Positions 1 to 64,000 of a DNA stretch of 64,000 bases are shown here, one piece after another. The DNA lies in NCBI GenBank assembly GCA_009103225.1, contig RHPI01001517.1, positions 198,505 to 262,504 of the forward strand, given 5' to 3'. The position numbers and the translations under genes are program-made. Each line of letters opens with the position of its first letter. The stretch's first letter is position 1. This DNA comes from Chlorokybus atmophyticus. Its lineage: Eukaryota; Plantae; Mesostigma and Chlorokybus algae. The notes under the pieces were generated by a model, which saw only the letters and a program-made list of their open reading frames with translations, was not told the origin of the DNA and searched no databases.

Positions 1-390
1 GCATTCCGAGGCGCTGCCAAGTGGTTAGGCGTCATTTGGTCAGCAATGTGCGTCTTCTGGAGCTTGCTCTACAGATATGCATAGCGCCGCGCATGTAATG
101 CAATGCTGGTGACGAGTTGGCATGACGTGGACTGTTGTGGCATGTTTCATTGACATAATGACGTCATTCTTTGTTAGATGCTTGCACACATTTCTCTGTG
201 TGCCAACGCTGCACTACAAGCACACAAGATGACAATGCTGCTGGTGGAACAGCAGCTGCGGTCACGTGCATACATGTAGCCTGTCGAACACTTGAAGAAC
301 GCATTGTGCTGTTAACCCCAAAACCAGCTAGTCTTAAGCCAACAGTATTGGTTGTACTGCTACTGTAGAGTACACATTGTAAAACATCAC

Positions 391-2608
391 ATGTCGCTCA
401 AATGCATGCATTGCAAGCAGCGGCAGTCAGTGGTTGCAAAGGGCCTTTGGAGGCCGAACAGAGGCAGAGCGTTGCCGCTGTTGTTGCGTTCTCCACACAC
501 AAGGACAGCAACTATGGCATGCATACCACCGCCTACAGGTACTGTGTGCAGAAGTTCAAGGTTTAAAATTAAAGTGTGCACACAAACAACCAGGGGAGCA
601 TGCTGCACACGTACACATGTGCCCCCCCTCCCCCCACCCCANNNNNNNNNNNNNNNNNNNNNNNNNNNNNNNNNNNNNCCCTCCCTCGAGCACACACATG
701 CGTGTGCACGCGCACGCGCGCACACGCATGCAATCACACTTGCTTGCATACACTCACCCACCTACACATGCACAAATGCAACACTGCACAATGAGACACA
801 ACTCTTCATCGCATTGCATTGCGTTGCAGGCGGAGCTGCTCCTCCATCAATCGTTGCGCCAATGATGGACCCAATGGCTCCGCCAGTGCCGGACCCGACC
901 ATGGTGAGGACACATTACCTAAATGTGTGTGTGCATGTGTGTGTGTGCTGTGTGTGCATATCTATACACCCAACATCTTCCAGATGGGTGCGGAGCCCCC
1001 TCCTGACTTAGCGCATCGGCTTCTGAGCGGCGTCGCCAGCTGGATGGACGAGCGCAGGCATACGCCTCTCATCTCAGGCTATCGCAACCTATTCCCAAAG
1101 CCCATTCGCAGGCAGGGAGTCGTGATGTTAGTGTGCATGTGTGATTCTAAATACTTCCTGGTTGGTGTATTGACACCCACATGTGCAGGTTGATGGATGA
1201 GTACGGTGTGTCGGATGGACGCATTGTCACGGAGATTACCTTGTTGCTTGGCGTTTATGTCGTGTGGTTTGTGGTGCCGAAGGTGCTAAGGCAAGGAAGC
1301 TACGATATGCAACTTGCGTGCACACGCGCACACACACGCATGCACGCGCACACATATAGACACGTGTGTACGCGTGCATGCACACATGTCCACATCCACG
1401 CACAAGCATGCACGTGCCCTTTGTTCAACATGCTTCTTATATCACAGGAGGTTGCACAAGTGGAAGAGCGCGTTGATTGAGGCCCGCATAGCCATGGACG
1501 CCAACAACGGCAACGCGGATAAGAGTGGTATTCAGGCGCCTTTCCCGTACGAGAACACCAAATGGTGGGCTGCGGACGCCCCGCTGCGCGTATTCGCCCT
1601 CGCCTTCTACCTCTCCCACATGTGCGTGTGTAGTTGGGGTGCAGTCGGGCACAAGCATACATGCACACGCACACACACATGCACGTGAACACATGCACAC
1701 ATGCACATGTGTGCAGGCGTGTTTGCATACACCAGCACACGCGCTCTTGGACACAAGTATGCACGCGCACATGCACGCGTATGTGCGTGTACATACTTGC
1801 TTACATGTGGGACGCGTGCACACATTCTCTGCGACACTCTCCCGCATGCACACGCACACCCACACATCTCTCACTTGGGTCATTTGCTTAGTGCGTACAC
1901 GGTGATCCCTCCGCTGCGGCTGGGCGTGACAACGTACAACATCGCGCAGTTCTTCCTGATGACGACCGTCTTCGCCGCCGCCTGGTTCGCGTTCCGCTGG
2001 ATGCGCGGCACGCTCGCCGCCCTTCGCGCGCGCGCACGCACCCAATCAAACGTACGTGCATGTGCGCGCTTACCGGCCAATACTCGGTGTACTCGTGTGT
2101 ACTTGTGCGTATGTACTCTTAGGGGCGCGTGCGTGCGTGTATGTCTGGGTGCGTACAGCACACGCACACGTTCGCGCGTGTGCGCACACACCCGCACACA
2201 AGCCCGCAGACACGCTTGCACACGCACGCACGCACATACACGCACCCGACTCCATACGCGCCTCCGTATGTGCATGCGGTTGCATGTTGCCACTGACGTC
2301 ATCGCGTGTGCGCCTGATCTTACCTGTTGCTTCTCATACCTTCCCACATACAGGCCAACGAGTACCTCGACCAGTACGACTCCCTGGAGGGCGTGGGCAC
2401 GCTCGGCATCGCGGTGGTGGCCCTCGTGGCTGCGGGGGAAGTGACGGGCGCGGCGGTCACGTCGCTACTCGCACTCGGAGGCGTCGGGAGTAAGGACACA
2501 CCGTGTAGACTGGAACCGCTCCTTTTCATATCGGCTCAGCTGTTTAGAGATTCAGTCGTCCATGACTAACAAGTCTATTCGTTCAGTTTGTTGGTTGTCA
2601 AGTTGTCA

Positions 2609-2640
<32 letters not shown>

Positions 2641-3855
2641 GGCAGGCACGCATGCGCATATGCACGTGCAAGCACAAGCACACGCGCCCCAGACACACAC
2701 GCACGCAGGCACACACGCTGAGACACTCACACTGCTCTCCTCTCAGGTGTGGCTGTGGGGTTCGCTGGTCAGCAAGTTATTGGCAACTTCCTGGCGGGAC
2801 TGATGATTAGGTTGACAAAGCCCTTTGTTCGCGGGGACCTCATTTCAGTGAGTGTGTGCTTTGCACTTCTAAATGACTGCTTTGAACACATATGTATAGA
2901 TATGTTGGTGTATGTCACAGTACACCTTGAGAGATAAGCCCACTGTCTCTCACAGTCTGGCGATGTGACGGGGTTTGTTGAGGAAATCGGTTTCCACTAC
3001 ACTCGCGTGCTCGGCACGAGCATGATTCCCCTCTACGCTCCCAACTCTTCCTTCGCCGGCACAACAGGTGCATACGCGTTCGCGTGTGCGTGTGTGCTCG
3101 TGTGCTCATGCTAATGTGCTTACTGAAGTTTGTGTTTGTTGTGTTTGGGTCATGACTAGTGTGCGGTTGTAATCTGTACTCATGTGCTGTGCTGCTGCAG
3201 TGCTAAACTTCACGCGCATGACATGTCGGGAGTTCAAAGGATCGGTAAGTCTTGTGACATGTACACACATATGCAAGCAAGCTCATGACTGATGCCAACA
3301 ACCATTTTTGCATGGCGTATTTAGTATTGAGTCCATTTGTTCTGCTTTTTATTCTTTTATGTGTTGTTACCGTGCTGGACAGTGTACTGTGAGGCTTGAA
3401 GATGCACCGAAAGTGCCACTTATAATCGGCGACATTCTACAATCATTCAAGGTATAGTGAATATCACAAACCCTTCCCCTCGAGCAACAGAAAGATAGTG
3501 TTGATCTGTTGGTTGTATGTTGCATGTAACGTGCCACTGCATGACAGGATGAGCCCAAAGTGTGGTCCGTGTTGGGTCCACCGCGCTGTTGGGTGGAGAA
3601 GATAACGGCGGCGGGAATGACTCTCACAACCACATGCAACCTTGAGATCACCGTAAGTTGTTGTCATTCCTTCGCAATATGCAACCAACAGCAACCATGT
3701 GGTCAACACTTGAACCACAATCGGTCTCGCAGGATTATGACGAGTTCCTTGGGCGACACACAAAATATATGCTCGCAATTGCCAACGCGCTCATCAACAA
3801 CGGTGCGAAGCTGGAGGACCCCTTGCATGAGATGATGCACAATGCACATCATTGA
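391..3855 (+). CDS. MscS-family mechanosensitive ion channel (MSL-like), multi-exon, probably organelle-targeted
   Basis: Spliced exons give LLALGGVG|GVAVGFAGQQVIGNFLAGLMIRLTKPFVRGDLIS|SGDVTGFVEEIGFHYTRV...PNSSF|VLNFTR. This is the MscS TM3/beta-domain signature. Exons are mostly GT-AG flanked; stop TGA at 3853-3855. The start at 391 (transit-peptide-like) is tentative. Confidence 0.9.
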
Positions 3856-4762
3856 GCAAAGGATGAGCTCAGCAAGCTTGTCAAAGACGCCAACTGTAGA
3901 GGGGTGCATAGGTTATGTGTATCTTACGTATGCATGGCTGCCATGTGTACGATTGCACAGACAACATGCTCTAGTGTAGGACTGCAGTTATGGACGATTG
4001 AACCATAGCTTCATTCTTTTCTCATTGTTGATACAATTGTATCCGTTTAGTGTTGTTGCCTTGCCTGCGCTGCATCGCGTTGCAATAATTCATGTGAGAA
4101 ATTGCCATGACTTATTCCCATCCCAGCATCTGCGCAGTGCCAATTTGTGACGCAAGGGTTTGCATACTCATAGATATTGGCTGGCTCTATGTGTGCATTT
4201 ATCTAATAAGCTGTACCACGCATGGTTGTGTAACTGGCAAGTGCGCATTGTCATGTACTTGTAGTTGCAAGCCGAGATAAAAGGCCGCACGTTGGACCGC
4301 TCGTTATAACTCTGGTGTGATAGCTGAAAAGGCATATGGCGAAGAGCCGCACAAGACCATGCTGCCAATTGTTGCGTGCACGACTGTGTAGCTGGTCAAT
4401 TGGTACTGCTGTCCCGTCATATTGTGCACGTGGATTGTGCTGTCACACACCACCAAACACAGCTAGCTTAATATGGCTGCATCAATGTGCCTGGCAGCAA
4501 TTTTGTAGTGAAGTGCATTACAGTGCTGGACAACAATGCAGTGCTAGACAATTGATATCCTCAGGGGAATTGATATCCTCAGGGTTCATTGGAGGACTGA
4601 GGCGTGACATCCTTGTCAAAGTGCCACATCACTTATCTACCAACGCACGGCAAAGTGTGCCACACGTTGTGTCCGTGAGGGTGAACGGCTGTGCATTCCA
4701 TATAAAAAGCGGCATGTTGTTGATACTTCAGCGCAGCTGCTCACCCTCAGTGCAAACTTCAA

Positions 4763-7477
4763 TTAAGGTGTGTCTATGAGTTCCTCGCGATGTCGGTGTC
4801 CAAGAGCGTGTGCGCCAACTTCAGAAACTCTTCTGACCTTAGTGTCGCGTCATGCGCCAACTGGTCGTGCTCCTTGATTTTGCTAAACAACCCACCCTGC
4901 ACGTGTAGCAGTGTTACAATACGATACTAGGCTCATGCTAATGTGCCTTTAACGCGAAGAACACCTACATGCGCACGCACGCTCACAAGCGTGCGCACGC
5001 ACACATGCACATACAGTGATATAACCGTGCTCCAATACATGTGCTCCAAGCACTTGCAGTGACTCACCTTGGCATGAAGCTCCTGGTCCTTTGATATGAA
5101 GTGCGACACTTCCTCCTGTAGCTCATGGATGACGTTAAGCTCAGGATCTTTTAAGTCTACTGGCTTGGAGTCCTGATGGTGTGCAAAAGTAAGCCGTTGC
5201 TCTACACCCGTGAGCACAATACCAGGCGCAAAGCATCCTCACCTCCTTTGTTTCATGGACATGCGCTGCATGCTCCTTGAAAAACTCCTGCTCTTTGTGA
5301 AGTTCAGCTTGCACATCGTGCAGAAGCTTCGCTGCATGCGCCTCCTCCTGCTCGCGCTTCTTCTCGGCCTCCTTCAACTCGTCCACGCTTTTGTTGGCCT
5401 CCTCTGTGTTAGCCAAACAGGCCTGCAACTCCTGTAAACATCAACAATGGTGTTGACATACACACAACTTCCCATTCTTGCAGTGTGACTATGTGATAAC
5501 CATGTTAAGCAGCCCGCTGTTTCCGCACCTGTAGTGTTTTTTCTAGTTGCGAGTTGAGCTCGAGCTTGGTGTCGTGCAGCTCTGTTTTTAAGTCTTCCGC
5601 TTCCTTTTGTTTGCTCCTAACCTGCATGCAAATGCAACGTTATCAGCCAAATATAGCCGTGCGAGCGGCGCGCACTTGCAGCAACTCAGCACATACATCC
5701 TGTTCGCACTGATGCCAAGCATGGAACGTCTCATTGTGGTTGGATATAGTCAGCTCCAGCTTCTGCTTGATCACAGACAGCATCTCCTCCCTTTCTTGCA
5801 GTGCACGCTGCATTACATTGCAAGACAGATGAGCCCATGGTGGTGTACAGCAAGTAAGGCAGCCATGCACGCACACAAGCTCAACAACATTGCATGTGCG
5901 TACGTTCTCATTGTATCGTGAAGCGTAACATACACGAAGTTGAGGGTCAAGTTGAAACGAAAAGAACACTAAGGTAGTAACGTGTCATCACGATGGTACT
6001 GTTGCTACTTGTCAAGGCAAAAACCTACTGCTAGGTGGTTGTGAGGTTGTGGAGGTACAGCGACAGTTCAATGATGACAGCAACAACCACTGCTCACCAT
6101 GCTGGCTTCCAGATCTTCCTGGCGTGCGTGCAAAGCTGTTGCCACCTCCTCGAGATTGTTCTGCAGCTGTCGAGCCTTGGCATCTAGAGCATGCGCCTCG
6201 CGATCCTTGCTCGCAGCATCCCTCATGTAGTTGGCGTACCTGTGCACAGCGATGCCATCAACATTGTATACAAGCTCTGTCTGCTAAGAGTGTCCATACT
6301 CTTATACACAATCACACTGGCATCTGTACTTGGTCTGTTCTCGTGATAGCAGCGTCTGCCGGGTGCCAGATTCTTCAGTCGCGTGCCTCAGCTTTGCTTC
6401 TGCTTCCTGTGCAGCATAACGCATGGGATAATTTGCAAAACACATTGGAGTAAACTCGCAAGCCAATCATCTGTGTGCACGCAACACTATTCTGTGCACA
6501 TATTGTAGCTAGTACAGCTGAAGCTCATGCAAGCTGTGAGTATCGACACAGTTGATTGACTTTGAAGTTGCGCATGCAAGTGCCTTGATTACTAGATAAG
6601 TGCAAGCAAGCATGTAAGCAATCATCCATCTTGCATGCAGCTGTCAACGCTGCTTGGCATGGCCACTATCTTTGCACCAGCAGTAATACGTCAAAAATGC
6701 AACCTACCACAAGCTCCGCTGCCAGCAAGCTCTCCTTCTCCTGGGACACACACAACACATCGTTTCAGAACACGATCAACGCTCCATTGTCCTGACAAAC
6801 CTGCAGCGCACCTGCCACGTGGTCGCTTGCTGCCTGAAGTACAACGTCAGCACACTCGTGCCGATCAACCCGAGGACCAGCAAAGCAAACACTGTCATGG
6901 GAATACCACCTGGTCTCCGCCTGCATACATGAGTCAACTCACTGTCCTCACTCATCACAGTTGCGACTAATGCAAACAACAAGCCTACAAGTCTCAAGGT
7001 TGAATTGCATGCAGGGCCAAGTTATCGTTCATTGACAGCTGGAACTTCAATGTAGATCTGCACCGTTTGGCAACTCTCGACAAACTACATTGCTCGTTGC
7101 TTCTCACTCATGCGCAGCATGTAAAGACGGTGCAACATCACGCCTGGCCTTGGCGTGCTGTGGCAATGGTACATTGACACAATCATAATGAGTTGTCGCA
7201 CAGCTTCATACGAATGGCAAACTATCGCCAAATGCGTAGTCGTGCATTGACACAGACCAGCTGTGGTTTCACTGGATAACAGACTTGAAGCTGCTGCATT
7301 GCATTAGAACCGTCAAACACGCAGGGAACGATATATATATACAGGCAAGCATACGCACCTGCGCTTGTCGTGGGAATCATAGCTCGAGTAAGGCAGCGCA
7401 AAATCGTTATCTCTATGAGGGTAATAAGCCTCCGTCGGCGACGTCGCCACACTCCTCGGCCTCATGTTCTGGTACAT
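4763..7477 (-). CDS. Type II membrane protein with long luminal coiled coil, unknown family
   Basis: Exon 1 is MYQNMRPRSVATSPTEAYY...HDKR| (ATG at 7477). Exon 2 is RRPGGIPMTVFALLVLGLIGTSVLTLYFRQQATTWQ (single TM). Later exons are E/K/Q-rich heptads (e.g. LANTEEANKSVDELKEAEKKREQEE); the last exon is VRRVSEVGAH...DTP*. Confidence 0.7.
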
Positions 7478-8162
7478 CCTGCTGCCTTGCTCAACGCAAC
7501 AACCAGCGCCCTCACTCCTTCACCCCGCCGCCGCCGCCTCCTCCCACATGACCTCCTCTCCTTCCTCCGCACAGCCCAAACAGCACAACTTCCACCCCGA
7601 CTGTGCCTGGCCTGGCCTGCTCCTCGGCCTGGTCAGGCCAGAAGGCTGTTGCTTTTGCCGCGGCAGTAACGTGTCAATAGTATGCACTGACTTTCACCTT
7701 AGCTCAGATTTGTAACTGTCGTGGTTAATCAACGCAGTCAGTCTTCTCCTATTCGAGACCTAGCCGTTGTGGTAAACAGGAAGCTAAAAGCTTCCATCAA
7801 TTTGAAAGGGGTCAATATTTGGAAGTTATGCTTTTGCGGTAACACACGTCTGCGAGCTGTCGACGTGTACCACCGCAACATCCAATTGGGGCTTACCATC
7901 TGGACTACACCCAGAAAGCTAAACACAGCACAACCTCACAACTTAAACGGATTCCCGCCTCAAGTGCTAGATTGAGGAAAAAAGCAGATAACATGGGTTT
8001 AGCGCTTGGGTTTTGTCAGATTGCCCAGAGTCATTGCTTGATTAATGGTAGCAATGACAAGTAAAGAGGTGTATTTAAACGTGTTCACCACATTTGGTCA
8101 CCAGTCAAGCGTTTTCTGTGTTTGTTTCAGAGTTGCAAGCCACGCTTACAGGTGTGAGATAT

Positions 8163-8606
8163 ATGTTTATGCTTGACAACATGCATGTTCTATGCATATG
8201 CCTAAATGCAATTGCATGTTGCGTAACCTAAACGCCTGCAGCCTTGGCCTTGCCTTGCTGTCCGTTGCAGGGGTACAAGTGCGTCACTGGCGGATGTGGA
8301 GGCGGGGCTGTAGAGCACTGTCCGGTCTACATCCGCACTGCTCACACCCATCAACGCACCTGCCAGCTCTCACGACCACCTGTGCCTCTTCCCTTCCCTC
8401 CTTGCGCACTCCCTGCTTGCCCCAGATATATTTGGGAGCTGGCGCCAGCTGTCGACAACCACGTTCACCTTGCATAGCACATAGCATATAGCATAGCCCC
8501 GCCCCTGGCCTATTCTAGCCGTTAACTTGTGTCTAATGTGTTAGGTTGGTGTTGGCTTGTTAAGGCTGTGCTTGCTCAGAACTTTTCATTTATATATCCT
8601 ATACAT
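8163..8606 (+). repeat. 5' pseudo-LTR (direct repeat) of the Penelope-like element
   Basis: Aligns by eye to 12192-12646 (ATGCTTGACAACATGCATG...CTCAGAACTTTTCATTT) with scattered substitutions. Confidence 0.9.
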
Positions 8607-11377
8607 ACTGCCCCAAATTCTGGTTGAGTAAGAGCGAGCACAGCGGCTCAACTCCCATCGCCGGGTGCCCGCCTCAAATGCATGCATTTGGGGCGCCGTT
8701 CTTATTTTGTTTGTTAACTGCTTCAAGCACAGGTTGTTGATGCCGTAGTTGCTGTTTATTTTGTATAGTTGTTGCTGGTTGAGCTGTTGCGGATTGATAT
8801 CTTGCCGTGTTGCTTTGGGGCTGGTAGTTTACTTGCATTAGCTGCACATGGCGGAGGCGTAAACTTCTGCAGCAGCCGATGCAGCTCCACTAACTTACTG
8901 GAAGGAGGTTGAACGACATGTGCTAAAGGCACATTACCAGCTACCTCTACCAGTGCACAGCAAATCAAGAAGAAACGTGGTTCTGTGCTTGGTTTGACTG
9001 AAACTCTAAGTCCCGCTGCTTGTGACCATGTCATCTACTGTATGTATTTGTTGAACGACAGCAAGAAATACTATGTTGGTCTCACAAAGTTTTCAGCTTA
9101 TGAACGTTTCAAACAGCACGCACACGCGGGCACAAATTAGCGTCCAACACATGTAATACTTATGATGCAAAAAACAGGTGTGTTAGCTTGGGGAGTTGCA
9201 TCGCCGGAGCTGGTGTCGTACGTGCCTTTTGCGGACAACCCAGCTGGTGATGAAGCATGGCACGACCTGGCAAGAGTGCGTGGACGCAAATGGATTCAAG
9301 TTTTGCAATTACAGCATCCACAAGGCTACAATCATAAGCATGGTGGTGTCAAACGTGCACGCAACTCTTTTCACCGTGCACGCATGGCTGTGCGTGAGCG
9401 TGCAGTGAGTTTACGTCCAGCACGTCCAAATTCTCTCACTGTACAGCTTGCTTTTGCACCATCATACATGCATCGTACCTTTGCTTATCGCAATTACAAT
9501 AGACGTTTGCCTTACTTGCAGAAACTCATGCTTGACAGGCAATTTTGTTATTACATGCTCCGCAAGTACAAGCTGCGCACTCTCAACTGCATGCTAACAG
9601 CTCTGAAACGCTCAGCCCCCACAGATGTCGGTATCTTGCTAAGGTGTCATGAGGCTGTGATGGGCGTACTCAAGCGCGCTGTGACAAACCATCCCTGTAT
9701 TATGACACAACCAACTGGCAAACGCATGATGATTACATGTCGTTTTTAAGTCCTGTTGCTGATATGCTTAACCTCCAGCAAATTTTGACAGCCCCACAGG
9801 TGCATGCTGTAATACCACCACAACTGCACCGCTCTTGGACAAAACCTCTGTTGGTGTGGAAATACAACAAGACTTTGGGACGAGCTTTCATCAACCGTAC
9901 ATCCTTAATCACTACTTACACGGCGGAGGAGCGATTGCAGATGCTTCACAGCCAGTATGACTGCTCCGCACAACCACTGGTGCCATTTTTGCATGCTGGC
10001 TTGCAGCATGTATTGACTTGTAATCCTGCTATTGCTGATGCATTGCCGCTGTAGGAATTGTTGAAGCGTGGGGTAAAATGCAGACCTTTTGCTATCGCTA
10101 CAGCTGAGCAATGTCTCGTAGCTTTGCGTGCCGGGGTTAGCAACTACGCAACAGCCATTGAAGAAGCCAAACAGCAGCCAGATTTGCTGCAGCACTGGGT
10201 GAACGTGGTCAGTCGTTTATTGGCTGAGCAAGTGCATGCACTCTATGTGCAGCCACACCAGCAGCTTGAGATTGCTAATGCTGATCATGCCGTTATCAAG
10301 TACTTGCGGCTACGCCTGGTGGTGACACAGGTTGATAAAGCCGCAAATGTCTTTTCTTTTGTCTGCAAGTACTACTACTTGCAGGTTTGCACAATGAGCT
10401 AGCTTCACCAACGTTCTTGTTGGTGGATGACACTGTGGACTAGGTTGTGGGTAGGCACCGTGTTTTTCTGACTATGCATGGCTACTCCCTGGTGAACAGA
10501 GGCCAGCAAACTACCATACCTTTATATGACTTTGAAGGTCTACAAGAACCCGCCCAAGCTGCGATTTATTGCTGCAGCTTCTGATACAACTCTTTTCGAT
10601 GTGTCAACTTGGTTGACGCGGGAGTATAAATTCACTGGGCCTGTCACTGACCAGCTTTGGGAAATGTGCGTGCAAGATCCACTGGTGCGCACATCATGGG
10701 TATTGCAGGACTCCAAAAGCCTGCAGCAATGATTACTAGCCCTCGACACCACCCGTACAGCCCAAGACAAGCGTAAGCATGTACCTCTGGCTATCTATGA
10801 TTTTAGCACGCTTTACACCGCCATTCACCATGACGTGTTGCGGCAGCACATGCGTGCGGTAGTTGATGCTGCTTTTGCACACATGCATGCAACCACACGG
10901 GTTACTACAGTGCATGTGTCGGTGTTGAATGGGCAGGTAACCCATAGGTGGGCCGTGGGTGCTGTGGTGACATCAAAGGGTCAAACCAAAGTGTTCACGT
11001 CACACACTTTGCATGTGCTGCTGGCTTTTGTGCTGGATAACTTGTTTGTGCGCAATGCTGCAGACAGATTGCACATGCAGGTGATTGGCATTCCCATGGG
11101 CAATGCAGCTGGTGTTTGATCTCGCCAACAACCTGTTGGGCTACTTAGAGTTGGACTGGGTCCGCCTTCTTAAACCCTTGGTGCGCAGACCGGTATTCTT
11201 GCAGTATGTGACACGCATTGTACGCTATGTGGATGATTTGTTGGTGGCATTAGCGGACTTTGACACTGTCGTGTATCTTAGTAGACACTGCTTTGGCGGG
11301 TGGGATATACCCACAGGGTACAGAGGTTGCGTACTTGGATGTGCATATCTTTCAAACACCTAATGTGGGCGTGTGTA

Positions 11378-11818
11378 CAGTCTACCCCCGTTAAAAGACT
11401 TCGCTTTAAGGGAATAACCCCGTTAACATCATCGTTTTGCAAAAGACCGATCGTTTTACAGGCAAATATCTTCGGTTAGTGGAATAGTCTTGTACGTAAT
11501 AAGACTAATGAGAAGGCTTGAAATTGTAAGTGGGGTCAGTCTTATAATGGGGGAATACTTTGTTAACAGCATAACTATTTCGCTGATATTAGAATAAACA
11601 ACACCTTCAACAATACATGCCATGTATGATATTATATAATATATACAAAAAAATATAAATTTTATTTTTGCACGTTAGCATATAATGACGTGGTTTAAGG
11701 TTATCAGTCAATACCCCCATTAACAGAATATATATTCTTATCAACGCCAAGAGAATAACCCCGTTAGTGGAATGAAAAGCTGAAGGATAAACGTGATTCT
11801 TGTAACGGGGGTAGACTG
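11378..11818. mobile_element. MITE, Tc1/mariner-pogo type, inserted in the RT thumb region
   Basis: TIR CAGTCTACCCCCGTTA (11378-11393) / TAACGGGGGTAGACTG (11803-11818). TA duplication at 11376-77 and 11819-20. Interior is AT-rich and noncoding. Excision restores the RT frame V-C-T-R-I-Y-S-K. Confidence 0.92.
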
Positions 11819-12191
11819 TACCAGGATCTATAGCAAGCTGAGAGAACCACGGTTCGCTGGCATTCCTGCGAGCACCGCGCCCAGATTCCAACATTGCACG
11901 CAATGCAAAGATGAATGTGGTAGTGTCACAATGCTTCAGGTTCATGCGCTTGTCCACATATCATGGTCATTTTGTGTAGGAGATGCACCGGCTCCTGCAG
12001 GACATGACCAACATGGGCTACAACAGACGACGCCTCATCTTCAAGCTGCGAGCGGTGATGTAGAACAAACCAATTCACATGTTTGATTGCACCTACAGAC
12101 ACTTGTTCACGTTGCTCGTGGCTGACCCTGCTGGGAGGTGAGGTAAGTGTCTGAGTTGCTAGCGGGGAGCATGAAGTACTATGCCCGCTAC

Positions 12192-12646
12192 ATGTTCATG
12201 CTTGACAACATGCATGTCCTATGCCTATGCTTATATGCAATTGCATGTTGCGTAACCCTAATAATCGCCTGCAGCTTTTGGCCTTGCATTGCTATCCGTT
12301 GCAGGGGTACAAGTGCGTCACTAGTGGCTGTGGAGGCGGGGCTGTAGAGAACTGTCCAGTCTACATCCGCAATGCTCACGTCCATTAACGCACCTGCCAG
12401 CTTTCATGACCACCTGTGCCTCTTCCCTTCCCTCCTTGTGCACTCCTTGCTTGCCCCTGGTATATTTAGGAGCTGGCGCCAGCTGTCAACAACCACGTTC
12501 ACCTTGCATAGCACATATAGCATAGCCCGGCCCCTGGCCTATTCTAGCCGTTAGCTTGTGGCTTGCTGTGTCTAATGTGTTAGGTTGGTGTTGGCTTGTT
12601 AAGGCTGTGCTTGCTCAGAACTTTTCATTTCTATACCCTATACATG
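12192..12646 (+). repeat. 3' pseudo-LTR (direct repeat) of the Penelope-like element
   Basis: Direct repeat of 8163-8606, directly downstream of the RT C-terminal region. Confidence 0.9.
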
Positions 12647-12940
12647 CATGGGGTATAAGTCAGATGCATGTCTGCTGGTGTGTGTGCATGCATGGCCATG
12701 TGCTGGAGTGAGTTAACATGGTTTTGAGCTGTTAGGTGCTGGAGTTGTGCTTTACCCAACTGTACATGCGCATGCATGCACTCATCTGCATGCGCATGCA
12801 GATGCATGCGTGCTTGGTGTGCGCGCATGTGACTGCATGTACACATTACCTCTTGCTGGTCGTTGCATGCAATTGACCTTCTTGCATGTTTTGCAGATTG
12901 GTGCAAACCACTCAGCTCTTTCACACCTCTTCAGCTCAAT

Positions 12941-15900
12941 ATGGCTCTCGCAATGTCTTCCGCTATGTGCATGCCCACCACCACTGCCAAGACCGTCTCC
13001 GCTAGGCCTGCTCTGAAGCTAGTCTTAGGACAAAAGGTGAGAGACTGTCGTGTGAATATCGACAGGTACGGTAATGTTTCTTCTTCATTTGTCACTGACT
13101 GTGGTTGCCCCTCCTGGTTACAGGCCTCCCCTATGCAGAGCGCTTGGGCGTCTTTCGCTGGTGCACGCTTCTGCCTCTCCTCAGGCAGCAAGAAGAACAT
13201 AAACCGCCTGGTCACATGCGCCAAGCCAGCTGAGACTAAGCTCCAATATACGTAAGTTGTTGCTTGCTACGACTATTGTGTTGCTCTCTGCCTGTGATGT
13301 GGATGTTCAGTGCACGTGCGTCTGCAAAATTGTGTATAACGCATGTGTAACATGCCATATCCATGTCCATGTGTATTCACACATGCATTGTGCACACCAT
13401 CATTTTATGCTTGTGTCTGTCACGTCCATCGTCGCAAATTTTACACGGTGACTGACTAAGGACTGAGGGACTGACTGGTGCCTGAGCCTGCCTGAGCCTG
13501 CCTGTTGCTGCCTGCAATATTACTTTTGGACTGTTGGGTTTGCCGTTGGCTTAAGTGGACTGACGCAGACGGCCGTGGGCCGAAAGTGGTTGTCAGTGGC
13601 ACTAACCGGCCGAGAGTTGTCAACCAGTTACCCTTTGGTCGATGTGCACAGACGGCCGTTGACCGGTAGTTACGGACAGCTGACAGCAATAGCCGGCAGT
13701 TTCTTTGCCGTTACACTGCTGTTAATATGTGACCCTTGCCGTTTGCCAAAAGTTGGCAATTCTTGCCGTAAGCCAACACTAACATGCCATGCAGCTTGTA
13801 CAAACCTTGGACTGATTGTTTGGTCTTGCACCTAAAAGCCCACAATATACACAATGTACGGGCAGTGGTGAGAGTATGTCCACTTACAACTGAGCAGCCG
13901 ACTTGCGCATGAAACTATCCTATAACATTGAGTCTAGCTGTCGGACTCATGCGCAGCTTGTCAACCCGTGGTGCCTGCCTAAGAACTCCTCCTCAAACCC
14001 CCTCCTCCTGTTCCTCCTTCGACGAGTCTTCTGCTTCAACGCCGGAGTCATCTTTATCCGCTGCTTCGCTCGCTGACAGTACAGCGGCTACTTCGTCCTT
14101 CAGCTTGAATGTCAGCGCCTCGCCGTGCACGCGCATGCGCTTGATGGTCGCTTTGAGAGTGACCACCTGCATTTGGTAATGCTGTAAGAGTGGCGTGCTG
14201 CCAGAGGACTAGCCCATCAGCATACACACGCTTACCTCGTCTTCCGCTTTGTTGCACTCCGCCAGGCAGACAGTCAGCCTGCCGCGCTGCTCTTGGTTCA
14301 CTCTGACCAACATGGCAATCTGCAAGCATACTGCTTAATTACCGCTGGAAACATAAAACTAGGTCATAGACCCGTTCGTTTGACTCCGCAGCTTCTCTTT
14401 TGCGACTTGTGAGCTCCCGCAAGTAGAAATAGGCTGTGCATTTGCGAGATTGGTCATGCTGTTCATGTGCATGACACTGGAGGTTGTGCATGAGGGTGTG
14501 CATGTCGTATTGACAATGTATGTCAAGTGCAAGATACTTGAGGCTGTGCATGTGCAAGATAAAAGAACCCTAGCATGTGGCATTGACAGTGCATCGTAAC
14601 CCACCTTGGTTATGCCAGTCTTGTTTGGTCCCTTCAATCATGTCGCCGTGGTCGCAGCTGCTGGTGGGTCGGATTTTCTTAGAGGCAGTATTGTGGTGTG
14701 CCTTTGCCCACTCGGATGGGGAGCCCTGTAAGATATCGCCCGAGTCACTGTTGTCATTGGATGTGCCCTTGGTAGTCTTGGTGGGGTTTGACACCGAGGA
14801 CACCCCTCCGGCACCCTGCCCGCCCTGTGCGAACATGGAATTCATCCCGGACCTCGACCACAATGCCCACTACGCCCCTGGCAGCGCCGCCAACGATCTT
14901 CCAAACGCCACATACCCTCGGCATCACGCCCCTGTAAGGGCATAGCTTGGCGGAGCTATCAATGGTGTTTTCATGCGCAGGGGGACTGACATTGCCAGAG
15001 TTGTCAATGGTACGAACTGCCATTGCCATTGTACAAAGGTACCATTTCAATGGTACCTTTGTATAATGCCTATACCTTGGGGCAAAGGCATCTTCGTACC
15101 ATTGAAACGGTTCAATCAGAATATATATATATATATATATATATCCAGACTCACCCTGGACGTTCAATGGCTCGATCGTACCATTATAATGGTACGACGG
15201 AGCCAGTGACTGGCGGCCAAGTTTCCCGCCTCTGGCATGCAGCGGTAGCGGTAGCGGTGGCGGTGGCGGTGGCGGCGGCGGCGGCGGGTGTGCGTGTTGC
15301 TGGATATGATGCAGGTTACATTGGCGACACCTGTGTCGACGTTAGTAGTGAGATATGGGAGTCCTTTGTCCGTATTGCCACATGCGCTTCGCCACACGCA
15401 GCTCGGTCTACATGCACATTATTAGCAGCAGGGTGTGCAAGCAGATCAAGCTGTATGTCGGCCAGCGTCCATTACAGTACGATGCGGGTCATGTTGAACC
15501 GGGGAGTTCGATCCAGGATGCTCACATGCTTGATGCTGAAGGATTCCTTCAGGAGACACACGCACAGCAGCAACAGGAGGAGGAGGAAGTGAACGAGGGC
15601 TTTCGATGTGTGCGTGTGCCTGAGAAACCTGTGGCACGCCAACATGGAAGTGGAGGCGTCCCTTCGCACGCGTCGGAATCCAGGTGGTATGGCTCTGAGC
15701 ATGCTCTTGCAGTGGCATTCGTGCAGTGCAACAACGGCCAAGGCCTGTCGGCCTCCGACATGGGGCGGATCATCAAGTGCATCCGAAATGCACACTTCCT
15801 GACGGAAGACCTCCAGTGGGAGACCGGTGTGCATGCGGCCAGCTACCTCCGGACCACGATTGCTTTCTCTCAGTCTGAGGTGTGTTCACGGTGTGCGGTG

Positions 15901-18900
15901 CATGTGCTTCAACCATCAGAGCCATGTCACATATGCACATGCGAGTGTGCTGCCGTATCAGAACTACGTGACGGCTGACCTGCGCAAGCCCGGAGACCCT
16001 GAGGATCAGGACATCTGCGTCACATATATGCCGGCCAAGGTCTGTGAAATGCAGTACCTAATGCAGTATCGATGCAGTATCTATTCTGAGGCCAGCATAG
16101 TAAGTAATGCTCTTGGTCGGAGCAGGTATGGCTCGCGCGGTTGTATGGCAATCCACATGCCGCCAATGGCTTCAATCTCCAGTACACTGGTGACGAGCAC
16201 AGCTTTGGCCATCCTTCCACGGGCGATTGGTGGAAGGATGTGGAGGTGGATTTGAGGAGAGAGGTGGGGGAAGCGTCCTACTTGGCGCCTGCCATTCTGT
16301 ACAGTGACAAGACCACGCTGGACAGCGCGGGCAAGCGCTCTGGCTACCCTCTGATGGCATCGCTTGCCAACTACAGTTGGGACATGTATGCTAGCAACAT
16401 GGGGGTTGTTATGATAGCGCTTCTGCCGGTGGTTCACGCAGTGGCCGGGCATCCCACCTGGGCGCAGGGCAAGGAATCGTTCTCCATTCGGAAACGTGAG
16501 ATTTTTCATGACGCTTTGAATGTAGTGTTAGGGGATGTGAAGCGGGCGAGTTGGGAAGGTCTGCAGCTCATCGACCCGAATGGCATCGAGCGTCGTGTGT
16601 TTCCCGCGCTTGCCAACTACATCAGCGATTTGCAGGTAGTGGGCATGAATGGTTGTAACCGGATGCAGCCCGCCAGCAAACAGTGCATGGAGGATGTTGT
16701 CAGTAGAACATCTGAGTTTGTCGTGTTGTAGGAGACTGCCACACTCGCACGCACTGTGTCGGGCAACCAAACACGACATCCTTGCGATGTTTGTCTCGTC
16801 ACCAAATCAGATCTGTTGGAGATGGATGAGGACCGGGAATTGAGAACCGAGGCCTTCTACACACCAGCAATACGTCAGCTGCGGGCGGACCTGCATAGCG
16901 GTGTTAGGAATGCACGCCAGACAGCCAAGGCTTTCAAAGAGCAGCACTCCATGCATGTCGAGGAGGTAATGGTCAAATTACCGGCATTCGTGAGGATGAA
17001 TGGCTTTCCGTGAAACCAGGCAATGTGGTTTGGCAACAGAATGCACTGTGGGGTTGGCGACAGTCGCGGGTGCCGGGAGCTGACTGCTACTCTCGTCTTG
17101 CCCCTGACGCAATGCATGTGCTGGGAGGCATCATTGACCACCTGCTTGCTGCTGTGTACGACGCCGCGAAGGAACGAATGCGTCCATCCACGAGACAGAT
17201 TCTGCAGGCCAGGCACGTCTTTGGTGTTGCTTTTGTGTTGAACACAAAAGCCAACAACACGTGCTCACGAGCAGATGTGCACAGGCTGAATGCATGCAAG
17301 GCGACTCTGCGGGTTTCGCACTTCAAGGCACCCACAAGCACAGTAGATTTCTTCCTGTCCGACCACTCCTTTCAGGTGGTGGAGAAAGTGGCGGTGCTGC
17401 AGCTGCTGCCGGTCCTCGCAGACGGTTTGCTGCTCGACAGTGAGGGCAACGATTTCTTCACCATTGCTGCCGCATCGCTTGCCCAGTGGAACAAGAAGTT
17501 GCTGAAGGCGCATGAACACACAAGAGAGACCCTGACCACAGCCGACAACGAGCTGGCTGCCTTCAAAGCTGCAGTGTTGCATCCGCTGCTGTCGTCATAT
17601 TTTGCACAGAAGTCAGGTTGGAAGATCGAGAAGATGCATCAGCTCACTCATTTTGGGCCGGCAGTTGTCAGCAGTGGACACCCAGATTGGTTCAGCGCCA
17701 ACCGCATGGAGCAGACGCACGCCCAAAATATTAAACGGTGGGCGCGTGGTGGCAACAACCGGGACTACCAGGCACGTATCCTGAAGGCATGGAGCTGTGC
17801 GGAATATGTGAGAGAGGATGGCATGGTCGTGGATCCCGAGATGCGCTCGGTCATGGCGCAGGCAGTGCTGTAATGTCATGGAGAAGACGGACAAGTTGCT
17901 ACGGATGGATGTGCTGACAAGGAGGGAGTCCAGCCCGTACTGGAGCGGATCTGCGCGTAGCCGCCAAGTCGCCTTGAAGACTCCATTTGCCGACAAGCTG
18001 CCTGCCACCCTGGACAGCTGGTTGAGGAGGGAACAACTGGAGTTGGCCGACGGGTGGCGTGCTGTTCGCGTGGTGAACGGAGGCGCAGCGGTGTACATGA
18101 CATCAGGAGTCAGCATGGCGCGCGCAACTGGGATGTTCCATGGGCGGCCTTGGTTCTCTACACTTGAGTTGGAAGGTAATGAGGACGGTGTGAACGTGAC
18201 GTGGTGGGCTCAGGCACTCTTTTTTTTGCGCGTGGTGGTGTGGGGTGGTAGCGGCGAGCGCGTGTGGAAGGAGGTCGTGTTTGTCCGCTGGTACATGAAG
18301 CTGGATGTGACGAGCGACACAAAGTGCATTGCTCTGGAATGGGAAAAGCGTCGAGGCGGTCCACATCTCGATGTCGTGACTCTGGAGCAAGTAAAAGGCA
18401 TTGTCCAGCTGCTCCCCATGTTTGACAAGGACAGCGCCCGTGTACAAGAGGGCAAGTATTGGGTGAACGTTCACTGCACTTCCACGTGACACATGTACTT
18501 GTCTCACTACTCTCAGTTTGGAGCATATCAGTCAGTTAGGCATTGCTAATCGTATGCTAAGACTTTTGCATGTGGACGTGTACAATACCAGGCAGCTGTC
18601 ACTGCACAACTGTCACCACAATCAAATGATCCATGCAACATTCAACAACAAGTCCGCCGTGTGGCATTAAGCATCAATACAGTGCACCACACTCAAGCCT
18701 CATAGTTCCATGACACAGGAGGGTAGTCACAGCGCATATCCATTGTTTCAAGCATGAGACGCCCTATGCACTCCGCCATTGCGGGAGGAACTGCATTCGC
18801 TATGGAAACGGCCGAGGTCATCCATGGCACTCCCAGCGCTGTTTGCCACGCAGCAATGCCGCCCCTGGTGCTTGGAAGGCCATAGACCGGGTACATCTGC

Positions 18901-21900
18901 TGTGGCGCGTTTGATGTCACGATTGTCTTCTTCGCGCTAGCGGACAGGTGCGGCGATAGCAGTCCAACTGCCTTGCCCGCGTGCGAGCAGCGTGCTGGTG
19001 GGGTAGCTACCACTGGCTGTGTCTCAAACAGACGGTGTCGGAAAGTTGATAGGCCAAACATCGTGCCACAAAGGGACGGATTGGGTCTGAATGAGGAAGC
19101 TGCTCCTGGCACATTCTCAATCACAAACTTGACCTGGCTTGCAAGCAGCAGACGTCGGACGAGCAGTATCATATGCTGGTGTCTCCAGGATGTGCCATGT
19201 GCCGCCCGTTGAGGTGCCGGGATAGCACCTGAATAGGCCTGGCATGGTGGACTGGCCCAGATGAGCTCGTACTCGCTCAGCTCTCCTGCACTCAGGGTGC
19301 ATACATCGCGGTGTATGAAGGGCAGCGGGTACTCAGAGGAGGGACTTATGTCCATCCCGGTCACGTCAAAGCCTGCGTGGTATAGACCGCCACTGGCACC
19401 GCCACCGCCGCAGAATAGGTTGAGTGCCCTTGGTCTGCGTGTGCGTCCCAGCTTGTTGTCAAATGGCGTGTATGTGGTCAAGGCTGGCCGCGGTGCTGGC
19501 CAGGGGCTAATAATGATGCCGTCCGGGCTTACTTTGCGACTGACGTTCTCCCCTCCGGCGCGCAGAACATGGCGTGCCCCGTCAACTGATGTGTACGCGA
19601 ATACGTTGTGCCCTTTGAAGTTGATGGTTTGTGGTCGATCACCGTCATCGAATACTATACGGTGCTGCCCTGCAAAGACATTTTCCATTGCACCATGCAT
19701 ATATGATGCGTTCTCAATCTCGCACGCCACAAAGCGATGCTGACCTGACGCTTGCTTGAATGATTCCACAACGCCCGCATACCATTCCCCATCCAGCGGC
19801 CAATGCACCATGACACTCACACCGATCAGCTGCTCGCATCCCAACTTAACTGCGTTCCGCAGCCGATGCAGTGCGCTGTCCAACGGTCGATGGTCTGCCT
19901 CCTCTACAGCGGCCAGGGGATGGAACTGCCCACGCCCACACCGTGGAAGACTGCTCTGAATGCGACAACAGCTTCAACATGCATAACATGCAGTGATACC
20001 TTGCGGTCCACTCTGCCGAATTACCTCCACAGCATCTACCACATGTTCACTAACCACATGTCCTGGTGTTGTCTATGTGGAGAAGCGCATGGGTTCCCCT
20101 CGCCACTCGAAGCATGAGCGCGAGCACGATTCGCACACGCACTGCACGCAATGGAAAAACTCGGGTTCCTTGCACAGCACTTGGCCGAGGCGGCAGCCAA
20201 ACACGTCGACATTGTGTGTGGTGTGATGCCAGCAAGCAGCACTAAAACCGTGGCACACTGTCTGCACTCGCTGGCATTCGGTCAAGTGTGCTCGCATTTG
20301 CTACCTACGGCCATTTGCACATACGTACGCATTGCATTGTGGGCACACCAAGCATGGTCTCCTAGGTGAGGGTGATTCAACTGCTGCCGCCGACATCATG
20401 AAAAATAGGAATCGGCACGGCTGCCCACAAACTGAGCGAGACTTTAGGGTATGGGCATCAATTTAGGGTTGCCAGCTTACGAACCCTAAATGGGTCAAAC
20501 TTCAAGTGAAGCACGACTGTACCTTATACGCTATTGCAGTACCATGCATGGTACTACATCAACATGAATGGTACTCTATCTGTTAATGGTACTACAGTAC
20601 AAGGATACTCGCATACTACCACGATCGTAGAGTAATACTGTGCTGTCATGCCATGGAACCCAGAGCGCTGTCCGAGTTTGTTGCTGTCAACCACGCTCTA
20701 AACCAGCGAGGTATGCAAGCCATGCACTGACTCATGCGCCGGGCAGTCATCATACACATGTACAGCCAATGCTTCTAACAACAGCAGATCTCTGGTGCAC
20801 CATGCACCATGCTGCAACTATACATGTACCTACATGGTTCACAGGAAGCCAACACAAAACTACAATACATGCACAATTGGCATCAAGGCGGGGGCCAAAT
20901 CACCGCCGACACGTTGGCGTCTTGCATCAGGCGTGGCGACCAAAACGGGTGAGGTTGCTTGCAGAATGGACACGCTTGTAGATTCTTTGATTTATTTGCC
21001 ACAGTCTTCTGATGTGCTATGATGCAGACATGGCACATCGCTTTCTTGCAACAGGGCGTCTCCCCATCCGGGGGGGGGGGTGGCTCTTCAATGCGACAAA
21101 TCAGCACACATGGTGCACGCGGGTGTGCAAGCTGCCTCTGCCACCAAACTCTGTTATCGCGTCGCAGGCGTAGCGACTCCCATCTGAATGGCGCAGCATA
21201 ACGCTCCACTGCCTGCTCGATCACCTGACGCCCATCTGCCGCCATACACCACCTGCTGGTCTTGGTGGTCTCGTCCAGCATGCGTTCATCCAGGCCCTCG
21301 ACATGGCTGTCGTCACTCGTGTACTCCCCCGCATCGTCATTTTCTTCGAGCTTCCACAGAATCAGCTCGACGTGCCGTATGACATACAGCCACTGCCAGC
21401 CAAAGCATGCCAAGTACAGCTCGAATGGTTTTACTTGCCACCCAGTATGTTTGCTCAGGTAGTGGCACACATCTCGACCCGCATTAGTCGACATCGACAG
21501 GTACATCTGCTGCAGCAGGTCGAAGTTCTGCTCCGCAGATAGCTCTTGCACATTGCCGGGGTGCTGCGGCAGCAACAACACCATCATATCGAGGACGGCG
21601 AGGGGCAACAACGTACTACGGATGGCCATATCGTGTATGGGTTCCAACCACGGCCAATCCCCAGAGGTCTGTTTAGACCGCATTCTCCGCGTTTGCTCCC
21701 ACTTATTGCAAACTTTCGTCACCCACCTCGAGGCATGCCGCATGCGGTGATGCAGCGCGTCTTGGGCGTACTGTAGGGTGATCAACTCCTTTGCACTACG
21801 AGTCAGCCCCCCAAAGCGTCTGCGCGTCGGTGCTTTGAGCTTAGGCAGCTCGTGCCGCACCGGCTGTCTCTCTGGACGATGCTGAGCAGCCACTTGACGC

Positions 21901-24900
21901 TGTAAACCCGCCTGTGCCTACTCAGGACACACAGTCAGCCCCAGTGAGGCTTCAAGGCGCTGTGCTTCTTCTAATGTTGTAACGATGCCTCACCTTTCCT
22001 TTTTTGGTCCTGTCAGCGTCCTTTGTTCCAACAACCTTCTTCTTTTTTTTTTTGTCACCCTGCACATCCTGGCAGGCGCTCTCCGTGGCACTGTCACTCA
22101 GAGGAGGTAAGGCGTTATCTTCTTGCTCCACAGCCTTGCGCTTGTTGGTTGCCTCCCGTTCCTCCACGACCTCATGTTGCTTCATGAGGTCGAGCATGAA
22201 GCCTTTGTCTTTCAGCGCAGCTTTCAGGACACCTCGATCAATCTCTTTACCAACAAGACAGGCTGGGATCAATGTGGCAAGCTTAGAGGGAGAGGGCGAG
22301 CTACAGCTGCTTCTTGATGGAGATGCCTCCGGATGGTCAGAGTGCGGTGGCAAGTGAGTCTCCGCGGCAGGAAGGGAGGGTGCTGAATTGGGATTGCGAG
22401 CATGTGGCTGTGGTTGAGGGGAGGCAGGATGTGCAGAACACTCGGCTACTTCTTGCCTAGCACACGAAGGCGAGGCCTGAGGCGTTGGCGCAGCACTCTG
22501 GGTCACAGCCGGTGGTAGCGGGGAATTGGCAACGCCATGCCGCCACTCTCCGATCAGGTGTGTTACCTCCGGTGGCACTTCATGCATAGGCCACGACCAC
22601 TGTTCGGTGCTTGCAGGCTTGAGGAGCCAAAAGTGTGCTTCTGGCTCATCAGGAGCAGTGTTGCCCACCACCAGGACTGAGTTGGGGGCTTCTTTATTTC
22701 CAACCCAAACTGCGCTGCCGGGCCGTGGCACCCACTCCCCATGCTCGCGCTGAACGGTCACGCAGCCAATCAACAAGCCCAGCTTGTTGGCAAACATGGT
22801 CATCTGCAGGTGCTCGACGTACACATCTTTTCTCCGCACGATCTGTCGCACCTTGGCCATGGCTAGGTCAATGTTGCAGTTGATATCAGCCAACATGGTC
22901 GCAGGCAGTTTGTCGTAATACTGCGCCATCTCTCCCGCGGCACCAGTGGCTCTGCAGAAGTCTAGGATTCTGCTCGCCACGCCTGCATCGACAGCCTTGG
23001 CGGTGATTTTGCGGAGAGTGTGCCCCCTGCCGTCGTCGTCCATGGTGTCCAGCATGGCCCAAAATCTGCTCGAGCTGGGGCACTTGTGATCATCCAGGAC
23101 ACTTTGCGCTATGGATGGCCTGGCGCGAAATACACAATGGTAGAAGCAGTTACCATCCGTTGGCGCATTGAAGTGGTCCCATGAGGCGAGCTGGCCACCT
23201 AGCATGACTGATGGCCGGCGGGTTGCGGCCAGCTCCTCTGATGACTCGCTGGCAGGTGGTGACCCCTGCTGCATGCGCATACAGCACTCACATGGTGTGT
23301 CCAACTGTGGACGGCAAGAGTCATAGTGACTGATAAAGTACCTAAGTTTGGGGCAGACTGCCGGCTTCAACTTGCAGCGGGTGGGGTAAGGTAGGTGCAG
23401 AAGCCACATCGGTTGTTGCATTGTGCTGTGGTCTCGCCGGTGGCGGCAAGAAGGATTGTTGCCCCGCAATCACCGGTGCTGCTCGTGGAGGGAATGGCAG
23501 TGCACGAAGGACTGGTGCCGCGGAAGGTGGTTGCGCTCTGGCTGGGAGGGGAGCATGAGCTGCAGGTGAGACCACTTGTGCATGCAGCAAGGGGGGCCTG
23601 TATACAGGACCCAGGATAAGATGGCTCACAATGTTGCAAACGACAAATATAAGCTTATGCAGTGCCTGACGCATTGTTACCAAGGCACGAGCATAAAAGA
23701 CAGCGACGTACCTCAATGGCCCGTGGGCTGCATGGAGCAGGGAAAGCCATGGGGGCTGACAAGGTGGTATTGGCTGCACTCTCCCCGCCACCCTCAATGG
23801 CAGACTCGTCACGGAGCTCTTGAGCCATGGGCACATCATGCGCCACTGCCCCAATGGACATGTCGGGATTCAACAGGCCAACATGCATGTTAAACTGATG
23901 CCGCATTGCCGCCGCGCCCATCAGCAAGTGGGATTGAAGGACCAGTTGATGGGATTGAATCCAGGCTTGCATAGGAGCTCCAACAGGACTTAGTGCACTG
24001 TGGTGCTGTCAACCAATCACATGTGGGTTAGCTGCATGCTTGCGACACTGCAATTGCAATAGTCAACTGCGTCACACCGTCATCAGTTGGTTGCTTCGAA
24101 CAGTCACTGCGGCATTGCTGGTTGATGCACGAATGGTTGCATGGACTGCGTCATTGCTGGTTGATGCACTATTGGTTGAATGCCGGACGCATGGCCACGC
24201 GCTCCTGTGCTCAAACCCAACCTACTTCGTTCGGCACGCGCGCGCGACTTCGCACGCTCACGCACATCCTAGCATGGAAAGGTAGGCATGCATTGGAGCC
24301 GACATTGCAGTCAACATGCACAGCGAGATTGGCAACAACATACCGCCGCCCAGCTCTGTCTATCTGCTCTTGCTTCCGCAATGTCGGCTTGACTGTAGGG
24401 TGGGTATGGGTGAATAGTGGAGGCCTGCAGCCACGCTACATATATCACATGGACTGCGCTAAAAAACAAATTGCTCTTGCAAGGAAATGCATGTGACTGT
24501 TGAGCGTACCTCTGCATTCCTTTGTGCTTGTTCCCACAGCCGCAACTGGTCCCGCATGGTTCTGACAAGGGGCTCCAAGGACTGCAGCTCCTGATCCACT
24601 CCCTGTTGCAGAAAGCGAGCCACCAAGCAGCTCTCTGTGTGAAGATGGTCTTTAATGGCTTGCCTGCTGGTTTGTCCAATGTTGGTGATGCATGTTGGAC
24701 AGCCCCATTGCTGACGCCTGCCATGATCCATGACGTGGCGACCGGTAGTAGCTGGCTTCGCTGCTTGAACTCTTACGACCACAACTTCTCGCAAGATGTG
24801 CCACGCCGCCGCCGCCGCCGCCGCCTCCTCCGACTCCTGGTCCTCCGCCTCCTAGTCGAACCCAGGCCCATCAAGCCTGACATTCGACCCGTCATCGACC

Positions 24901-27900
24901 TGGTGCCCCTGCGTGCCATCATCCGGCCATCAATGAAGCGTGTTTGGGTGAGTGCATGCTAACTCCCATTTGGGCTGATCGAGCAATGCCTCTGTCGTAC
25001 CATGGATGGTACGACAGAGCCATTGTACGGCAATCGCTGGGGTTGGACGAGAGATGCCTCTGTCGTACCATAAATGTTACGACACAACCATTGGTAACAA
25101 TGGTTGTACGAAGCATGCATGGCACGAATGCATAAGTCGTACCATCAACCATAGGAGCAAGGACGCACTACAAGTGCGACTCTAGTGCGGGACTCTAGAC
25201 GTTCAAAACCGCCTCATTTTCGTTTTCGCGCCTCATACATTCGGGCGGGCCAACCGGCGGCGGCAGCGTTGGAGGCGGCAGCGCCACTTACAGCTAAACA
25301 GGCGGCACCCGACTATCAGTTGGAGAGATGCCTCGTGGTCCATCCGTAAGTGCACCTCGTCGTGGAGGTCGGCGCCAGTTGTCCACATTGCCCCCAGTGT
25401 TCAACCAGGCAACCGTCGCCAACCAATCGCAGCAAGACCCCGCGCTAACGCCCAGCACATCACAACAACTCCACCTGACACCGCAGTCGCAAGGGCAAGC
25501 TAGACTGCATGCGTTCTTGATGCACTGTGCACGTTGCTTCTTGCTCAACTTCTAACTTGGATGCTTGCTTCTATCATGACTAGCACAGTGACTCACTGCA
25601 TGCGTTCTGGATACACTGTGCACGTTGTTCTTCTTTTGCAACTGTGAGGGTTGCATCTTTCATGGCTGGCAGCATGACTCATGTGGTTGTGCTTGCAGAG
25701 GGTCGATTGGAACCCCCAACCCAAACGCATTTGGCCGTGACGTGGCAACCTCGGCCGTCAGCAACCCTTCCCCAAGCAAGTGGAAGATTGGCAACGAGGT
25801 AAGCACTGTGTGACACTGTGACACTGTGTGTATGTGTGTAACGGATTGTTCTTCTGTGGACAGCATTTGCGAGATGCCGTCGTTGAAATCATAAACGGCC
25901 ACTGGGTAGAGAGCCACGTTTATCCCAAGGAGGACACTATTCGTAACGTCATGTGTCAGGTGCTGTGAATGCTTCATGACCGCACTGCACCGTGACACTG
26001 ACCAACCTGCCCGTGACAGGTAGTTGGCTTCGACCATGACGACGAGGCCGATGCGGCCAAGTTCTATGAGGTGTACTGGACTCCCAAGGAGTGCCCCTTC
26101 CACTGGAGTGTCGCCCTGAAGAAAGCTACGCAGGTCCGGTCTGAGAACGTCACCAAGATCAAGCATGTCCTTGAGAAGGAGTACAAGTGGACACTGTTTA
26201 ACAGCAACAAGCGCAAGTGAGTTGGGTCCCTCACCACCATGTCTGCTATGCAACACTGCCTTCTTACTCAGCCTCCATACACACGTACTCATCTCGCCTA
26301 TTGTAACCGATTCAATCAGGCACATCGACGCCCTAATGGACCCCGAGACCCAAAAAGCCCAGATGCGCAACGCGCTCCAAAGTAAGTCACAGGCACTATT
26401 CTAGCCTGGTGCAGGCTCAACTTGAACTATCTATTTCGTGACTAATGCCTTGTCGGTATGACTGTCGCAGACAAGTCATGGCGGAGATTTGAGGTGACCG
26501 ACACTGCAGACCCGGAGCGGAGGAGATACATCCATGAATGGGGCAATCCCATAATCTGGCAAATGATCGTGCAATGCTGGTCTTACGCCGTCACTACACC
26601 TGGTCGCCGGCAGCTGACAGTCAACCACCTCGCATACCTGTTGCTTACGGTGAGCACTCTGGACTCCATCATTAGCAATTCAGGAACGCTATAGCCCCAA
26701 ACTACAGGCTTGCAGACGCGTTGCAGTGAATAGTGGCTTTCGATGCCACTAAGACATGCCTGTAAACTACGCAGGTGGAGCGCATCCTAAAGGGCAAGGA
26801 TGGAGACCCTCTCCTAGCTGCCAGCATAGACACACATGAAGAGTACCTCAGCGAAATCAACACCATGATCATGTCAATGAAGCGGGAGATGAGGCAACGG
26901 TACGCAGCCCTCCAGCCATTCACCCTTGTGAAACGCCGCACTGCATCTTGTGTCGAATACCTGAAAGATCCCAATCGGCGCCGGCCGCAAGAGACAGCAG
27001 CTCGTGACCCGCTCGCTGAGGCAGAAGCGGCATTTGATTGGCTGGCACAACCGTTTGAGGAGGAAGAGCAAGCTCCGGCGTCTCCTCCACAGGCCCCAGC
27101 GCGTGGTGCTTTGTTCCGTAGTGACGACACCAGCGATGATGGAGAGGAGCTGTAGCGCAGTTGGTAGTCCGTTTAGCCGGTAGTGTACATAGCTACAAGG
27201 CTCTTGTGACTGAGTGTTGTGCATCTTAAACCAGCTCAGTCAATCGTCATTATGCTCATGCACATCAATACTTGCATCCCTATGATATACAACAGAACTG
27301 CATTCGAGTCACATAATCGAACTACAAGCCTTGGCAAGTGACTGAGAGACACTGTACACATTTCAGGTACATGTACACAGCACAGGCACATAACAATGCT
27401 GGAAGTCAGTGACAGTCGCGTGTAGTCAAGCTATGCAAATACATATGACGACAGTTAGGCATTGGTCTCCTTCAGTTGTTAAAGAATGCCTTATTTTGTC
27501 GATAACTACCTAGTTGGTGCTAGTGAATTAGGCTTAGTCGCCTGCGCTGGACTGGTGTGTAACCTGCAGGTGCCTGTCACATAGGCTGAGTCACCTAGGT
27601 AAGACTGATGTGTAACTTACAGGTGCCCGTTGATTAGTTGTAGTCACCTAATAAGGCCTGATGTGTAACTAACAGTTGCCTGTAAATTACACAAAGTCAT
27701 TTGTTAAGGCCTGGTGTGTGACTAACAGGTGCCTGTTCATTCTATAAAGTCACCTGTTAAGGCCTGATAGGTAATTAACAGGCGCCTGTTAGTTAGACAA
27801 AGTCAACTGTTAAAAACTAAATTGCAACAAAAAGGGCCTTACAGTAACGAAAGTTACTATTAGGTCCCTGTATCAAGATTACAGGTGGCCTGAGCCACGA

Positions 27901-28269
27901 CAGTCTAAATTAGCGTCCTCAGGTGCACGGCCGTAGCCAATATTTAGTCGGCCGGCAGGGAAAACATATTGCGACGATGTCTATGCCCAAAACTCTGTTT
28001 GTATATGTACACATGTGCATGTGCAAATGTGCACACGCATTTGTTCGTCACAAGCAGCATGCCACTCTCGCCCCACCTGATACTCGTGTGGTTCTGTGTA
28101 CAGCTACATCTGCTCCCAGTGCGGCTACCTGTTCATTGAGAAGTCCGAAGGAAAGAGGTTCGACGACCTGCCAGAGGACTACAAGTGCCCTCGCTGCGAT
28201 GCCCCAAAGGAGGCCTTCGAGATGTCTGACGGTGACAGCACTGAGTCTCCTAATGTCCAGAGTGGTTGA
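12941..28269 (+). CDS. Plastid-targeted rubredoxin-like protein, join(12941..13036,13124..13251,28104..28269); intron 2 contains the giant transposon
   Basis: Exon 1 MALAMSSAMCMPTTTAKTVSARPALKLVLGQK is transit-peptide-like. Exon 2 ends CAA TAT AC|gtaagt and exon 3 begins tacag|C TAC ATC TGC, giving in-frame TYICSQCGYLF...FDDLPEDYKCPRCDAPKEAF. This has two CxxC motifs and the rubredoxin F.DLP..W/Y.CP.C pattern. Confidence 0.9.
13993..14845 (-). CDS. Transposon accessory gene A, multi-exon, coiled-coil/acidic, unknown function
   Basis: GT-AG exons IAMLVRVNQEQRGRLTVCLAECNKAEDE| and VVTLKATIKRMRVHGEALTFKLKDEV...EEQEEGV*. Upstream low-complexity exon ~14580-14845. Divergent from the transposase; start uncertain. 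Confidence 0.5.
15355..18489 (+). CDS. Plavaka-family transposase, intron-containing, with N-terminal C2H2 zinc finger; frame break near 17871
   Basis: N-terminus CPYCHMRFATRSSVYMH. Core HPSTGDWW, PAILYSDKT...GYPLMASLAN, NYISDLQ|E, HQLTHF...G...FS...EQTH match recalled Plavaka transposase motifs. The C-terminal PWFS...WWAQALFF...VFVRWY domain is in a shifted frame. Confidence 0.8.
18693..20399 (-). CDS. Tudor domain-C5 cytosine DNA methyltransferase fusion (transposon cargo), possibly with N-terminal Cys-rich exon
   Basis: Tudor: LIGVSVMVHWPLDGEWYAGVVESFKQAS|GQHRIVFDDGD, with an in-frame ~75-nt intron. MTase motifs: I LNLFCGGGG, IV WASPPCQ, VI IENVPG, VIII RHRLFE, X IANAVPP. The upstream exon structure (19950-20399) is tentative. 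Confidence 0.88.
20883..21899 (-). CDS. RING-type zinc finger exon/ORF (transposon cargo)
   Basis: C-terminal CVLIC...PCCKKAMCHVC...ACPFC RING-like Cys/His pattern in a 336-aa open frame. Confidence 0.7.
   Translation of the reverse strand, partial: RQVAAQHRPERQPVRHELPKLKAPTRRRFGGLTRSAKELITLQYAQDALHHRMRHASRWVTKVCNKWEQTRRMRSKQTSGDWPWLEPIHDMAIRSTLLPLAVLDMMVLLLPQHPGNVQELSAEQNFDLLQQMYLSMSTNAGRDVCHYLSKHTGWQVKPFELYLACFGWQWLYVIRHVELILWKLEENDDAGEYTSDDSHVEGLDERMLDETTKTSRWCMAADGRQVIEQAVERYAAPFRWESLRLRRDNRVWWQRQLAHPRAPCVLICRIEEPPPPPDGETPCCKKAMCHVCIIAHQKTVANKSKNLQACPFCKQPHPFWSPRLMQDANVSAVIWPPP
21952..23285 (-). CDS. OTU-like cysteine protease domain exon (transposon cargo)
   Basis: APTDGNCFYHCV (OTU catalytic D-x-x-C box), YVEHLQMTMFANKLGLLI, and downstream EAHFWLL (catalytic His-like), followed by a Pro/Ser-rich and basic tail. 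Confidence 0.75.
23345..24900 (-). CDS. Upstream exons of the putative ZnF-OTU-RING gene (C2H2-like finger plus coiled coil)
   Basis: WGCPTCITNIGQTSRQAIKDHLHTESC followed by LQQGVDQELQSLEPLVRTMRDQLRLWEQAQRNAE|gt. Further GT-AG exons (...SPRAIE|gt, ...GSLPQTQ|gt) have a phase compatible with the OTU frame. Start not resolved. Confidence 0.5.
25328..27155 (+). CDS. Transposon accessory gene E, multi-exon, unknown function
   Basis: Consecutive GT-AG exons: ...SKWKIGNE|HLRDAVVEIINGHWVESHVYPKEDTI|VVGFDHDDEADAAKFYEVYWTPKECPFHW...|HIDALMDPETQK...|KSWRRFEVTD...LLLT|VERILKGKDG...DGEEL*. Conserved in the second copy. Confidence 0.65.
27547..27811. repeat. Subterminal tandem array, five ~53-bp units
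   Basis: Unit starts at 27601, 27653, 27706 and 27759 (plus a degenerate first unit). Consensus AAGGCCTGRTGTGTAACTAACAGGTGCCTGT-(variable)-AGTCACCTGTT. Also present inverted at ~51730-51995. Confidence 0.85.
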
Positions 28270-29545
28270 AGAAGCGTGCACCTGCCCCAATGTCCACTAG
28301 CACTTTCGTCGTTTTCACCCCAACTACAGGGCACTTCCTATATATACTGTTGGTTGAGGTAGTTCCGTACAACTTTGTACAACACAGACCCCGAAACCTG
28401 GACATGCTGTGGGTAGCTAGTTGACTGAATAACATGTCTACGTTTGCGTGCTTATCCTCGTCTGGTTTTGCGGATGAGAGTATTGCAACAACACATTTTC
28501 AAAGGTGTATACATGTGGAGCTGGCCGGATGTTGTTGTAACACGCTTACAGCTGACACTACGTACAGTCTTCCCAGTGACCACCGTTGTGCACTACTGTA
28601 TGTACATGTGCGCATACAATAAGATTGTCCATGTGTGATTGTTTACACAGCCAGTGCCACACCAAAGATGACGCACACTTTCATATGGCTACTAACAACT
28701 TGTTCATGCTTATGATGTGTTGTTTTGTGAACAATGGGAGACACGTTGGTACATGCTACAACTAACAATTCGAGTAATGGGAGCAAAGCTTGTGCGCACT
28801 CACATTTTGTCCTCTCAGTTTGTCAAACATCAGCTACCCCTTGCACGCCACCATGCAACATTCAGTTCAGTACCAGGCGCTTTCGCCACAGTTTCCAACA
28901 TCAACCAACCGTCACCGCCGCCAAGAAGCGAGCGGAGTGCAGTACCAACATAGGCATGCCCCTCCATTCTCCACGTCAAGCGCACACAGCAGCTTGCGTA
29001 CACAAGTCAAGCGAGTATATGCTTATTGCAACCCCTGCTCAAGTAACTTCGCGTTCTCGTACCCAGCTTGCGAGCGATGGGGGAGTTGAATACAGTGTAG
29101 TCCCAAGCGGTAAGGCCTAAGCTCAACCTTGAGCCTACGCTCTTGGTTGTACTCTTGGGACTGTCTTGTGCGTTCCTGTGCGAGTTGGCATTGTAGCTGT
29201 GCACGTTGACAGGAAACGCGGCTTCATGCTGTGCGTGACAGCTGCCACTGCACCGGCTGCTTGTGTTTGATGTGACGCTGTCAGCAGAGCTCCCGTGTTG
29301 TTCTACAAGCGCCAAGTGATGATGGCCGCTGGCCTGCTGCCTGGCAGGCAGCAGCCAATCTGCGTAGCCATCAAGCCACCAAGTCATGATGGCTTGCTGG
29401 CATGATGGCTGCATGGTCAAGCAGCCAGCTGCGTTGTCAGACATGCGCTGGGCTCAAATACACCGTAAGCAAGAAGGTCACAGCTTGCAGCACTGCGCGT
29501 GGACTTGTGCGCTCTTGCTGAAAAGCTCCGAGAGTTGTGCGAGCA

Positions 29546-32500
29546 ATGAAGAAGATAGGCACTTCTCGTGTGAATCCTGCTTTCGGCTGTGCAGCTGTTT
29601 TGCTCTTGCATGCATGTTGTCTAGCTCGCACTGTTTCTGGGCAGGCCACAACGGTAAATGACAGCTGCTTTTCCTATTACAGCACTTTGCCTTTATGTTG
29701 ATCTCTTTGCACTGTGGCAAGCTTGCATGTATTGCTTGCATGCATATATAAACTGCATGGCTGTGTGGGTGCTTCAGAACAAGTATTGCTTGCGCAGGGG
29801 CTGCCAACAGCGGTGTTTGCCTTTGGAGACTCCATCGCCACCTCATACCCAGACAGCATAGGTACGTAGTTGTGCGGTTTTCTGTTTTATTCACCGAGAA
29901 GTATTTGCACAGTGTTTGCCATTCATGCTCATGCTTACCAGCCTCAGGCTAGTGAAGAAAGTTTGCAATCCAGACTTGCTATTTGCTTGCTACTTACTTG
30001 TTTAACAAACGGTCATGCTAGGAACAGTGACCCACCGCAAGTATAAACTAGTCTGCATACCACGTTTAACATATGCTACAGCTTAGAGTAACAAACCAAG
30101 AGTTTCTAGACCTATGCCTTCGCCGTTGTTGTTGTTCATCGCCGTCGTGATTTGAATTAGTCAACCTTGCTCTGCTCTCACCCTCATCTGTGTCGCTCTG
30201 CAGCCAACATCTTAGGCTCCACCTCCGGTACCCCGCTCCCAACTGTTGTGGACTCACCTCCCGCTGACGGGGGCGTGAACACATACGTCACGGGCGCAGA
30301 ATTCTCTTCCAATGGAAGCTCACCAGACAGCCTCAATACACAGGTACGGAGCGTATATGTTCTTCATCGCGTTGGCTATTAAGGTTGGGTTGGGTTGATG
30401 GTTGGGGGAGAATCGTTTGGTCAACTAGGTGGGGACCTTCCTCAGCCTGCTTAGAGGTGGATACCTCCAACCCACGCAGTTTTCTTCAGCTGTTTACGTC
30501 ACTGGCACGGGCTCGGATGCATTGGCGGCAGCAGTGTCAACGCCTGGCTTCGATATTGTGGTATGAAAACGCCCGCAAACCCGCACACACCCGCACACAC
30601 AGATGCAGGCACACACAGCCGCACACAGACATACCCTTGTATGCACGTGCGCACACAGACGGATGCACATGCGCACTCACACACACACACATGCGCACGC
30701 ACGCGCGTGCATGCGCACGCAAGCGCATGCACACGCACACCTTTGCAACATGTGTCAGCTTGCCAACTGTTTTACGTTACAGGCGTTCGTGTCAGATGCA
30801 GCAACGGCAATGTTAACCACCTTAAGAACGCTATTTGCTGCCGGGGCGCGCGTGTTTGTGATCATCGGCGTGCCTGCACTGGGCTCCAGTCCTGTGTATC
30901 AACAAAACGAGCAACCGAACATCACCATCAATGTTGCTGCTGAGGCCGTAAATGCGGCCCTGCAGATTGTCATATCCATTTTCAACAACGAAAGCTCCAC
31001 TGCAAACATCGTATACGCCGACACCTTCTCTACCACTTTTGCCAACCCAAACGTTTGGGATGACAACACAGCAACAATCAGCAGCCAGTTTGCTGCTACG
31101 CTCGCTTCCCTCACTTTCTCAGGTTTTGTTGGGTGATGCACACACGCACGCAATAAGTTTTGAAACACAAGTTGTGATGTGTTATCCTTTGTTGTGGCCG
31201 TGACTTGCTGTTTGTCCACAGTTGATGCTGAGGGTTTCACTGTGGCTTCGCCCCGGACTCTTAGCGATGCACTAAGGTTTGGCGTGGATCTGGTTGTGTC
31301 TCGCGTCTCATTGAATGTAAGCGCTCAGCCACCCACACACGTGTTCCCCGCAGGTGAGTACTACCTAGCTTACCAGTATTATATGCAGACACGCATGCAC
31401 ACATGTTATTCGTGTCGTCCCATGCACATGCACACCACACACATACACTTACCATGTTTTGGTATTGCAGGTCGCATATATGACGGTCGCGCCCTTGGTT
31501 TCCTTACAGATGCAGATTTGGCGTTCACCCGTGTGGAGATCGACACATGTGGGCTTTTCGGCCCCCTGTTCGTGCGCAACGCCAACTCATATTTCTTTAT
31601 GGTCAACGGCACAGCGCGCATCGGCCTCGCCAACGGGCTGAATGCATTCGCGGACCCGTTTTCTAACACAACGTCCATCACGTCGTTGGACTCGTTTATT
31701 GTGCCTGTGGGCTGGCCTTTCTTCATCTATGCGTCTGGAGGCGGGCCGGTGGTACTTGCAGTGTTCCATAAGTTCACAACCAATGAGGTAAGAGTCCGTC
31801 AACTTGACTGGAGTTTCCTCGGCAACGCTGCGCATTTCAACTTGGGGTACCCAAACTTCCTGGTGGCTGCAGAGTACAACCTGACCAGGTACACACACAT
31901 ACATGCTGGTGCACATGTATGCAAGCAGACATGCACTCATGCATGCATGCATGCACAGGCACACACGCGCGTGCACACAAACAACACGCAGACATGACTC
32001 AGCTCTGCTCTCTATTCACTGACTTAGTACTGGTGCTTGCGTTTAGGGCTCAATGGGCAGCCTTCAGCCCCAACCTGCGCTTTGCCTCTGGCGCTGTCAC
32101 GACAGACCCCACTGTTTGCGCCAACAACCCGCCCCCGCCTCCCGTGCCAGGAAACGGACCGGACGGCTCACCCCAGGTTGGTAAAAATGTTTGTGCTATA
32201 CTACTGTATGCTGACATGCAAACGTAGTTGTGCAGTGTATCACAGTTACAGTGCAGTGGTTGGTGGCTGTTGCTGTATGTGATATGCTGTCCCAAGAGCA
32301 TTACACTATACTGCATGTGCTGTATTGCACACATGCTGGCTGTTCAATTGTACTGAGCTAGACTGCAAAACATGGCTCCATGCATACTGAGTATTGAGCA
32401 GTCTACACACTGTAGGGCATCGTGTGCAAGCGCGCATGTGCTTGTGCCAGTGTGTGAATGTGTACGTGGTTGCCACATCATATACCTCGAGTGTTGTCGC

Positions 32501-33447
32501 GACATGCTGCTCTGCGATACAGGGCGACTTCATCCTGCACACATCGAGCCCCAGTTTGCGTCAGGCGTCTTTGCCCTTCGCTACATCTGCCGTCGCTACA
32601 CCGACAACCTTCCCGGAGGTATCCACCGTCGACATCGGCATGTTCCTGGTCAACATGGCTCAAGGCGCGGGCATCGTGACCCACACGCACCCCAACACGA
32701 TCGAGGTGAACTACAATTTCGCCGGCGCGTCCACCACGGAGGTGACGTTCTCCAACGGCACCGCTCTCGCCAACGGAACTGACATCGAACCTGTTGGCAC
32801 ACTCGTCATTGTGCCCAACACTTACATCCACTCACCGATATCGGTTGCGACTGAGAACTACCAGTTTGCATCGTTCTTCTCCACGTACGTGCACATTCTG
32901 TGTGGCTCTGTGTCTGCATATTGCAGCATAGCGCACTATGCATGATCTGCCAAGCACAAGCAAAGCACCATGTAGCACTCTCGGCTTCACGCATCCATGC
33001 ACCACACGTGTAACTGCTGCACTGTGCATCTATCGGGTCACACGGCTTTTTGGAACCATGAGCAAAGGTTGCGAGCGAGTACACCTACTTTGCCTGCAGC
33101 AGTCTTGCATGCAGTAGTTGCTACCGTCGCTGTCACAGCACTGCACACGTCATGCACTCGCTGCACTCACTACTACATTACTCGCCACAACCAGTTGTAC
33201 CTAGCTTATCGTTATATATACACCTGCATGAAATTCACCTAGCTCGCCTTCTTTATGCAGTGCCGACGTCCCGACATCTTTCCTGGACGGTCTCTTCAAC
33301 AATTTGGCCAAGGTGGGTCCCCCCGACATCTTGGGCCAGGCTTTTGGCGGCGTGTCAGGCGACGAGTTCACGGCAACGTTTCTGAATGACAAGAGCTTTG
33401 CGTTCTTCCACCGCGAGCCGCTAGACTCCGACAACCCCATTCAATGA
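29546..33447 (+). CDS. Secreted GDSL/SGNH-like domain fused to two cupin (germin-like) domains
   Basis: Signal peptide MKKIGTSRVNPAFGCAAVLLLHACCLARTVSG. GDSL blocks VFAFGDSI, AVYVTGTGSD, LFAAGARVFVIIGVPALGSSP. Cupin 1 is degenerate (GLFGPLFVRNANSYFFMVNG). Cupin 2 has THTHPNTIEVNY and GTLVIVPNTYIH. Last exon ends DNPIQ* at 33445-47. Confidence 0.8.
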
Positions 33448-35445
33448 GGAAAGGACCGTAGGGAGTGTATGCATGTGCGTGTGTGCGTGTGCGTGCGTGC
33501 TCGTGTGTATGGATGGGAGGGGTGTGTGTGTGTGATGGATGCAGCGTCGTGTAGTGCAGCTGCGTAGTTGTGGTACAAACTGCTCAAGCAGTAGGGTGGG
33601 CAGGTTTTATTCAATATCTGACGATGTGAAGGTATTGTAGAAGTGTCACTTTTGGTTGCTGTTTCTGCAGCTAGATGCAATGCTGAGTACACTCACATTA
33701 CACTTCACTTTTTTTTTATACACGTGATTGCACAAGGCCACGCACAAGTGAGTGTACATGTATGATGCAACGCCCCATTTGCAATGGGTTGACAGTGCTG
33801 GCTGGAAGCGAGAAGGCATGTACAGAACATGCAACATGCATAGCGCGCATGCAAGTCAACAAGCATGCACAAGTAAGCAAACACGCACGTTCACCATCGC
33901 TGTCTTGAAGTCATACACGACCACCATCGGGCTCACGTTTTGGCTAGCTCACCTATTGTTCTTACCATTACTCCTGACACTACCCACCAACCCAACTAGA
34001 CATGTACGCATGCAAGCACACTTGAACATGACCCGCACGCTGTGTTAACATGCAGCGCTGCGATGTAGACCCTAGTACAATTGAGTCACATGTTGCATGG
34101 TTTTCTGTGTGCACAACAGCATGTCAGGTATCATGTACGCACGGCCTTGGGCAGGTATAGAGACTGTGAGAAATGCTTGGGGGTAATGTATGTTAGAATG
34201 GCAGATGTGAGATGCCCACATGCGTAGCAGTGTACAGCGGGTCAGCGGGTACGCGGCCCTGTTCCGGGAGTGGGTGGCTGTGGCGCTGTAACGGGTGCAG
34301 GGACTGGCCCTGTTGGAGCGTGGAGCGGCGGCGGTAGCAGCCGTGCCGGGCTGGAGCCCGCTGCAGACGGGGGAGCTGGCGTCGGAGGTGGACATGGCAA
34401 CGACGGGTGGCTATATGGCTGTCAATAGCATTGCACATGTGATCATGGTTGACTGTGGTATTGTTGTTGTGGGTTAGGCATGGTTAGGCTGTATTGAGAC
34501 TTCTGCATGCGCTTGCAACATCGTCTGAGAGTAGTGTGACCCGGTGGTTGTGTACTGGGTAGGCAGCTACGCATGCTAGCATATTATGTATGTGAGCTAA
34601 GAGGCACGTGTGTACAAAATATGCAATGTGATGCATATGACCGTGCTGACACATGCAATCCACAGCACACATGCAAACGCAATGCACGGCAAAACTCACT
34701 ACCGAGGTTATTTAACCACCGGGCTCCACACCGTCAACCACTAACTCGCTACCAAGCTTTACTACTGCCCTGACCCCCCCCGTTAGACCAGCACGTAGAG
34801 CTGCTGCTGGCATGAGCATAATCAGTATGATCTCTCTTATTAACAACACAGCAACGAAGTGTTCCTGCTATGTATCGTACTATATGCCTACTGCACAACA
34901 CACTGCATGAGCTATGACTGCGCCTGGCATGTTGCATTAGTGCACCTGCGAACTTGTACAAATGTACACTCTCATGCTTCCTGGCTAGATATGCCACTCA
35001 TAGATTGAGTCAGGCAGCTATCAATTGCTCTGTATCGCGCAGATCAGCCATGCATGACAACGGAACGTGTGATGACAACGAAACAATCGTGTTGCTATAT
35101 TACACAGGATAAAACAGACGACACGTCCTTTGGAGCCTATCTTACAGAGGAAGTGTCCAAGTCTGTTAGCAAACACACTGAACAGGAATACGACAGTGGG
35201 CCTGAACTCAAGGAACGCAGCCACACTGCCAGCGCCGCTACCACATATATCACACCTACACACAACATGAATGGGCGGTGATGCCACAAATCCGCCTCAC
35301 CGCATGGCACTAAGAGACAACTACGAGCTTGCACCTCACCTCACGATCTCCACACAAACACTCGCGCAGCAGAAGTGCAGTACACTGGCTGGAGACACTG
35401 CACTTGGCTGACATGGAACAGAGGTTGTTTACAGCAAGTTCTCCT

Positions 35446-36713
35446 TCAAGCCGTGATCTCCACGCGCTTCACCATTGCAAGAGAGCGAGGGCCAATGGGA
35501 CCCGCGGGTGAAGGACCCCTGAAGCCAGGAACGACCTGATCGTCCACGCACCAGTGAAATGGTGCCATGCGGCCGCTCTCTCGACACATGCTACAGAGCT
35601 TGCATGCTTTTCCTTTACTGCTCAAGCTGCTGGCTGTGCCCGAGTGCAGCGAGATGGGAAGAGTGGTGCTCGGCCGCGCGATGGGTGCCATGGATGTTGC
35701 AATGGCGCTGAATGGTCTGATGCTGGGTGTGACAGCTGGCACAGACCTGGGAGGCTCGATGACCTCTGGAGGCGCGGGAGTTGCAGCTGCTGCTGGTTTA
35801 GCACTTGCAGGGGGAGCAATGGGAGAGGGCATGGCGGCTAGGCGAGGTGTCACACTGTCATGCGTGGAACTCCGTCCCATGTCAGGAGATAATTGGCGAG
35901 CAGCAGGCGAACTGGAAGCGGCAGGTGTGGGGAGACTGCGGGTACTTGGGCTGAAATCGGAAGCTTCTCGCCTCACATTGATGGGTGGCGGCCGCAACTC
36001 AGCTCGAATGGCAGCGGCAGCCTGAGCAATGGATGACGGTACAGCAGAAGGCCTTGAAGGAGCAGGTAGCAACCTTGGTGATAAGTCCACAGCATGCAAG
36101 AAGCTTCTTAATGATGACTCTGGACTTGAAGCTTGATGCGGGGACGAGTTGCTTCTTGGTGACGATGAGTCAGAGCCGTCATCATTCTGCTCCTTGTCTT
36201 CCTTGTCTTCACTCTCAAATGATGATCGCTTAGAGCGTCCTGCAGTCTTCCGATCCTTCTTTGACTTCTTCACTGATATCAAGAAATGCGCATCTCGTTC
36301 TTTGCTTGGGTTGTGCTGGTTCAAGATGATGCAGAAATTCGTGTTCTCATTGATGGGAAGCTTCTGCTTCTTTTCCTGCACAATGTCAACAGTTGATGCT
36401 CGCCCACATCTGGCAGTAACACATACTGCTGTGGCAGCAATGGCAAGAATAGCGTAGCCTACACAGACCCTCACTTATGCAGCTATGCTAGCCCCAACAC
36501 GCTTCACATTCAAGTGCATACCTGACCGTCACTGCCACTGCGACGGCAAACAAAGACAGCAGACAGGTTCTGAGCTGGCAGGCCTGTCTTCTGCGCCATA
36601 AGTTGCTGGAAGCGTTTGTAGGTGAGCACTCCATGTATGCCAATAACGCCTTTGTCATGGTCCTTCTCACCATCGTTGAATAGGCATAGGTAAGGTGTTG
36701 CAAAACTCTCCAT
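35446..36713 (-). CDS. Plant-conserved uncharacterised protein (N-terminal domain resembling DUF7138) with Ser/Pro-rich tail
   Basis: Exon 1 MESFATPYLCLFNDGEKDHDKGVIGIHGVLTYKRFQQLMAQKTGL...|; exon 2 EKKQKLPINENTNF...KERDAHFLISVKKS. Recalled similarity to land-plant FFDGE...FK.FQ..LS.KIG...IPI....NF...EKDC.FLVVLKRS proteins. Confidence 0.65.
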
Positions 36714-39700
36714 GGCTGCAGGTTGACAGCTACTCACAAGGACTTTCAGTCACGCTTTTTGCGGCAATGGGCAACATCAACCTGTCACGCAAGCTGATCA
36801 GATATGCTAGCACACTCTCGCAAACCATCCTTCCGAGTGTACAACACCCCCTTCTGTTTCACAACCTAGCACGCAAAACGCCTAGCATGCATGACAGCTA
36901 CTTCATGCACAGTGCCATGACAATTGTATGTAACTTCAGGAAGCAGCCTAGCAAGCTGGATGCTGCTCCAAAGCAGTGCATGTTTGCTGAAGTACTGCTT
37001 TGCTGAGCAGTTGCCAGATACCAACAACATACTACGCAGATTCAAGGGAGGACAGTTCTGCCCATGCGTGTTGACCTGCAACTACGTACTTACTATGTGA
37101 CAGCTCGCACAGGGCACAGCCAATGACAAGTCCAGTAGACTGACAAACTGAAAAAGGGTGCATGCGCATGATTCCCACAGGCAGGTACGTTGACAGCGCT
37201 TGCCAACCCAGGACCCACGACGAGCTGTATGCCAGCGCTGCGTTCATGTGCGAAGCCGTGCACAGCTGACACTGAGTGAAACCCTAACCTACAACAGCAC
37301 GTAGTCTCGTGCACGGTATTCACAATGCTTGGTCTGATCTGTCGCATGGCTGCTTGCCCTAACAGCGGTGGCCAGTCCAGCAGGTACTGCGCTGCTGCTT
37401 GAGATGGGTGAAGCTCTCAGACCAAACAACGCATCAAGTAGCGTGCAAACCTAAGCACAACCAAGTACATATATACGACACAGCCTTGGACGATGCTAGC
37501 AGCTACCCATGACATGAGTGTGTTGCGCAGCAAGCATTGGCAGCTCAGTCAGCGGTCCGTACCGTGCAGTCCCCACCCTCGTTGCTGAGTAGCAGGGCAA
37601 CAGCGCATTGCAGGTCACCACAGACACAACGTGCCTACCAACAGAAAAACCGAAGCTAGCTATGCCTGCCCAGCTGCCCTACGCTACAACCTCAAGCAGC
37701 AGAAGCTTACAGCTGAGCCAAGCCTAAGCCAGGCCCAGGCCCAAAGAGTGTACCTGGCGAAAGGGGGAAGCAACAGCTCAGCAGCGCACGCACAATCCAC
37801 GACTCCCAAAAGCTGCGGATGGCAAATGCGCAGGCCACCGCCGCCTACAACACCCACAACCGCAGCGACAACGACGCCCGCTATTGCCTCAAAGGAAGGA
37901 ATATGCATAAAAGAAGAATTGTAGCATTCCGCGGAATTTAGTTTAACTTGCGCTCACAGCAAGCCGGTGGGATTCTCTTCCCGCTTCACTCTGGCTTCCT
38001 GTGCTTCCTGTGCTTTGCGAAGGGGTTTAAAATCATGCAACCGGGCACATCAGCGTGTCATCAACGTCGGTCATGCCACAACTCATGACCGCTGCAGCCA
38101 ATGCTCTATATACTCATGAAGCCGCCATACGTCGGTGTAATACCGGCGCATGGCTGGTCTGATAGACCTGCTGCGATAGACCTGTTGAAAGATGCGCTTT
38201 TCTTCCTTTGACGCGTTGGATGCGGATTCTCTCTCTCTCTCACGCAGCAAACTTTATAGACCGTCTTGATGCTCAGCATGTTTACTTAACGGCAGGCCTG
38301 AAAGCCCCCATCAAAAGTTCTGGGCAGTGCGAGAATTGCCGCGTCTCGGCCTGCCAAACCCCGGCTACCCCGGCTATGTGCTATTGCCAACGGTGAAATT
38401 TATCTCCATGGCCTGCAGCAGGCAGCGCGGTAACTGTACCTCACAGAACTCGGTTAGTCAACCTGCTTGTGGTGACTGACTTTGATTAGCGCGCAGTTTA
38501 GCGGTGAAGACTAGATAACCTTGATGCTGACTCGAAACGCTCGGCCTGTTTTGAAACGCTCATGTCGCCTGTCGGTTGTGCCCTGACTCAGGCAATGATC
38601 ACAATGCATTGCAGTGGAAACAATATGGTCAGCCCCCTCGTAATCTGGGGAGACACAAACGCCTGGAACACGTGTCTCGAGCCTAGTACGGTACCCACGC
38701 ACTCGCTCGATTTGTGACACGCGTTAGTCTCTCGGTACGATTCCGCGTGCAGGCGTGTTCCGACCAATACGCGTCAAGTTCATGTCGGTTTATAGCACCT
38801 AACTCGTCGGCGCACGCGTCTGCAGAAGCGTGCTGTGGTGCATAAGACTCTGCGAATGTGAGATGCCTGCTGTGGTGCATTGGAAGCAACCACAAACAAT
38901 AGACCATACCAACACAAACCAGAAGTTGTGGTCCATACTTCGTGCATACTGCATCATGTAACAAAGGCATATACCGGTACGCTTCCCCATGTAATATATG
39001 TAAAGATTGCATGAACGCACACAAACACACTCATAGCCTACGAGTGTGTTTGTGTGCATATGAGTCATATGCAGCAAAGCGGTTTAATTAAGGCTGGGGC
39101 ATGGCATAATCAACGGCACCAACCATGTGCATACAGTGGGGCGGAGAAGCAGCAACCAGTGCACAACAGATAGCATGAGAAAGTAGCCGACCATTGCGCA
39201 GGCGCCGAAAGTTATAATATTCTGGTCAGAATAGCGGTAGACCAAGTCGCATACATGTTAGGACGGAGGGGCCACAATGCTTAAGTATACGGTATAGAAC
39301 GTGGTATGCCATGCACAAACATGCGTGCACAAGTCTGCAAGACGTCACAAGTGAAGACACATCAATGTGTCCCTACTCGTGAACTCGGCATGTGTGATCG
39401 TGCATGCACGCATTCCTCATTCCTTCTTTTATACACTTCACTGCCTATATTCACAAGAAAACCCACTTACTATCAAATCTGCAGATTGGGCTATTAGCGA
39501 GATTGTAAAACCATGCGCGCAATATCCCCATACATTACCTTGCGCATATTCTGTACAGTAATGACAGTAACAATACGATGACTCCAGCAAAGCAATACTT
39601 GGTATGCGTCTCAAACAATTTGTTTCATATTATAATGTGTATTTTATCACTTTCAATATGTCATCACGGTTTGCAATTCAGTACGTTAATTTGATAATTG

Positions 39701-40348
39701 ATAACACACATCAACATACACATATAGTTATTTGCTATAACCATGTATGTACGACTTTCTTGTGTTTTTTGATCATATCCAGCGCGTACGTAGCTGCCTA
39801 TTCAGTGCACGCACGCCGCAAGTTATTCTAATTACAACATATTGTTAGTGTTACAAGCATTATGCACAGCTTAATTGATAACAATATTCAACAAAGAAAG
39901 TCTCAACATTGACAAATGTACAGCTGATGTATTATAGTGTTGGATTGACATGCTTGTCATTGTATGTTAGTGTTGCATCATCATTATCTTGTGTAATATG
40001 GTACCCATAAACTCCATAAGCTGGTGCACTTTTGCAAACACTGAGAGGACGAGGACTATTCCAAAGTTGTAATGTTTTCACAATCTTGATACATTATTAA
40101 ACAAGCACATCAAGCAACGATTGTTACCACCTCGCATGCACTTGAGGTATACAGAGTTGATGTACACATGGCCGCCAACAGTAGCACCAAACATTGAAAG
40201 CACTGCAAGTGGCAACCGCATAAGCTCTAATCAACAGACTTCACACAACCAAATAATTCTTGCAACCCAATGTGGGCTTTTCAAGTTGGACAAACTCCAA
40301 CCATCTAGCTGCAACCTAGCTGCAACCTATGAAAGAACTCATCCCCAA

Positions 40349-40789
40349 CTATTGCGCGTCAGTTTGCTTACTTGACTGTGGCATCGTGCTTGCGGTTGCC
40401 ATTTGCTGCTGCTGCTGCTGCTGCTCAGGTTGATGTTGTTGCTGTGCCTGCTGCAATTTGGCAGCAACCTCCTCCTCTTCCTCATCCTTCATACTCCTTG
40501 TCAACTCATCAAAGTACTCCGTGTTTGCCAGTATGCACTCTTGCATAGCTTTGAACTTCTCAATGCAGTCCACACCCTGCCAGCGCAAACCCATATATAA
40601 CATTCTGGTTTGTCTGTCCTGACCAAGCAACACATGCGCAAACCAGCACGCACGCACATACATACTCACGCCCACGCCCCCATATACATGTGCGCAGACG
40701 CACACAAACGCAAGCGTGAGCGCAGGCGCGCACTCATGCACATGCGTGCTGTCATATGCAGGCACATACGCAGACACACGCAAACACAC

Positions 40790-40848
<59 letters not shown>

Positions 40849-40908
40849 CAACTNNNNNNNNNNNNNNNNNNNNNNNNNNNNNNNNNNNNNNNNNNNNNNN
40901 NNNNNNNN

Positions 40909-40989
<81 letters not shown>

Positions 40990-41804
40990 CAACTCGCACC
41001 TGGGGTGTTTCATCTGAGCGCAAGTAGCATGCAAACGCGCCCAAGAACACTTCTCCACAGGGGCTGTTCCTCATGTCCGCCACACACGGGCAGTCCAGAG
41101 CCTCCTGCACCCGAGCCTCCTTCTCTTCAGGAGTCAGCTGTTGGTGCAAAGAGATAGAACAGAGCTGAGCCATGGTTGATAGCTCAATTGTCGAAAGCAG
41201 CGGCTGGTGTCGCCTCTTGGACGCGGTGAAGCATAGCCACGACTTGAAATGCTCTTGTTAACAATACCGTACATGGTACAGCATGCATGTGCAGAAAAAC
41301 AAAGTGCAGCATTTGCCACAATTTTGGGCTGATATTCTAGGCAGTCTGTGCTCATGCAAAGACTGCCGAACACGAGCAGTTTTGCTACTATCTGCTGCTC
41401 TTGACAAGACTGCCTTTATCCAAAGTTACCTAGGAAACAGACGTGAAAGGAGTCGCAACAGCTCGAGCATACAGCTCAAACCCTTACCGCTTTGCTGAGA
41501 GCAAACGCCACAGCCAACCTAGCAACACACCTAGCCGTCAAGCTGTAAAAAGACAGTGCATGCCTACAGTACATCAACAGTACGCACAGCTTAGCATGCT
41601 GAGATTGTCACTGACGGACCACGAAATCCATCATTAAGAGTGCAAGGAGAGTCAGTCACAAGCCAACTAGCAAGCAAGCACGCATGCGAGAAGCAAGTGA
41701 GCAAGCAGCCAGCTTGACTGCTGTCTAATGACCTGGTTGCTGTCGTCTGCTTCACCGTCGCCTCCTTTCCTGGCCTCCTTGGCCAAAGCATCCAGCGCCT
41801 CCAT
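40349..41804 (-). CDS. MIA40: Mitochondrial intermembrane space import oxidoreductase MIA40/CHCHD4
   Basis: MEALDALAKEA...|LTPEEKEARVQEALDCPCVADMRNSPCGEVFLGAFACYLRS...|GVDCIEKFKAMQECILAN has the CPC motif plus twin CX9C. An additional 5' exon is possible. Confidence 0.92.
40796..40984. repeat. (GA)n microsatellite flanking an assembly gap, in a MIA40 intron
   Basis: Long GA runs on both sides of N stretch ~40854-40908. Confidence 0.9.
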
Positions 41805-42339
41805 GGCTAAGACTATGACCTACCACCCACGAGTTGAGCAAACGTAACGACGACGAAGACAATCACAACGACCACCACAACGACGAGTTGGCTGATTTAT
41901 GCTGCATAAGCAGCTAGCCCTAACGAGCTGCGGCGGAGCAGGCGGTGGGGTTGGCCCCGGGGTGGGTCGTTGTCATCTTTGTCGTGTCGCAGGGCCAAGG
42001 GCGGCTGACCTTCACAATGATTCTTAGGCGGCCCGCCTTGAGCTAGCAGCAGGCGCTTGGCAGCCTGCCAGCATGAGGCTGTTTCGGGTTTTTGCCGCGG
42101 CGTTGGCTCTTGTGCTTGGCAGCCTGCTTGTCTCACAGGTAGTAACAGCAGTTGCTTTGCAGCTGTTCTGGGCTGCCTGGCCTGTTGTTTCGCAGCAAGT
42201 CACTTGTTGTGAGTGCTTTTGCGAGGAGTGCAGCTGCCCTTGCTGGCAGCGTGTGCTGTGTTGCACAACTCAAGTGCATCTTGAGATATGCAGCGTCAAA
42301 TCGCTTTGACAGAAAATGGCTTTACATGTATCATGTAGG

Positions 42340-42596
42340 TATTGTTCACATGTACGCTGTGTGTAATGTAGCCCACCAGGTGGTAACCATCTCCCCTGAT
42401 TGTGGCAAAGGGCCACTTGCAACACTGCAGCACGCCTGCAACCTGCTGCTGTGTGGTATTCTGCAGCATGCTGTTATTGTTCACATGTACACGCTGTGTG
42501 TGTAACTGCAGCCCACGAGGTTGTAACTATCTCCCCAAATTGTGGCAAAGTGCCATTTGCAACACTGCAGCACTCCTGCAATCTGCTGCTGTGTGA
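42340..42596. repeat. Two-copy ~135-bp tandem duplication upstream of the glycosyltransferase
   Basis: GTTCACATGTAC...TGTGGCAAAG...TTGCAACACTGCAGCAC...CTGCTGCTGTGTG occurs twice in tandem with substitutions. Confidence 0.8.
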
Positions 42597-42655
42597 ACGT
42601 TGTGTCATTCTGTTTGTGTGACGGCTGACCTTGTCACGTTCCAGTTTTCAGCATA

Positions 42656-45169
42656 ATGTTTGAAGGTTGTGCCATGTGCTTATGTGCGTCGAATTGCGCA
42701 GTGGGATTCCTGGTTAAAGTGGTGACTATCCTGATTGTCATAGCGTCTAGTGTGTTATTGATGATGTATGTTGCCCAGCTGTTGGTTACAAGGCCGCGCG
42801 TCGCAAGTCACGACAGCGTTGTGAGTGTTGAGAAACCAGATGATGCGCTTCGGACAACAAACACGCTCTCGTTCATTGGAGAACTGCCACGCAAGCCCGA
42901 ATGGCATGAGTGGAACGTTGCGGGCTGGGTGCATGCGCCTCAGGCAAGTTGGTGCCGCTGAATATTTGTCTGCATGGCACGTGGTTCTACATGAAGGCCG
43001 GTGTTTGGCCGTGGCGTTTATCTGTGCTCGTACCTATCTGTCAGCTCTGTGGCTTGGGGTGACTTCATACGGGCAAAGTGCATTCGCCAACAAAGCATGT
43101 TGCCAGTACATGTGGCCCAACTGTAACTGCGCACACGCGCACGCATGCATGCACACACACTTGGGGACATGCGTGCAGGTGCGCATACACATGTTAATCA
43201 CCTATACATCCATGTGCGTGCGTGCGTGCGTGCGCGCGCGCTAGCGCGTGTGCGCCAACACAAGCACAGACGTATGTACACGCACATGTACGCATGCGTG
43301 CATGCGCACACATGTTGATGCCCTAGATGCCATGTATGCGTGCATGCACATCGCTCATATGCTCGCGGGCCAGTGTGCATGCACATGTGTGCTGGTTGCT
43401 CATATCATCGCCTGTGTAACAGGTGCCTGGTGGGCACATGCGAAACCTGTCAATTGCGGAGGGCCTGCTTGCAATGCATCCGCAGCCGCTGGTGTTCACG
43501 CTCATTGTATTTGCATGCAATCGTCCCACCTCGCTCGCACGCCTCCTGAGCTCGCTCGCCAAAGCCGACTACGCCGGTGACATGGTGCACCTGGAGATCA
43601 TCATCGACAGGTTGGCTGCCTTGGCATGCGTGCTTGCGTGCATGTGTGCGTGTGTGGAGGTGCTTGATTGCGTCGCACTAGGCATGGGAACAATGACTCA
43701 TTCAACACAGTCTTCAAAAATTTTCAGCTTGTATGGCTCCAGTGATTCAAAGCTTAATGGCTCATCAACTCATGGGTAAAAGAGGTTGCAGGACCCACTC
43801 GCCAGTTGCAGCATGCCAGGTCGTTGTTGTGATTATGATGAGAACTAGGTTGATATTGCTAGCATGAATGCCATTGTGTGTGGCAATGTCAACGTTGTTG
43901 TCGTTGTTGTGAGTATGTGCGTCGCCATTATGCTACCGCTGTCATCAACAACTTCAAGAACGCGAATGGTGTTGATGTCAGTGCTGTATCACATATGGCA
44001 CAGGGTGCCTGAGTATGCACATCCGAGTCCAAGCAGTACAGACTGACTCCTCTTGGTTTCGGCTATTGGCACAAAGTGTGCCTTGCAGCTTGTACACAAC
44101 ACTGTTGACACCCAACATCTCCATTGCAATGTTGGCCAACAGCTCCCCAACTTTTCCAGGTGCACGCCCGCAAGCGCAAGAAAAAGCAGCCGCGACCTCG
44201 CACTGGGGTATGAGTGGCCACACGGACACAAGTCCATCCATTACAGGTAGGACGGTGTTGCTTTCTGTGTTGTATTCTTGCAGGATGTTGTTATGTGTAC
44301 GGACCTGCCTGTTACCATGTATACAATGAGGGCTCTGGGAGATGATACGCTTCACTCACTGGCTTCAGGTCAAAGGCAGCTGGCTTAAGGCTCACTTGGC
44401 TGGAGGCTTGGCTCCCACTGTCCAAGAATCAGATAGCTATCTTCCTTGAGGATGACATGGAAGTCAGGTATGCATACACTCGCAGTCGTCAGCTTCAGCA
44501 AATCCCGTATATGCTTCCTTTATCATTAGCTTGCTGTTTCTACATATTGCATATGTATCTTGTGCTGACATGGTTGCGGCTGGTTGCAGCTGGCAATTCT
44601 ACTTGTTTGCGAAAGAAGTAATCGTAGAGTACTATCAGAGGCAAAGCGACCCCGGTTTCGGTCTGTTTTGCTTGCACCCGTACGCGCTTCCTAACCTGGC
44701 GGCTCCATTCTATAAGAGCATTACCGCGTGCAGTTGGGGCACAGTAATGCTGCCAACAACGTGGCGCAGCTTCATGGAGTGGGTTAACAGAAAGATGAAA
44801 ATTCCCGACTTTAAACCTGCGCTGCCGGGCGACTTCAACGGCACATTCGTGCGGGCAGATCAGCTCAATAACTGGGTCAAAGCTGAGCGGGACATATGGT
44901 CGCCATGGTTCTATAACTTCATACACGATGCGGGCAACATTTACACGGTGACTTATTGTTTTGATAAGTGCACGACGGGTTTTGCTATCAACCATCAGGA
45001 GGCAGGAGAGAACTATGACAAGACCCAAGGGCCTAATGGATGGGCATTGAGCCCCAAACCGCTTCGCGAATATTACACGCAGTTGCCTTCGCTGTCATCA
45101 CTAGTGCTGAGAACAGATGCCATCTGGCTTAGAGGGCCATGCACGCCGTCCAAGTGCCCGGAGAGGTGA
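42656..45169 (+). CDS. GT-A fold glycosyltransferase (Arabidopsis At5g12260-like), type II membrane protein
   Basis: N-terminal TM; LIVFACNRPTSLARLLSSLAKADY...HLEIIID; WPHGHKSIHYR; GLRLTWLEAW.P...IFLEDDMEVS; CSWGTVMLPTTWRSF; IWSPWF; NHQEAGENYDKTQGP. Confidence 0.85.
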
Positions 45170-46242
45170 AATTGTGTGTTGCGCGAAAAGCGTAACAACA
45201 TAGGTTGTGCGTTGTACATTGTACCAAAGCTTGGCTAGTGTAGTAAGAATGTAGCATGCTGCCCGGTATTAAATTTTAGATTGCATTATCGCCTCTAAAA
45301 GTGTTGATCTGTGATACCTTTCCAGTGTTTGTGCTCAATTAAACGAGTTCAGTCAGCAACACTTTTGGTGGTTGGCGGCTGCAGCAACAGCAGCTTGACA
45401 CATATTACAACATTTCCAGCATCCCCCATCATTGGTCAACACGTAAAGAGATGTTGAGTATGCTAAGCGTAATGTGCCAGCAATGCAGCATGTAAGCCTC
45501 TAAGAACACTTGCGAATACATGCCACTCAAGTCTAGAGAGTGTTATCACAAACGAAACTGGCTGTTGCTCAATCAGCGAAGAACAACGATTCACATGCAT
45601 GAGCACGTGTGTATACTGGGCAGGCAGCTCCACATGCACGTGTGTGTACAAGAGATGGTATGCTATGGTAAGCACGTGCATGGTGTGAAGCAAACCGCAC
45701 AACATGCCTGATGCCAGCAGGTATGATACAGCGCTCCGCACACAGCCCATTGCAACCGTCAGTTATATCACCAGTCCACAACCGGGCTACTACTAACTAT
45801 ATCTCTCACACTGACACTATCCCCCTCTAGCAGCGGTGCACCAAAGGTCCGGCTGGATGTGACACTCAACCAAGCCTATGCGCGTCAGTTTACGTTGCGT
45901 ACACAATCTGAAAACACAAATACGTGCATGCGGGCGCAGTTGGACTTCCGTACCGTCATGGAAGGTGACAGCCTGTTTTGCTGGTGCGGTGTGATACTGC
46001 GCTGCCACAGACAGTTCTATTTATAAGCAGCTGAGGAACACACCTGCATGTACCTTTATACTGAATAATAGCGTCAACTCCATTCCCTCGACCGCTACGA
46101 GCAGTGTGAGGTAAATCCAATGGCCTACTTACTGTATTGCAACAATTCTGCATGACATTGTGACATGCATTACAAACACAAGTCCCCAATCCAAAAAATG
46201 CCTAAACAACAGTTACACGCTCATTTTTTAACTCTCACGCTG

Positions 46243-48450
46243 TCATGAATGCGCTTCAGTAAGTGTGATGTCCTCCTTGCTCGCTTGGACGGCAACGGCA
46301 ATGGCATCCAGATGCCTCTTGAGGTTGCTTCCCATGAACACCGCCTTCATGGCACCGTCATACACACTCAACGGCTCCAGAGTGAGGCGCCCGCCAACCA
46401 AGTTGAATAGATGAAACTGTACATACCCACATATCAGTCTCGAGTAAAGCAACAACAAAGCCATGTACGTACCGATTGTTGTTTGTTGTCGTTGGCGCCA
46501 ACATCATGCCCACTGTCATCGTAGCCTTTGAACTTGACTAAACCCTTTGCTCTGTACACTTCATCAGCTGGAAGTGCTTTGAGCGAGTTCATGAAGTTTG
46601 CTTCGTCCAACTCTTGTGTGGAAGAACTCCTATCAAACACCTGCAATACGTCTACTTCGCGCGCGTGGTGATCAACATCTTGATGTTCACTCAACAGCGT
46701 GTATCTTGAGAGCTGCGTGTCTAAGCCAAACACCAAGTCGGCGCTGACTCTCCCCTTGTCTGTTCGAACCTGATACACATATCATAAAGTTCAGTACACT
46801 TGCACATGTTACAAGGAAAAACAATATCGTCTGTTTACCATGGGCGTGTCAGGATTGAGCTCGTACACGTCATCTAGCACGTCGTCCAGCTGGCGCTCGC
46901 TGACAAGCTCTGTTATACATCAACGATGTTACAATATGCGCAATAAAAGCCAAAGGACAAACATGTTGCAAGCACATACTCACAATACCATGCTTGTTGA
47001 TGAGCAGAAGGTCTGTGTACTTCGCTTGCAGCTTTGCCGTGGAGCTCTGTATAGCAGAGCCAAGACATGTAGCAGGTAAGAGCATCGAAACACAGGAGCG
47101 CGCACACACACAACTTCTACTATGTCCGTGGCTGTGTGGAGGTATGCACACACATGCACAAGGGGGAAGCGCCCACCTTGTCATCATATCCTTTGAAGTT
47201 CAGGACGTCTATCACGGTGACAATGCCATCCAATCTCAACACTGACTCATGCTTCTGGACCTGCATGCACAAAGTTAAGCTACATGCAGACATAACATTC
47301 ACATGTGGACACGCAAACACGTACACATAGCATCCGCATGTACACCAGCATGCATACATGCAAAGCACCTCCCAAGCGAGGGGTGCAGGGTAAGCTGACC
47401 CGGATGTTTCAACGATGATACGTGCTGGCGCCGGCTCCTGCGTCGCCACCTGCATTGCATTTGGCGTTCATCACCAGCACTTCTGAGCTCACTGGCGCTG
47501 TCAATAGACTACTAGTACTGATCAACATCTTTTCAGTCGGTCATCTAGTCACTCGTTCATGCAATATATCAAAGCATTGAAACTTGCAGCACTTACTTCA
47601 ATGAGTTGTTTCAGTTGATTTTCGATCCTTTGTTCACTCCTTGGTCCTTGAGTCACATCATCAATGACTTGTTCATTTGTTTGTTCATGCAGTATGCAAA
47701 TTGATTCACGCAACTGCTTCCACCCTCTGATCACTATTCCCTTCCTGACCACGGCATGTGCTGAGAGCGTTTGGACATACCTCCAGCAGTGCGCTGCCGA
47801 GTTGGCCAACAAGCACGCAGCACAGGCAACCGTTGAGTATCTCTTGCACCTGCATGCCATATACGCTGTTGTTGCAACCACCACAACGCAACAACACTGC
47901 AACAGCGCATGAAACAGAGTCTTTGCTTTTGCCGCACCGCAATGTTGCTCTCTCGGGCCACTTCAGAGTCTATTTGCATGTCCCCAAACTCGTTCTTGAT
48001 CCAGACAACCTGAGGTTATGATTTGTTGCAATGAGCAGAACTGAAATCTGAGTTCAGAAGCACTTGCCAATTATGCGCATGGTGAGGCAGCCGCTTGTCT
48101 AGCAGCTCAACACGTGTTCAAATCAAGTACAGCACAGTGTGGTATAAGAGTACTGTTTGCATTCTGCTTAACTTGTGCATCAAGCAACAGTAACCAGTAC
48201 GCTTGAGTGCACCACAGTAACAACAGCAAGATTTACATGCCTTGTAGTCGGGTGGCAGCGAGCGCACGAGGTGGCGCACGACAGTGGTCTTGCCGGCGCC
48301 CAAGTACCCCGTCAAAACAGTCACTGGCACCCTACTGCTGGTGCTAGTGGAAGACGAAGCCCCCACTCCGTCACTCCCAGCTGCTCCTGCTTCTGGTCCT
48401 CCTGCTCCTGGTCCAGCTCCTCCTGCTTGCTGCTGCTCACCCTCTCCCAT
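46243..48450 (-). CDS. CobW/COG0523-family (ZNG1-like) metallochaperone GTPase
   Basis: VPVTVLTGYLGAGKTT (Walker A), NEFGD, GCLCC, IIVETSG, LDGIVTVID, LLLINK, and C-terminal VYRAKG CobW_C motif across GT-AG exons. Confidence 0.93.
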
Positions 48451-48723
48451 CCTATCACTGCCGCCACTGGCGCCGCCCCAATCCAGCAGCCACAGCGATA
48501 AGCCCGTAGTCAGCTTGTCGGTAAAGATGCTGTTATCGTTATCGTCGTCGTCGTTGCCGCTGTAGGCGGAACTGTGCCAGTATTTGCCTGCAAGCAGCAG
48601 CGACAGAAGTAGCGGTTGAGCCACGGCTGGTTGTGGGTTGCGTAGTAGTCAACAACCACAGACGTTGCAAAGACGAGGAGGCTGTACATGGTGGGGCATT
48701 GAGCACAACACAGCAAGAAAGCG

Positions 48724-50766
48724 ATGGCAGACAGCGAGGGGCGGGTATTAAAGTTCGTCACTGAGAAAGAGGTACACATGTACACACAATGTGGAGTTGT
48801 TCGCTGCTTGACTGCTCACATGTTCCTATACTGTTCTTGTACTTGCTTGTCTCCTTGCTTGATGCCTGTGCTGCTTGTTAAGTTGTTTGCTACAGGGCAT
48901 TTTGTTGCTTTCTTCTTTGCTTTACTGCTCATGTTTGCTCACTTGCTCAACCTGCCTGTGTGCTTGCTTGCTTGCTGGCGTGTTTGCTTGGCTGCGTGCC
49001 TGCGTGCTCGCTTGCATTGCTTGCTAGTTGATCGTCGCACGCCAATCCTAGCGAATGCCGCAAGATCCTCGCAGTGTGCTGTCGGTCAAGTATTGCTTTG
49101 GGTTTGAAACAGGAAGCAAAGGTGTTGCAAGCAAACAGTCGTGATCACGCTGTTCATTTTTCTTTTTCTTTTTCTTTTTGTTTTTCTTTCATCCGTACAT
49201 TGTAATCTGGTACCCAGTGATTCTTATTGCAACCTTTGCTAATCTTAAGCAAACAACTACACGAACATACCACATGAATTCCAGCTGACCACGCGCTTTT
49301 CTGCCTGCGACGTTGCTCTACAGCTCGAGCACCTGAAAGAGTCGCACGGCGCCCGGCCTGAAGACGGCACCGTCACAGTCACTAAACCCCTACATGAGGT
49401 AAACTTAACATCATCTATTTATCTAATCCTTATCAGCGTCATCAGCATCAACAGCATCATGGGCACGTTGATAGATGCAATGCAGCATGACAACATGTCG
49501 ACAGATTTTGAAAGAGAACAAAGACAAGAAAGACGCAGAGTTTGCTGAGAGGTTTAAGCACAGTAAGTGGCTTCTGCGTGCATGCGCTGCCCTTGCATCG
49601 CGGTGTCCTTGAAGGTTGTCAGTAATAATCCATGCAGGCTCTCTGCACTCTCGATGTAGACTTGTCACAGTTAACACAGACCCACTCATGCGTGGCAGAG
49701 CCACAGAAGGCGCTTGATGACGATGAGGTAGAGTTCTTGGATGAAGTGGAGAAGGTAACAAGTCAACAGTGCAGGACAATGTTGCCAAGCATGCAAAGCA
49801 CGACGTGAATGGGTTTTGCATACATACAAGTGCTGTCATGCAGTTGGCATTGGTCATTGGGTTCATGTTGCTCGCATGGCAGAGAAGGCGACAACAAGAA
49901 AAGCAATGGCGCGAGGATGAAGAGCGGCAGCTATCCGGGTTTCAGGTTACTCTACAAGTGCTAATCTGCAAAGCAAGTATTGTACTGTGCTACCTGTCCT
50001 CCCATTAACACCTGTTTGCTCATAGCCACAATTCCAGGACCTGCGGCATGAGTAGTCGTAAATAATAGTATGAGTGCAAGTTATACAGCATGTTGCAAAC
50101 AGATGACTGCTGTTGTACAGGCGGCTGTTTTCGAGATGTCGTATGCGGAGGAGGAGACACCGGCATTGCAGAAGCCAACAGACAATAAGGTATTCTGATC
50201 ATGTGGTGTTCATGTATCTCTGTATGCGTGCCCGATGTGCTCATGTGCTTGTGCGCATGTCTTTGTATATGTTATGCATACGGTTGGCATGCTTGTGCTC
50301 GTGTATACAAGGACACGTGTGCATGCTCAGTATGTGCAGGTGTGGTACTGCACGCGTGCGTGCAGTGACATCTTGCTGTGTCGCATGTTTGTACATATAT
50401 GTGTGCACTGTGTGCGCAAGCCAGAAGAGCTGCTCGTAACATCAACTCATGGTTTGGGAACTTTGGCAGCGGCCGCCAGCCAAAGAGCAGGTGCAACAGA
50501 CGAAGAAAAGGCCCTCACAGGCAACAATCATATCTCGGCTTGTGGTGCGCCCATCGTCAGCGAGGCAGTCCTTATCGGCCGATTCATCAACATCGGCTCA
50601 GCAACGCGCGGCTAACGTAACAAATAAGAAGGCCAGACTTGCCAATGAGGACAAGAATGAGCAGCAATCAGAGGAGAAAGTGAGGGGCGGGTTGGGCGGG
50701 CTTGTATCTTATGACAGCAGCGATGATGAAGATGAGGCTGATGATGACAGAGGAAATACCAGATGA
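48724..50766 (+). CDS. PSME3IP1: PSME3-interacting protein / NIP30 (FAM192A) homolog
   Basis: Exons MADSEGRVLKFVTEKE|LEHLKESHGARPEDGTV...KPLHE|ILKENKDKKDAEFAERFKH|..PQKALDDDEVEFLDEVEK; ends GGLVSYDSSDDED...*. Confidence 0.85.
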
Positions 50767-50825
50767 TGTGTGAGCGTCCAAGAGTAACACAACAGCTAGT
50801 AAGAAGGAGGCCAGCTCATGCAACC

Positions 50826-50826
50826 T

Positions 50827-50906
<80 letters not shown>

Positions 50907-51196
50907 NNNNNNNNNNNNNNNNNNNNNNNNNNNNNNNNNNNNNNNNNNNNNNNNNNNNNNNNNNNNNNNNNNNNNNNNNNNNNNNNNNNNNNNNNNNNNN
51001 NNNNNNNNNNNNNNNNNNNNNNNNNNNNNNNNNNNNNNNNNNNNNNNNNNNNNNNNNNNNNNNNNNNNNNNNNNNNNNNNNNNNNNNNNNNNNNNNNNNN
51101 NNNNNNNNNNNNNNNNNNNNNNNNNNNNNNNNNNNNNNNNNNNNNNNNNNNNNNNNNNNNNNNNNNNNNNNNNNNNNNNNNNNNNNNNNNNNNNNN

Positions 51197-51256
<60 letters not shown>
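50826..51256. repeat. (TG)n(AG)n compound microsatellite flanking an assembly gap
   Basis: TG run then AG run, N gap ~50907-51196, AG run resumes. Confidence 0.9.
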
Positions 51257-51258
<2 letters not shown>

Positions 51259-51565
51259 ACACGAGGGGTGCATGTTCAAACCTACGCACGCTATATTGCA
51301 AGAGGCTGTGGATGCCATGAGTATACACTATGATGACAACTGTAGCAAGGCCGCGTCCATGGTATAAAAAGCTTGCAAGTGATAATCACCAAGTTATACC
51401 ACAAAACACATTGATAATTTGAAACTCTCACTAGTTTTTGGTGTTGGAAAAATTTGCGTAGCACATCTTAATAGCCTTTCTGAGGTTGGGTTTTACAGCG
51501 ACGTGACTTCGCAATACGATGAGATTATTCCATAAACATGTTAATGTTGTATTAAGCAACGTATT

Positions 51566-54500
51566 CGTCGCAATATGTTTTCCCTGCCGGCCGACTAGAT
51601 ATTGGCAACGGCCGTGCACCTGAGGACGCTAATTTAGACTGTCGTGGCTTAGGCCACCTGTAATGATACAGGGACCTGATAGTAACTTTCGTTACTGTTA
51701 GGCCCTTTTTATTACAATTTAGTCTTTTACAGTTGACTATGCCTAACTAACAGGCGCCTGATAGTTACCTATCAGGCCTTAACAGGTGACTTTATATAAA
51801 TGACAGGCACCTGTTAGTCACACACCAGGCCTTAACAAATGACTATGTGTAATTTAAAGGCAACTGTTAGTTACACATCAGGCCTTATTATGTGACTACA
51901 ACCAATCAACGGGCACCTGTAAGTTACACATCAGTCTTACTTAGGTGACTCAGCCTATGTGACAGGCACCTGCAGGTTACACACCAGTCCAGCGCAGGCG
52001 ACTAAGCCTAATTCACAAGCACCAACTAGGTAATTATCGACAAAATAAAGCATTCTTTAACAACTGAAGGTGACCAATGCCTAACTGTCGTCATATGTAT
52101 TTGCATAGCTTGACTACACGCGACTGTCACTGACTTCCAGCATTGTTATGTGCCTGTGCTGTGTACATGTACCTGAAATGTGTACAATGTCTCTCAGTCA
52201 CTTGCCAAGGCTTGTAGTTCGATTATGTGACTCGAATGCAGTTCTGTTGTATATCATAGGGATGCAAGTATTGATGTGCATGAGCATAATGACGATTGAC
52301 GGAGCTGGTTTAAGATGCACAACACTCAGTCACAAGAGCCTTGTAGCTATGTACACTACCAGCTAAACGGACTACCAACTGCGCTACAGCTCCTCTCCAT
52401 CGTCGCTGGTCTCGTCATTACGGAACAAAGCACCACGCGCTGGGGCCTGTGGAGGAGACGCCGGAGCTTGCTCTTCCTCCTCAAACGGTTGTGCCAGCCA
52501 ATCAAATGCCGCTTCTGCCTCAGCGAGCGGGTCACGAGCTGCTGTCTCTTGCGGCCGGCGCCGATTGGGATCTTTCAGGTATTCGACACAAGATGCAGTG
52601 CGGCGTTTCACAAGGGTGAATGGCTGGAGGGCTGCGTACCGTTGCCTCATCTCCCGCTTCATTGACATGATCATGGTGTTGATTTCGCTGAGGTACTCTT
52701 CATGTGTGTCTATGCTGGCAGCTAGGAGAGGGTCTCCATCCTTGCCCTTTAGGATGCGCTCCACCTGCGTAGTTTACAGGCATGTCTTAGTGGCATCGAA
52801 AGCCACTATTCACTGCAACGCGTCTGCAAGCCTGTAGTTTGGGGCTACAGCATTCCTGAATTGCTAATGATGGAGTTCAGAGTGCTCACCGTAAGCAACA
52901 GGTATGCGAGGTGGTTGACTGTCAGCTGCCGGCGACCAGGTGTAGTGACGGCGTAAGACCAGCATTGCACGATCATTTGCCAGATTATGGGATTGCCCCA
53001 TTCATGGATGTATCTCCTCCGCTCCGGGTCTGCAGTGTCGGTCACCTCAAATCTCCGCCATGACTTGTCTGCGACAGTCATACCGACAAGGCATTAGTCA
53101 CGAAATAGATAGTTCAAGTTGAGCCTGCACCAGGCTAGAATAGTGCCTGTGACTTACTTTGGAGCGCGTTGCGCATCTGGGCTTTTTGGGTCTCGGGGTC
53201 CATTAGGGCGTCGATGTGCCTGATTGAATCGGTTACAATAGGCGAGATGAGTACGTGTGTATGGAGGCTGAGTAAGAAGGCAGTGTTGCATAGCAGACAT
53301 GGTGGTGAGGGACCCAACTCACTTGCGCTTGTTGCTGTTAAACAGTGTCCACTTGTACTCCTTCTCAAGGACATGCTTGACCTTGGTGACGTTCTCAGAC
53401 CGGACCTGCGTAGCTTTCTTCAGGGCGACACTCCAGTGGAAGGGGCACTCCTTGGGAGTCCAGTACACCTCATAGAACTTGGCCGCATCGGCCTCGTCAT
53501 CATGGTCGAAGCCAACTACCTGTCACGGGCAGGGTCAGTGTCACGGTGCAGTGCGGTCATGAAGCATTCACAGCACCTGACACATGACGTTACGAATAGT
53601 GTCCTCCTTGGGATAAACGTGGCTCTCTACCCAGTGGCCGTTTATGATTTCAACGACGGCATCTCGCAAATGCTGTCCACAGAAGAACAATCCGTTACAC
53701 ACATACACACAGTGTCACAGTGTCACACAGTGCTTACCTCGTTGCCAATCTTCCACTTGCTTGGTGAAGGGTTGCTGATGGCCGAGGTTGCCACGTCACG
53801 GCCAAATGCGTTTGGGTTGGGGGTTCCAATCGACCCTCTGCAAGCACAACCACATGAGTCATGCTGCCAGCCATGAAAGATGCAACCCTCACAGTTGCAA
53901 AAGAAGAACAACGTGCACAGTGTATCCACAACGCATGCAGTGAGTCACTGTGCTAGTCATGATAGAAGCAAGCATCCAAGTTAGAAGTTGAGCAAGAAGC
54001 AACGTGCACAGTGCATCAAGAACGCATGCAGTCTAGCTTGCCCTTGCGACTGCGGTGTCAGGTGGAGTTGTTGTGATGTGCTGGGCGTTAGCGCGGGGTC
54101 TTGCTGCGATTGGTTGGCGGCGGTTGCCTGGTTGAACACTGGGGGCAATGTGGACAACTGGCGCCGACCTCCACGACGAGGTGCACTTACGGATGGACCA
54201 CGAGGCATCTCTCCAACTGATAGTCGGGTGCCGCCTGTTTAGCTGTAAGTGGCGCTGCCGCCTCCAACGCTGCCGCCGCCGGATGGCCCGCCCGAATGTA
54301 TGAGGCGCGAAAACGAAAATGAGGCGGTTTTGAATGTCTAGAGTCCCGCACTAGAGTCGCACTTGTAGTGCGTCCTTGCTCCTATGGTTGATGGTACGAC
54401 TTATGCATTCGTGCCATGCATGCATTCGTACAACCATTGTTACCAATGGTTGTGTCGTAACATTTATGGTACGACAGAGGCATCTCTCGTCCAACCCCAG

Positions 54501-56686
54501 CGATTGCCGTACAATGGCTCTGTCGTACCATCCATGGTACGACAGAGGCATTGCTCGATCAGCCCAAATGGGAGTTAGCATGCACTCACCCAAACACGCT
54601 TCATTGATGGCCGGATGATGGCACGCAGGGGCACCAGGTCGATGACGGGTCGAATGTCAGGCTTGATGGGCCTGGGTTCGACTAGGAGGCGGAGGACCAG
54701 GAGTCGGAGGAGGCGGCGGCGGCGGCGGCGGCGTGGCACATCTTGCGAGAAGTTGTGGTCGTAAGAGTTCAAGCAGCGAAGCCAGCTACTACCGGTCGCC
54801 ACGTCATGGATCATGGCAGGCGTCAGCAATGGGGCTGTCCAACATGCATCACCAACATTGGACAACCAGCAGGCAAGCCATTAAAGACCATCTTCACACA
54901 GAGAGCTGCTTGGTGGCTCGCTTTCTGCAACAGGGAGTGGATCAGGAGCTGCAGTCCTTGGAGCCCCTTGTCAGAACCATGCGGGACCAGTTGCGGCTGT
55001 GGGAACAAGCACAAAGGAATGCAGAGGTACGCTCAACAGTCACATGCATTTCCTTGCAAGAGCAATTTGTTTTTTAGCGCAGTCCATGTGATATATGTAG
55101 CGTGGCTGCAGGCCTCCACTATTCACCCATACCCACCCTACAGTCAAGCCGACATTGCGGAAGCAAGAGCAGAGAGACAGAGCTGGGCGGCGGTATGTTG
55201 TTGCCAATCTCTCTGTGCATGTTGACTGCAATGTCGGCTCCAATGCATGCCTACCTTCGCATGCTGGGATGTGCGTGAGCGTGCGAAGTCGCGCGCGCGT
55301 GCGGAACGAAGTAGGCTGGGTTTGAGCACAGGAGCGCGTGGCCATTCGTCCGGCATTCAACCAATAGTGCATCAACCAGCAATGACGCAATTCATGCAAT
55401 CATTCGTGCATCAAGCAGCAATGCCGCAGGTGACTGTTCGAAGCAACCAACTGATAACGGTGTGACGCAGTTGACTATTGCAATTGCAGTGTCGCAAGCA
55501 TACAGCTAACCCACATGTGATTGGTTGACAGCACCACAGTGCACTAAGTCCTATTGGAGCTCCTATGCAAGCCTGGATTCAATCCCATCAACTGGTCCTT
55601 CAATCCCACTTGCTGATGGGCGCGGCGGCAATGCGGCATCAGTTTAACATGCATGTTGGCCTGTTGAGTCCCGACATGTCCATTGGGGCAGTGGCGCATG
55701 ATGTGCCCATGGCTCAAGAGCTCCGTGACGAGTCTGCCATCGAGGGTGGCGGGGAGAGTGCAGCCAATACCACCTTGTCAGCCCCCATGGCTTCCCCTGC
55801 TCCATGCAGCCCACGGGCCATTGAGGTAAGTCGCTGTCTTTTATGCTCGTGCCTTGGTAACAATGCGTCAGGCACTGCATAAGCTTATATTCGTCCTTTG
55901 CAACATTGTGAGTCATCTTATCCTGGGTCCTGTATACAGCCCCCCTTGCTGCATGCACAAGTGGTCTCACCTGCAGCTCCTGCTCCCCTTTCAGCCAGAG
56001 CGCAACCACCTTCCGCGGCACCAGTCCTTCGTGCACTGTCATCTCCTCCACGAGCAGCACCGGTGATTGCGGGGCAACAATCCTTCTTGCCGCCACCGGC
56101 GAGACCACAGCACAATGCAACAACCGATGTGGCTTCTGCACCTACCTTACCCCACCCGCTGCAAGTTGAAGCCGGCAGTCTGCCCCAAACTCAGGTACTT
56201 TATCAGTCACTGTGACTCTTGCCGTCCACAGTTGGACACACCATGTGAGTGCTGTATGCGCATGCAGCAGGGGTCACCACCTGCCAGCGAGTCATCAGAG
56301 GAGCTGGCCGCAACCCGCATACGGCCATCAGTCATGCTAGGTGGCCAGCTCGCCTCATGGGACCACTTCAATGCGCCAACGGATGGTAATTGCTTCTACC
56401 ATTGTGTATTTCGCGCTTGGCCATCCATAGCGCAAAGTGTCCTGGATGATCACAAGTGCCCCAGCTCGAGCAGATTTTGGGCCATACTGGACACCATGGA
56501 CGACGACGGCAGGGGGCACACTCTCCGCAAAATCACCGCCAAGGCTGTCGATGCAGGCGTGGCGAGCAGAATCCTAGACTTCTGCAGAGCCACTGGTGCC
56601 GCGGGAGAGATGGCGCAGTATTACGACAAACTGCCTGCGACCATGTTGGCTGATATCAACTGCAACATTGACCTAGCCCTGGCCAA
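51566..56686 (-). mobile_element. Second, inverted and truncated copy of the giant transposon (right ~5.1 kb)
   Basis: Reverse complement of ~22853-27976, near-identical with scattered substitutions and small indels. Begins with TIR CGTCGCAA at 51566. Homology stops within the OTU domain at ~56686, shortly before an N gap. Confidence 0.95.
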
Positions 56687-59181
56687 CCAACCATAAGTTA
56701 TGTTTGGTTACAATTATGAGAACTGTGACATATAGCAAATAATAGTTACATTGCCTAATTTTGTTGAACATTTCATTAGTACAGTGCAATGTTGGAGAAT
56801 GAGACAAGAAGGAGCTAGGTTACGCAATGTACTGTACCTGCCTCTACTAGGATCCCCATCCNNNNNNNNNNNNNNNNNNNNNNNNNNNNNNNNNNNNNNN
56901 NNNNNNNNNNNNNNNNNNNNNNNNNNNNNNNNNNNNNNNNNNNNNNNNNNNNNNNNNNNNNNNNNNNNNNNNNNNNNNNNNNNNNNNNNNNNNNNNNNNN
57001 NNNNNNNNNNNNNNNNNNNNNNNNNNNNNNNNNNNNNNNNNNNNNNNNNNNNNNNNNNNNNNNNNNNNNNNNNNNNNNNNNNNNNNNNNNNNNNNNNNNN
57101 NNNNNNNNNNNNNNNNNNNNNNNNNNNNNNNNNNNNNNNNNNNNNNNNNNNNNNNNNNNNNNNNNNNNNNNNNNNNNNNNNNNNNNNNNNNNNNNNNNNN
57201 NNNNNNNNNNNNNNNNNNNNNNNNNNNNNNNNNNNNNNNNNNNNNNNNNNNNNNNNNNNNNNNNNNNNNNNNNNNNNNNNNNNNNNNNNNNNNNNNNNNN
57301 NNNNNNNNNNNNNNNNNNNNNNNNNNNNNNNNNNNNNNNNNNNNNNNNNNNNNNNNNNNNNNNNNNNNNNNNNNNNNNNNNNNNNNNNNNNNNNNNNNNN
57401 NNNNNNNNNNNNNNNNNNNNNNNNNNNNNNNNNNNNNNNNNNNNNNNNNNNNNNNNNNNNNNNNNNNNNNNNNNNNNNNNNNNNNNNNNNNNNNNNNNNN
57501 NNNNNNNNNNNNNNNNNNNNNNNNNNNNNNNNNNNNNNNNNNNNNNNNNNNNNNNNNNNNNNNNNNNNNNNNNNNNNNNNNNNNNNNNNNNNNNNNNNNN
57601 NNNNNNNNNNNNNNNNNNNNNNNNNNNNNNNNNNNNNNNNNNNNNNNNNNNNNNNNNNNNNNNNNNNNNNNNNNNNNNNNNNNNNNNNNNNNNNNNNNNN
57701 NNNNNNNNNNNNNNNNNNNNNNNNNNNNNNNNNNNNNNNNNNNNNNNNNNNNNNNNNNNNNNNNNNNNNNNNNNNNNNNNNNNNNNNNNNNNNNNCCCTC
57801 CCTGCCCATTTCCCCGCTCCCCAAAACCATCATGTCTCATGGTTGATTGCGGCGGGACGAGAATGGCCAAGGTGTTGCGCTTGTTGTTGATGTTGCTATT
57901 GACGCTGTTGTTGTTGCCGTTGCCGTGCTAGTGTTGAAGTTGTTGTTAATGGGACAGGTTTGTAAGATTGAGACAGCACCTAGTTGCGTATCTTCATTGT
58001 CATCACTAATGTCTAGCATGCAGGTGTCTGTTGTTGCGAATGTTTTCGGCGCCTACTTTTCCTCATCGTCTTCACTTATGTTGCCTCAGACCGGAGAGGA
58101 GAGGGGTACATACAGAGAAGACGGGGAAGGTAAATATGAGGATTGTAGCATGGTCATATGAGAGAGCAGTTAGATGTTGAGCGCTTAATGTGGGAACTGT
58201 ACATTTCCCTTGCAGAGGAGGTTGAGAGTTTCTGTAAGGACAAGCATCCCGCGCACCGGTACCACGGCTTGCGCCACTACCGGCTTGCAGCAATGCGATT
58301 TCAATGGGATAAACGTGCAACGACCTTAAGCTTATTGAAGTTTGTGGCGGCCGGAGCAATATGGAGGCCATCCTTTTACAGCGATGATGTATTATGGCAC
58401 TGACTGAACTTACAACTTGCCGGTGCAGCAAGTTGTAGGCGGGCTTGCGCACACAGATTGCACATGCGCTGTGCAATGATTACAGAGCAAAGTGGCCGCA
58501 GCTGCTTCTCTTTTGTGCAAAAGTAAATAAGTCCGATTTGTTTACTCGCTGAGCATAATCTGTTATAGCTATTGGACTGCACATTTTTTTTGTCATGAGT
58601 TTCCTTGAAGAAGAATGCGCTGCTTGAAAAAGGTAGATCTGTTTGCAATTGCTTAATTAACCGTGTTATTCTAGCGTCACGGCAGCCTACAACAATTGTA
58701 ACAAATGTCACATGCACGGGATAAATGACAGCGGAGACTTGGATATGTGCCAACCAGCACATTGAATGCCATCAACGCAGCGCCGGCCCACTGCGACATC
58801 CACTAAACACATGCATTGCCTTAAGCTAACACGCCTCCCGGCAAGAACTTGTTGTAGCAAATGTTGGCTAGCAATTGATTTGCATCGTACCATGGGGTGC
58901 TTGTACACCAAACCTAAGATTTCTAATGACCAGAGTTTTAAATTAGAGTAGAATGTAAAACGTAAAAGGGAGGTAGCAGCGGATTATAAGTCAGTGGTGC
59001 ATTACAGACCAATTTGCAATAACAAATACATAATATGTCCCCAAGGTCCTGATGCGATTAAGTCATTTAAAACCCTAACCATTTTGGGGACGCCAGTTTA
59101 AGATGAACACCATACTCATTGGCTTCATGTGACCCTATTTGAATGCACATAACTACGATATGCTAGCTAAGCTAGAAGGAG

Positions 59182-59338
59182 CCGTATCCATCCGGAAAGA
59201 AGCCCCCATTTTTTCTCGAGGAGGGCCTTTAATAGAGCCTATTTTTTGCGCGTAAAACGACCTTATTAACGCAGCCCCCCACCCTTTTTTGCCAAAGGGG
59301 CTTGTAATAGAGGGGGGCTTCTATCCGGGTAAATATGG
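59182..59338. mobile_element. Small degenerate MITE-like element
   Basis: Imperfect TIR CCGTATCCATCCGGAAAGAAGCCCCC / GGGGGCTTCTATCCGGGTAAATATGG, followed by TA on the right side only. Confidence 0.45.
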
Positions 59339-60794
59339 TACACCACATGCAGCATAACTTCCACCAGATGCCCACATTGGCTGGTGCCGCTGCACAACCG
59401 TTGTGACAATAGTGGAGTTGACATCATGCGCACTCTTCCTGTCTGCCTTAACGGATGTAGGCAGCCTTGGCAACCGTCATGCCGCAGAATCTACTGTGAG
59501 GATTGCTGTCCATCCGCGTAATTGTACAAGAGCTGTATTCAAAGCTCTTCAACCAGCTTTGAAGCAGTGTGATGCGCGCGCTAGGTGTTGGTTCACTGTG
59601 AGTCATGCAAGAATTATGCAAGTCATCACGATGGCAGCAACAAAACATACGTAAGCCTAGATGGTGTGCTACATTGTGTTTGCGTGCATACAGGCGCCTC
59701 ACATCACTACTAGTACTATCATGTTGCCACACCACCATTGTTATTGGAAGCTGTGTGACGGTGCTGTGTCTCCCGCCACAGTACCGTCACACGCACGTGC
59801 GAGCGTAACGGCGTCACGCCGTGACGCGAAGCTATAAGTGCAAGCTTGCAGCTCAGCTTGTGCGCGCAAGCTGTCAGGGCGGCGGTGGCGGTGGAGGTGG
59901 AGGTGGAGGAGGAGGGGAAGATTAGGCTTTTGGTGCTCGGCGCTGCTGCTGAGCGGATTCATAGAAGGTGGTACATTTGTTGGTAAGTTCATGTTGCAGG
60001 CATGTGCATCGTGCATGCACTGCAGAGCATGCATACCTTTCGTCGTTGGACCAAGCAGAACGACGTGCCATGCTTGCTAACACGTGACTCAACCAACACA
60101 GTGCAACCAGCAGCATAAAACACATGCAGAGCAACGCAGTGTAGGCCACACATGGCAACAAGAGCCCCGGACGTGGTTGGCATGGTGTGTCGAGCAGAAT
60201 GCAAGCGCGCATGCAACTTTTACTTGCGCATGTGTGCTGAGGACGTGTGCAAAAGTGTTGCTATGCTTGCACTCATGTACGCATGCTTGTATGCATAATA
60301 AGGCTTCACGCTATGCGTCAGAGAGTCAGCAGGTACTACAGCTGCTGGCTCCTACTACGCACCACCTGCACAAACCCACTTGACCTACTCAGTAGGTGCA
60401 GATGGCACTAGAACTGCTACCAGCACAATAACAATGCTGCTCTTTGCTGGTACTTTCTCCTGTTTGTAGCAGAAAATCTGGTAATGCCACCACTACTACT
60501 GCTGCTGTTCGTCGTGCCGCCACGACAGCTATGCTTGCGCGCACACAGTCATAGCACCCTTGCCGCGTATGCCATCACTACTAGTAGTACGTGATCAGCT
60601 GCTAAGCTAGCAGTCTGAGCCGCACTGTGCACCACATTGCGTGCTCGCAACTACAGAGCTTCTTGTTGTTCAGTGTTCTTGCTGTATGCTTGTCGCTATG
60701 CAGCTTGAGCTCCACCAACCTCTGCTCGTCCTGAGTGAGAAGACAGATCAAGACAAGGCGGAGTGTCAGGAAGAGCAGGGAGGAGGGCATGCGC

Positions 60795-62454
60795 ATGGAT
60801 GCGTTACCCGGTGAGTTGCTGCGAGAGGTGCTCCCGTTTGCCCTGCGGAAACGACCTGGGACGCTGCGCCTGTGTCTGCCGTGGCTGGAGGCGCCTGCTG
60901 GAGGAGGAGGAGATTGACAATGACCTTGGGGAGGCAGAAAGGGTGGAGGAGGACTGGAAGGAGGAGCAGATTGACTAGGAGATACAGAAGGAGGAGAAGG
61001 AGTTGGCAGAGCTGGCGGAGTTGGAGGCGGAGGATTATGTATCCCAGGACTATTGCTCTTCCTCAGAGGAGGATACCGAGTGGGAGGAGGAGGACGAGAA
61101 AGTCACTCCCCCCCCAGTGGAGGATAGGGCCGAGGAGAAACTGTTGTGGAAGCGGATCTGCGTGAAGGAGTTCCCTGTCGCCATAAAGGTGCGCTTTAAA
61201 GCTGCTGATAGCAGGACGCACATTTCTCGTTGCTGCAAACCGGTCTGCATGCCTGCGCTGGCAGCTGCTTGCATAGCACGCATATGAGACGGTGCAATCA
61301 CTGAGTGGCTGGTTGCCTAGTGATTCGCTCATTGGCAGCGGCAGGTAGTCTGCTAGTCAACATATCGAGTGTTTGCTGTGGTTTTAGGCCAGCAGCTGCT
61401 GCTTTGAGATGCAATGTCCACAGTCAGAAACAGGTGCAGTACAAGCAGTCTCACTTTTGGCGACGCTTGTGTTTAGGTGCACAACAAGGTGGGCAGTTCA
61501 TACCGCAAGTTGTACACGCAGTACCGGCAGTCACGCCTATCAGCCATGCGAGACTCTCGCACTGAGTGCCCACAAGCCGATCGCACATCGGACGCTTACC
61601 TCTACTTGGTGCACGCTGAGGGCAACGGGAAGATTGTTTACTCCAATTACACACATTTGGTATGTTGTCGGTTGACTGGTCTGTCGTACGTCGTGCGTTA
61701 GCTTTGACACATGGCAGTACGAGTGCGTGGTGCAGTTCATGCACGTGATGCGCAATGGCAGAAGTCCATGCACATTTGAGAACGCACAACCGTACATGCA
61801 CATCTGATAAGGGGTAGTGTTGAGAGGCAGAGATTGAACCAGCACACATGAAAACACTAGCACTCGCAGCCATCTGGCAGTGGGGAAGGGGCGTTATGCG
61901 TGCACCACTGCATTCGCGTTGGAAATTGCTGATGGCTCTCCTGATGTTGCACACAGCTACACAGGCAGTGTAGCTTCAAAGGATGCCAGCTCGTCATGTA
62001 GCAAGTGACAACCGGAGGCGTGGCTAAGAACGTTCAAGCGTCGCCGTTTGTTATCCGTAAGAGTGACAGCAAGATGGCGTGTTTGACAACGACAACACGC
62101 ATGCACCATGTGGGCAAAGACCACTTGTCTCCATAGAGGCATAACGCAGACATGGAAGGCAACAACGTTGGGGCCTGGGAAGAGAGGGATTGGAAAGACA
62201 GTGATGACCTTGACGCGGCGTGTGTGACTTGGCGAGGCAACGGGATCGTGATAGGTGCGGATGTAGTGCGCGTGCATTTGTGGTTTGAGTTGGTAAAGCT
62301 GAAGAGTCGCTTGCAAATCGCGCACTGCGGCATGCGCAGCTATCGGCTTTACCATGTAGGAGCAGTTGCATATACAGACAACCCCCACGCTAAGGTACCG
62401 CCGAAGCAGCTGGCCAGCTTCCTTGACCGCACAAGCGATGCTGTGTGGTATTGA
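60795..62454 (+). pseudogene. F-box protein gene, apparently disrupted
   Basis: MDALPGELLREVL..., then a frameshift, then ...NDLGRCACVCRGWRRLL (F-box). An acidic tract has an in-frame TAG at 60976-78, then LLWKRICVKEFP. Downstream GT-AG exons continue to ~62454. Confidence 0.65.
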
Positions 62455-63728
62455 CCAAGCTTGATGACTGTGCTCGGTTTGTCCAGTGCAATGTAGGTAG
62501 GATTGGGCACACAGCCCTTGTGGTCACAACGGTTGTGCTATGTGCCACCAGTGCAGAACTGGCTCACCATGCAGCCTTGCTGCTAGAAGCCAAATCAGTG
62601 CGTGTCCTCAGAGATGTTGATGGACGTCTTGCAGTATTGTTACGTGTTGTAGTGCAGCAGCAGCTATATCTGTTTGCAACTGCTGCACACGCTGTGTGTG
62701 AGATGTCATCAATTGCTGTTGAGTTGCATCATGGCAGCCTGCAGTGAATAACTTGAAGGTTGCAGGCTGAAGTATTCATTTTATACTCCGGAGTTGATGA
62801 CATCAAGTCAGGTAGCCGCCAACAACGCTGCAGACAAGCGGAGACGGCCTACAAGCACGTCAGGTCGCACATGCATTGCACGTTTCATACAATGCATTCA
62901 ATTACCTTTAACTACAGACTTGACATGTCATATTATTATATCATGTTGAATTATATGAAAGCATCATGTAGTATCATCTGATACAATAGTATTTGTAGAG
63001 TACATGATGTGGCCCGGATCACACATATGATGAAATAGGGGCGCTTTATTTCGGCTGAGCCCGAACGCAAGTAGATCAAACACAACACCAACACTTTTAC
63101 GCAAGCGGGTGATTTTGATAGAGACAATAATCACTTTTCAACTTAATGGCAATAAGGATACATATGAGTACACTCTGGAAAATACCTATGCAAGTAACGC
63201 ACATGAGAAGCACGCAAGCGCACAAACATGTGCGCCAACTTTTGTAGAGATAGCCAAGGGAAGGGGCAAAAGCCGGCTACGTACGCTATTGAAGTGCACT
63301 GAGATGGAGGGGAAGCATGCAGGCAGAGTTGCAACAAGGGCAAGCAGACACATATACCAACAAAGGCATGTACCAAGATGGGCAGTTATGAATTCATTGA
63401 AATTAGCAAACGATGCTACCAAAAAAGATCACCTTACACGTGTATAATTGATTGACTATATATATATATATAATTAGTAGATATTATGCATCACCTCGTA
63501 TGTTTGAAACATACCGATCATCCACTCTGTTTAACAACCTGTTGAATGTTAAGATATTGTAGTGTAAGAATTAATGCATGTGTCTTGAATAACGACTTTG
63601 AAGTAATGACGACGAACACCCACGCGTGTGCGTACTGTGCAGCATGCACAAGTTGAGACGTGCTGATGAAAGTCACAAGGCTTGTATACTATGTATAAAC
63701 TCTTGCTTATGCGATTCAAAACAGTTGC

Positions 63729-63800
63729 GGGGCTGTGGCGCAATGGTAGCGCGTTCGACTCCAGATCGAAAGGTTGGGCGTTCGATTCGCTTCAGCCTCA
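63729..63800 (+). tRNA. trnW: tRNA-Trp (CCA)
   Basis: Acceptor GGGGCTG/CAGCCTC, D-arm TGGCGCAATGGTAGCGC, anticodon arm TTCGA-CTCCAGA-TCGAA, T-loop TTCGATT. Followed by a TTTT Pol III terminator. Confidence 0.95.
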
Positions 63801-64000
63801 ACCCTTTTAGCACATCTTACGTCTGACATCTCTTGTCAAGCAGCAGCTGTGGCATGCAATAATGTGCATTCTGATGATACACATGCACTTACCCACCAGT
63901 ATGCACATCTCAAGTTAGGATATGTGCTCACACCCCTTCCAACGCCCACCAAAGAGGGTATTTGTTTGAATGTTTACTGCAACAATTTGGTTTGTGCGCA

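Follow-up and report, generated by a model that had tools for sequence, protein, structure and literature searches.

Mobile elements are the usual targets of DNA methylation, although a few are known to encode proteins that erase it (fungal elements with TET/JBP), block it (VANDAL) or write N6 or N4 marks (giant transposons of algae). In the window, by which we mean the whole 64,000-nucleotide stretch of Chlorokybus atmophyticus DNA analysed here, a rubredoxin gene is interrupted by 14.5 kb that encode, among other proteins, a predicted cytosine methyltransferase, and the question is what this insertion is and what its genes might do for it. The explanation that we favour overall, and hold with considerable confidence, is a Plavaka cut-and-paste transposon that lies in a rubredoxin intron and carries a Tudor-C5-methyltransferase together with accessory genes that may shape chromatin.

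A bounded insertion in the last intron of a rubredoxin gene

12941-28269, + strand: host rubredoxin gene, exons 12941-13036, 13124-13251 and 28104-28269, with the element in the last intron
13428-13429, unstranded: AT, the left half of the target-site duplication (TC at 13425-13426 if parsed the other way)
13430-13437, + strand: left terminal inverted repeat CGTCGCAA; alternative, the 11-bp CATCGTCGCAA starting at 13427
27969-27976, - strand: right terminal inverted repeat TTGCGACG, the reverse complement of CGTCGCAA, followed by AT at 27977-27978
51566-56686, - strand: truncated second copy in inverted orientation, matching 22853-27976 as its reverse complement

The insertion spans 13430-27976 and is bounded by 8-bp inverted ends, CGTCGCAA and TTGCGACG, with AT on either flank, as the preliminary description had claimed. 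The rubredoxin exons join in frame across it (junction AC/C), and the last intron shrinks from 14,852 nt with the insert to about 303 nt without it. These exons had been taken as support for the boundaries; the in-frame joining and the location in an intron stand, but the exact boundaries are not fixed by them. The same bases can also be read as TC plus the 11-bp CATCGTCGCAA at both ends, an agreement of 13 bases, and the two parses, 8 bp with AT and 11 bp with TC, are equally good, with each boundary uncertain by 3 bp. Under either of them the duplication is 2 bp long, within the 2-3 bp of Plavaka (one insertion examined).

That the same element truly ends at 13427 and 27979 (11-bp CATCGTCGCAA...TTGCGACGATG, with TC duplicated at 13425-13426 and 27980-27981) is a reading to which we give somewhat less than an even chance. 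The 13-mer TCCATCGTCGCAA fits either end and, were the 8-bp parse true, chance would produce these additional matching bases in only about one case in 256. The ends CATCG..CGATG obtained in this way share four of five bases with CATCA..TGATG of PlavakaB, a consensus that comes from fungi only; the likeness extends to the 2-3 bp duplications of those fungal elements, and CA..TG ends are usual for the transposon clade of Plavaka (PMC12730594). Read from CGTCGCAA, the ends CGTCG..CGACG are unlike either fungal consensus, TGT..ACA (PlavakaA) or CATCA..TGATG (PlavakaB), both of which come from fungi only. Against the longer parse, the second copy reads ...GTATT/CGTCGCAA, with one base in common beyond CGTCGCAA, which would require a mutated or damaged tip in a copy that is truncated on the opposite side.

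The second copy lies 24 kb from the full element and is 98.2% identical to 22853-27976 over 5129 bp. It stops exactly at the right terminus, in agreement with the earlier claim of a common end, and breaks off on its other side within the OTU-like exon described below, 175 bp short of an assembly gap. The left end is seen in a single full copy within the window, and no second left end is found there. Both ends of the full element are accompanied by short repeated motifs:

13479-13659, unstranded: left subterminal region, with GCCTGAGCC at 13480 and again at 13490, and two copies of the palindrome ACGGCCGT (13569, 13652)
27516-27813, unstranded: right subterminal array, about five tandem repeats of 53 bp

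At the right end ACGGCCGT recurs at 27927 and GCCTGAGCC at 27888. The palindrome ACGGCCGT occurs four times in the whole 64 kb, each time no more than 230 bp from an element end. The left subterminal GCCTGAGCC and ACGGCCGT are candidate transposase-binding sites.

One could also suppose that no single mobile unit exists, and that a Plavaka transposase and genes derived from the host or a virus came to lie in a long intron whose apparent ends match by chance. We consider this very improbable. In its favour, when the right end was taken from the second copy and the upstream 25 kb was resampled with a Markov model, 28% of trials contained an 8-bp inverted match, and an endogenised viral fragment was considered, since the nearest relatives of the methyltransferase are in giant viruses. 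However, the match together with a 2-bp duplication arose in only 1.7% of trials, and the 13-base agreement lowers the chance further. Moreover, ACGGCCGT is restricted to both ends, the second copy stops at the terminus, the genes contain spliceosomal introns, and removal of the insert restores a host intron of normal length, 303 nt.

A transposase of the Plavaka lineage

15355-18489, + strand: transposase gene, 910 aa, exons 15355-15879, 15962-16039, 16126-16635, 16732-16965, 17040-17869 and 17934-18489

The Plavaka lineage is related to CACTA/EnSpm, Mirage and Chapaev (the CACTA/EnSpm-Mirage-Chapaev-Transib clade). The six exons of the transposase gene are separated by five GT-AG introns of 64-96 nt, and the spliced model, which has no internal stop, encodes a weak C2H2-like finger at the N-terminus followed by a Plavaka DDE core. 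The earlier assignment to Plavaka was borne out by a Pfam scan, in which PF18759 was the sole family matched (E 4.5e-23, with 82.4 bits where the cutoff is 26.3). The spliced protein can be aligned over its whole length with a homologue from a liverwort; residues 122-863 align with residues 105-838 of the homologue P0004 (E 1.4e-49), the 910-aa protein being collinear with the 840-aa homologue. At E<=1e-3 there are 333 relatives, from liverwort, Closterium, Glomeromycota and basidiomycetes, and the closest proteins either bear PF18759 or belong to Plavaka-bearing lineages. Identity to fungal relatives is about 22-41% (22-31% lengthwise, up to 41% over a short stretch).

The conserved SD.T, D..E and C..C motifs are kept, and D..H appears to be as well; the catalytic residues are retained in SDKT, SDLQE and an aligned Glu, and the C(2)C motif is present as PCDVC. 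In the D..H..G block APDAMH stands in place of the HPDTLH of P0004, the first His having become Ala, and one conserved Cys following the second catalytic Asp is likewise replaced by Ala. The insertion is thus a full-length Plavaka-lineage DNA transposon of the cut-and-paste kind, with an intact transposase gene, and is probably autonomous.

A Tudor domain joined to a cytosine methyltransferase

18696-19973, - strand: main exon of the Tudor-C5 cytosine methyltransferase, Tudor at about 19600-19847, methyltransferase domain at 18696-19442

The methyltransferase domain, METHYLTRANSFERASE, matches short C5 methyltransferases (annotated as DNA cytosine methyltransferase) at E 4e-55, and its Pfam PF00145 score is 21.7 bits, just under the cutoff of 22. 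Motifs I, IV, VI and X are intact, with FCGGGGA, SPPCQ, ENV and ANAVPP aligned with invariant columns; every invariant residue is retained at about 40% identity to the nearest relatives. Three of the four homologue contigs inspected are giant-virus-like and the fourth is phage, and the relatives on viral contigs number at least 447. The Tudor region, which has no Pfam match, matches PDB 7DE9, the PDS5C Tudor bound to H3K4me1, at E 4.7e-4 with 19 of 40 aligned residues identical, and the aromatics are retained, W and Y of HWPLDGEWY aligning with WWPMDQAYY of 7DE9.

We read this region as a Tudor domain of PDS5C/MSH6 type, a predicted methyl-lysine reader, and the gene, as far as homology can tell, as a fusion of a PDS5C-type Tudor to a complete C5 methyltransferase of the phage/bacterial/giant-virus family. 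The Tudor-C5-methyltransferase gene proposed in the preliminary description thus rests on homology in both halves. A virus or bacterium is the most likely source of the methyltransferase domain, which would later have been fused to the eukaryotic reader domain. No ATG precedes the Tudor, and an upstream exon is therefore needed, at about 20055-20281; a 75-nt in-frame intron is possible at 19670-19744.

The remaining cargo and its divergence between copies

20886-23469, - strand: OTU-like and RING-like gene, exons 21994-23469 and 20886-21917, joined frame open for 836 aa
24462-24851, - strand: ORF encoding a finger-like motif (CxxC...HxH) and a tail that resembles a coiled coil, read from the sequence by eye
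25663-26400, - strand: ORF, open in both copies despite a 3-bp indel
26017-26217, + strand: ORF in the block 24353-27100
26766-27152, + strand: ORF in the region of the block 24353-27100
24353-27100, unstranded: conserved block with ORFs, 0.6% divergence between the copies against 3-6% elsewhere

The OTU-like and RING-like exons are linked by a 76-nt GT-AG phase-0 intron (21918-21993). The first, 21994-23469, contains a weak TAZ-like Cys/His stretch and the motifs DGNCFYHC (Cys at aa 108) and AHFW (His at aa 279), separated by 171 residues. It has no Pfam match even at E 10 and no homologues; its best PDB matches are viral OTU domains, below threshold (nairovirus OTU, E 0.6), and the AlphaFold model, with a pLDDT of 39, is unusable. 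The second exon, 20886-21917, terminates in a Cys-rich RING-like motif with sub-threshold matches to zf-C3HC4 (E 0.34, with 11.3 bits where the cutoff is 21) and to the TRIM30 RING (E 0.25), relative to which it has Lys where a His ligand is expected and CxxxC instead of CxxC. A canonical RING finger (PF00097) was rejected on account of the sub-threshold profile and non-canonical ligands, and the motif is RING-like at best.

The ORF at 24462-24851, which has no Pfam match, is possibly a 5' exon of the OTU/RING gene or else a separate gene. Pfam matches were also absent for the ORFs of the block 24353-27100. Of the five gene units previously proposed, homology bears out the transposase and the Tudor-C5-methyltransferase, but the OTU/RING gene has no significant Pfam, PDB or homologue match.

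Palindromic repeats form three intergenic clusters, with 19 sites of the motif against 2.5 expected:

15004-15209, unstranded: palindrome cluster 1, inverted repeats of about 46 bp on GTCGTACCAT/ATGGTACGAC, 150-350 bp before the transposase ATG
20519-20595, unstranded: palindrome cluster 2, made up of variants of GTAGTACCAT that precede the methyltransferase gene
24972-25148, unstranded: palindrome cluster 3, with a half site and two palindromes of 40-46 bp that are close to perfect

Their position upstream of each recognisable gene is compatible with a role as shared regulatory sites.

Does the cargo serve the element, or is it passenger DNA, captured or decaying pieces of genes without a role, as in Pack-type elements? 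We think the latter unlikely. In its favour, no relatives or significant domain matches turned up for the OTU-like and RING-like ORFs or for the other cargo ORFs, all of which may lack a function or reflect faulty gene models; coding and non-coding sequence cannot be told apart by codon usage here; and accessory genes of unknown function are common in giant algal transposons (PMC12477816). In addition, the copies are young (1.8% apart), so that open frames are expected in any case and by themselves are no proof of selection. However, the methyltransferase keeps every invariant residue despite its divergence and is fused to a reader domain, a canonical in-frame intron of the size usual in this element joins the OTU-like and RING-like ORFs, and the upstream regions of the recognisable genes have a palindromic motif in common. 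Finally, divergence between the copies is uneven (chi-square 44.7, p 2e-11), the right-hand cargo block at 24353-27100 being five- to tenfold less diverged than its surroundings, which suggests constraint on this block.

A possible role of the cargo in chromatin

Returning to the favoured reading, a transposon with accessory genes that may shape chromatin, we hypothesise that the ends, together with ACGGCCGT, GCCTGAGCC and the 53-bp repeats next to them, are what the transposase recognises, and that it excises and reinserts the entire 14.5 kb, often nearby, as the copy 24 kb away would illustrate. The Tudor-methyltransferase would read a methyl-lysine histone mark and methylate cytosines close by, and the OTU-like/RING-like protein, if its domains are real, could edit ubiquitin marks. 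Jointly, the accessory genes may set the chromatin state of the element or of its targets and so aid its persistence.

A stronger version sees in the cargo a self-contained methylation module, moved by the transposase as one unit, in which a histone-mark-guided C5 methyltransferase from a giant virus or bacterium would cooperate with a ubiquitin ligase/deubiquitinase; the module would place 5mC either on the element itself or on gene-body chromatin around the sites of insertion, in loose parallel to the Tudor/RING protein UHRF1 acting with DNMT1. We regard this version as unlikely. If it were true, no earlier cut-and-paste transposon would be known to bring a cytosine methylation system of its own, and viral methyltransferases might reach algal epigenomes by this route. 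More generally, an element that moves by cut and paste and encodes an intact C5 methyltransferase coupled to a reader would supply the missing case of a 5mC writer among DNA transposons, would connect giant-virus or bacterial enzymes with eukaryotic chromatin readers, and would offer a compact system to ask whether an element gains by methylating itself or its surroundings. The transposase, for its part, is a well-defined algal member of a lineage only recently recognised outside fungi.

Comparison with known systems

The view in the preliminary description that Plavaka is mainly fungal is out of date, as Plavaka elements have been reported throughout Archaeplastida (PMC13519894) and dominate, as giant elements with chromatin accessory genes, a red-algal genome (10.1101/2025.02.11.637652); in a brown alga, giant EnSpm, KDZ and Sola elements carry accessory genes (PMC12477816). 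As for its suggestion of an undescribed element family, the concept of giant algal elements that bring chromatin genes with them is known already, but none of those described has the cargo seen here; what is novel is this cargo set inside a cut-and-paste element.

A close likeness is to Plavaka-1 to -3 of the red alga Bostrychia moritziana (with accessory genes PAG1-3; 10.1101/2025.02.11.637652), which share a Plavaka/EnSpm-lineage transposase, a size range of 14-19 kb, more than one accessory gene whose predicted domains modify DNA or chromatin, a proposed action on their own chromatin, and inverted-repeat arrays adjoining an accessory gene. Their cargo, however, comprises N6-adenine methylase with SET and ParB with 2OG oxygenase, none of which appeared in Pfam scans of the larger and selected smaller ORFs here, where a predicted Tudor-C5-methyltransferase and OTU-like/RING-like ORFs are found instead, in Chlorokybus atmophyticus. 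The giant EnSpm, KDZ and Sola-1 elements of Ectocarpus (PMC12477816) are likewise algal DNA transposons with accessory genes; one accessory ParB-methyltransferase, of N4/N6 type, is thought to modify the element itself, and a Tudor domain occurs in Gypsy-10_Ec32, but on the polyprotein of a Gypsy retrotransposon, whereas here it is fused directly to a C5 methyltransferase within a DNA transposon. With VANDAL and its VANC protein the likeness, drawn from descriptions, is one of concept only, in that a DNA transposon encodes a protein with a proposed effect on the methylation of the element's own DNA: VANDAL belongs to a different superfamily (Mutator-like), and VANC causes loss of methylation and has no sequence kinship.

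Fungal Plavaka A and B (PMC12730594) share the Pfam Plavaka transposase, the 2-bp duplication and C(2)C after the second Asp, and differ in their ends, TGT..ACA or CATCA..TGATG against CGTCGCAA, or CATCG... by the alternative parse. Some fungal Plavaka, as stated in PMC12730594 citing Iyer et al. 2014, carry TET/JBP dioxygenase genes, so that their cargo also acts on cytosine methylation, but TET/JBP removes 5mC and the cargo here, judging from its predicted enzyme, would write it. The DNMT-carrying retrotransposons of Symbiodinium and Klebsormidium also encode their own C5 methyltransferase with conserved catalytic motifs; they are LINE/DIRS elements, some with enzymes of the eukaryotic Dnmt3 type (PMC5890265), whereas the element described here is a cut-and-paste DNA transposon with a short enzyme of phage/bacterial/giant-virus type fused to a predicted Tudor domain.

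An intronic insertion with defined ends

The feature at 13430-27976 is real and well bounded, and it lies in the last intron of a rubredoxin gene. Exon 1 of this gene (12941-13036, ATG at 12941) is transit-peptide-like, exon 2 (13124-13251) has the 3' edge TAT AC/GTAAGT, and the last exon, which begins at 28104 (...ACAG/C TAC ATC TGC), carries the full rubredoxin motif CSQCG...CPRC and a stop codon at 28267-28269. Since the exons have in-frame junctions and the intron falls from 14,852 nt to about 303 nt if the insert is removed, the element is an intronic insertion. The transit-peptide-like N-terminus, together with the overall character of the sequence, points to a host that is probably a green alga. 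The preliminary description had taken these exons as support for the boundaries; their in-frame joining backs the insertion itself and leaves the exact ends unfixed.

In the window sequence, the left junction at 13430 reads ...GTCCAT/CGTCGCAAATTTT... and the right junction at 27976 reads ...ATATTGCGACG/ATGTCT..., which together give an 8-bp terminal inverted repeat with AT flanking each side, as first described. CGTCGCAA is found four times in the window: at both element ends, at the end of the second, inverted copy and at one site elsewhere. With the right end held fixed by the second copy and the upstream 25 kb resampled, an inverted match of 8 bp arose by chance within that interval in 28% of the resampled sequences, and an 8-bp match together with a 2-bp duplication in 1.7%. 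The identical bases can be read equally well as CATCGTCGCAA, an inverted repeat of 11 bp, and a duplicated TC, boundaries that we regard as possible if somewhat short of likely: the 13-mer TCCATCGTCGCAA is compatible with both ends, and under this parse the termini are similar to CATCA..TGATG of fungal PlavakaB (PMC12730594), but the second copy reads GTATT/CGTCGCAA, contrary to it and in keeping with the 8-bp repeat. The element ends are placed to within 3 bp. The palindrome ACGGCCGT has only 4 sites in the 64 kb, all near the ends of the element or of the second copy (two at most 230 bp from the left end, one at 42-49 bp from the right end, one at the corresponding place in the second copy); GCCTGAGCC is similarly distributed, and the placing of both motifs ties the two ends together. 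Zero exact matches to the right terminus turned up in a scan of metagenome contigs.

A six-exon Plavaka transposase

The ORF at 16108-16728 matches Plavaka (PF18759, E 4.5e-23) and zero other Pfam families, as had been anticipated for the transposase, and by its transposase the element belongs to the Plavaka lineage. Among 1.84 billion representative proteins searched, 333 were relatives at E<=1e-3; the sole one above 50% identity is a 134-aa fragment (70%) on a 552-bp metagenome contig without context, and the others, at 41% identity or less, come from a liverwort, Closterium, Diversispora and a basidiomycete. A protein-guided scan of metagenome contigs for the transposase yielded zero matches. 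A seeming in-frame stop at 16729-16731 proved, by tblastn with the relatives' proteins, to be the AG of a 96-nt intron, and the spliced model has six exons with canonical GT-AG sites:

15355-15879, transposase exon
15962-16039, transposase exon
16126-16635, transposase exon
16732-16965, transposase exon
17040-17869, transposase exon
17934-18489, transposase exon

The introns measure 82, 86, 96, 74 and 64 nt, and the product, 910 aa with zero internal stops, aligns in one segment (aa 122-863) with a liverwort protein (aa 105-838; E 1.4e-49). The SD.T, D..E, C..C, D..H..G, Glu and K..H positions are kept, Ala replaces one conserved Cys, and from its sequence the gene looks functional. An insertion of ~24 aa relative to all aligned homologues (17200-17290, inside exon 17040-17869; LQARHVFGVAFVLNTKANNTCSRADVH) could represent either a loop particular to this lineage or one more in-frame intron, the sixth. 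A weak tblastx chain at 59.7-61.9 kb pointed to another transposase gene, which tblastn left unsupported, and the lead was rejected.

A truncated second copy and neighbouring features

The second copy (51566-56686) is the reverse complement of 22853-27976, with 98.2% identity over 5129 bp, and its homology ceases at the right terminus of the element, in agreement with the sequence-only reading. Its inner break falls in the middle of the OTU-like exon and is followed by ~175 bp of unrelated sequence and then by a 934-N assembly gap (56862-57795); because this gap comes 175 bp after the break, the truncation could in part stem from the assembly. Elsewhere in the window, nothing is similar to the left 9.4 kb of the element. 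The 91 differences between the copies are spread very unevenly (chi-square 44.7, p 2e-11), with 17 in 24353-27100 (0.6%), against a divergence of 3% in 23.1-24.35 kb and of 6% in the final 375 bp. A 246-aa minus-strand ORF is open in both copies, a 3-bp indel notwithstanding, and the pattern suggests constraint, or gene conversion, on the block 24353-27100. The right ends of the full and truncated copies face each other over 23.6 kb of host DNA (27977-51565), an arrangement consistent with a local hop or with aberrant transposition.

A short way upstream of the rubredoxin gene there is probably a further mobile element: direct repeats of ~450 bp (8160-8606 and 12189-12645, 90-97% identical, ~4.03 kb apart) bracket plus-strand ORFs (9141-11116) that have RT-like motifs by eye, and these ORFs at 9.1-11.1 kb gave zero Pfam matches. 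Two 89-nt direct repeats (42367-42455 and 42507-42595) are 89% identical and 140 bp apart. Runs of N mark assembly gaps at 642-678, 40854-40908, 50907-51196 and 56862-57795, the second and third with long (GA)n microsatellites on both sides. Two further features were annotated:

31164-31994, plus strand, ORF whose product has a Cupin_1 domain (E 1.6e-7); probably a germin-like gene of the host
63729-63800, plus strand, tRNA gene (Rfam RF00005, 65.6 bits)

The Tudor-C5 methyltransferase

The Tudor-C5 METHYLTRANSFERASE ORF (18696-19973, minus strand) scores 21.7 bits against Pfam DNA_methylase, just below the cutoff of 22, and has more than 1000 homologues (best E 4e-55), in whose alignment all invariant columns are retained, including FCGGGGA, SPPCQ, ENV and the C-terminal A(I/V)PP. 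We assign the predicted enzyme to the short, prokaryote-type C5 methyltransferase family. Its N-terminal stretch matches PDB 7DE9, the Arabidopsis PDS5C Tudor domain in complex with H3K4me1 (E 4.7e-4, 19 of 40 residues identical), and both halves of the Tudor-C5 fusion named in the preliminary description are borne out by these matches. The ORF has zero ATG 5' of the Tudor domain and therefore needs an upstream exon; a candidate exon would join in frame via an 83-nt GT-AG intron. A further in-frame GT-AG intron, of 75 nt, may interrupt the Tudor domain itself, and the Tudor piece on the 3' side of this possible intron is too short for a PDB match by itself. In CpG depletion and substitution spectrum, no methylation signature differing from the flanks was seen.

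Named matches to the methyltransferase are bacterial 'DNA cytosine methyltransferase', one close relative lies on a phage contig bearing a terminase, and at least 447 relatives are on viral contigs. Three relatives sit on compact contigs that lack introns, encode topoisomerase II, RNA polymerase Rpb1, DNA polymerase B or kinases, and look like giant viruses. The closest relatives, on contigs L002 (8803-9858) and also L004 (10001-11317) and L006 (10001-11116), are in giant-virus-like surroundings. An MBD insert is present in several viral homologues, and in some giant-virus-like relatives the methyltransferase is joined to a methyl-CpG-binding domain (PF01429), a reader-writer fusion that arose there with another type of reader. 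These relatives suggested an endogenous giant-virus fragment, a reading that we dropped, since the element has introns, inverted ends and a Plavaka transposase.

The OTU-like and RING-like gene, remaining cargo and cis elements

The ORF at 21955-23469 (minus strand) carries DGNCFYHC (Cys at aa 108) and AHFW (His at aa 279), with the spacing expected of an OTU protease, and matches to the OTU-like motif expression in the window are confined to the two copies. Pfam gave nothing for this ORF, even at E 10, homologue searches with the whole ORF and with residues 70-300 were empty, as was a viral-contig scan, the best PDB matches, nairovirus OTU domains, are sub-threshold (E 0.6), and a single-sequence AlphaFold model of the region was unusable (pLDDT 39). 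The ORF at 20886-21917 is Cys-rich at its 3' end, where zf-C3HC4 (E 0.34) and a TRIM30 RING (E 0.25) both match below threshold and the ligand spacing of the RING-like stretch is non-canonical. A 76-nt GTGAGG...GTAG phase-0 intron joins the two ORFs into an 836-aa open frame, which supports the single ZnF-OTU-RING gene proposed earlier; all its domain matches are sub-threshold, and the names OTU and RING are conjecture.

Domain searches found zero domains in 13.4-15.3 kb and 23.5-27.2 kb, and a codon-usage score, with the confirmed exons as its training set, failed to tell coding ORFs from non-coding ones. Chaining splice sites for the longest open model gave chains that looked plausible on either strand; being uninformative, the approach was dropped. 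A ~46-bp palindrome built on GTCGTACCAT/ATGGTACGAC was observed 19 times against 2.5 expected, and inside the element it forms three short intergenic clusters, which we read as putative shared regulatory sites:

15004-15209, palindrome cluster upstream of the transposase
20519-20595, palindrome cluster upstream of the methyltransferase gene
24972-25148, palindrome cluster upstream of the OTU/RING gene, possibly also of a divergent gene

Near the right end there is an array of about five 53-bp repeats. The cargo may constitute a reader-guided 5mC writer together with a ubiquitin module, and might benefit the element.

Comparison with known elements

Plavaka elements had been described to us as mainly fungal, a view now overtaken by reports across Archaeplastida (PMC13519894), in Auxenochlorella, as giant repeats in Amoebidium, and in the red alga Bostrychia, where three families of 17-19 kb make up about a third of the genome (10.1101/2025.02.11.637652). 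Accessory genes are known from several of these and other elements: Bostrychia Plavaka carry three (one combining N6 methylase and SET, one combining ParB and 2OG oxygenase domains, and a third whose function is unknown; 10.1101/2025.02.11.637652), TET/JBP genes are found in fungal Plavaka and in other transposons (PMC12730594), and giant elements of the EnSpm, KDZ and Sola types bring accessory genes in Ectocarpus, where the authors report the first Tudor domain of a mobile element, on a Gypsy retrotransposon (PMC12477816). Retrotransposons with C5 methyltransferases are known (PMC5890265), and DNA transposons bearing DNMT are cited from marine viruses. In a literature search of incomplete coverage, we found neither a Tudor-C5 methyltransferase nor OTU/RING candidates described for any cellular cut-and-paste element. 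Comparable to the palindrome clusters here, inverted-repeat arrays adjoin an accessory gene in the red-algal Plavaka (10.1101/2025.02.11.637652), and it is its cargo that sets this element apart within the giant algal transposons carrying chromatin genes.

Follow-up and report, generated by a model that had tools for sequence, protein, structure and literature searches.

Giant algal transposons that carry a methylase and chromatin genes are already known, as far as their published descriptions go, and it is a standing puzzle why transposons should carry enzymes whose normal role is to silence them. The closest precedent is the giant Plavaka of the red alga Bostrychia (10.1101/2025.02.11.637652), described as 17-19 kb long with several accessory genes. 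One of these, PAG2, joins a DNA methylase to a chromatin domain (a PF01555 N4/N6 methylase and a SET domain), and the internal inverted-repeat arrays are proposed as self-targets. In the brown alga Ectocarpus (PMC12477816) the giant DNA transposon Sola1-1_Ec32 encodes its transposase on one strand and, on the other, a methylase of prokaryote type, again an N4/N6 enzyme and found with ParB; Gypsy-10_Ec32 is a retrotransposon, and it carries a Tudor domain that is joined to no methylase. Fungal TET+ PlavakaB elements (PMC12730594) have a transposase whose D and E enclose C(2)C and H(3)H motifs, a 2-bp target site duplication (TSD) and a cargo that erases or oxidises 5mC, the mark that the cargo enzyme described here is predicted to write. 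The initial annotation had pointed to the capture of DNMTs by retrotransposons, which is indeed known: SymbioLINE/SymbioDIRS, charophyte Dnmt3 and EpiLTRs (PMC5890265, 10.64898/2026.05.21.726589) are reported as retroelements with DNMT3-like or DNMT4-sister enzymes inside polyproteins, to which EpiLTRs add a chromodomain as histone reader. The nearest parallel to the present element lies, however, with the red- and brown-algal DNA transposons and their N4/N6 methylases. A DNA transposon with a C5 methyltransferase has been described from giant viruses, Mariner-1_OLpv (PMC3627910), with a Mariner transposase, a restriction-modification pair and, in that description, no reader domain. Finally, green-algal ChloroDNMTs with PWWP (PMC12344493) combine a reader with a DNMT, a likeness of layout alone.

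The window analysed here is a stretch of 64,000 nucleotides from Chlorokybus atmophyticus (contig RHPI01001517.1). It contains a Plavaka transposon with a gene that joins a Tudor domain to a compact C5 methyltransferase; we found no counterpart of this fusion in the literature searched. We consider it probable that this accessory gene, with its H3K4me1-type Tudor domain, marks DNA selected by its chromatin, most likely the element's own copies. The parts of the element, and a second copy, are as follows.

13430..27976: Plavaka (EnSpm/CMCT) DNA transposon, 14,547 bp, ends CGTCGCAA...TTGCGACG
13428..13429 (left) and 27977-27978 (right): 2-bp TSD, AT
13993..14845, minus strand: probable intron-containing gene, coiled-coil-like with an acidic end, read in three frames; boundaries approximate
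15007..15195: six ATGGTAC sites, paired in inverted orientation, upstream of the transposase and left-hand genes
15355..18489, plus strand: Plavaka transposase gene with introns (PF18759, E 4.5e-23, 82 bits against a cut-off of 26.3)
18693..20399, minus strand: Tudor-methyltransferase gene
20539..20592: four ATGGTAC sites, upstream of the methyltransferase start codon by 140-190 bp
20883..24851, minus strand: probable multi-exon OTU/RING-like gene, motifs seen directly
24997..25145: four ATGGTAC sites, paired in inverted orientation, lying between the OTU/RING-like and right-hand genes
26017..27155, plus strand: exons of a further element gene, with no meaningful Pfam match
27552..27813: subterminal tandem array, 53-bp unit, 4.9 copies
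51566..56686, minus strand: second, truncated copy of the right 5.1 kb of the element, 98.2% identity over 5130 nt

The ends form 8-bp inverted repeats with termini CGTCG..CGACG, and they are confirmed by contigs from other insertions, which depart from the window at 13429/13430 (sequencing runs X1 and X5) and at 27976 (X1) into other flanks. The TSD is taken from a single insertion with both flanks, for which a chance match is 1 in 16. An alternative placement of the ends (CATCG...CGATG with TSD TC) was dropped, as CAT is not kept at the other insertion sites. The transposase has the motifs that define Plavaka (PMC12730594, as far as the definition is given there) in the expected order: D at 16300 (YSDKT), D at 16618, CxxC at 16783, H-x3-H at 17631 and E at 17703; inverted ends and a 2-3 bp TSD belong to the same definition. 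The termini are neither those of PlavakaB (CATCA..TGATG) nor those of PlavakaA (TGT..ACA), although three of five bases agree with the former and two differ. The element is a multi-copy Plavaka transposon with further insertion sites in the sequencing runs, where contig depth is not a measure of copy number, and the cut-and-paste setting initially proposed for the gene holds. The copy in the window has lost 8 nt of the transposase at 17861 that are present in other contigs, which causes a frameshift, and the truncated copy has the right end of the element and lacks the methyltransferase gene. Compared with the Bostrychia element, as described, we saw no ParB/2OG gene; an OTU/RING-like gene stands in its place. 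The latter has a C2H2-like 5' exon (24462-24851), OTU-like protease motifs recognised by eye as D-x-x-C plus His (DGNCFY near 23157, HFW near 22635) and a RING-like C-terminus (20883-21110). It has no Pfam match; the hits were weak (viral OTU, E 0.61; TRIM30 RING, E 0.25) and a single-sequence model of the OTU-like stretch had a pLDDT of 37. The gene at 13993..14845 also has no Pfam match.

The Tudor-methyltransferase gene runs from ATG at 20399 to TGA at 18693, the ends given in the initial annotation, and is composed of the following parts, all on the minus strand.

20025..20399: exon 1, Cys/His-rich and zinc-finger-like by eye, with two premature TAG stops in the window copy
19956..20024: intron 1, GT...AG, 69 nt in the window copy, with an in-frame TGA
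19625..19835: single Tudor domain of the RDM15/PDS5 type, split by intron 2 (PDB 7DE9, E 1.3e-5)
19670..19744: intron 2, GT...AG, 75 nt, in frame and without a stop
18693..19436: compact C5-cytosine methyltransferase domain, intronless, with motifs I, IV, VI, VIII and X

The two domains lie in one stop-free frame of 426 codons (18696-19973), Tudor first, and every motif claimed for the fusion is found there: WPLDGEWYAG (19802-19773) and FDDGD (19652-19638) in the Tudor domain, and FCGGGG (19415-19398), SPPCQ (19253-19239), ENV (19118-19110), LCGTMFGL (19073-19050), RHRLF (19040-19026), LGVPWMT (18836-18816) and ANAVPP (18800-18783) in the enzyme. Two introns would be spliced out, judging from the reading of the gene. 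Runs X1 and X2 have 22 nt more in intron 1, which is therefore not coding there; intron 2 holds 5 of the 40 best-supported variants among 208 (p 0.03). A contig from run X5, which we guess to be RNA, is unspliced across 19732-19881 at depth 3; it may be DNA and was set aside. The idea of a gene eukaryotised by introns is therefore sustained upstream of the enzyme, where the two indicated introns lie, but not for the enzyme domain itself, which is intronless. The Cys/His-rich region of exon 1 matched no domain family.

The best match of the Tudor domain is the RDM15 structure 7DE9, in agreement with the plant PDS5-like type initially assigned. With the 75-nt intron removed, residues W616, Y623, Y641, D643 and D645 of RDM15 (numbering deduced from the W-Y spacing) correspond to W, Y, F, D and D, and the spacings of 18, 20 and 22 from Y623 to the last three are exact. 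The two halves of the domain also align with adjacent parts of the 53BP1 Tudor; the Pfam Tudor families gave an E of only about 0.09, and the region was modelled with a pLDDT of just 26-55. In RDM15/PDS5C the cage and the acidic pair are described as binding H3K4me1 (PMC8184781), and from these shared residues the Tudor domain is predicted to read monomethylated H3 lysine 4. The H3R2 pocket is not matched: at ungapped positions E647, which RDM15 keeps, is replaced by Pro and Q654 by Gly, so the histone mark that is read may differ from that of RDM15. RDM15 also differs, in its published description, in having no enzyme.

The enzyme domain has the C5 methyltransferase motifs in order, with Pro-Cys in motif IV and RxR in motif VIII, and P203, E247, N248 and R273 are among the motif residues invariant across 140 homologues. 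Its fold was predicted with a pLDDT of about 80-98, and in a search against 48,161 chains the first 17 ranks were all C5 methyltransferases (Z 16.2 to 12.1; ranks 1-14, Z 16.2-14.1; rank 1, rmsd 3.6 over 214 aligned residues), with the first unrelated row at Z 9.8. Sequence and model together predict that the domain methylates cytosine at C5. The assignment to a phage/actinobacterial type rather than to a eukaryotic DNMT is borne out by the phrog_363 DNA methyltransferase profile (E 3.5e-25) and by matches to 319 phage records, the best at 36-39% identity. Identity to solved C5 methyltransferases in fold alignments, DNMT1/3 and MET1 included, is 12-22%; no DNMT is among the three PDB sequence matches at E <= 1, and the family profile aligns with DNMT1 over motif I only. 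Neither sequence orthology to DNMT1, CMT, DNMT3, DRM or DNMT5 nor their BAH, RFD, chromo, SNF2 or large TRD features were found. Between motifs VIII and X there are 77 residues, against a median of 66 in the short family and 122-168 in MBD-bearing and giant-virus relatives, which together with the profile match places the enzyme in the compact PHROG 363 family. The phage members, for which we found no solved structure or specificity, are stand-alone prokaryotic genes of about 220-250 aa with a very short variable region, unlike the Tudor-fused enzyme. No Tudor-methyltransferase fusion occurred among the best 120 or the best 150 enzyme matches; a search with the Tudor region scored none of 173 candidates, all of 234-746 in length, which is no proof of absence.

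The full protein cannot come from the copy in the window. Its two exon 1 stops are sense codons in essentially all read depth of runs X1, X2 and X3, so this copy is a pseudogene, altered also at conserved sites such as the motif I Asp and the Pro after motif IV. A TAR=Gln code for the two stops was dropped, given the sense codons in other copies. The remaining copies look different: 14 of their 21 coding variants are synonymous against 6.65 expected for the same mutation types (P 7e-4), as are 9 of 12 within the enzyme core, whereas only 4 of 14 coding changes private to the window copy are synonymous (4.2 expected) and two are stops. These counts come from the best-supported 40 of 208 rows, are biased to well-supported variants, and the runs may represent other strains. 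With synonymous changes prevailing in the other copies, the gene looks to be kept by selection there; in the window it is broken.

C5 methyltransferases flip the target base and methylate it from SAM with Pro-Cys as nucleophile. The fusion protein would do the same, on DNA of a nucleosome that its Tudor domain would bind with the W/Y/F cage and the pair of Asp. More tentatively, its target could be the element, whose ATGGTAC clusters would serve as control sites and whose OTU/RING-like gene would supply a partner that edits ubiquitin marks; the element would then be able, through this gene, to place DNA marks of its own. There is no compositional trace of self-methylation, since CpG sites are not over-represented among C-to-T changes (6 of 22 among variants, 8 of 48 between the two element copies of the window) and CpG o/e is alike in element and host (0.75 and 0.74); no 4-mer signal was seen, and composition gives no hint of the target. 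This missing footprint would fit a protein that acts in trans, guided by its Tudor type to H3K4me1, which in plants is described as a mark of active gene bodies, and methylating host genes or preparing insertion sites. We regard action in trans as rather unlikely, since methylating the whole genome would be costly for a parasite and, in the Chlamydomonas work available, gene-body enrichment of H3K4me1 is reported absent. That the gene is passive cargo, a captured host or viral gene hitch-hiking without benefit to the element, is harder still to believe given the synonymous excess among copies, the retention of both cage and catalytic residues, and an ATGGTAC cluster of its own like those of other element genes. 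Self-marking stays our preferred, though tentative, reading, and as the gene is small (about 500 aa), selected and multi-copy, a reader-writer with a candidate mark and candidate sites, its specificity, targeting and benefit are directly testable.

The window has 24 ATGGTAC sites where 7.1 +/- 2.6 would be expected, and 14 of them make up the three clusters that precede genes of the element. These clusters resemble the self-target arrays proposed for the Bostrychia element. GTAC is the SBP/CuRE core, and it often appears here as CGTAC. It is therefore possible, though we do not favour it, that host SBP-box factors switch the element on through these sites, unrelated to the methyltransferase; the clusters do stand ahead of all element genes alike. 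The strict ATGGTAC and the inverted, paired layout nevertheless exceed a GTAC core, and tandem self-target arrays are described for VANDAL and the red-algal Plavaka.

The enzyme was initially taken as horizontally acquired from phages or bacteria. The compact phage-type family stands, but the nearest kin appear to be a eukaryote-associated group that includes a giant-virus member. The five best of 7431 matches are relatives of 280-344 aa, four with an MBD, and many eukaryote-associated relatives have an MBD and one a CW finger. In the tree the window enzyme, 11 MBD-type and 20 sister proteins form a single branch, of moderate support, against 39 short phage/bacterial rows (98/89, LG+G4); with 42 rows and a site-mixture model the support falls to 82 in a quick run and 84/80 in a careful one (LG+C20 PMSF), and the window row is long. 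Shared motifs, picked from the same sequences as compared, occur in 30 of 31 branch members against 4 of 311 short proteins and in 23 of 31 against none of 311. As the immediate relatives are eukaryote-associated, direct transfer from bacteria or phages is less likely than a passage through giant viruses or through some other mobile DNA of algae. It appears reasonably likely that the enzyme descends from a branch of the phage family that adapted to eukaryotes and is also present in giant viruses and algal genomes. A direct origin in a bacterium or an actinobacterial phage, separate from that of the relatives with an MBD or in giant viruses, would account for the lack of the large insert of those relatives, the identity to actinophage enzymes and the weaker support under the mixture model. 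We find it improbable nonetheless: the top scores belong to the eukaryote-associated group, three shared motifs are almost missing from the 311 short proteins, and the nucleotide pattern of one gave 71 matches in 185,579 prokaryote genomes, none a methyltransferase. Five locus scans listed at least 374 loci, and in none of those listed did the two signatures of the branch occur together; a scan with P0016 returned no locus and an Atlas search with P0004 returned generic family matches only. Some pattern-search matches (two of three in one search, the only one in another) were set aside as chance.

On a wider and distinctly speculative reading, a compact phage-type C5 branch has adapted to nuclei, moves among giant viruses, algae and transposons, and has repeatedly gained readers (MBD in the target-recognition region, CW, Tudor); here it would write 5mC on H3K4me1 chromatin, so that part of the methylome would be parasite-written, with ATGGTAC arrays and a ubiquitin-editing partner in control. 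Where relatives bear the MBD within their target-recognition region, they would be minimal enzymes that read and write 5mC. The gene also points to an overlooked branch of methyltransferases: because this protein (PF00145, E 1.6e-4, 21.7 bits, slightly below the 22-bit cut-off) and several relatives score under the Pfam cut-off, PF00145-based surveys can miss it. Klebsormidium nitens and Chromochloris are the named sources of other members, and one member matches a giant-virus bin at 100%, the only one of 31 relatives with giant-virus context shown; in that bin the capsid match is sub-threshold (E 6e-4) and A32 gave no match. Among viral structures, the window enzyme is matched best by an enzyme of Pithovirus (E 2e-18, 35%).

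The Tudor-methyltransferase gene is genuine: a mobile Plavaka family carries it as an accessory gene under selection, and the copy present here is dead. In its open frame (18696-19973), on reading the sequence, a Tudor signature is followed by the C5-methyltransferase motifs I, IV, VI, VIII and X in this order; the motifs named in the initial annotation all fall in this frame. Because no stop intervenes between the Tudor and the enzyme, their fusion is independent of any splice.

Features of the gene and the element
18696-19973, minus strand: Tudor-methyltransferase open frame, 426 codons without a stop
20024-19956, minus strand: intron 1, predicted from sequence, GT...AG ends, in-frame TGA inside
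19744-19670, minus strand: intron 2, predicted from sequence, 75 nt, in frame, lies inside the Tudor
Plavaka transposase gene, converging on the Tudor-methyltransferase gene (PF18759, E 4.5e-23)
51566-56686: second element copy, truncated and inverted, 98.2% identity

The enzyme part matched the PHROG 363 profile (E 3.5e-25) and scored slightly below the family cut-off of Pfam PF00145. Its structure, modelled on 140 sequences, was predicted with high confidence across the enzyme part, and the best structural neighbours of the model were without exception C5 methyltransferases (12-23% identity). The start codon, ATG at 20399, begins a Cys/His-rich exon in a frame common with the Tudor-methyltransferase. 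In this copy two TAG stops interrupt the exon; at both positions essentially all the depth of sequencing runs X1, X2 and X3 carries another letter, giving sense codons. Both introns would be spliced, and in X1 and X2 intron 1 has 22 additional nt. The sequences on either side of intron 2 align with neighbouring stretches of the 53BP1 Tudor. With this intron removed, F, D and D lie 18, 20 and 22 positions from the cage Tyr, just as Y641, D643 and D645 lie from Y623 in RDM15 (PMC8184781). The equivalent of RDM15 W616 is present in the window Tudor, and residue comparison found those of E647 and Q654 not conserved. The start of intron 2 (19670-19744) approximately repeats that of the next exon, both reading GQHR in frame, as if the intron had originated by tandem duplication.

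The proposal that the gene sits on a DNA transposon was borne out. The transposase has the motifs D, D, CxxC, H-x3-H and E, inverted ends CGTCGCAA at 13430 and 27976 bound 14,547 bp, the target duplication is AT (2 bp), and contigs of runs X1 and X5 depart from the window at the element ends into other flanks. These contigs and the truncated second copy indicate that the family is mobile and multi-copy. The element also has a subterminal array with a 53-bp unit, two additional genes without assigned function, and a further putative gene with OTU-like and RING-like motifs, recognised by eye with weak scores. The window contains 24 occurrences of the word ATGGTAC (7.1 +/- 2.6 expected; reached in 0/100 shuffles). 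Fourteen of these sites form three inverted-pair clusters in the three intergenic stretches upstream of element genes, and the second copy has four more; 13/15 GTACCA/TGGTAC sites fall within three 250-bp bins (0/20,000 random draws). Judging by its intron-rich genes, the plant-type Tudor and the algal relatives, the host is probably a green alga.

Selection was analysed on the 40 best-supported of 208 variant rows in 18650-20420, which stem from contigs rather than reads, from runs that are possibly other strains. Sixteen of these 40 set this copy apart from nearly all read depth. Among the same 40 rows, the 14 coding changes private to this copy, two of which are the stops, include 4 synonymous ones against 4.2 expected, whereas the 21 coding variants of other copies include 14 against 6.65 expected for matched mutation types (P 7e-4). 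Still within the best 40 of 208, the other-copy figure is 12/16 when run X6 is excluded and 9/12 within the enzyme core. Given this pattern and a transposase frameshift, this copy is dead and drifting; the spreading lineages retained the gene under purifying selection.

The phage/actinobacterial type initially assigned to the enzyme holds at the family level (7431 hits in all; separately, 319 matching phage records, best rows 36-39% identity), but not for the top-scoring relatives. In these proteins of 280-490 aa a long insert separates motifs VIII and X; it matched MBD in 8/8 tested, five exceeding the cut-off. In a tree of 71 rows (LG+G4), selected among top matches with most short matches excluded, the window enzyme, 11 MBD-type and 20 sister rows formed one branch against 39 short rows (98/89); a mixture model on a 42-row subset gave 82 (quick) and 84/80 (careful). 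This grouping is therefore moderately supported. Two motifs shared with the window enzyme, selected on the same data as counted, occur in 30/31 and 23/31 branch members versus 4/311 and 0/311 short proteins; a DYPP-type tail occurs in 10/11 MBD-type, 0/20 sister and 0/311 short proteins. In prokaryote genomes a pattern for one shared motif had 71 matches, none within a methyltransferase. The window enzyme does not have the insert, and may either have lost it or have branched before its gain. A further member, P0342, carries a CW zinc finger at its N terminus (E 7.7e-10), by profile match a third reader type in the branch.

The branch member P0376 was found at 100% on a contig (L377) of a giant-virus bin whose capsid match is below threshold. 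Near it, L377:15390-16331 encodes a P-loop protein, packaging-ATPase-like by eye, to which the Pox_A32 profile gave no match. Among viral structures a Pithovirus enzyme matched best (E 2e-18, 35%), ahead of a second match at E 9e-10. P0213 comes from Klebsormidium nitens and P0341 from Chromochloris; other members come from Tara samples, one labelled 0.22-1.6. Both algae contain giant-virus insertions, those of Klebsormidium being described in PMC11244446. An MBD lies within the target-recognition region of the compact C5 methyltransferases P0001-P0005, P0122, P0123, P0213, P0222-P0224 and P0341, which are predicted to be minimal read-and-write 5mC enzymes. P0121, P0220 and P0221 (~450 aa) have two compact C5 methyltransferase domains in tandem.

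In C5 methyltransferases, motif I binds SAM, ENV and RxR hold the flipped target cytosine, and the Cys attacks C6 before the methyl is transferred to C5. Since the variable region is very short, the DNA target may be short or loosely defined, and the reader domain would then provide the reach. Such a division of labour is consistent with the acquisition of MBD, CW and Tudor domains on several occasions within the branch. Taken as a whole, the gene product is probably a chromatin-guided writer working for the element. The likeliest targets would be the element's own copies, a choice we make only tentatively: C-to-T changes show no CpG enrichment (6/22 among gene variants, 8/48 between two element copies) and the element's CpG o/e equals the host's, both of which count against self-marking. 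Action in trans is a rather unlikely alternative to such self-marking. The C-to-T variants in 18650-20420 favour a 5' T over CpG (11/22 versus 186/994 sites, a small sample), which could come from UV damage or a deaminase.

Plavaka elements are present in red and green algae, with methylase-SET and 2OG genes among their cargo (including bioRxiv 2025.02.11.637652), Ectocarpus has a Sola element with a ParB-methylase and a transposon called the first Tudor-bearing one by its authors (PMC12477816), and DNMTs with chromodomains occur on retroelements (PMC5890265; bioRxiv 2026.05.21.726589). The comparison also covered PMC3627910, PMC13519894, bioRxiv 2024.10.15.618488, PMC12730594, bioRxiv 2021.11.30.470311, PMC12344493 and PMC5735166. 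The literature searched, with few subscription papers covered, contained no Tudor-C5 fusion, no C5 methyltransferase as Plavaka cargo and no MBD-inserted methyltransferase branch, though supplements outside its scope, those of the Bostrychia preprint and PMC12344493, may list genes of these kinds. Against this literature the Tudor-C5 fusion would be new; methylase and chromatin cargo of algal transposons was already known.

The second copy ends within the OTU-like gene and is followed by unrelated sequence up to a gap (56687-58400). Open frames in this stretch and in 60979-63444, at 58149-58400, 60979-61284 and 62137-62451, had no Pfam match and could be part of a different mobile element. About 100 bp off the element's right end lies a short rubredoxin exon (28081-28269; PF00301, E 7.8e-8), and the insertion may interrupt or abut a host rubredoxin gene. 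A decayed Penelope-like retroelement (8160-12645) has a GIY-YIG domain at 8913-9137, reverse-transcriptase-like motifs by eye at 10733-11360, and direct repeats ~4 kb apart.
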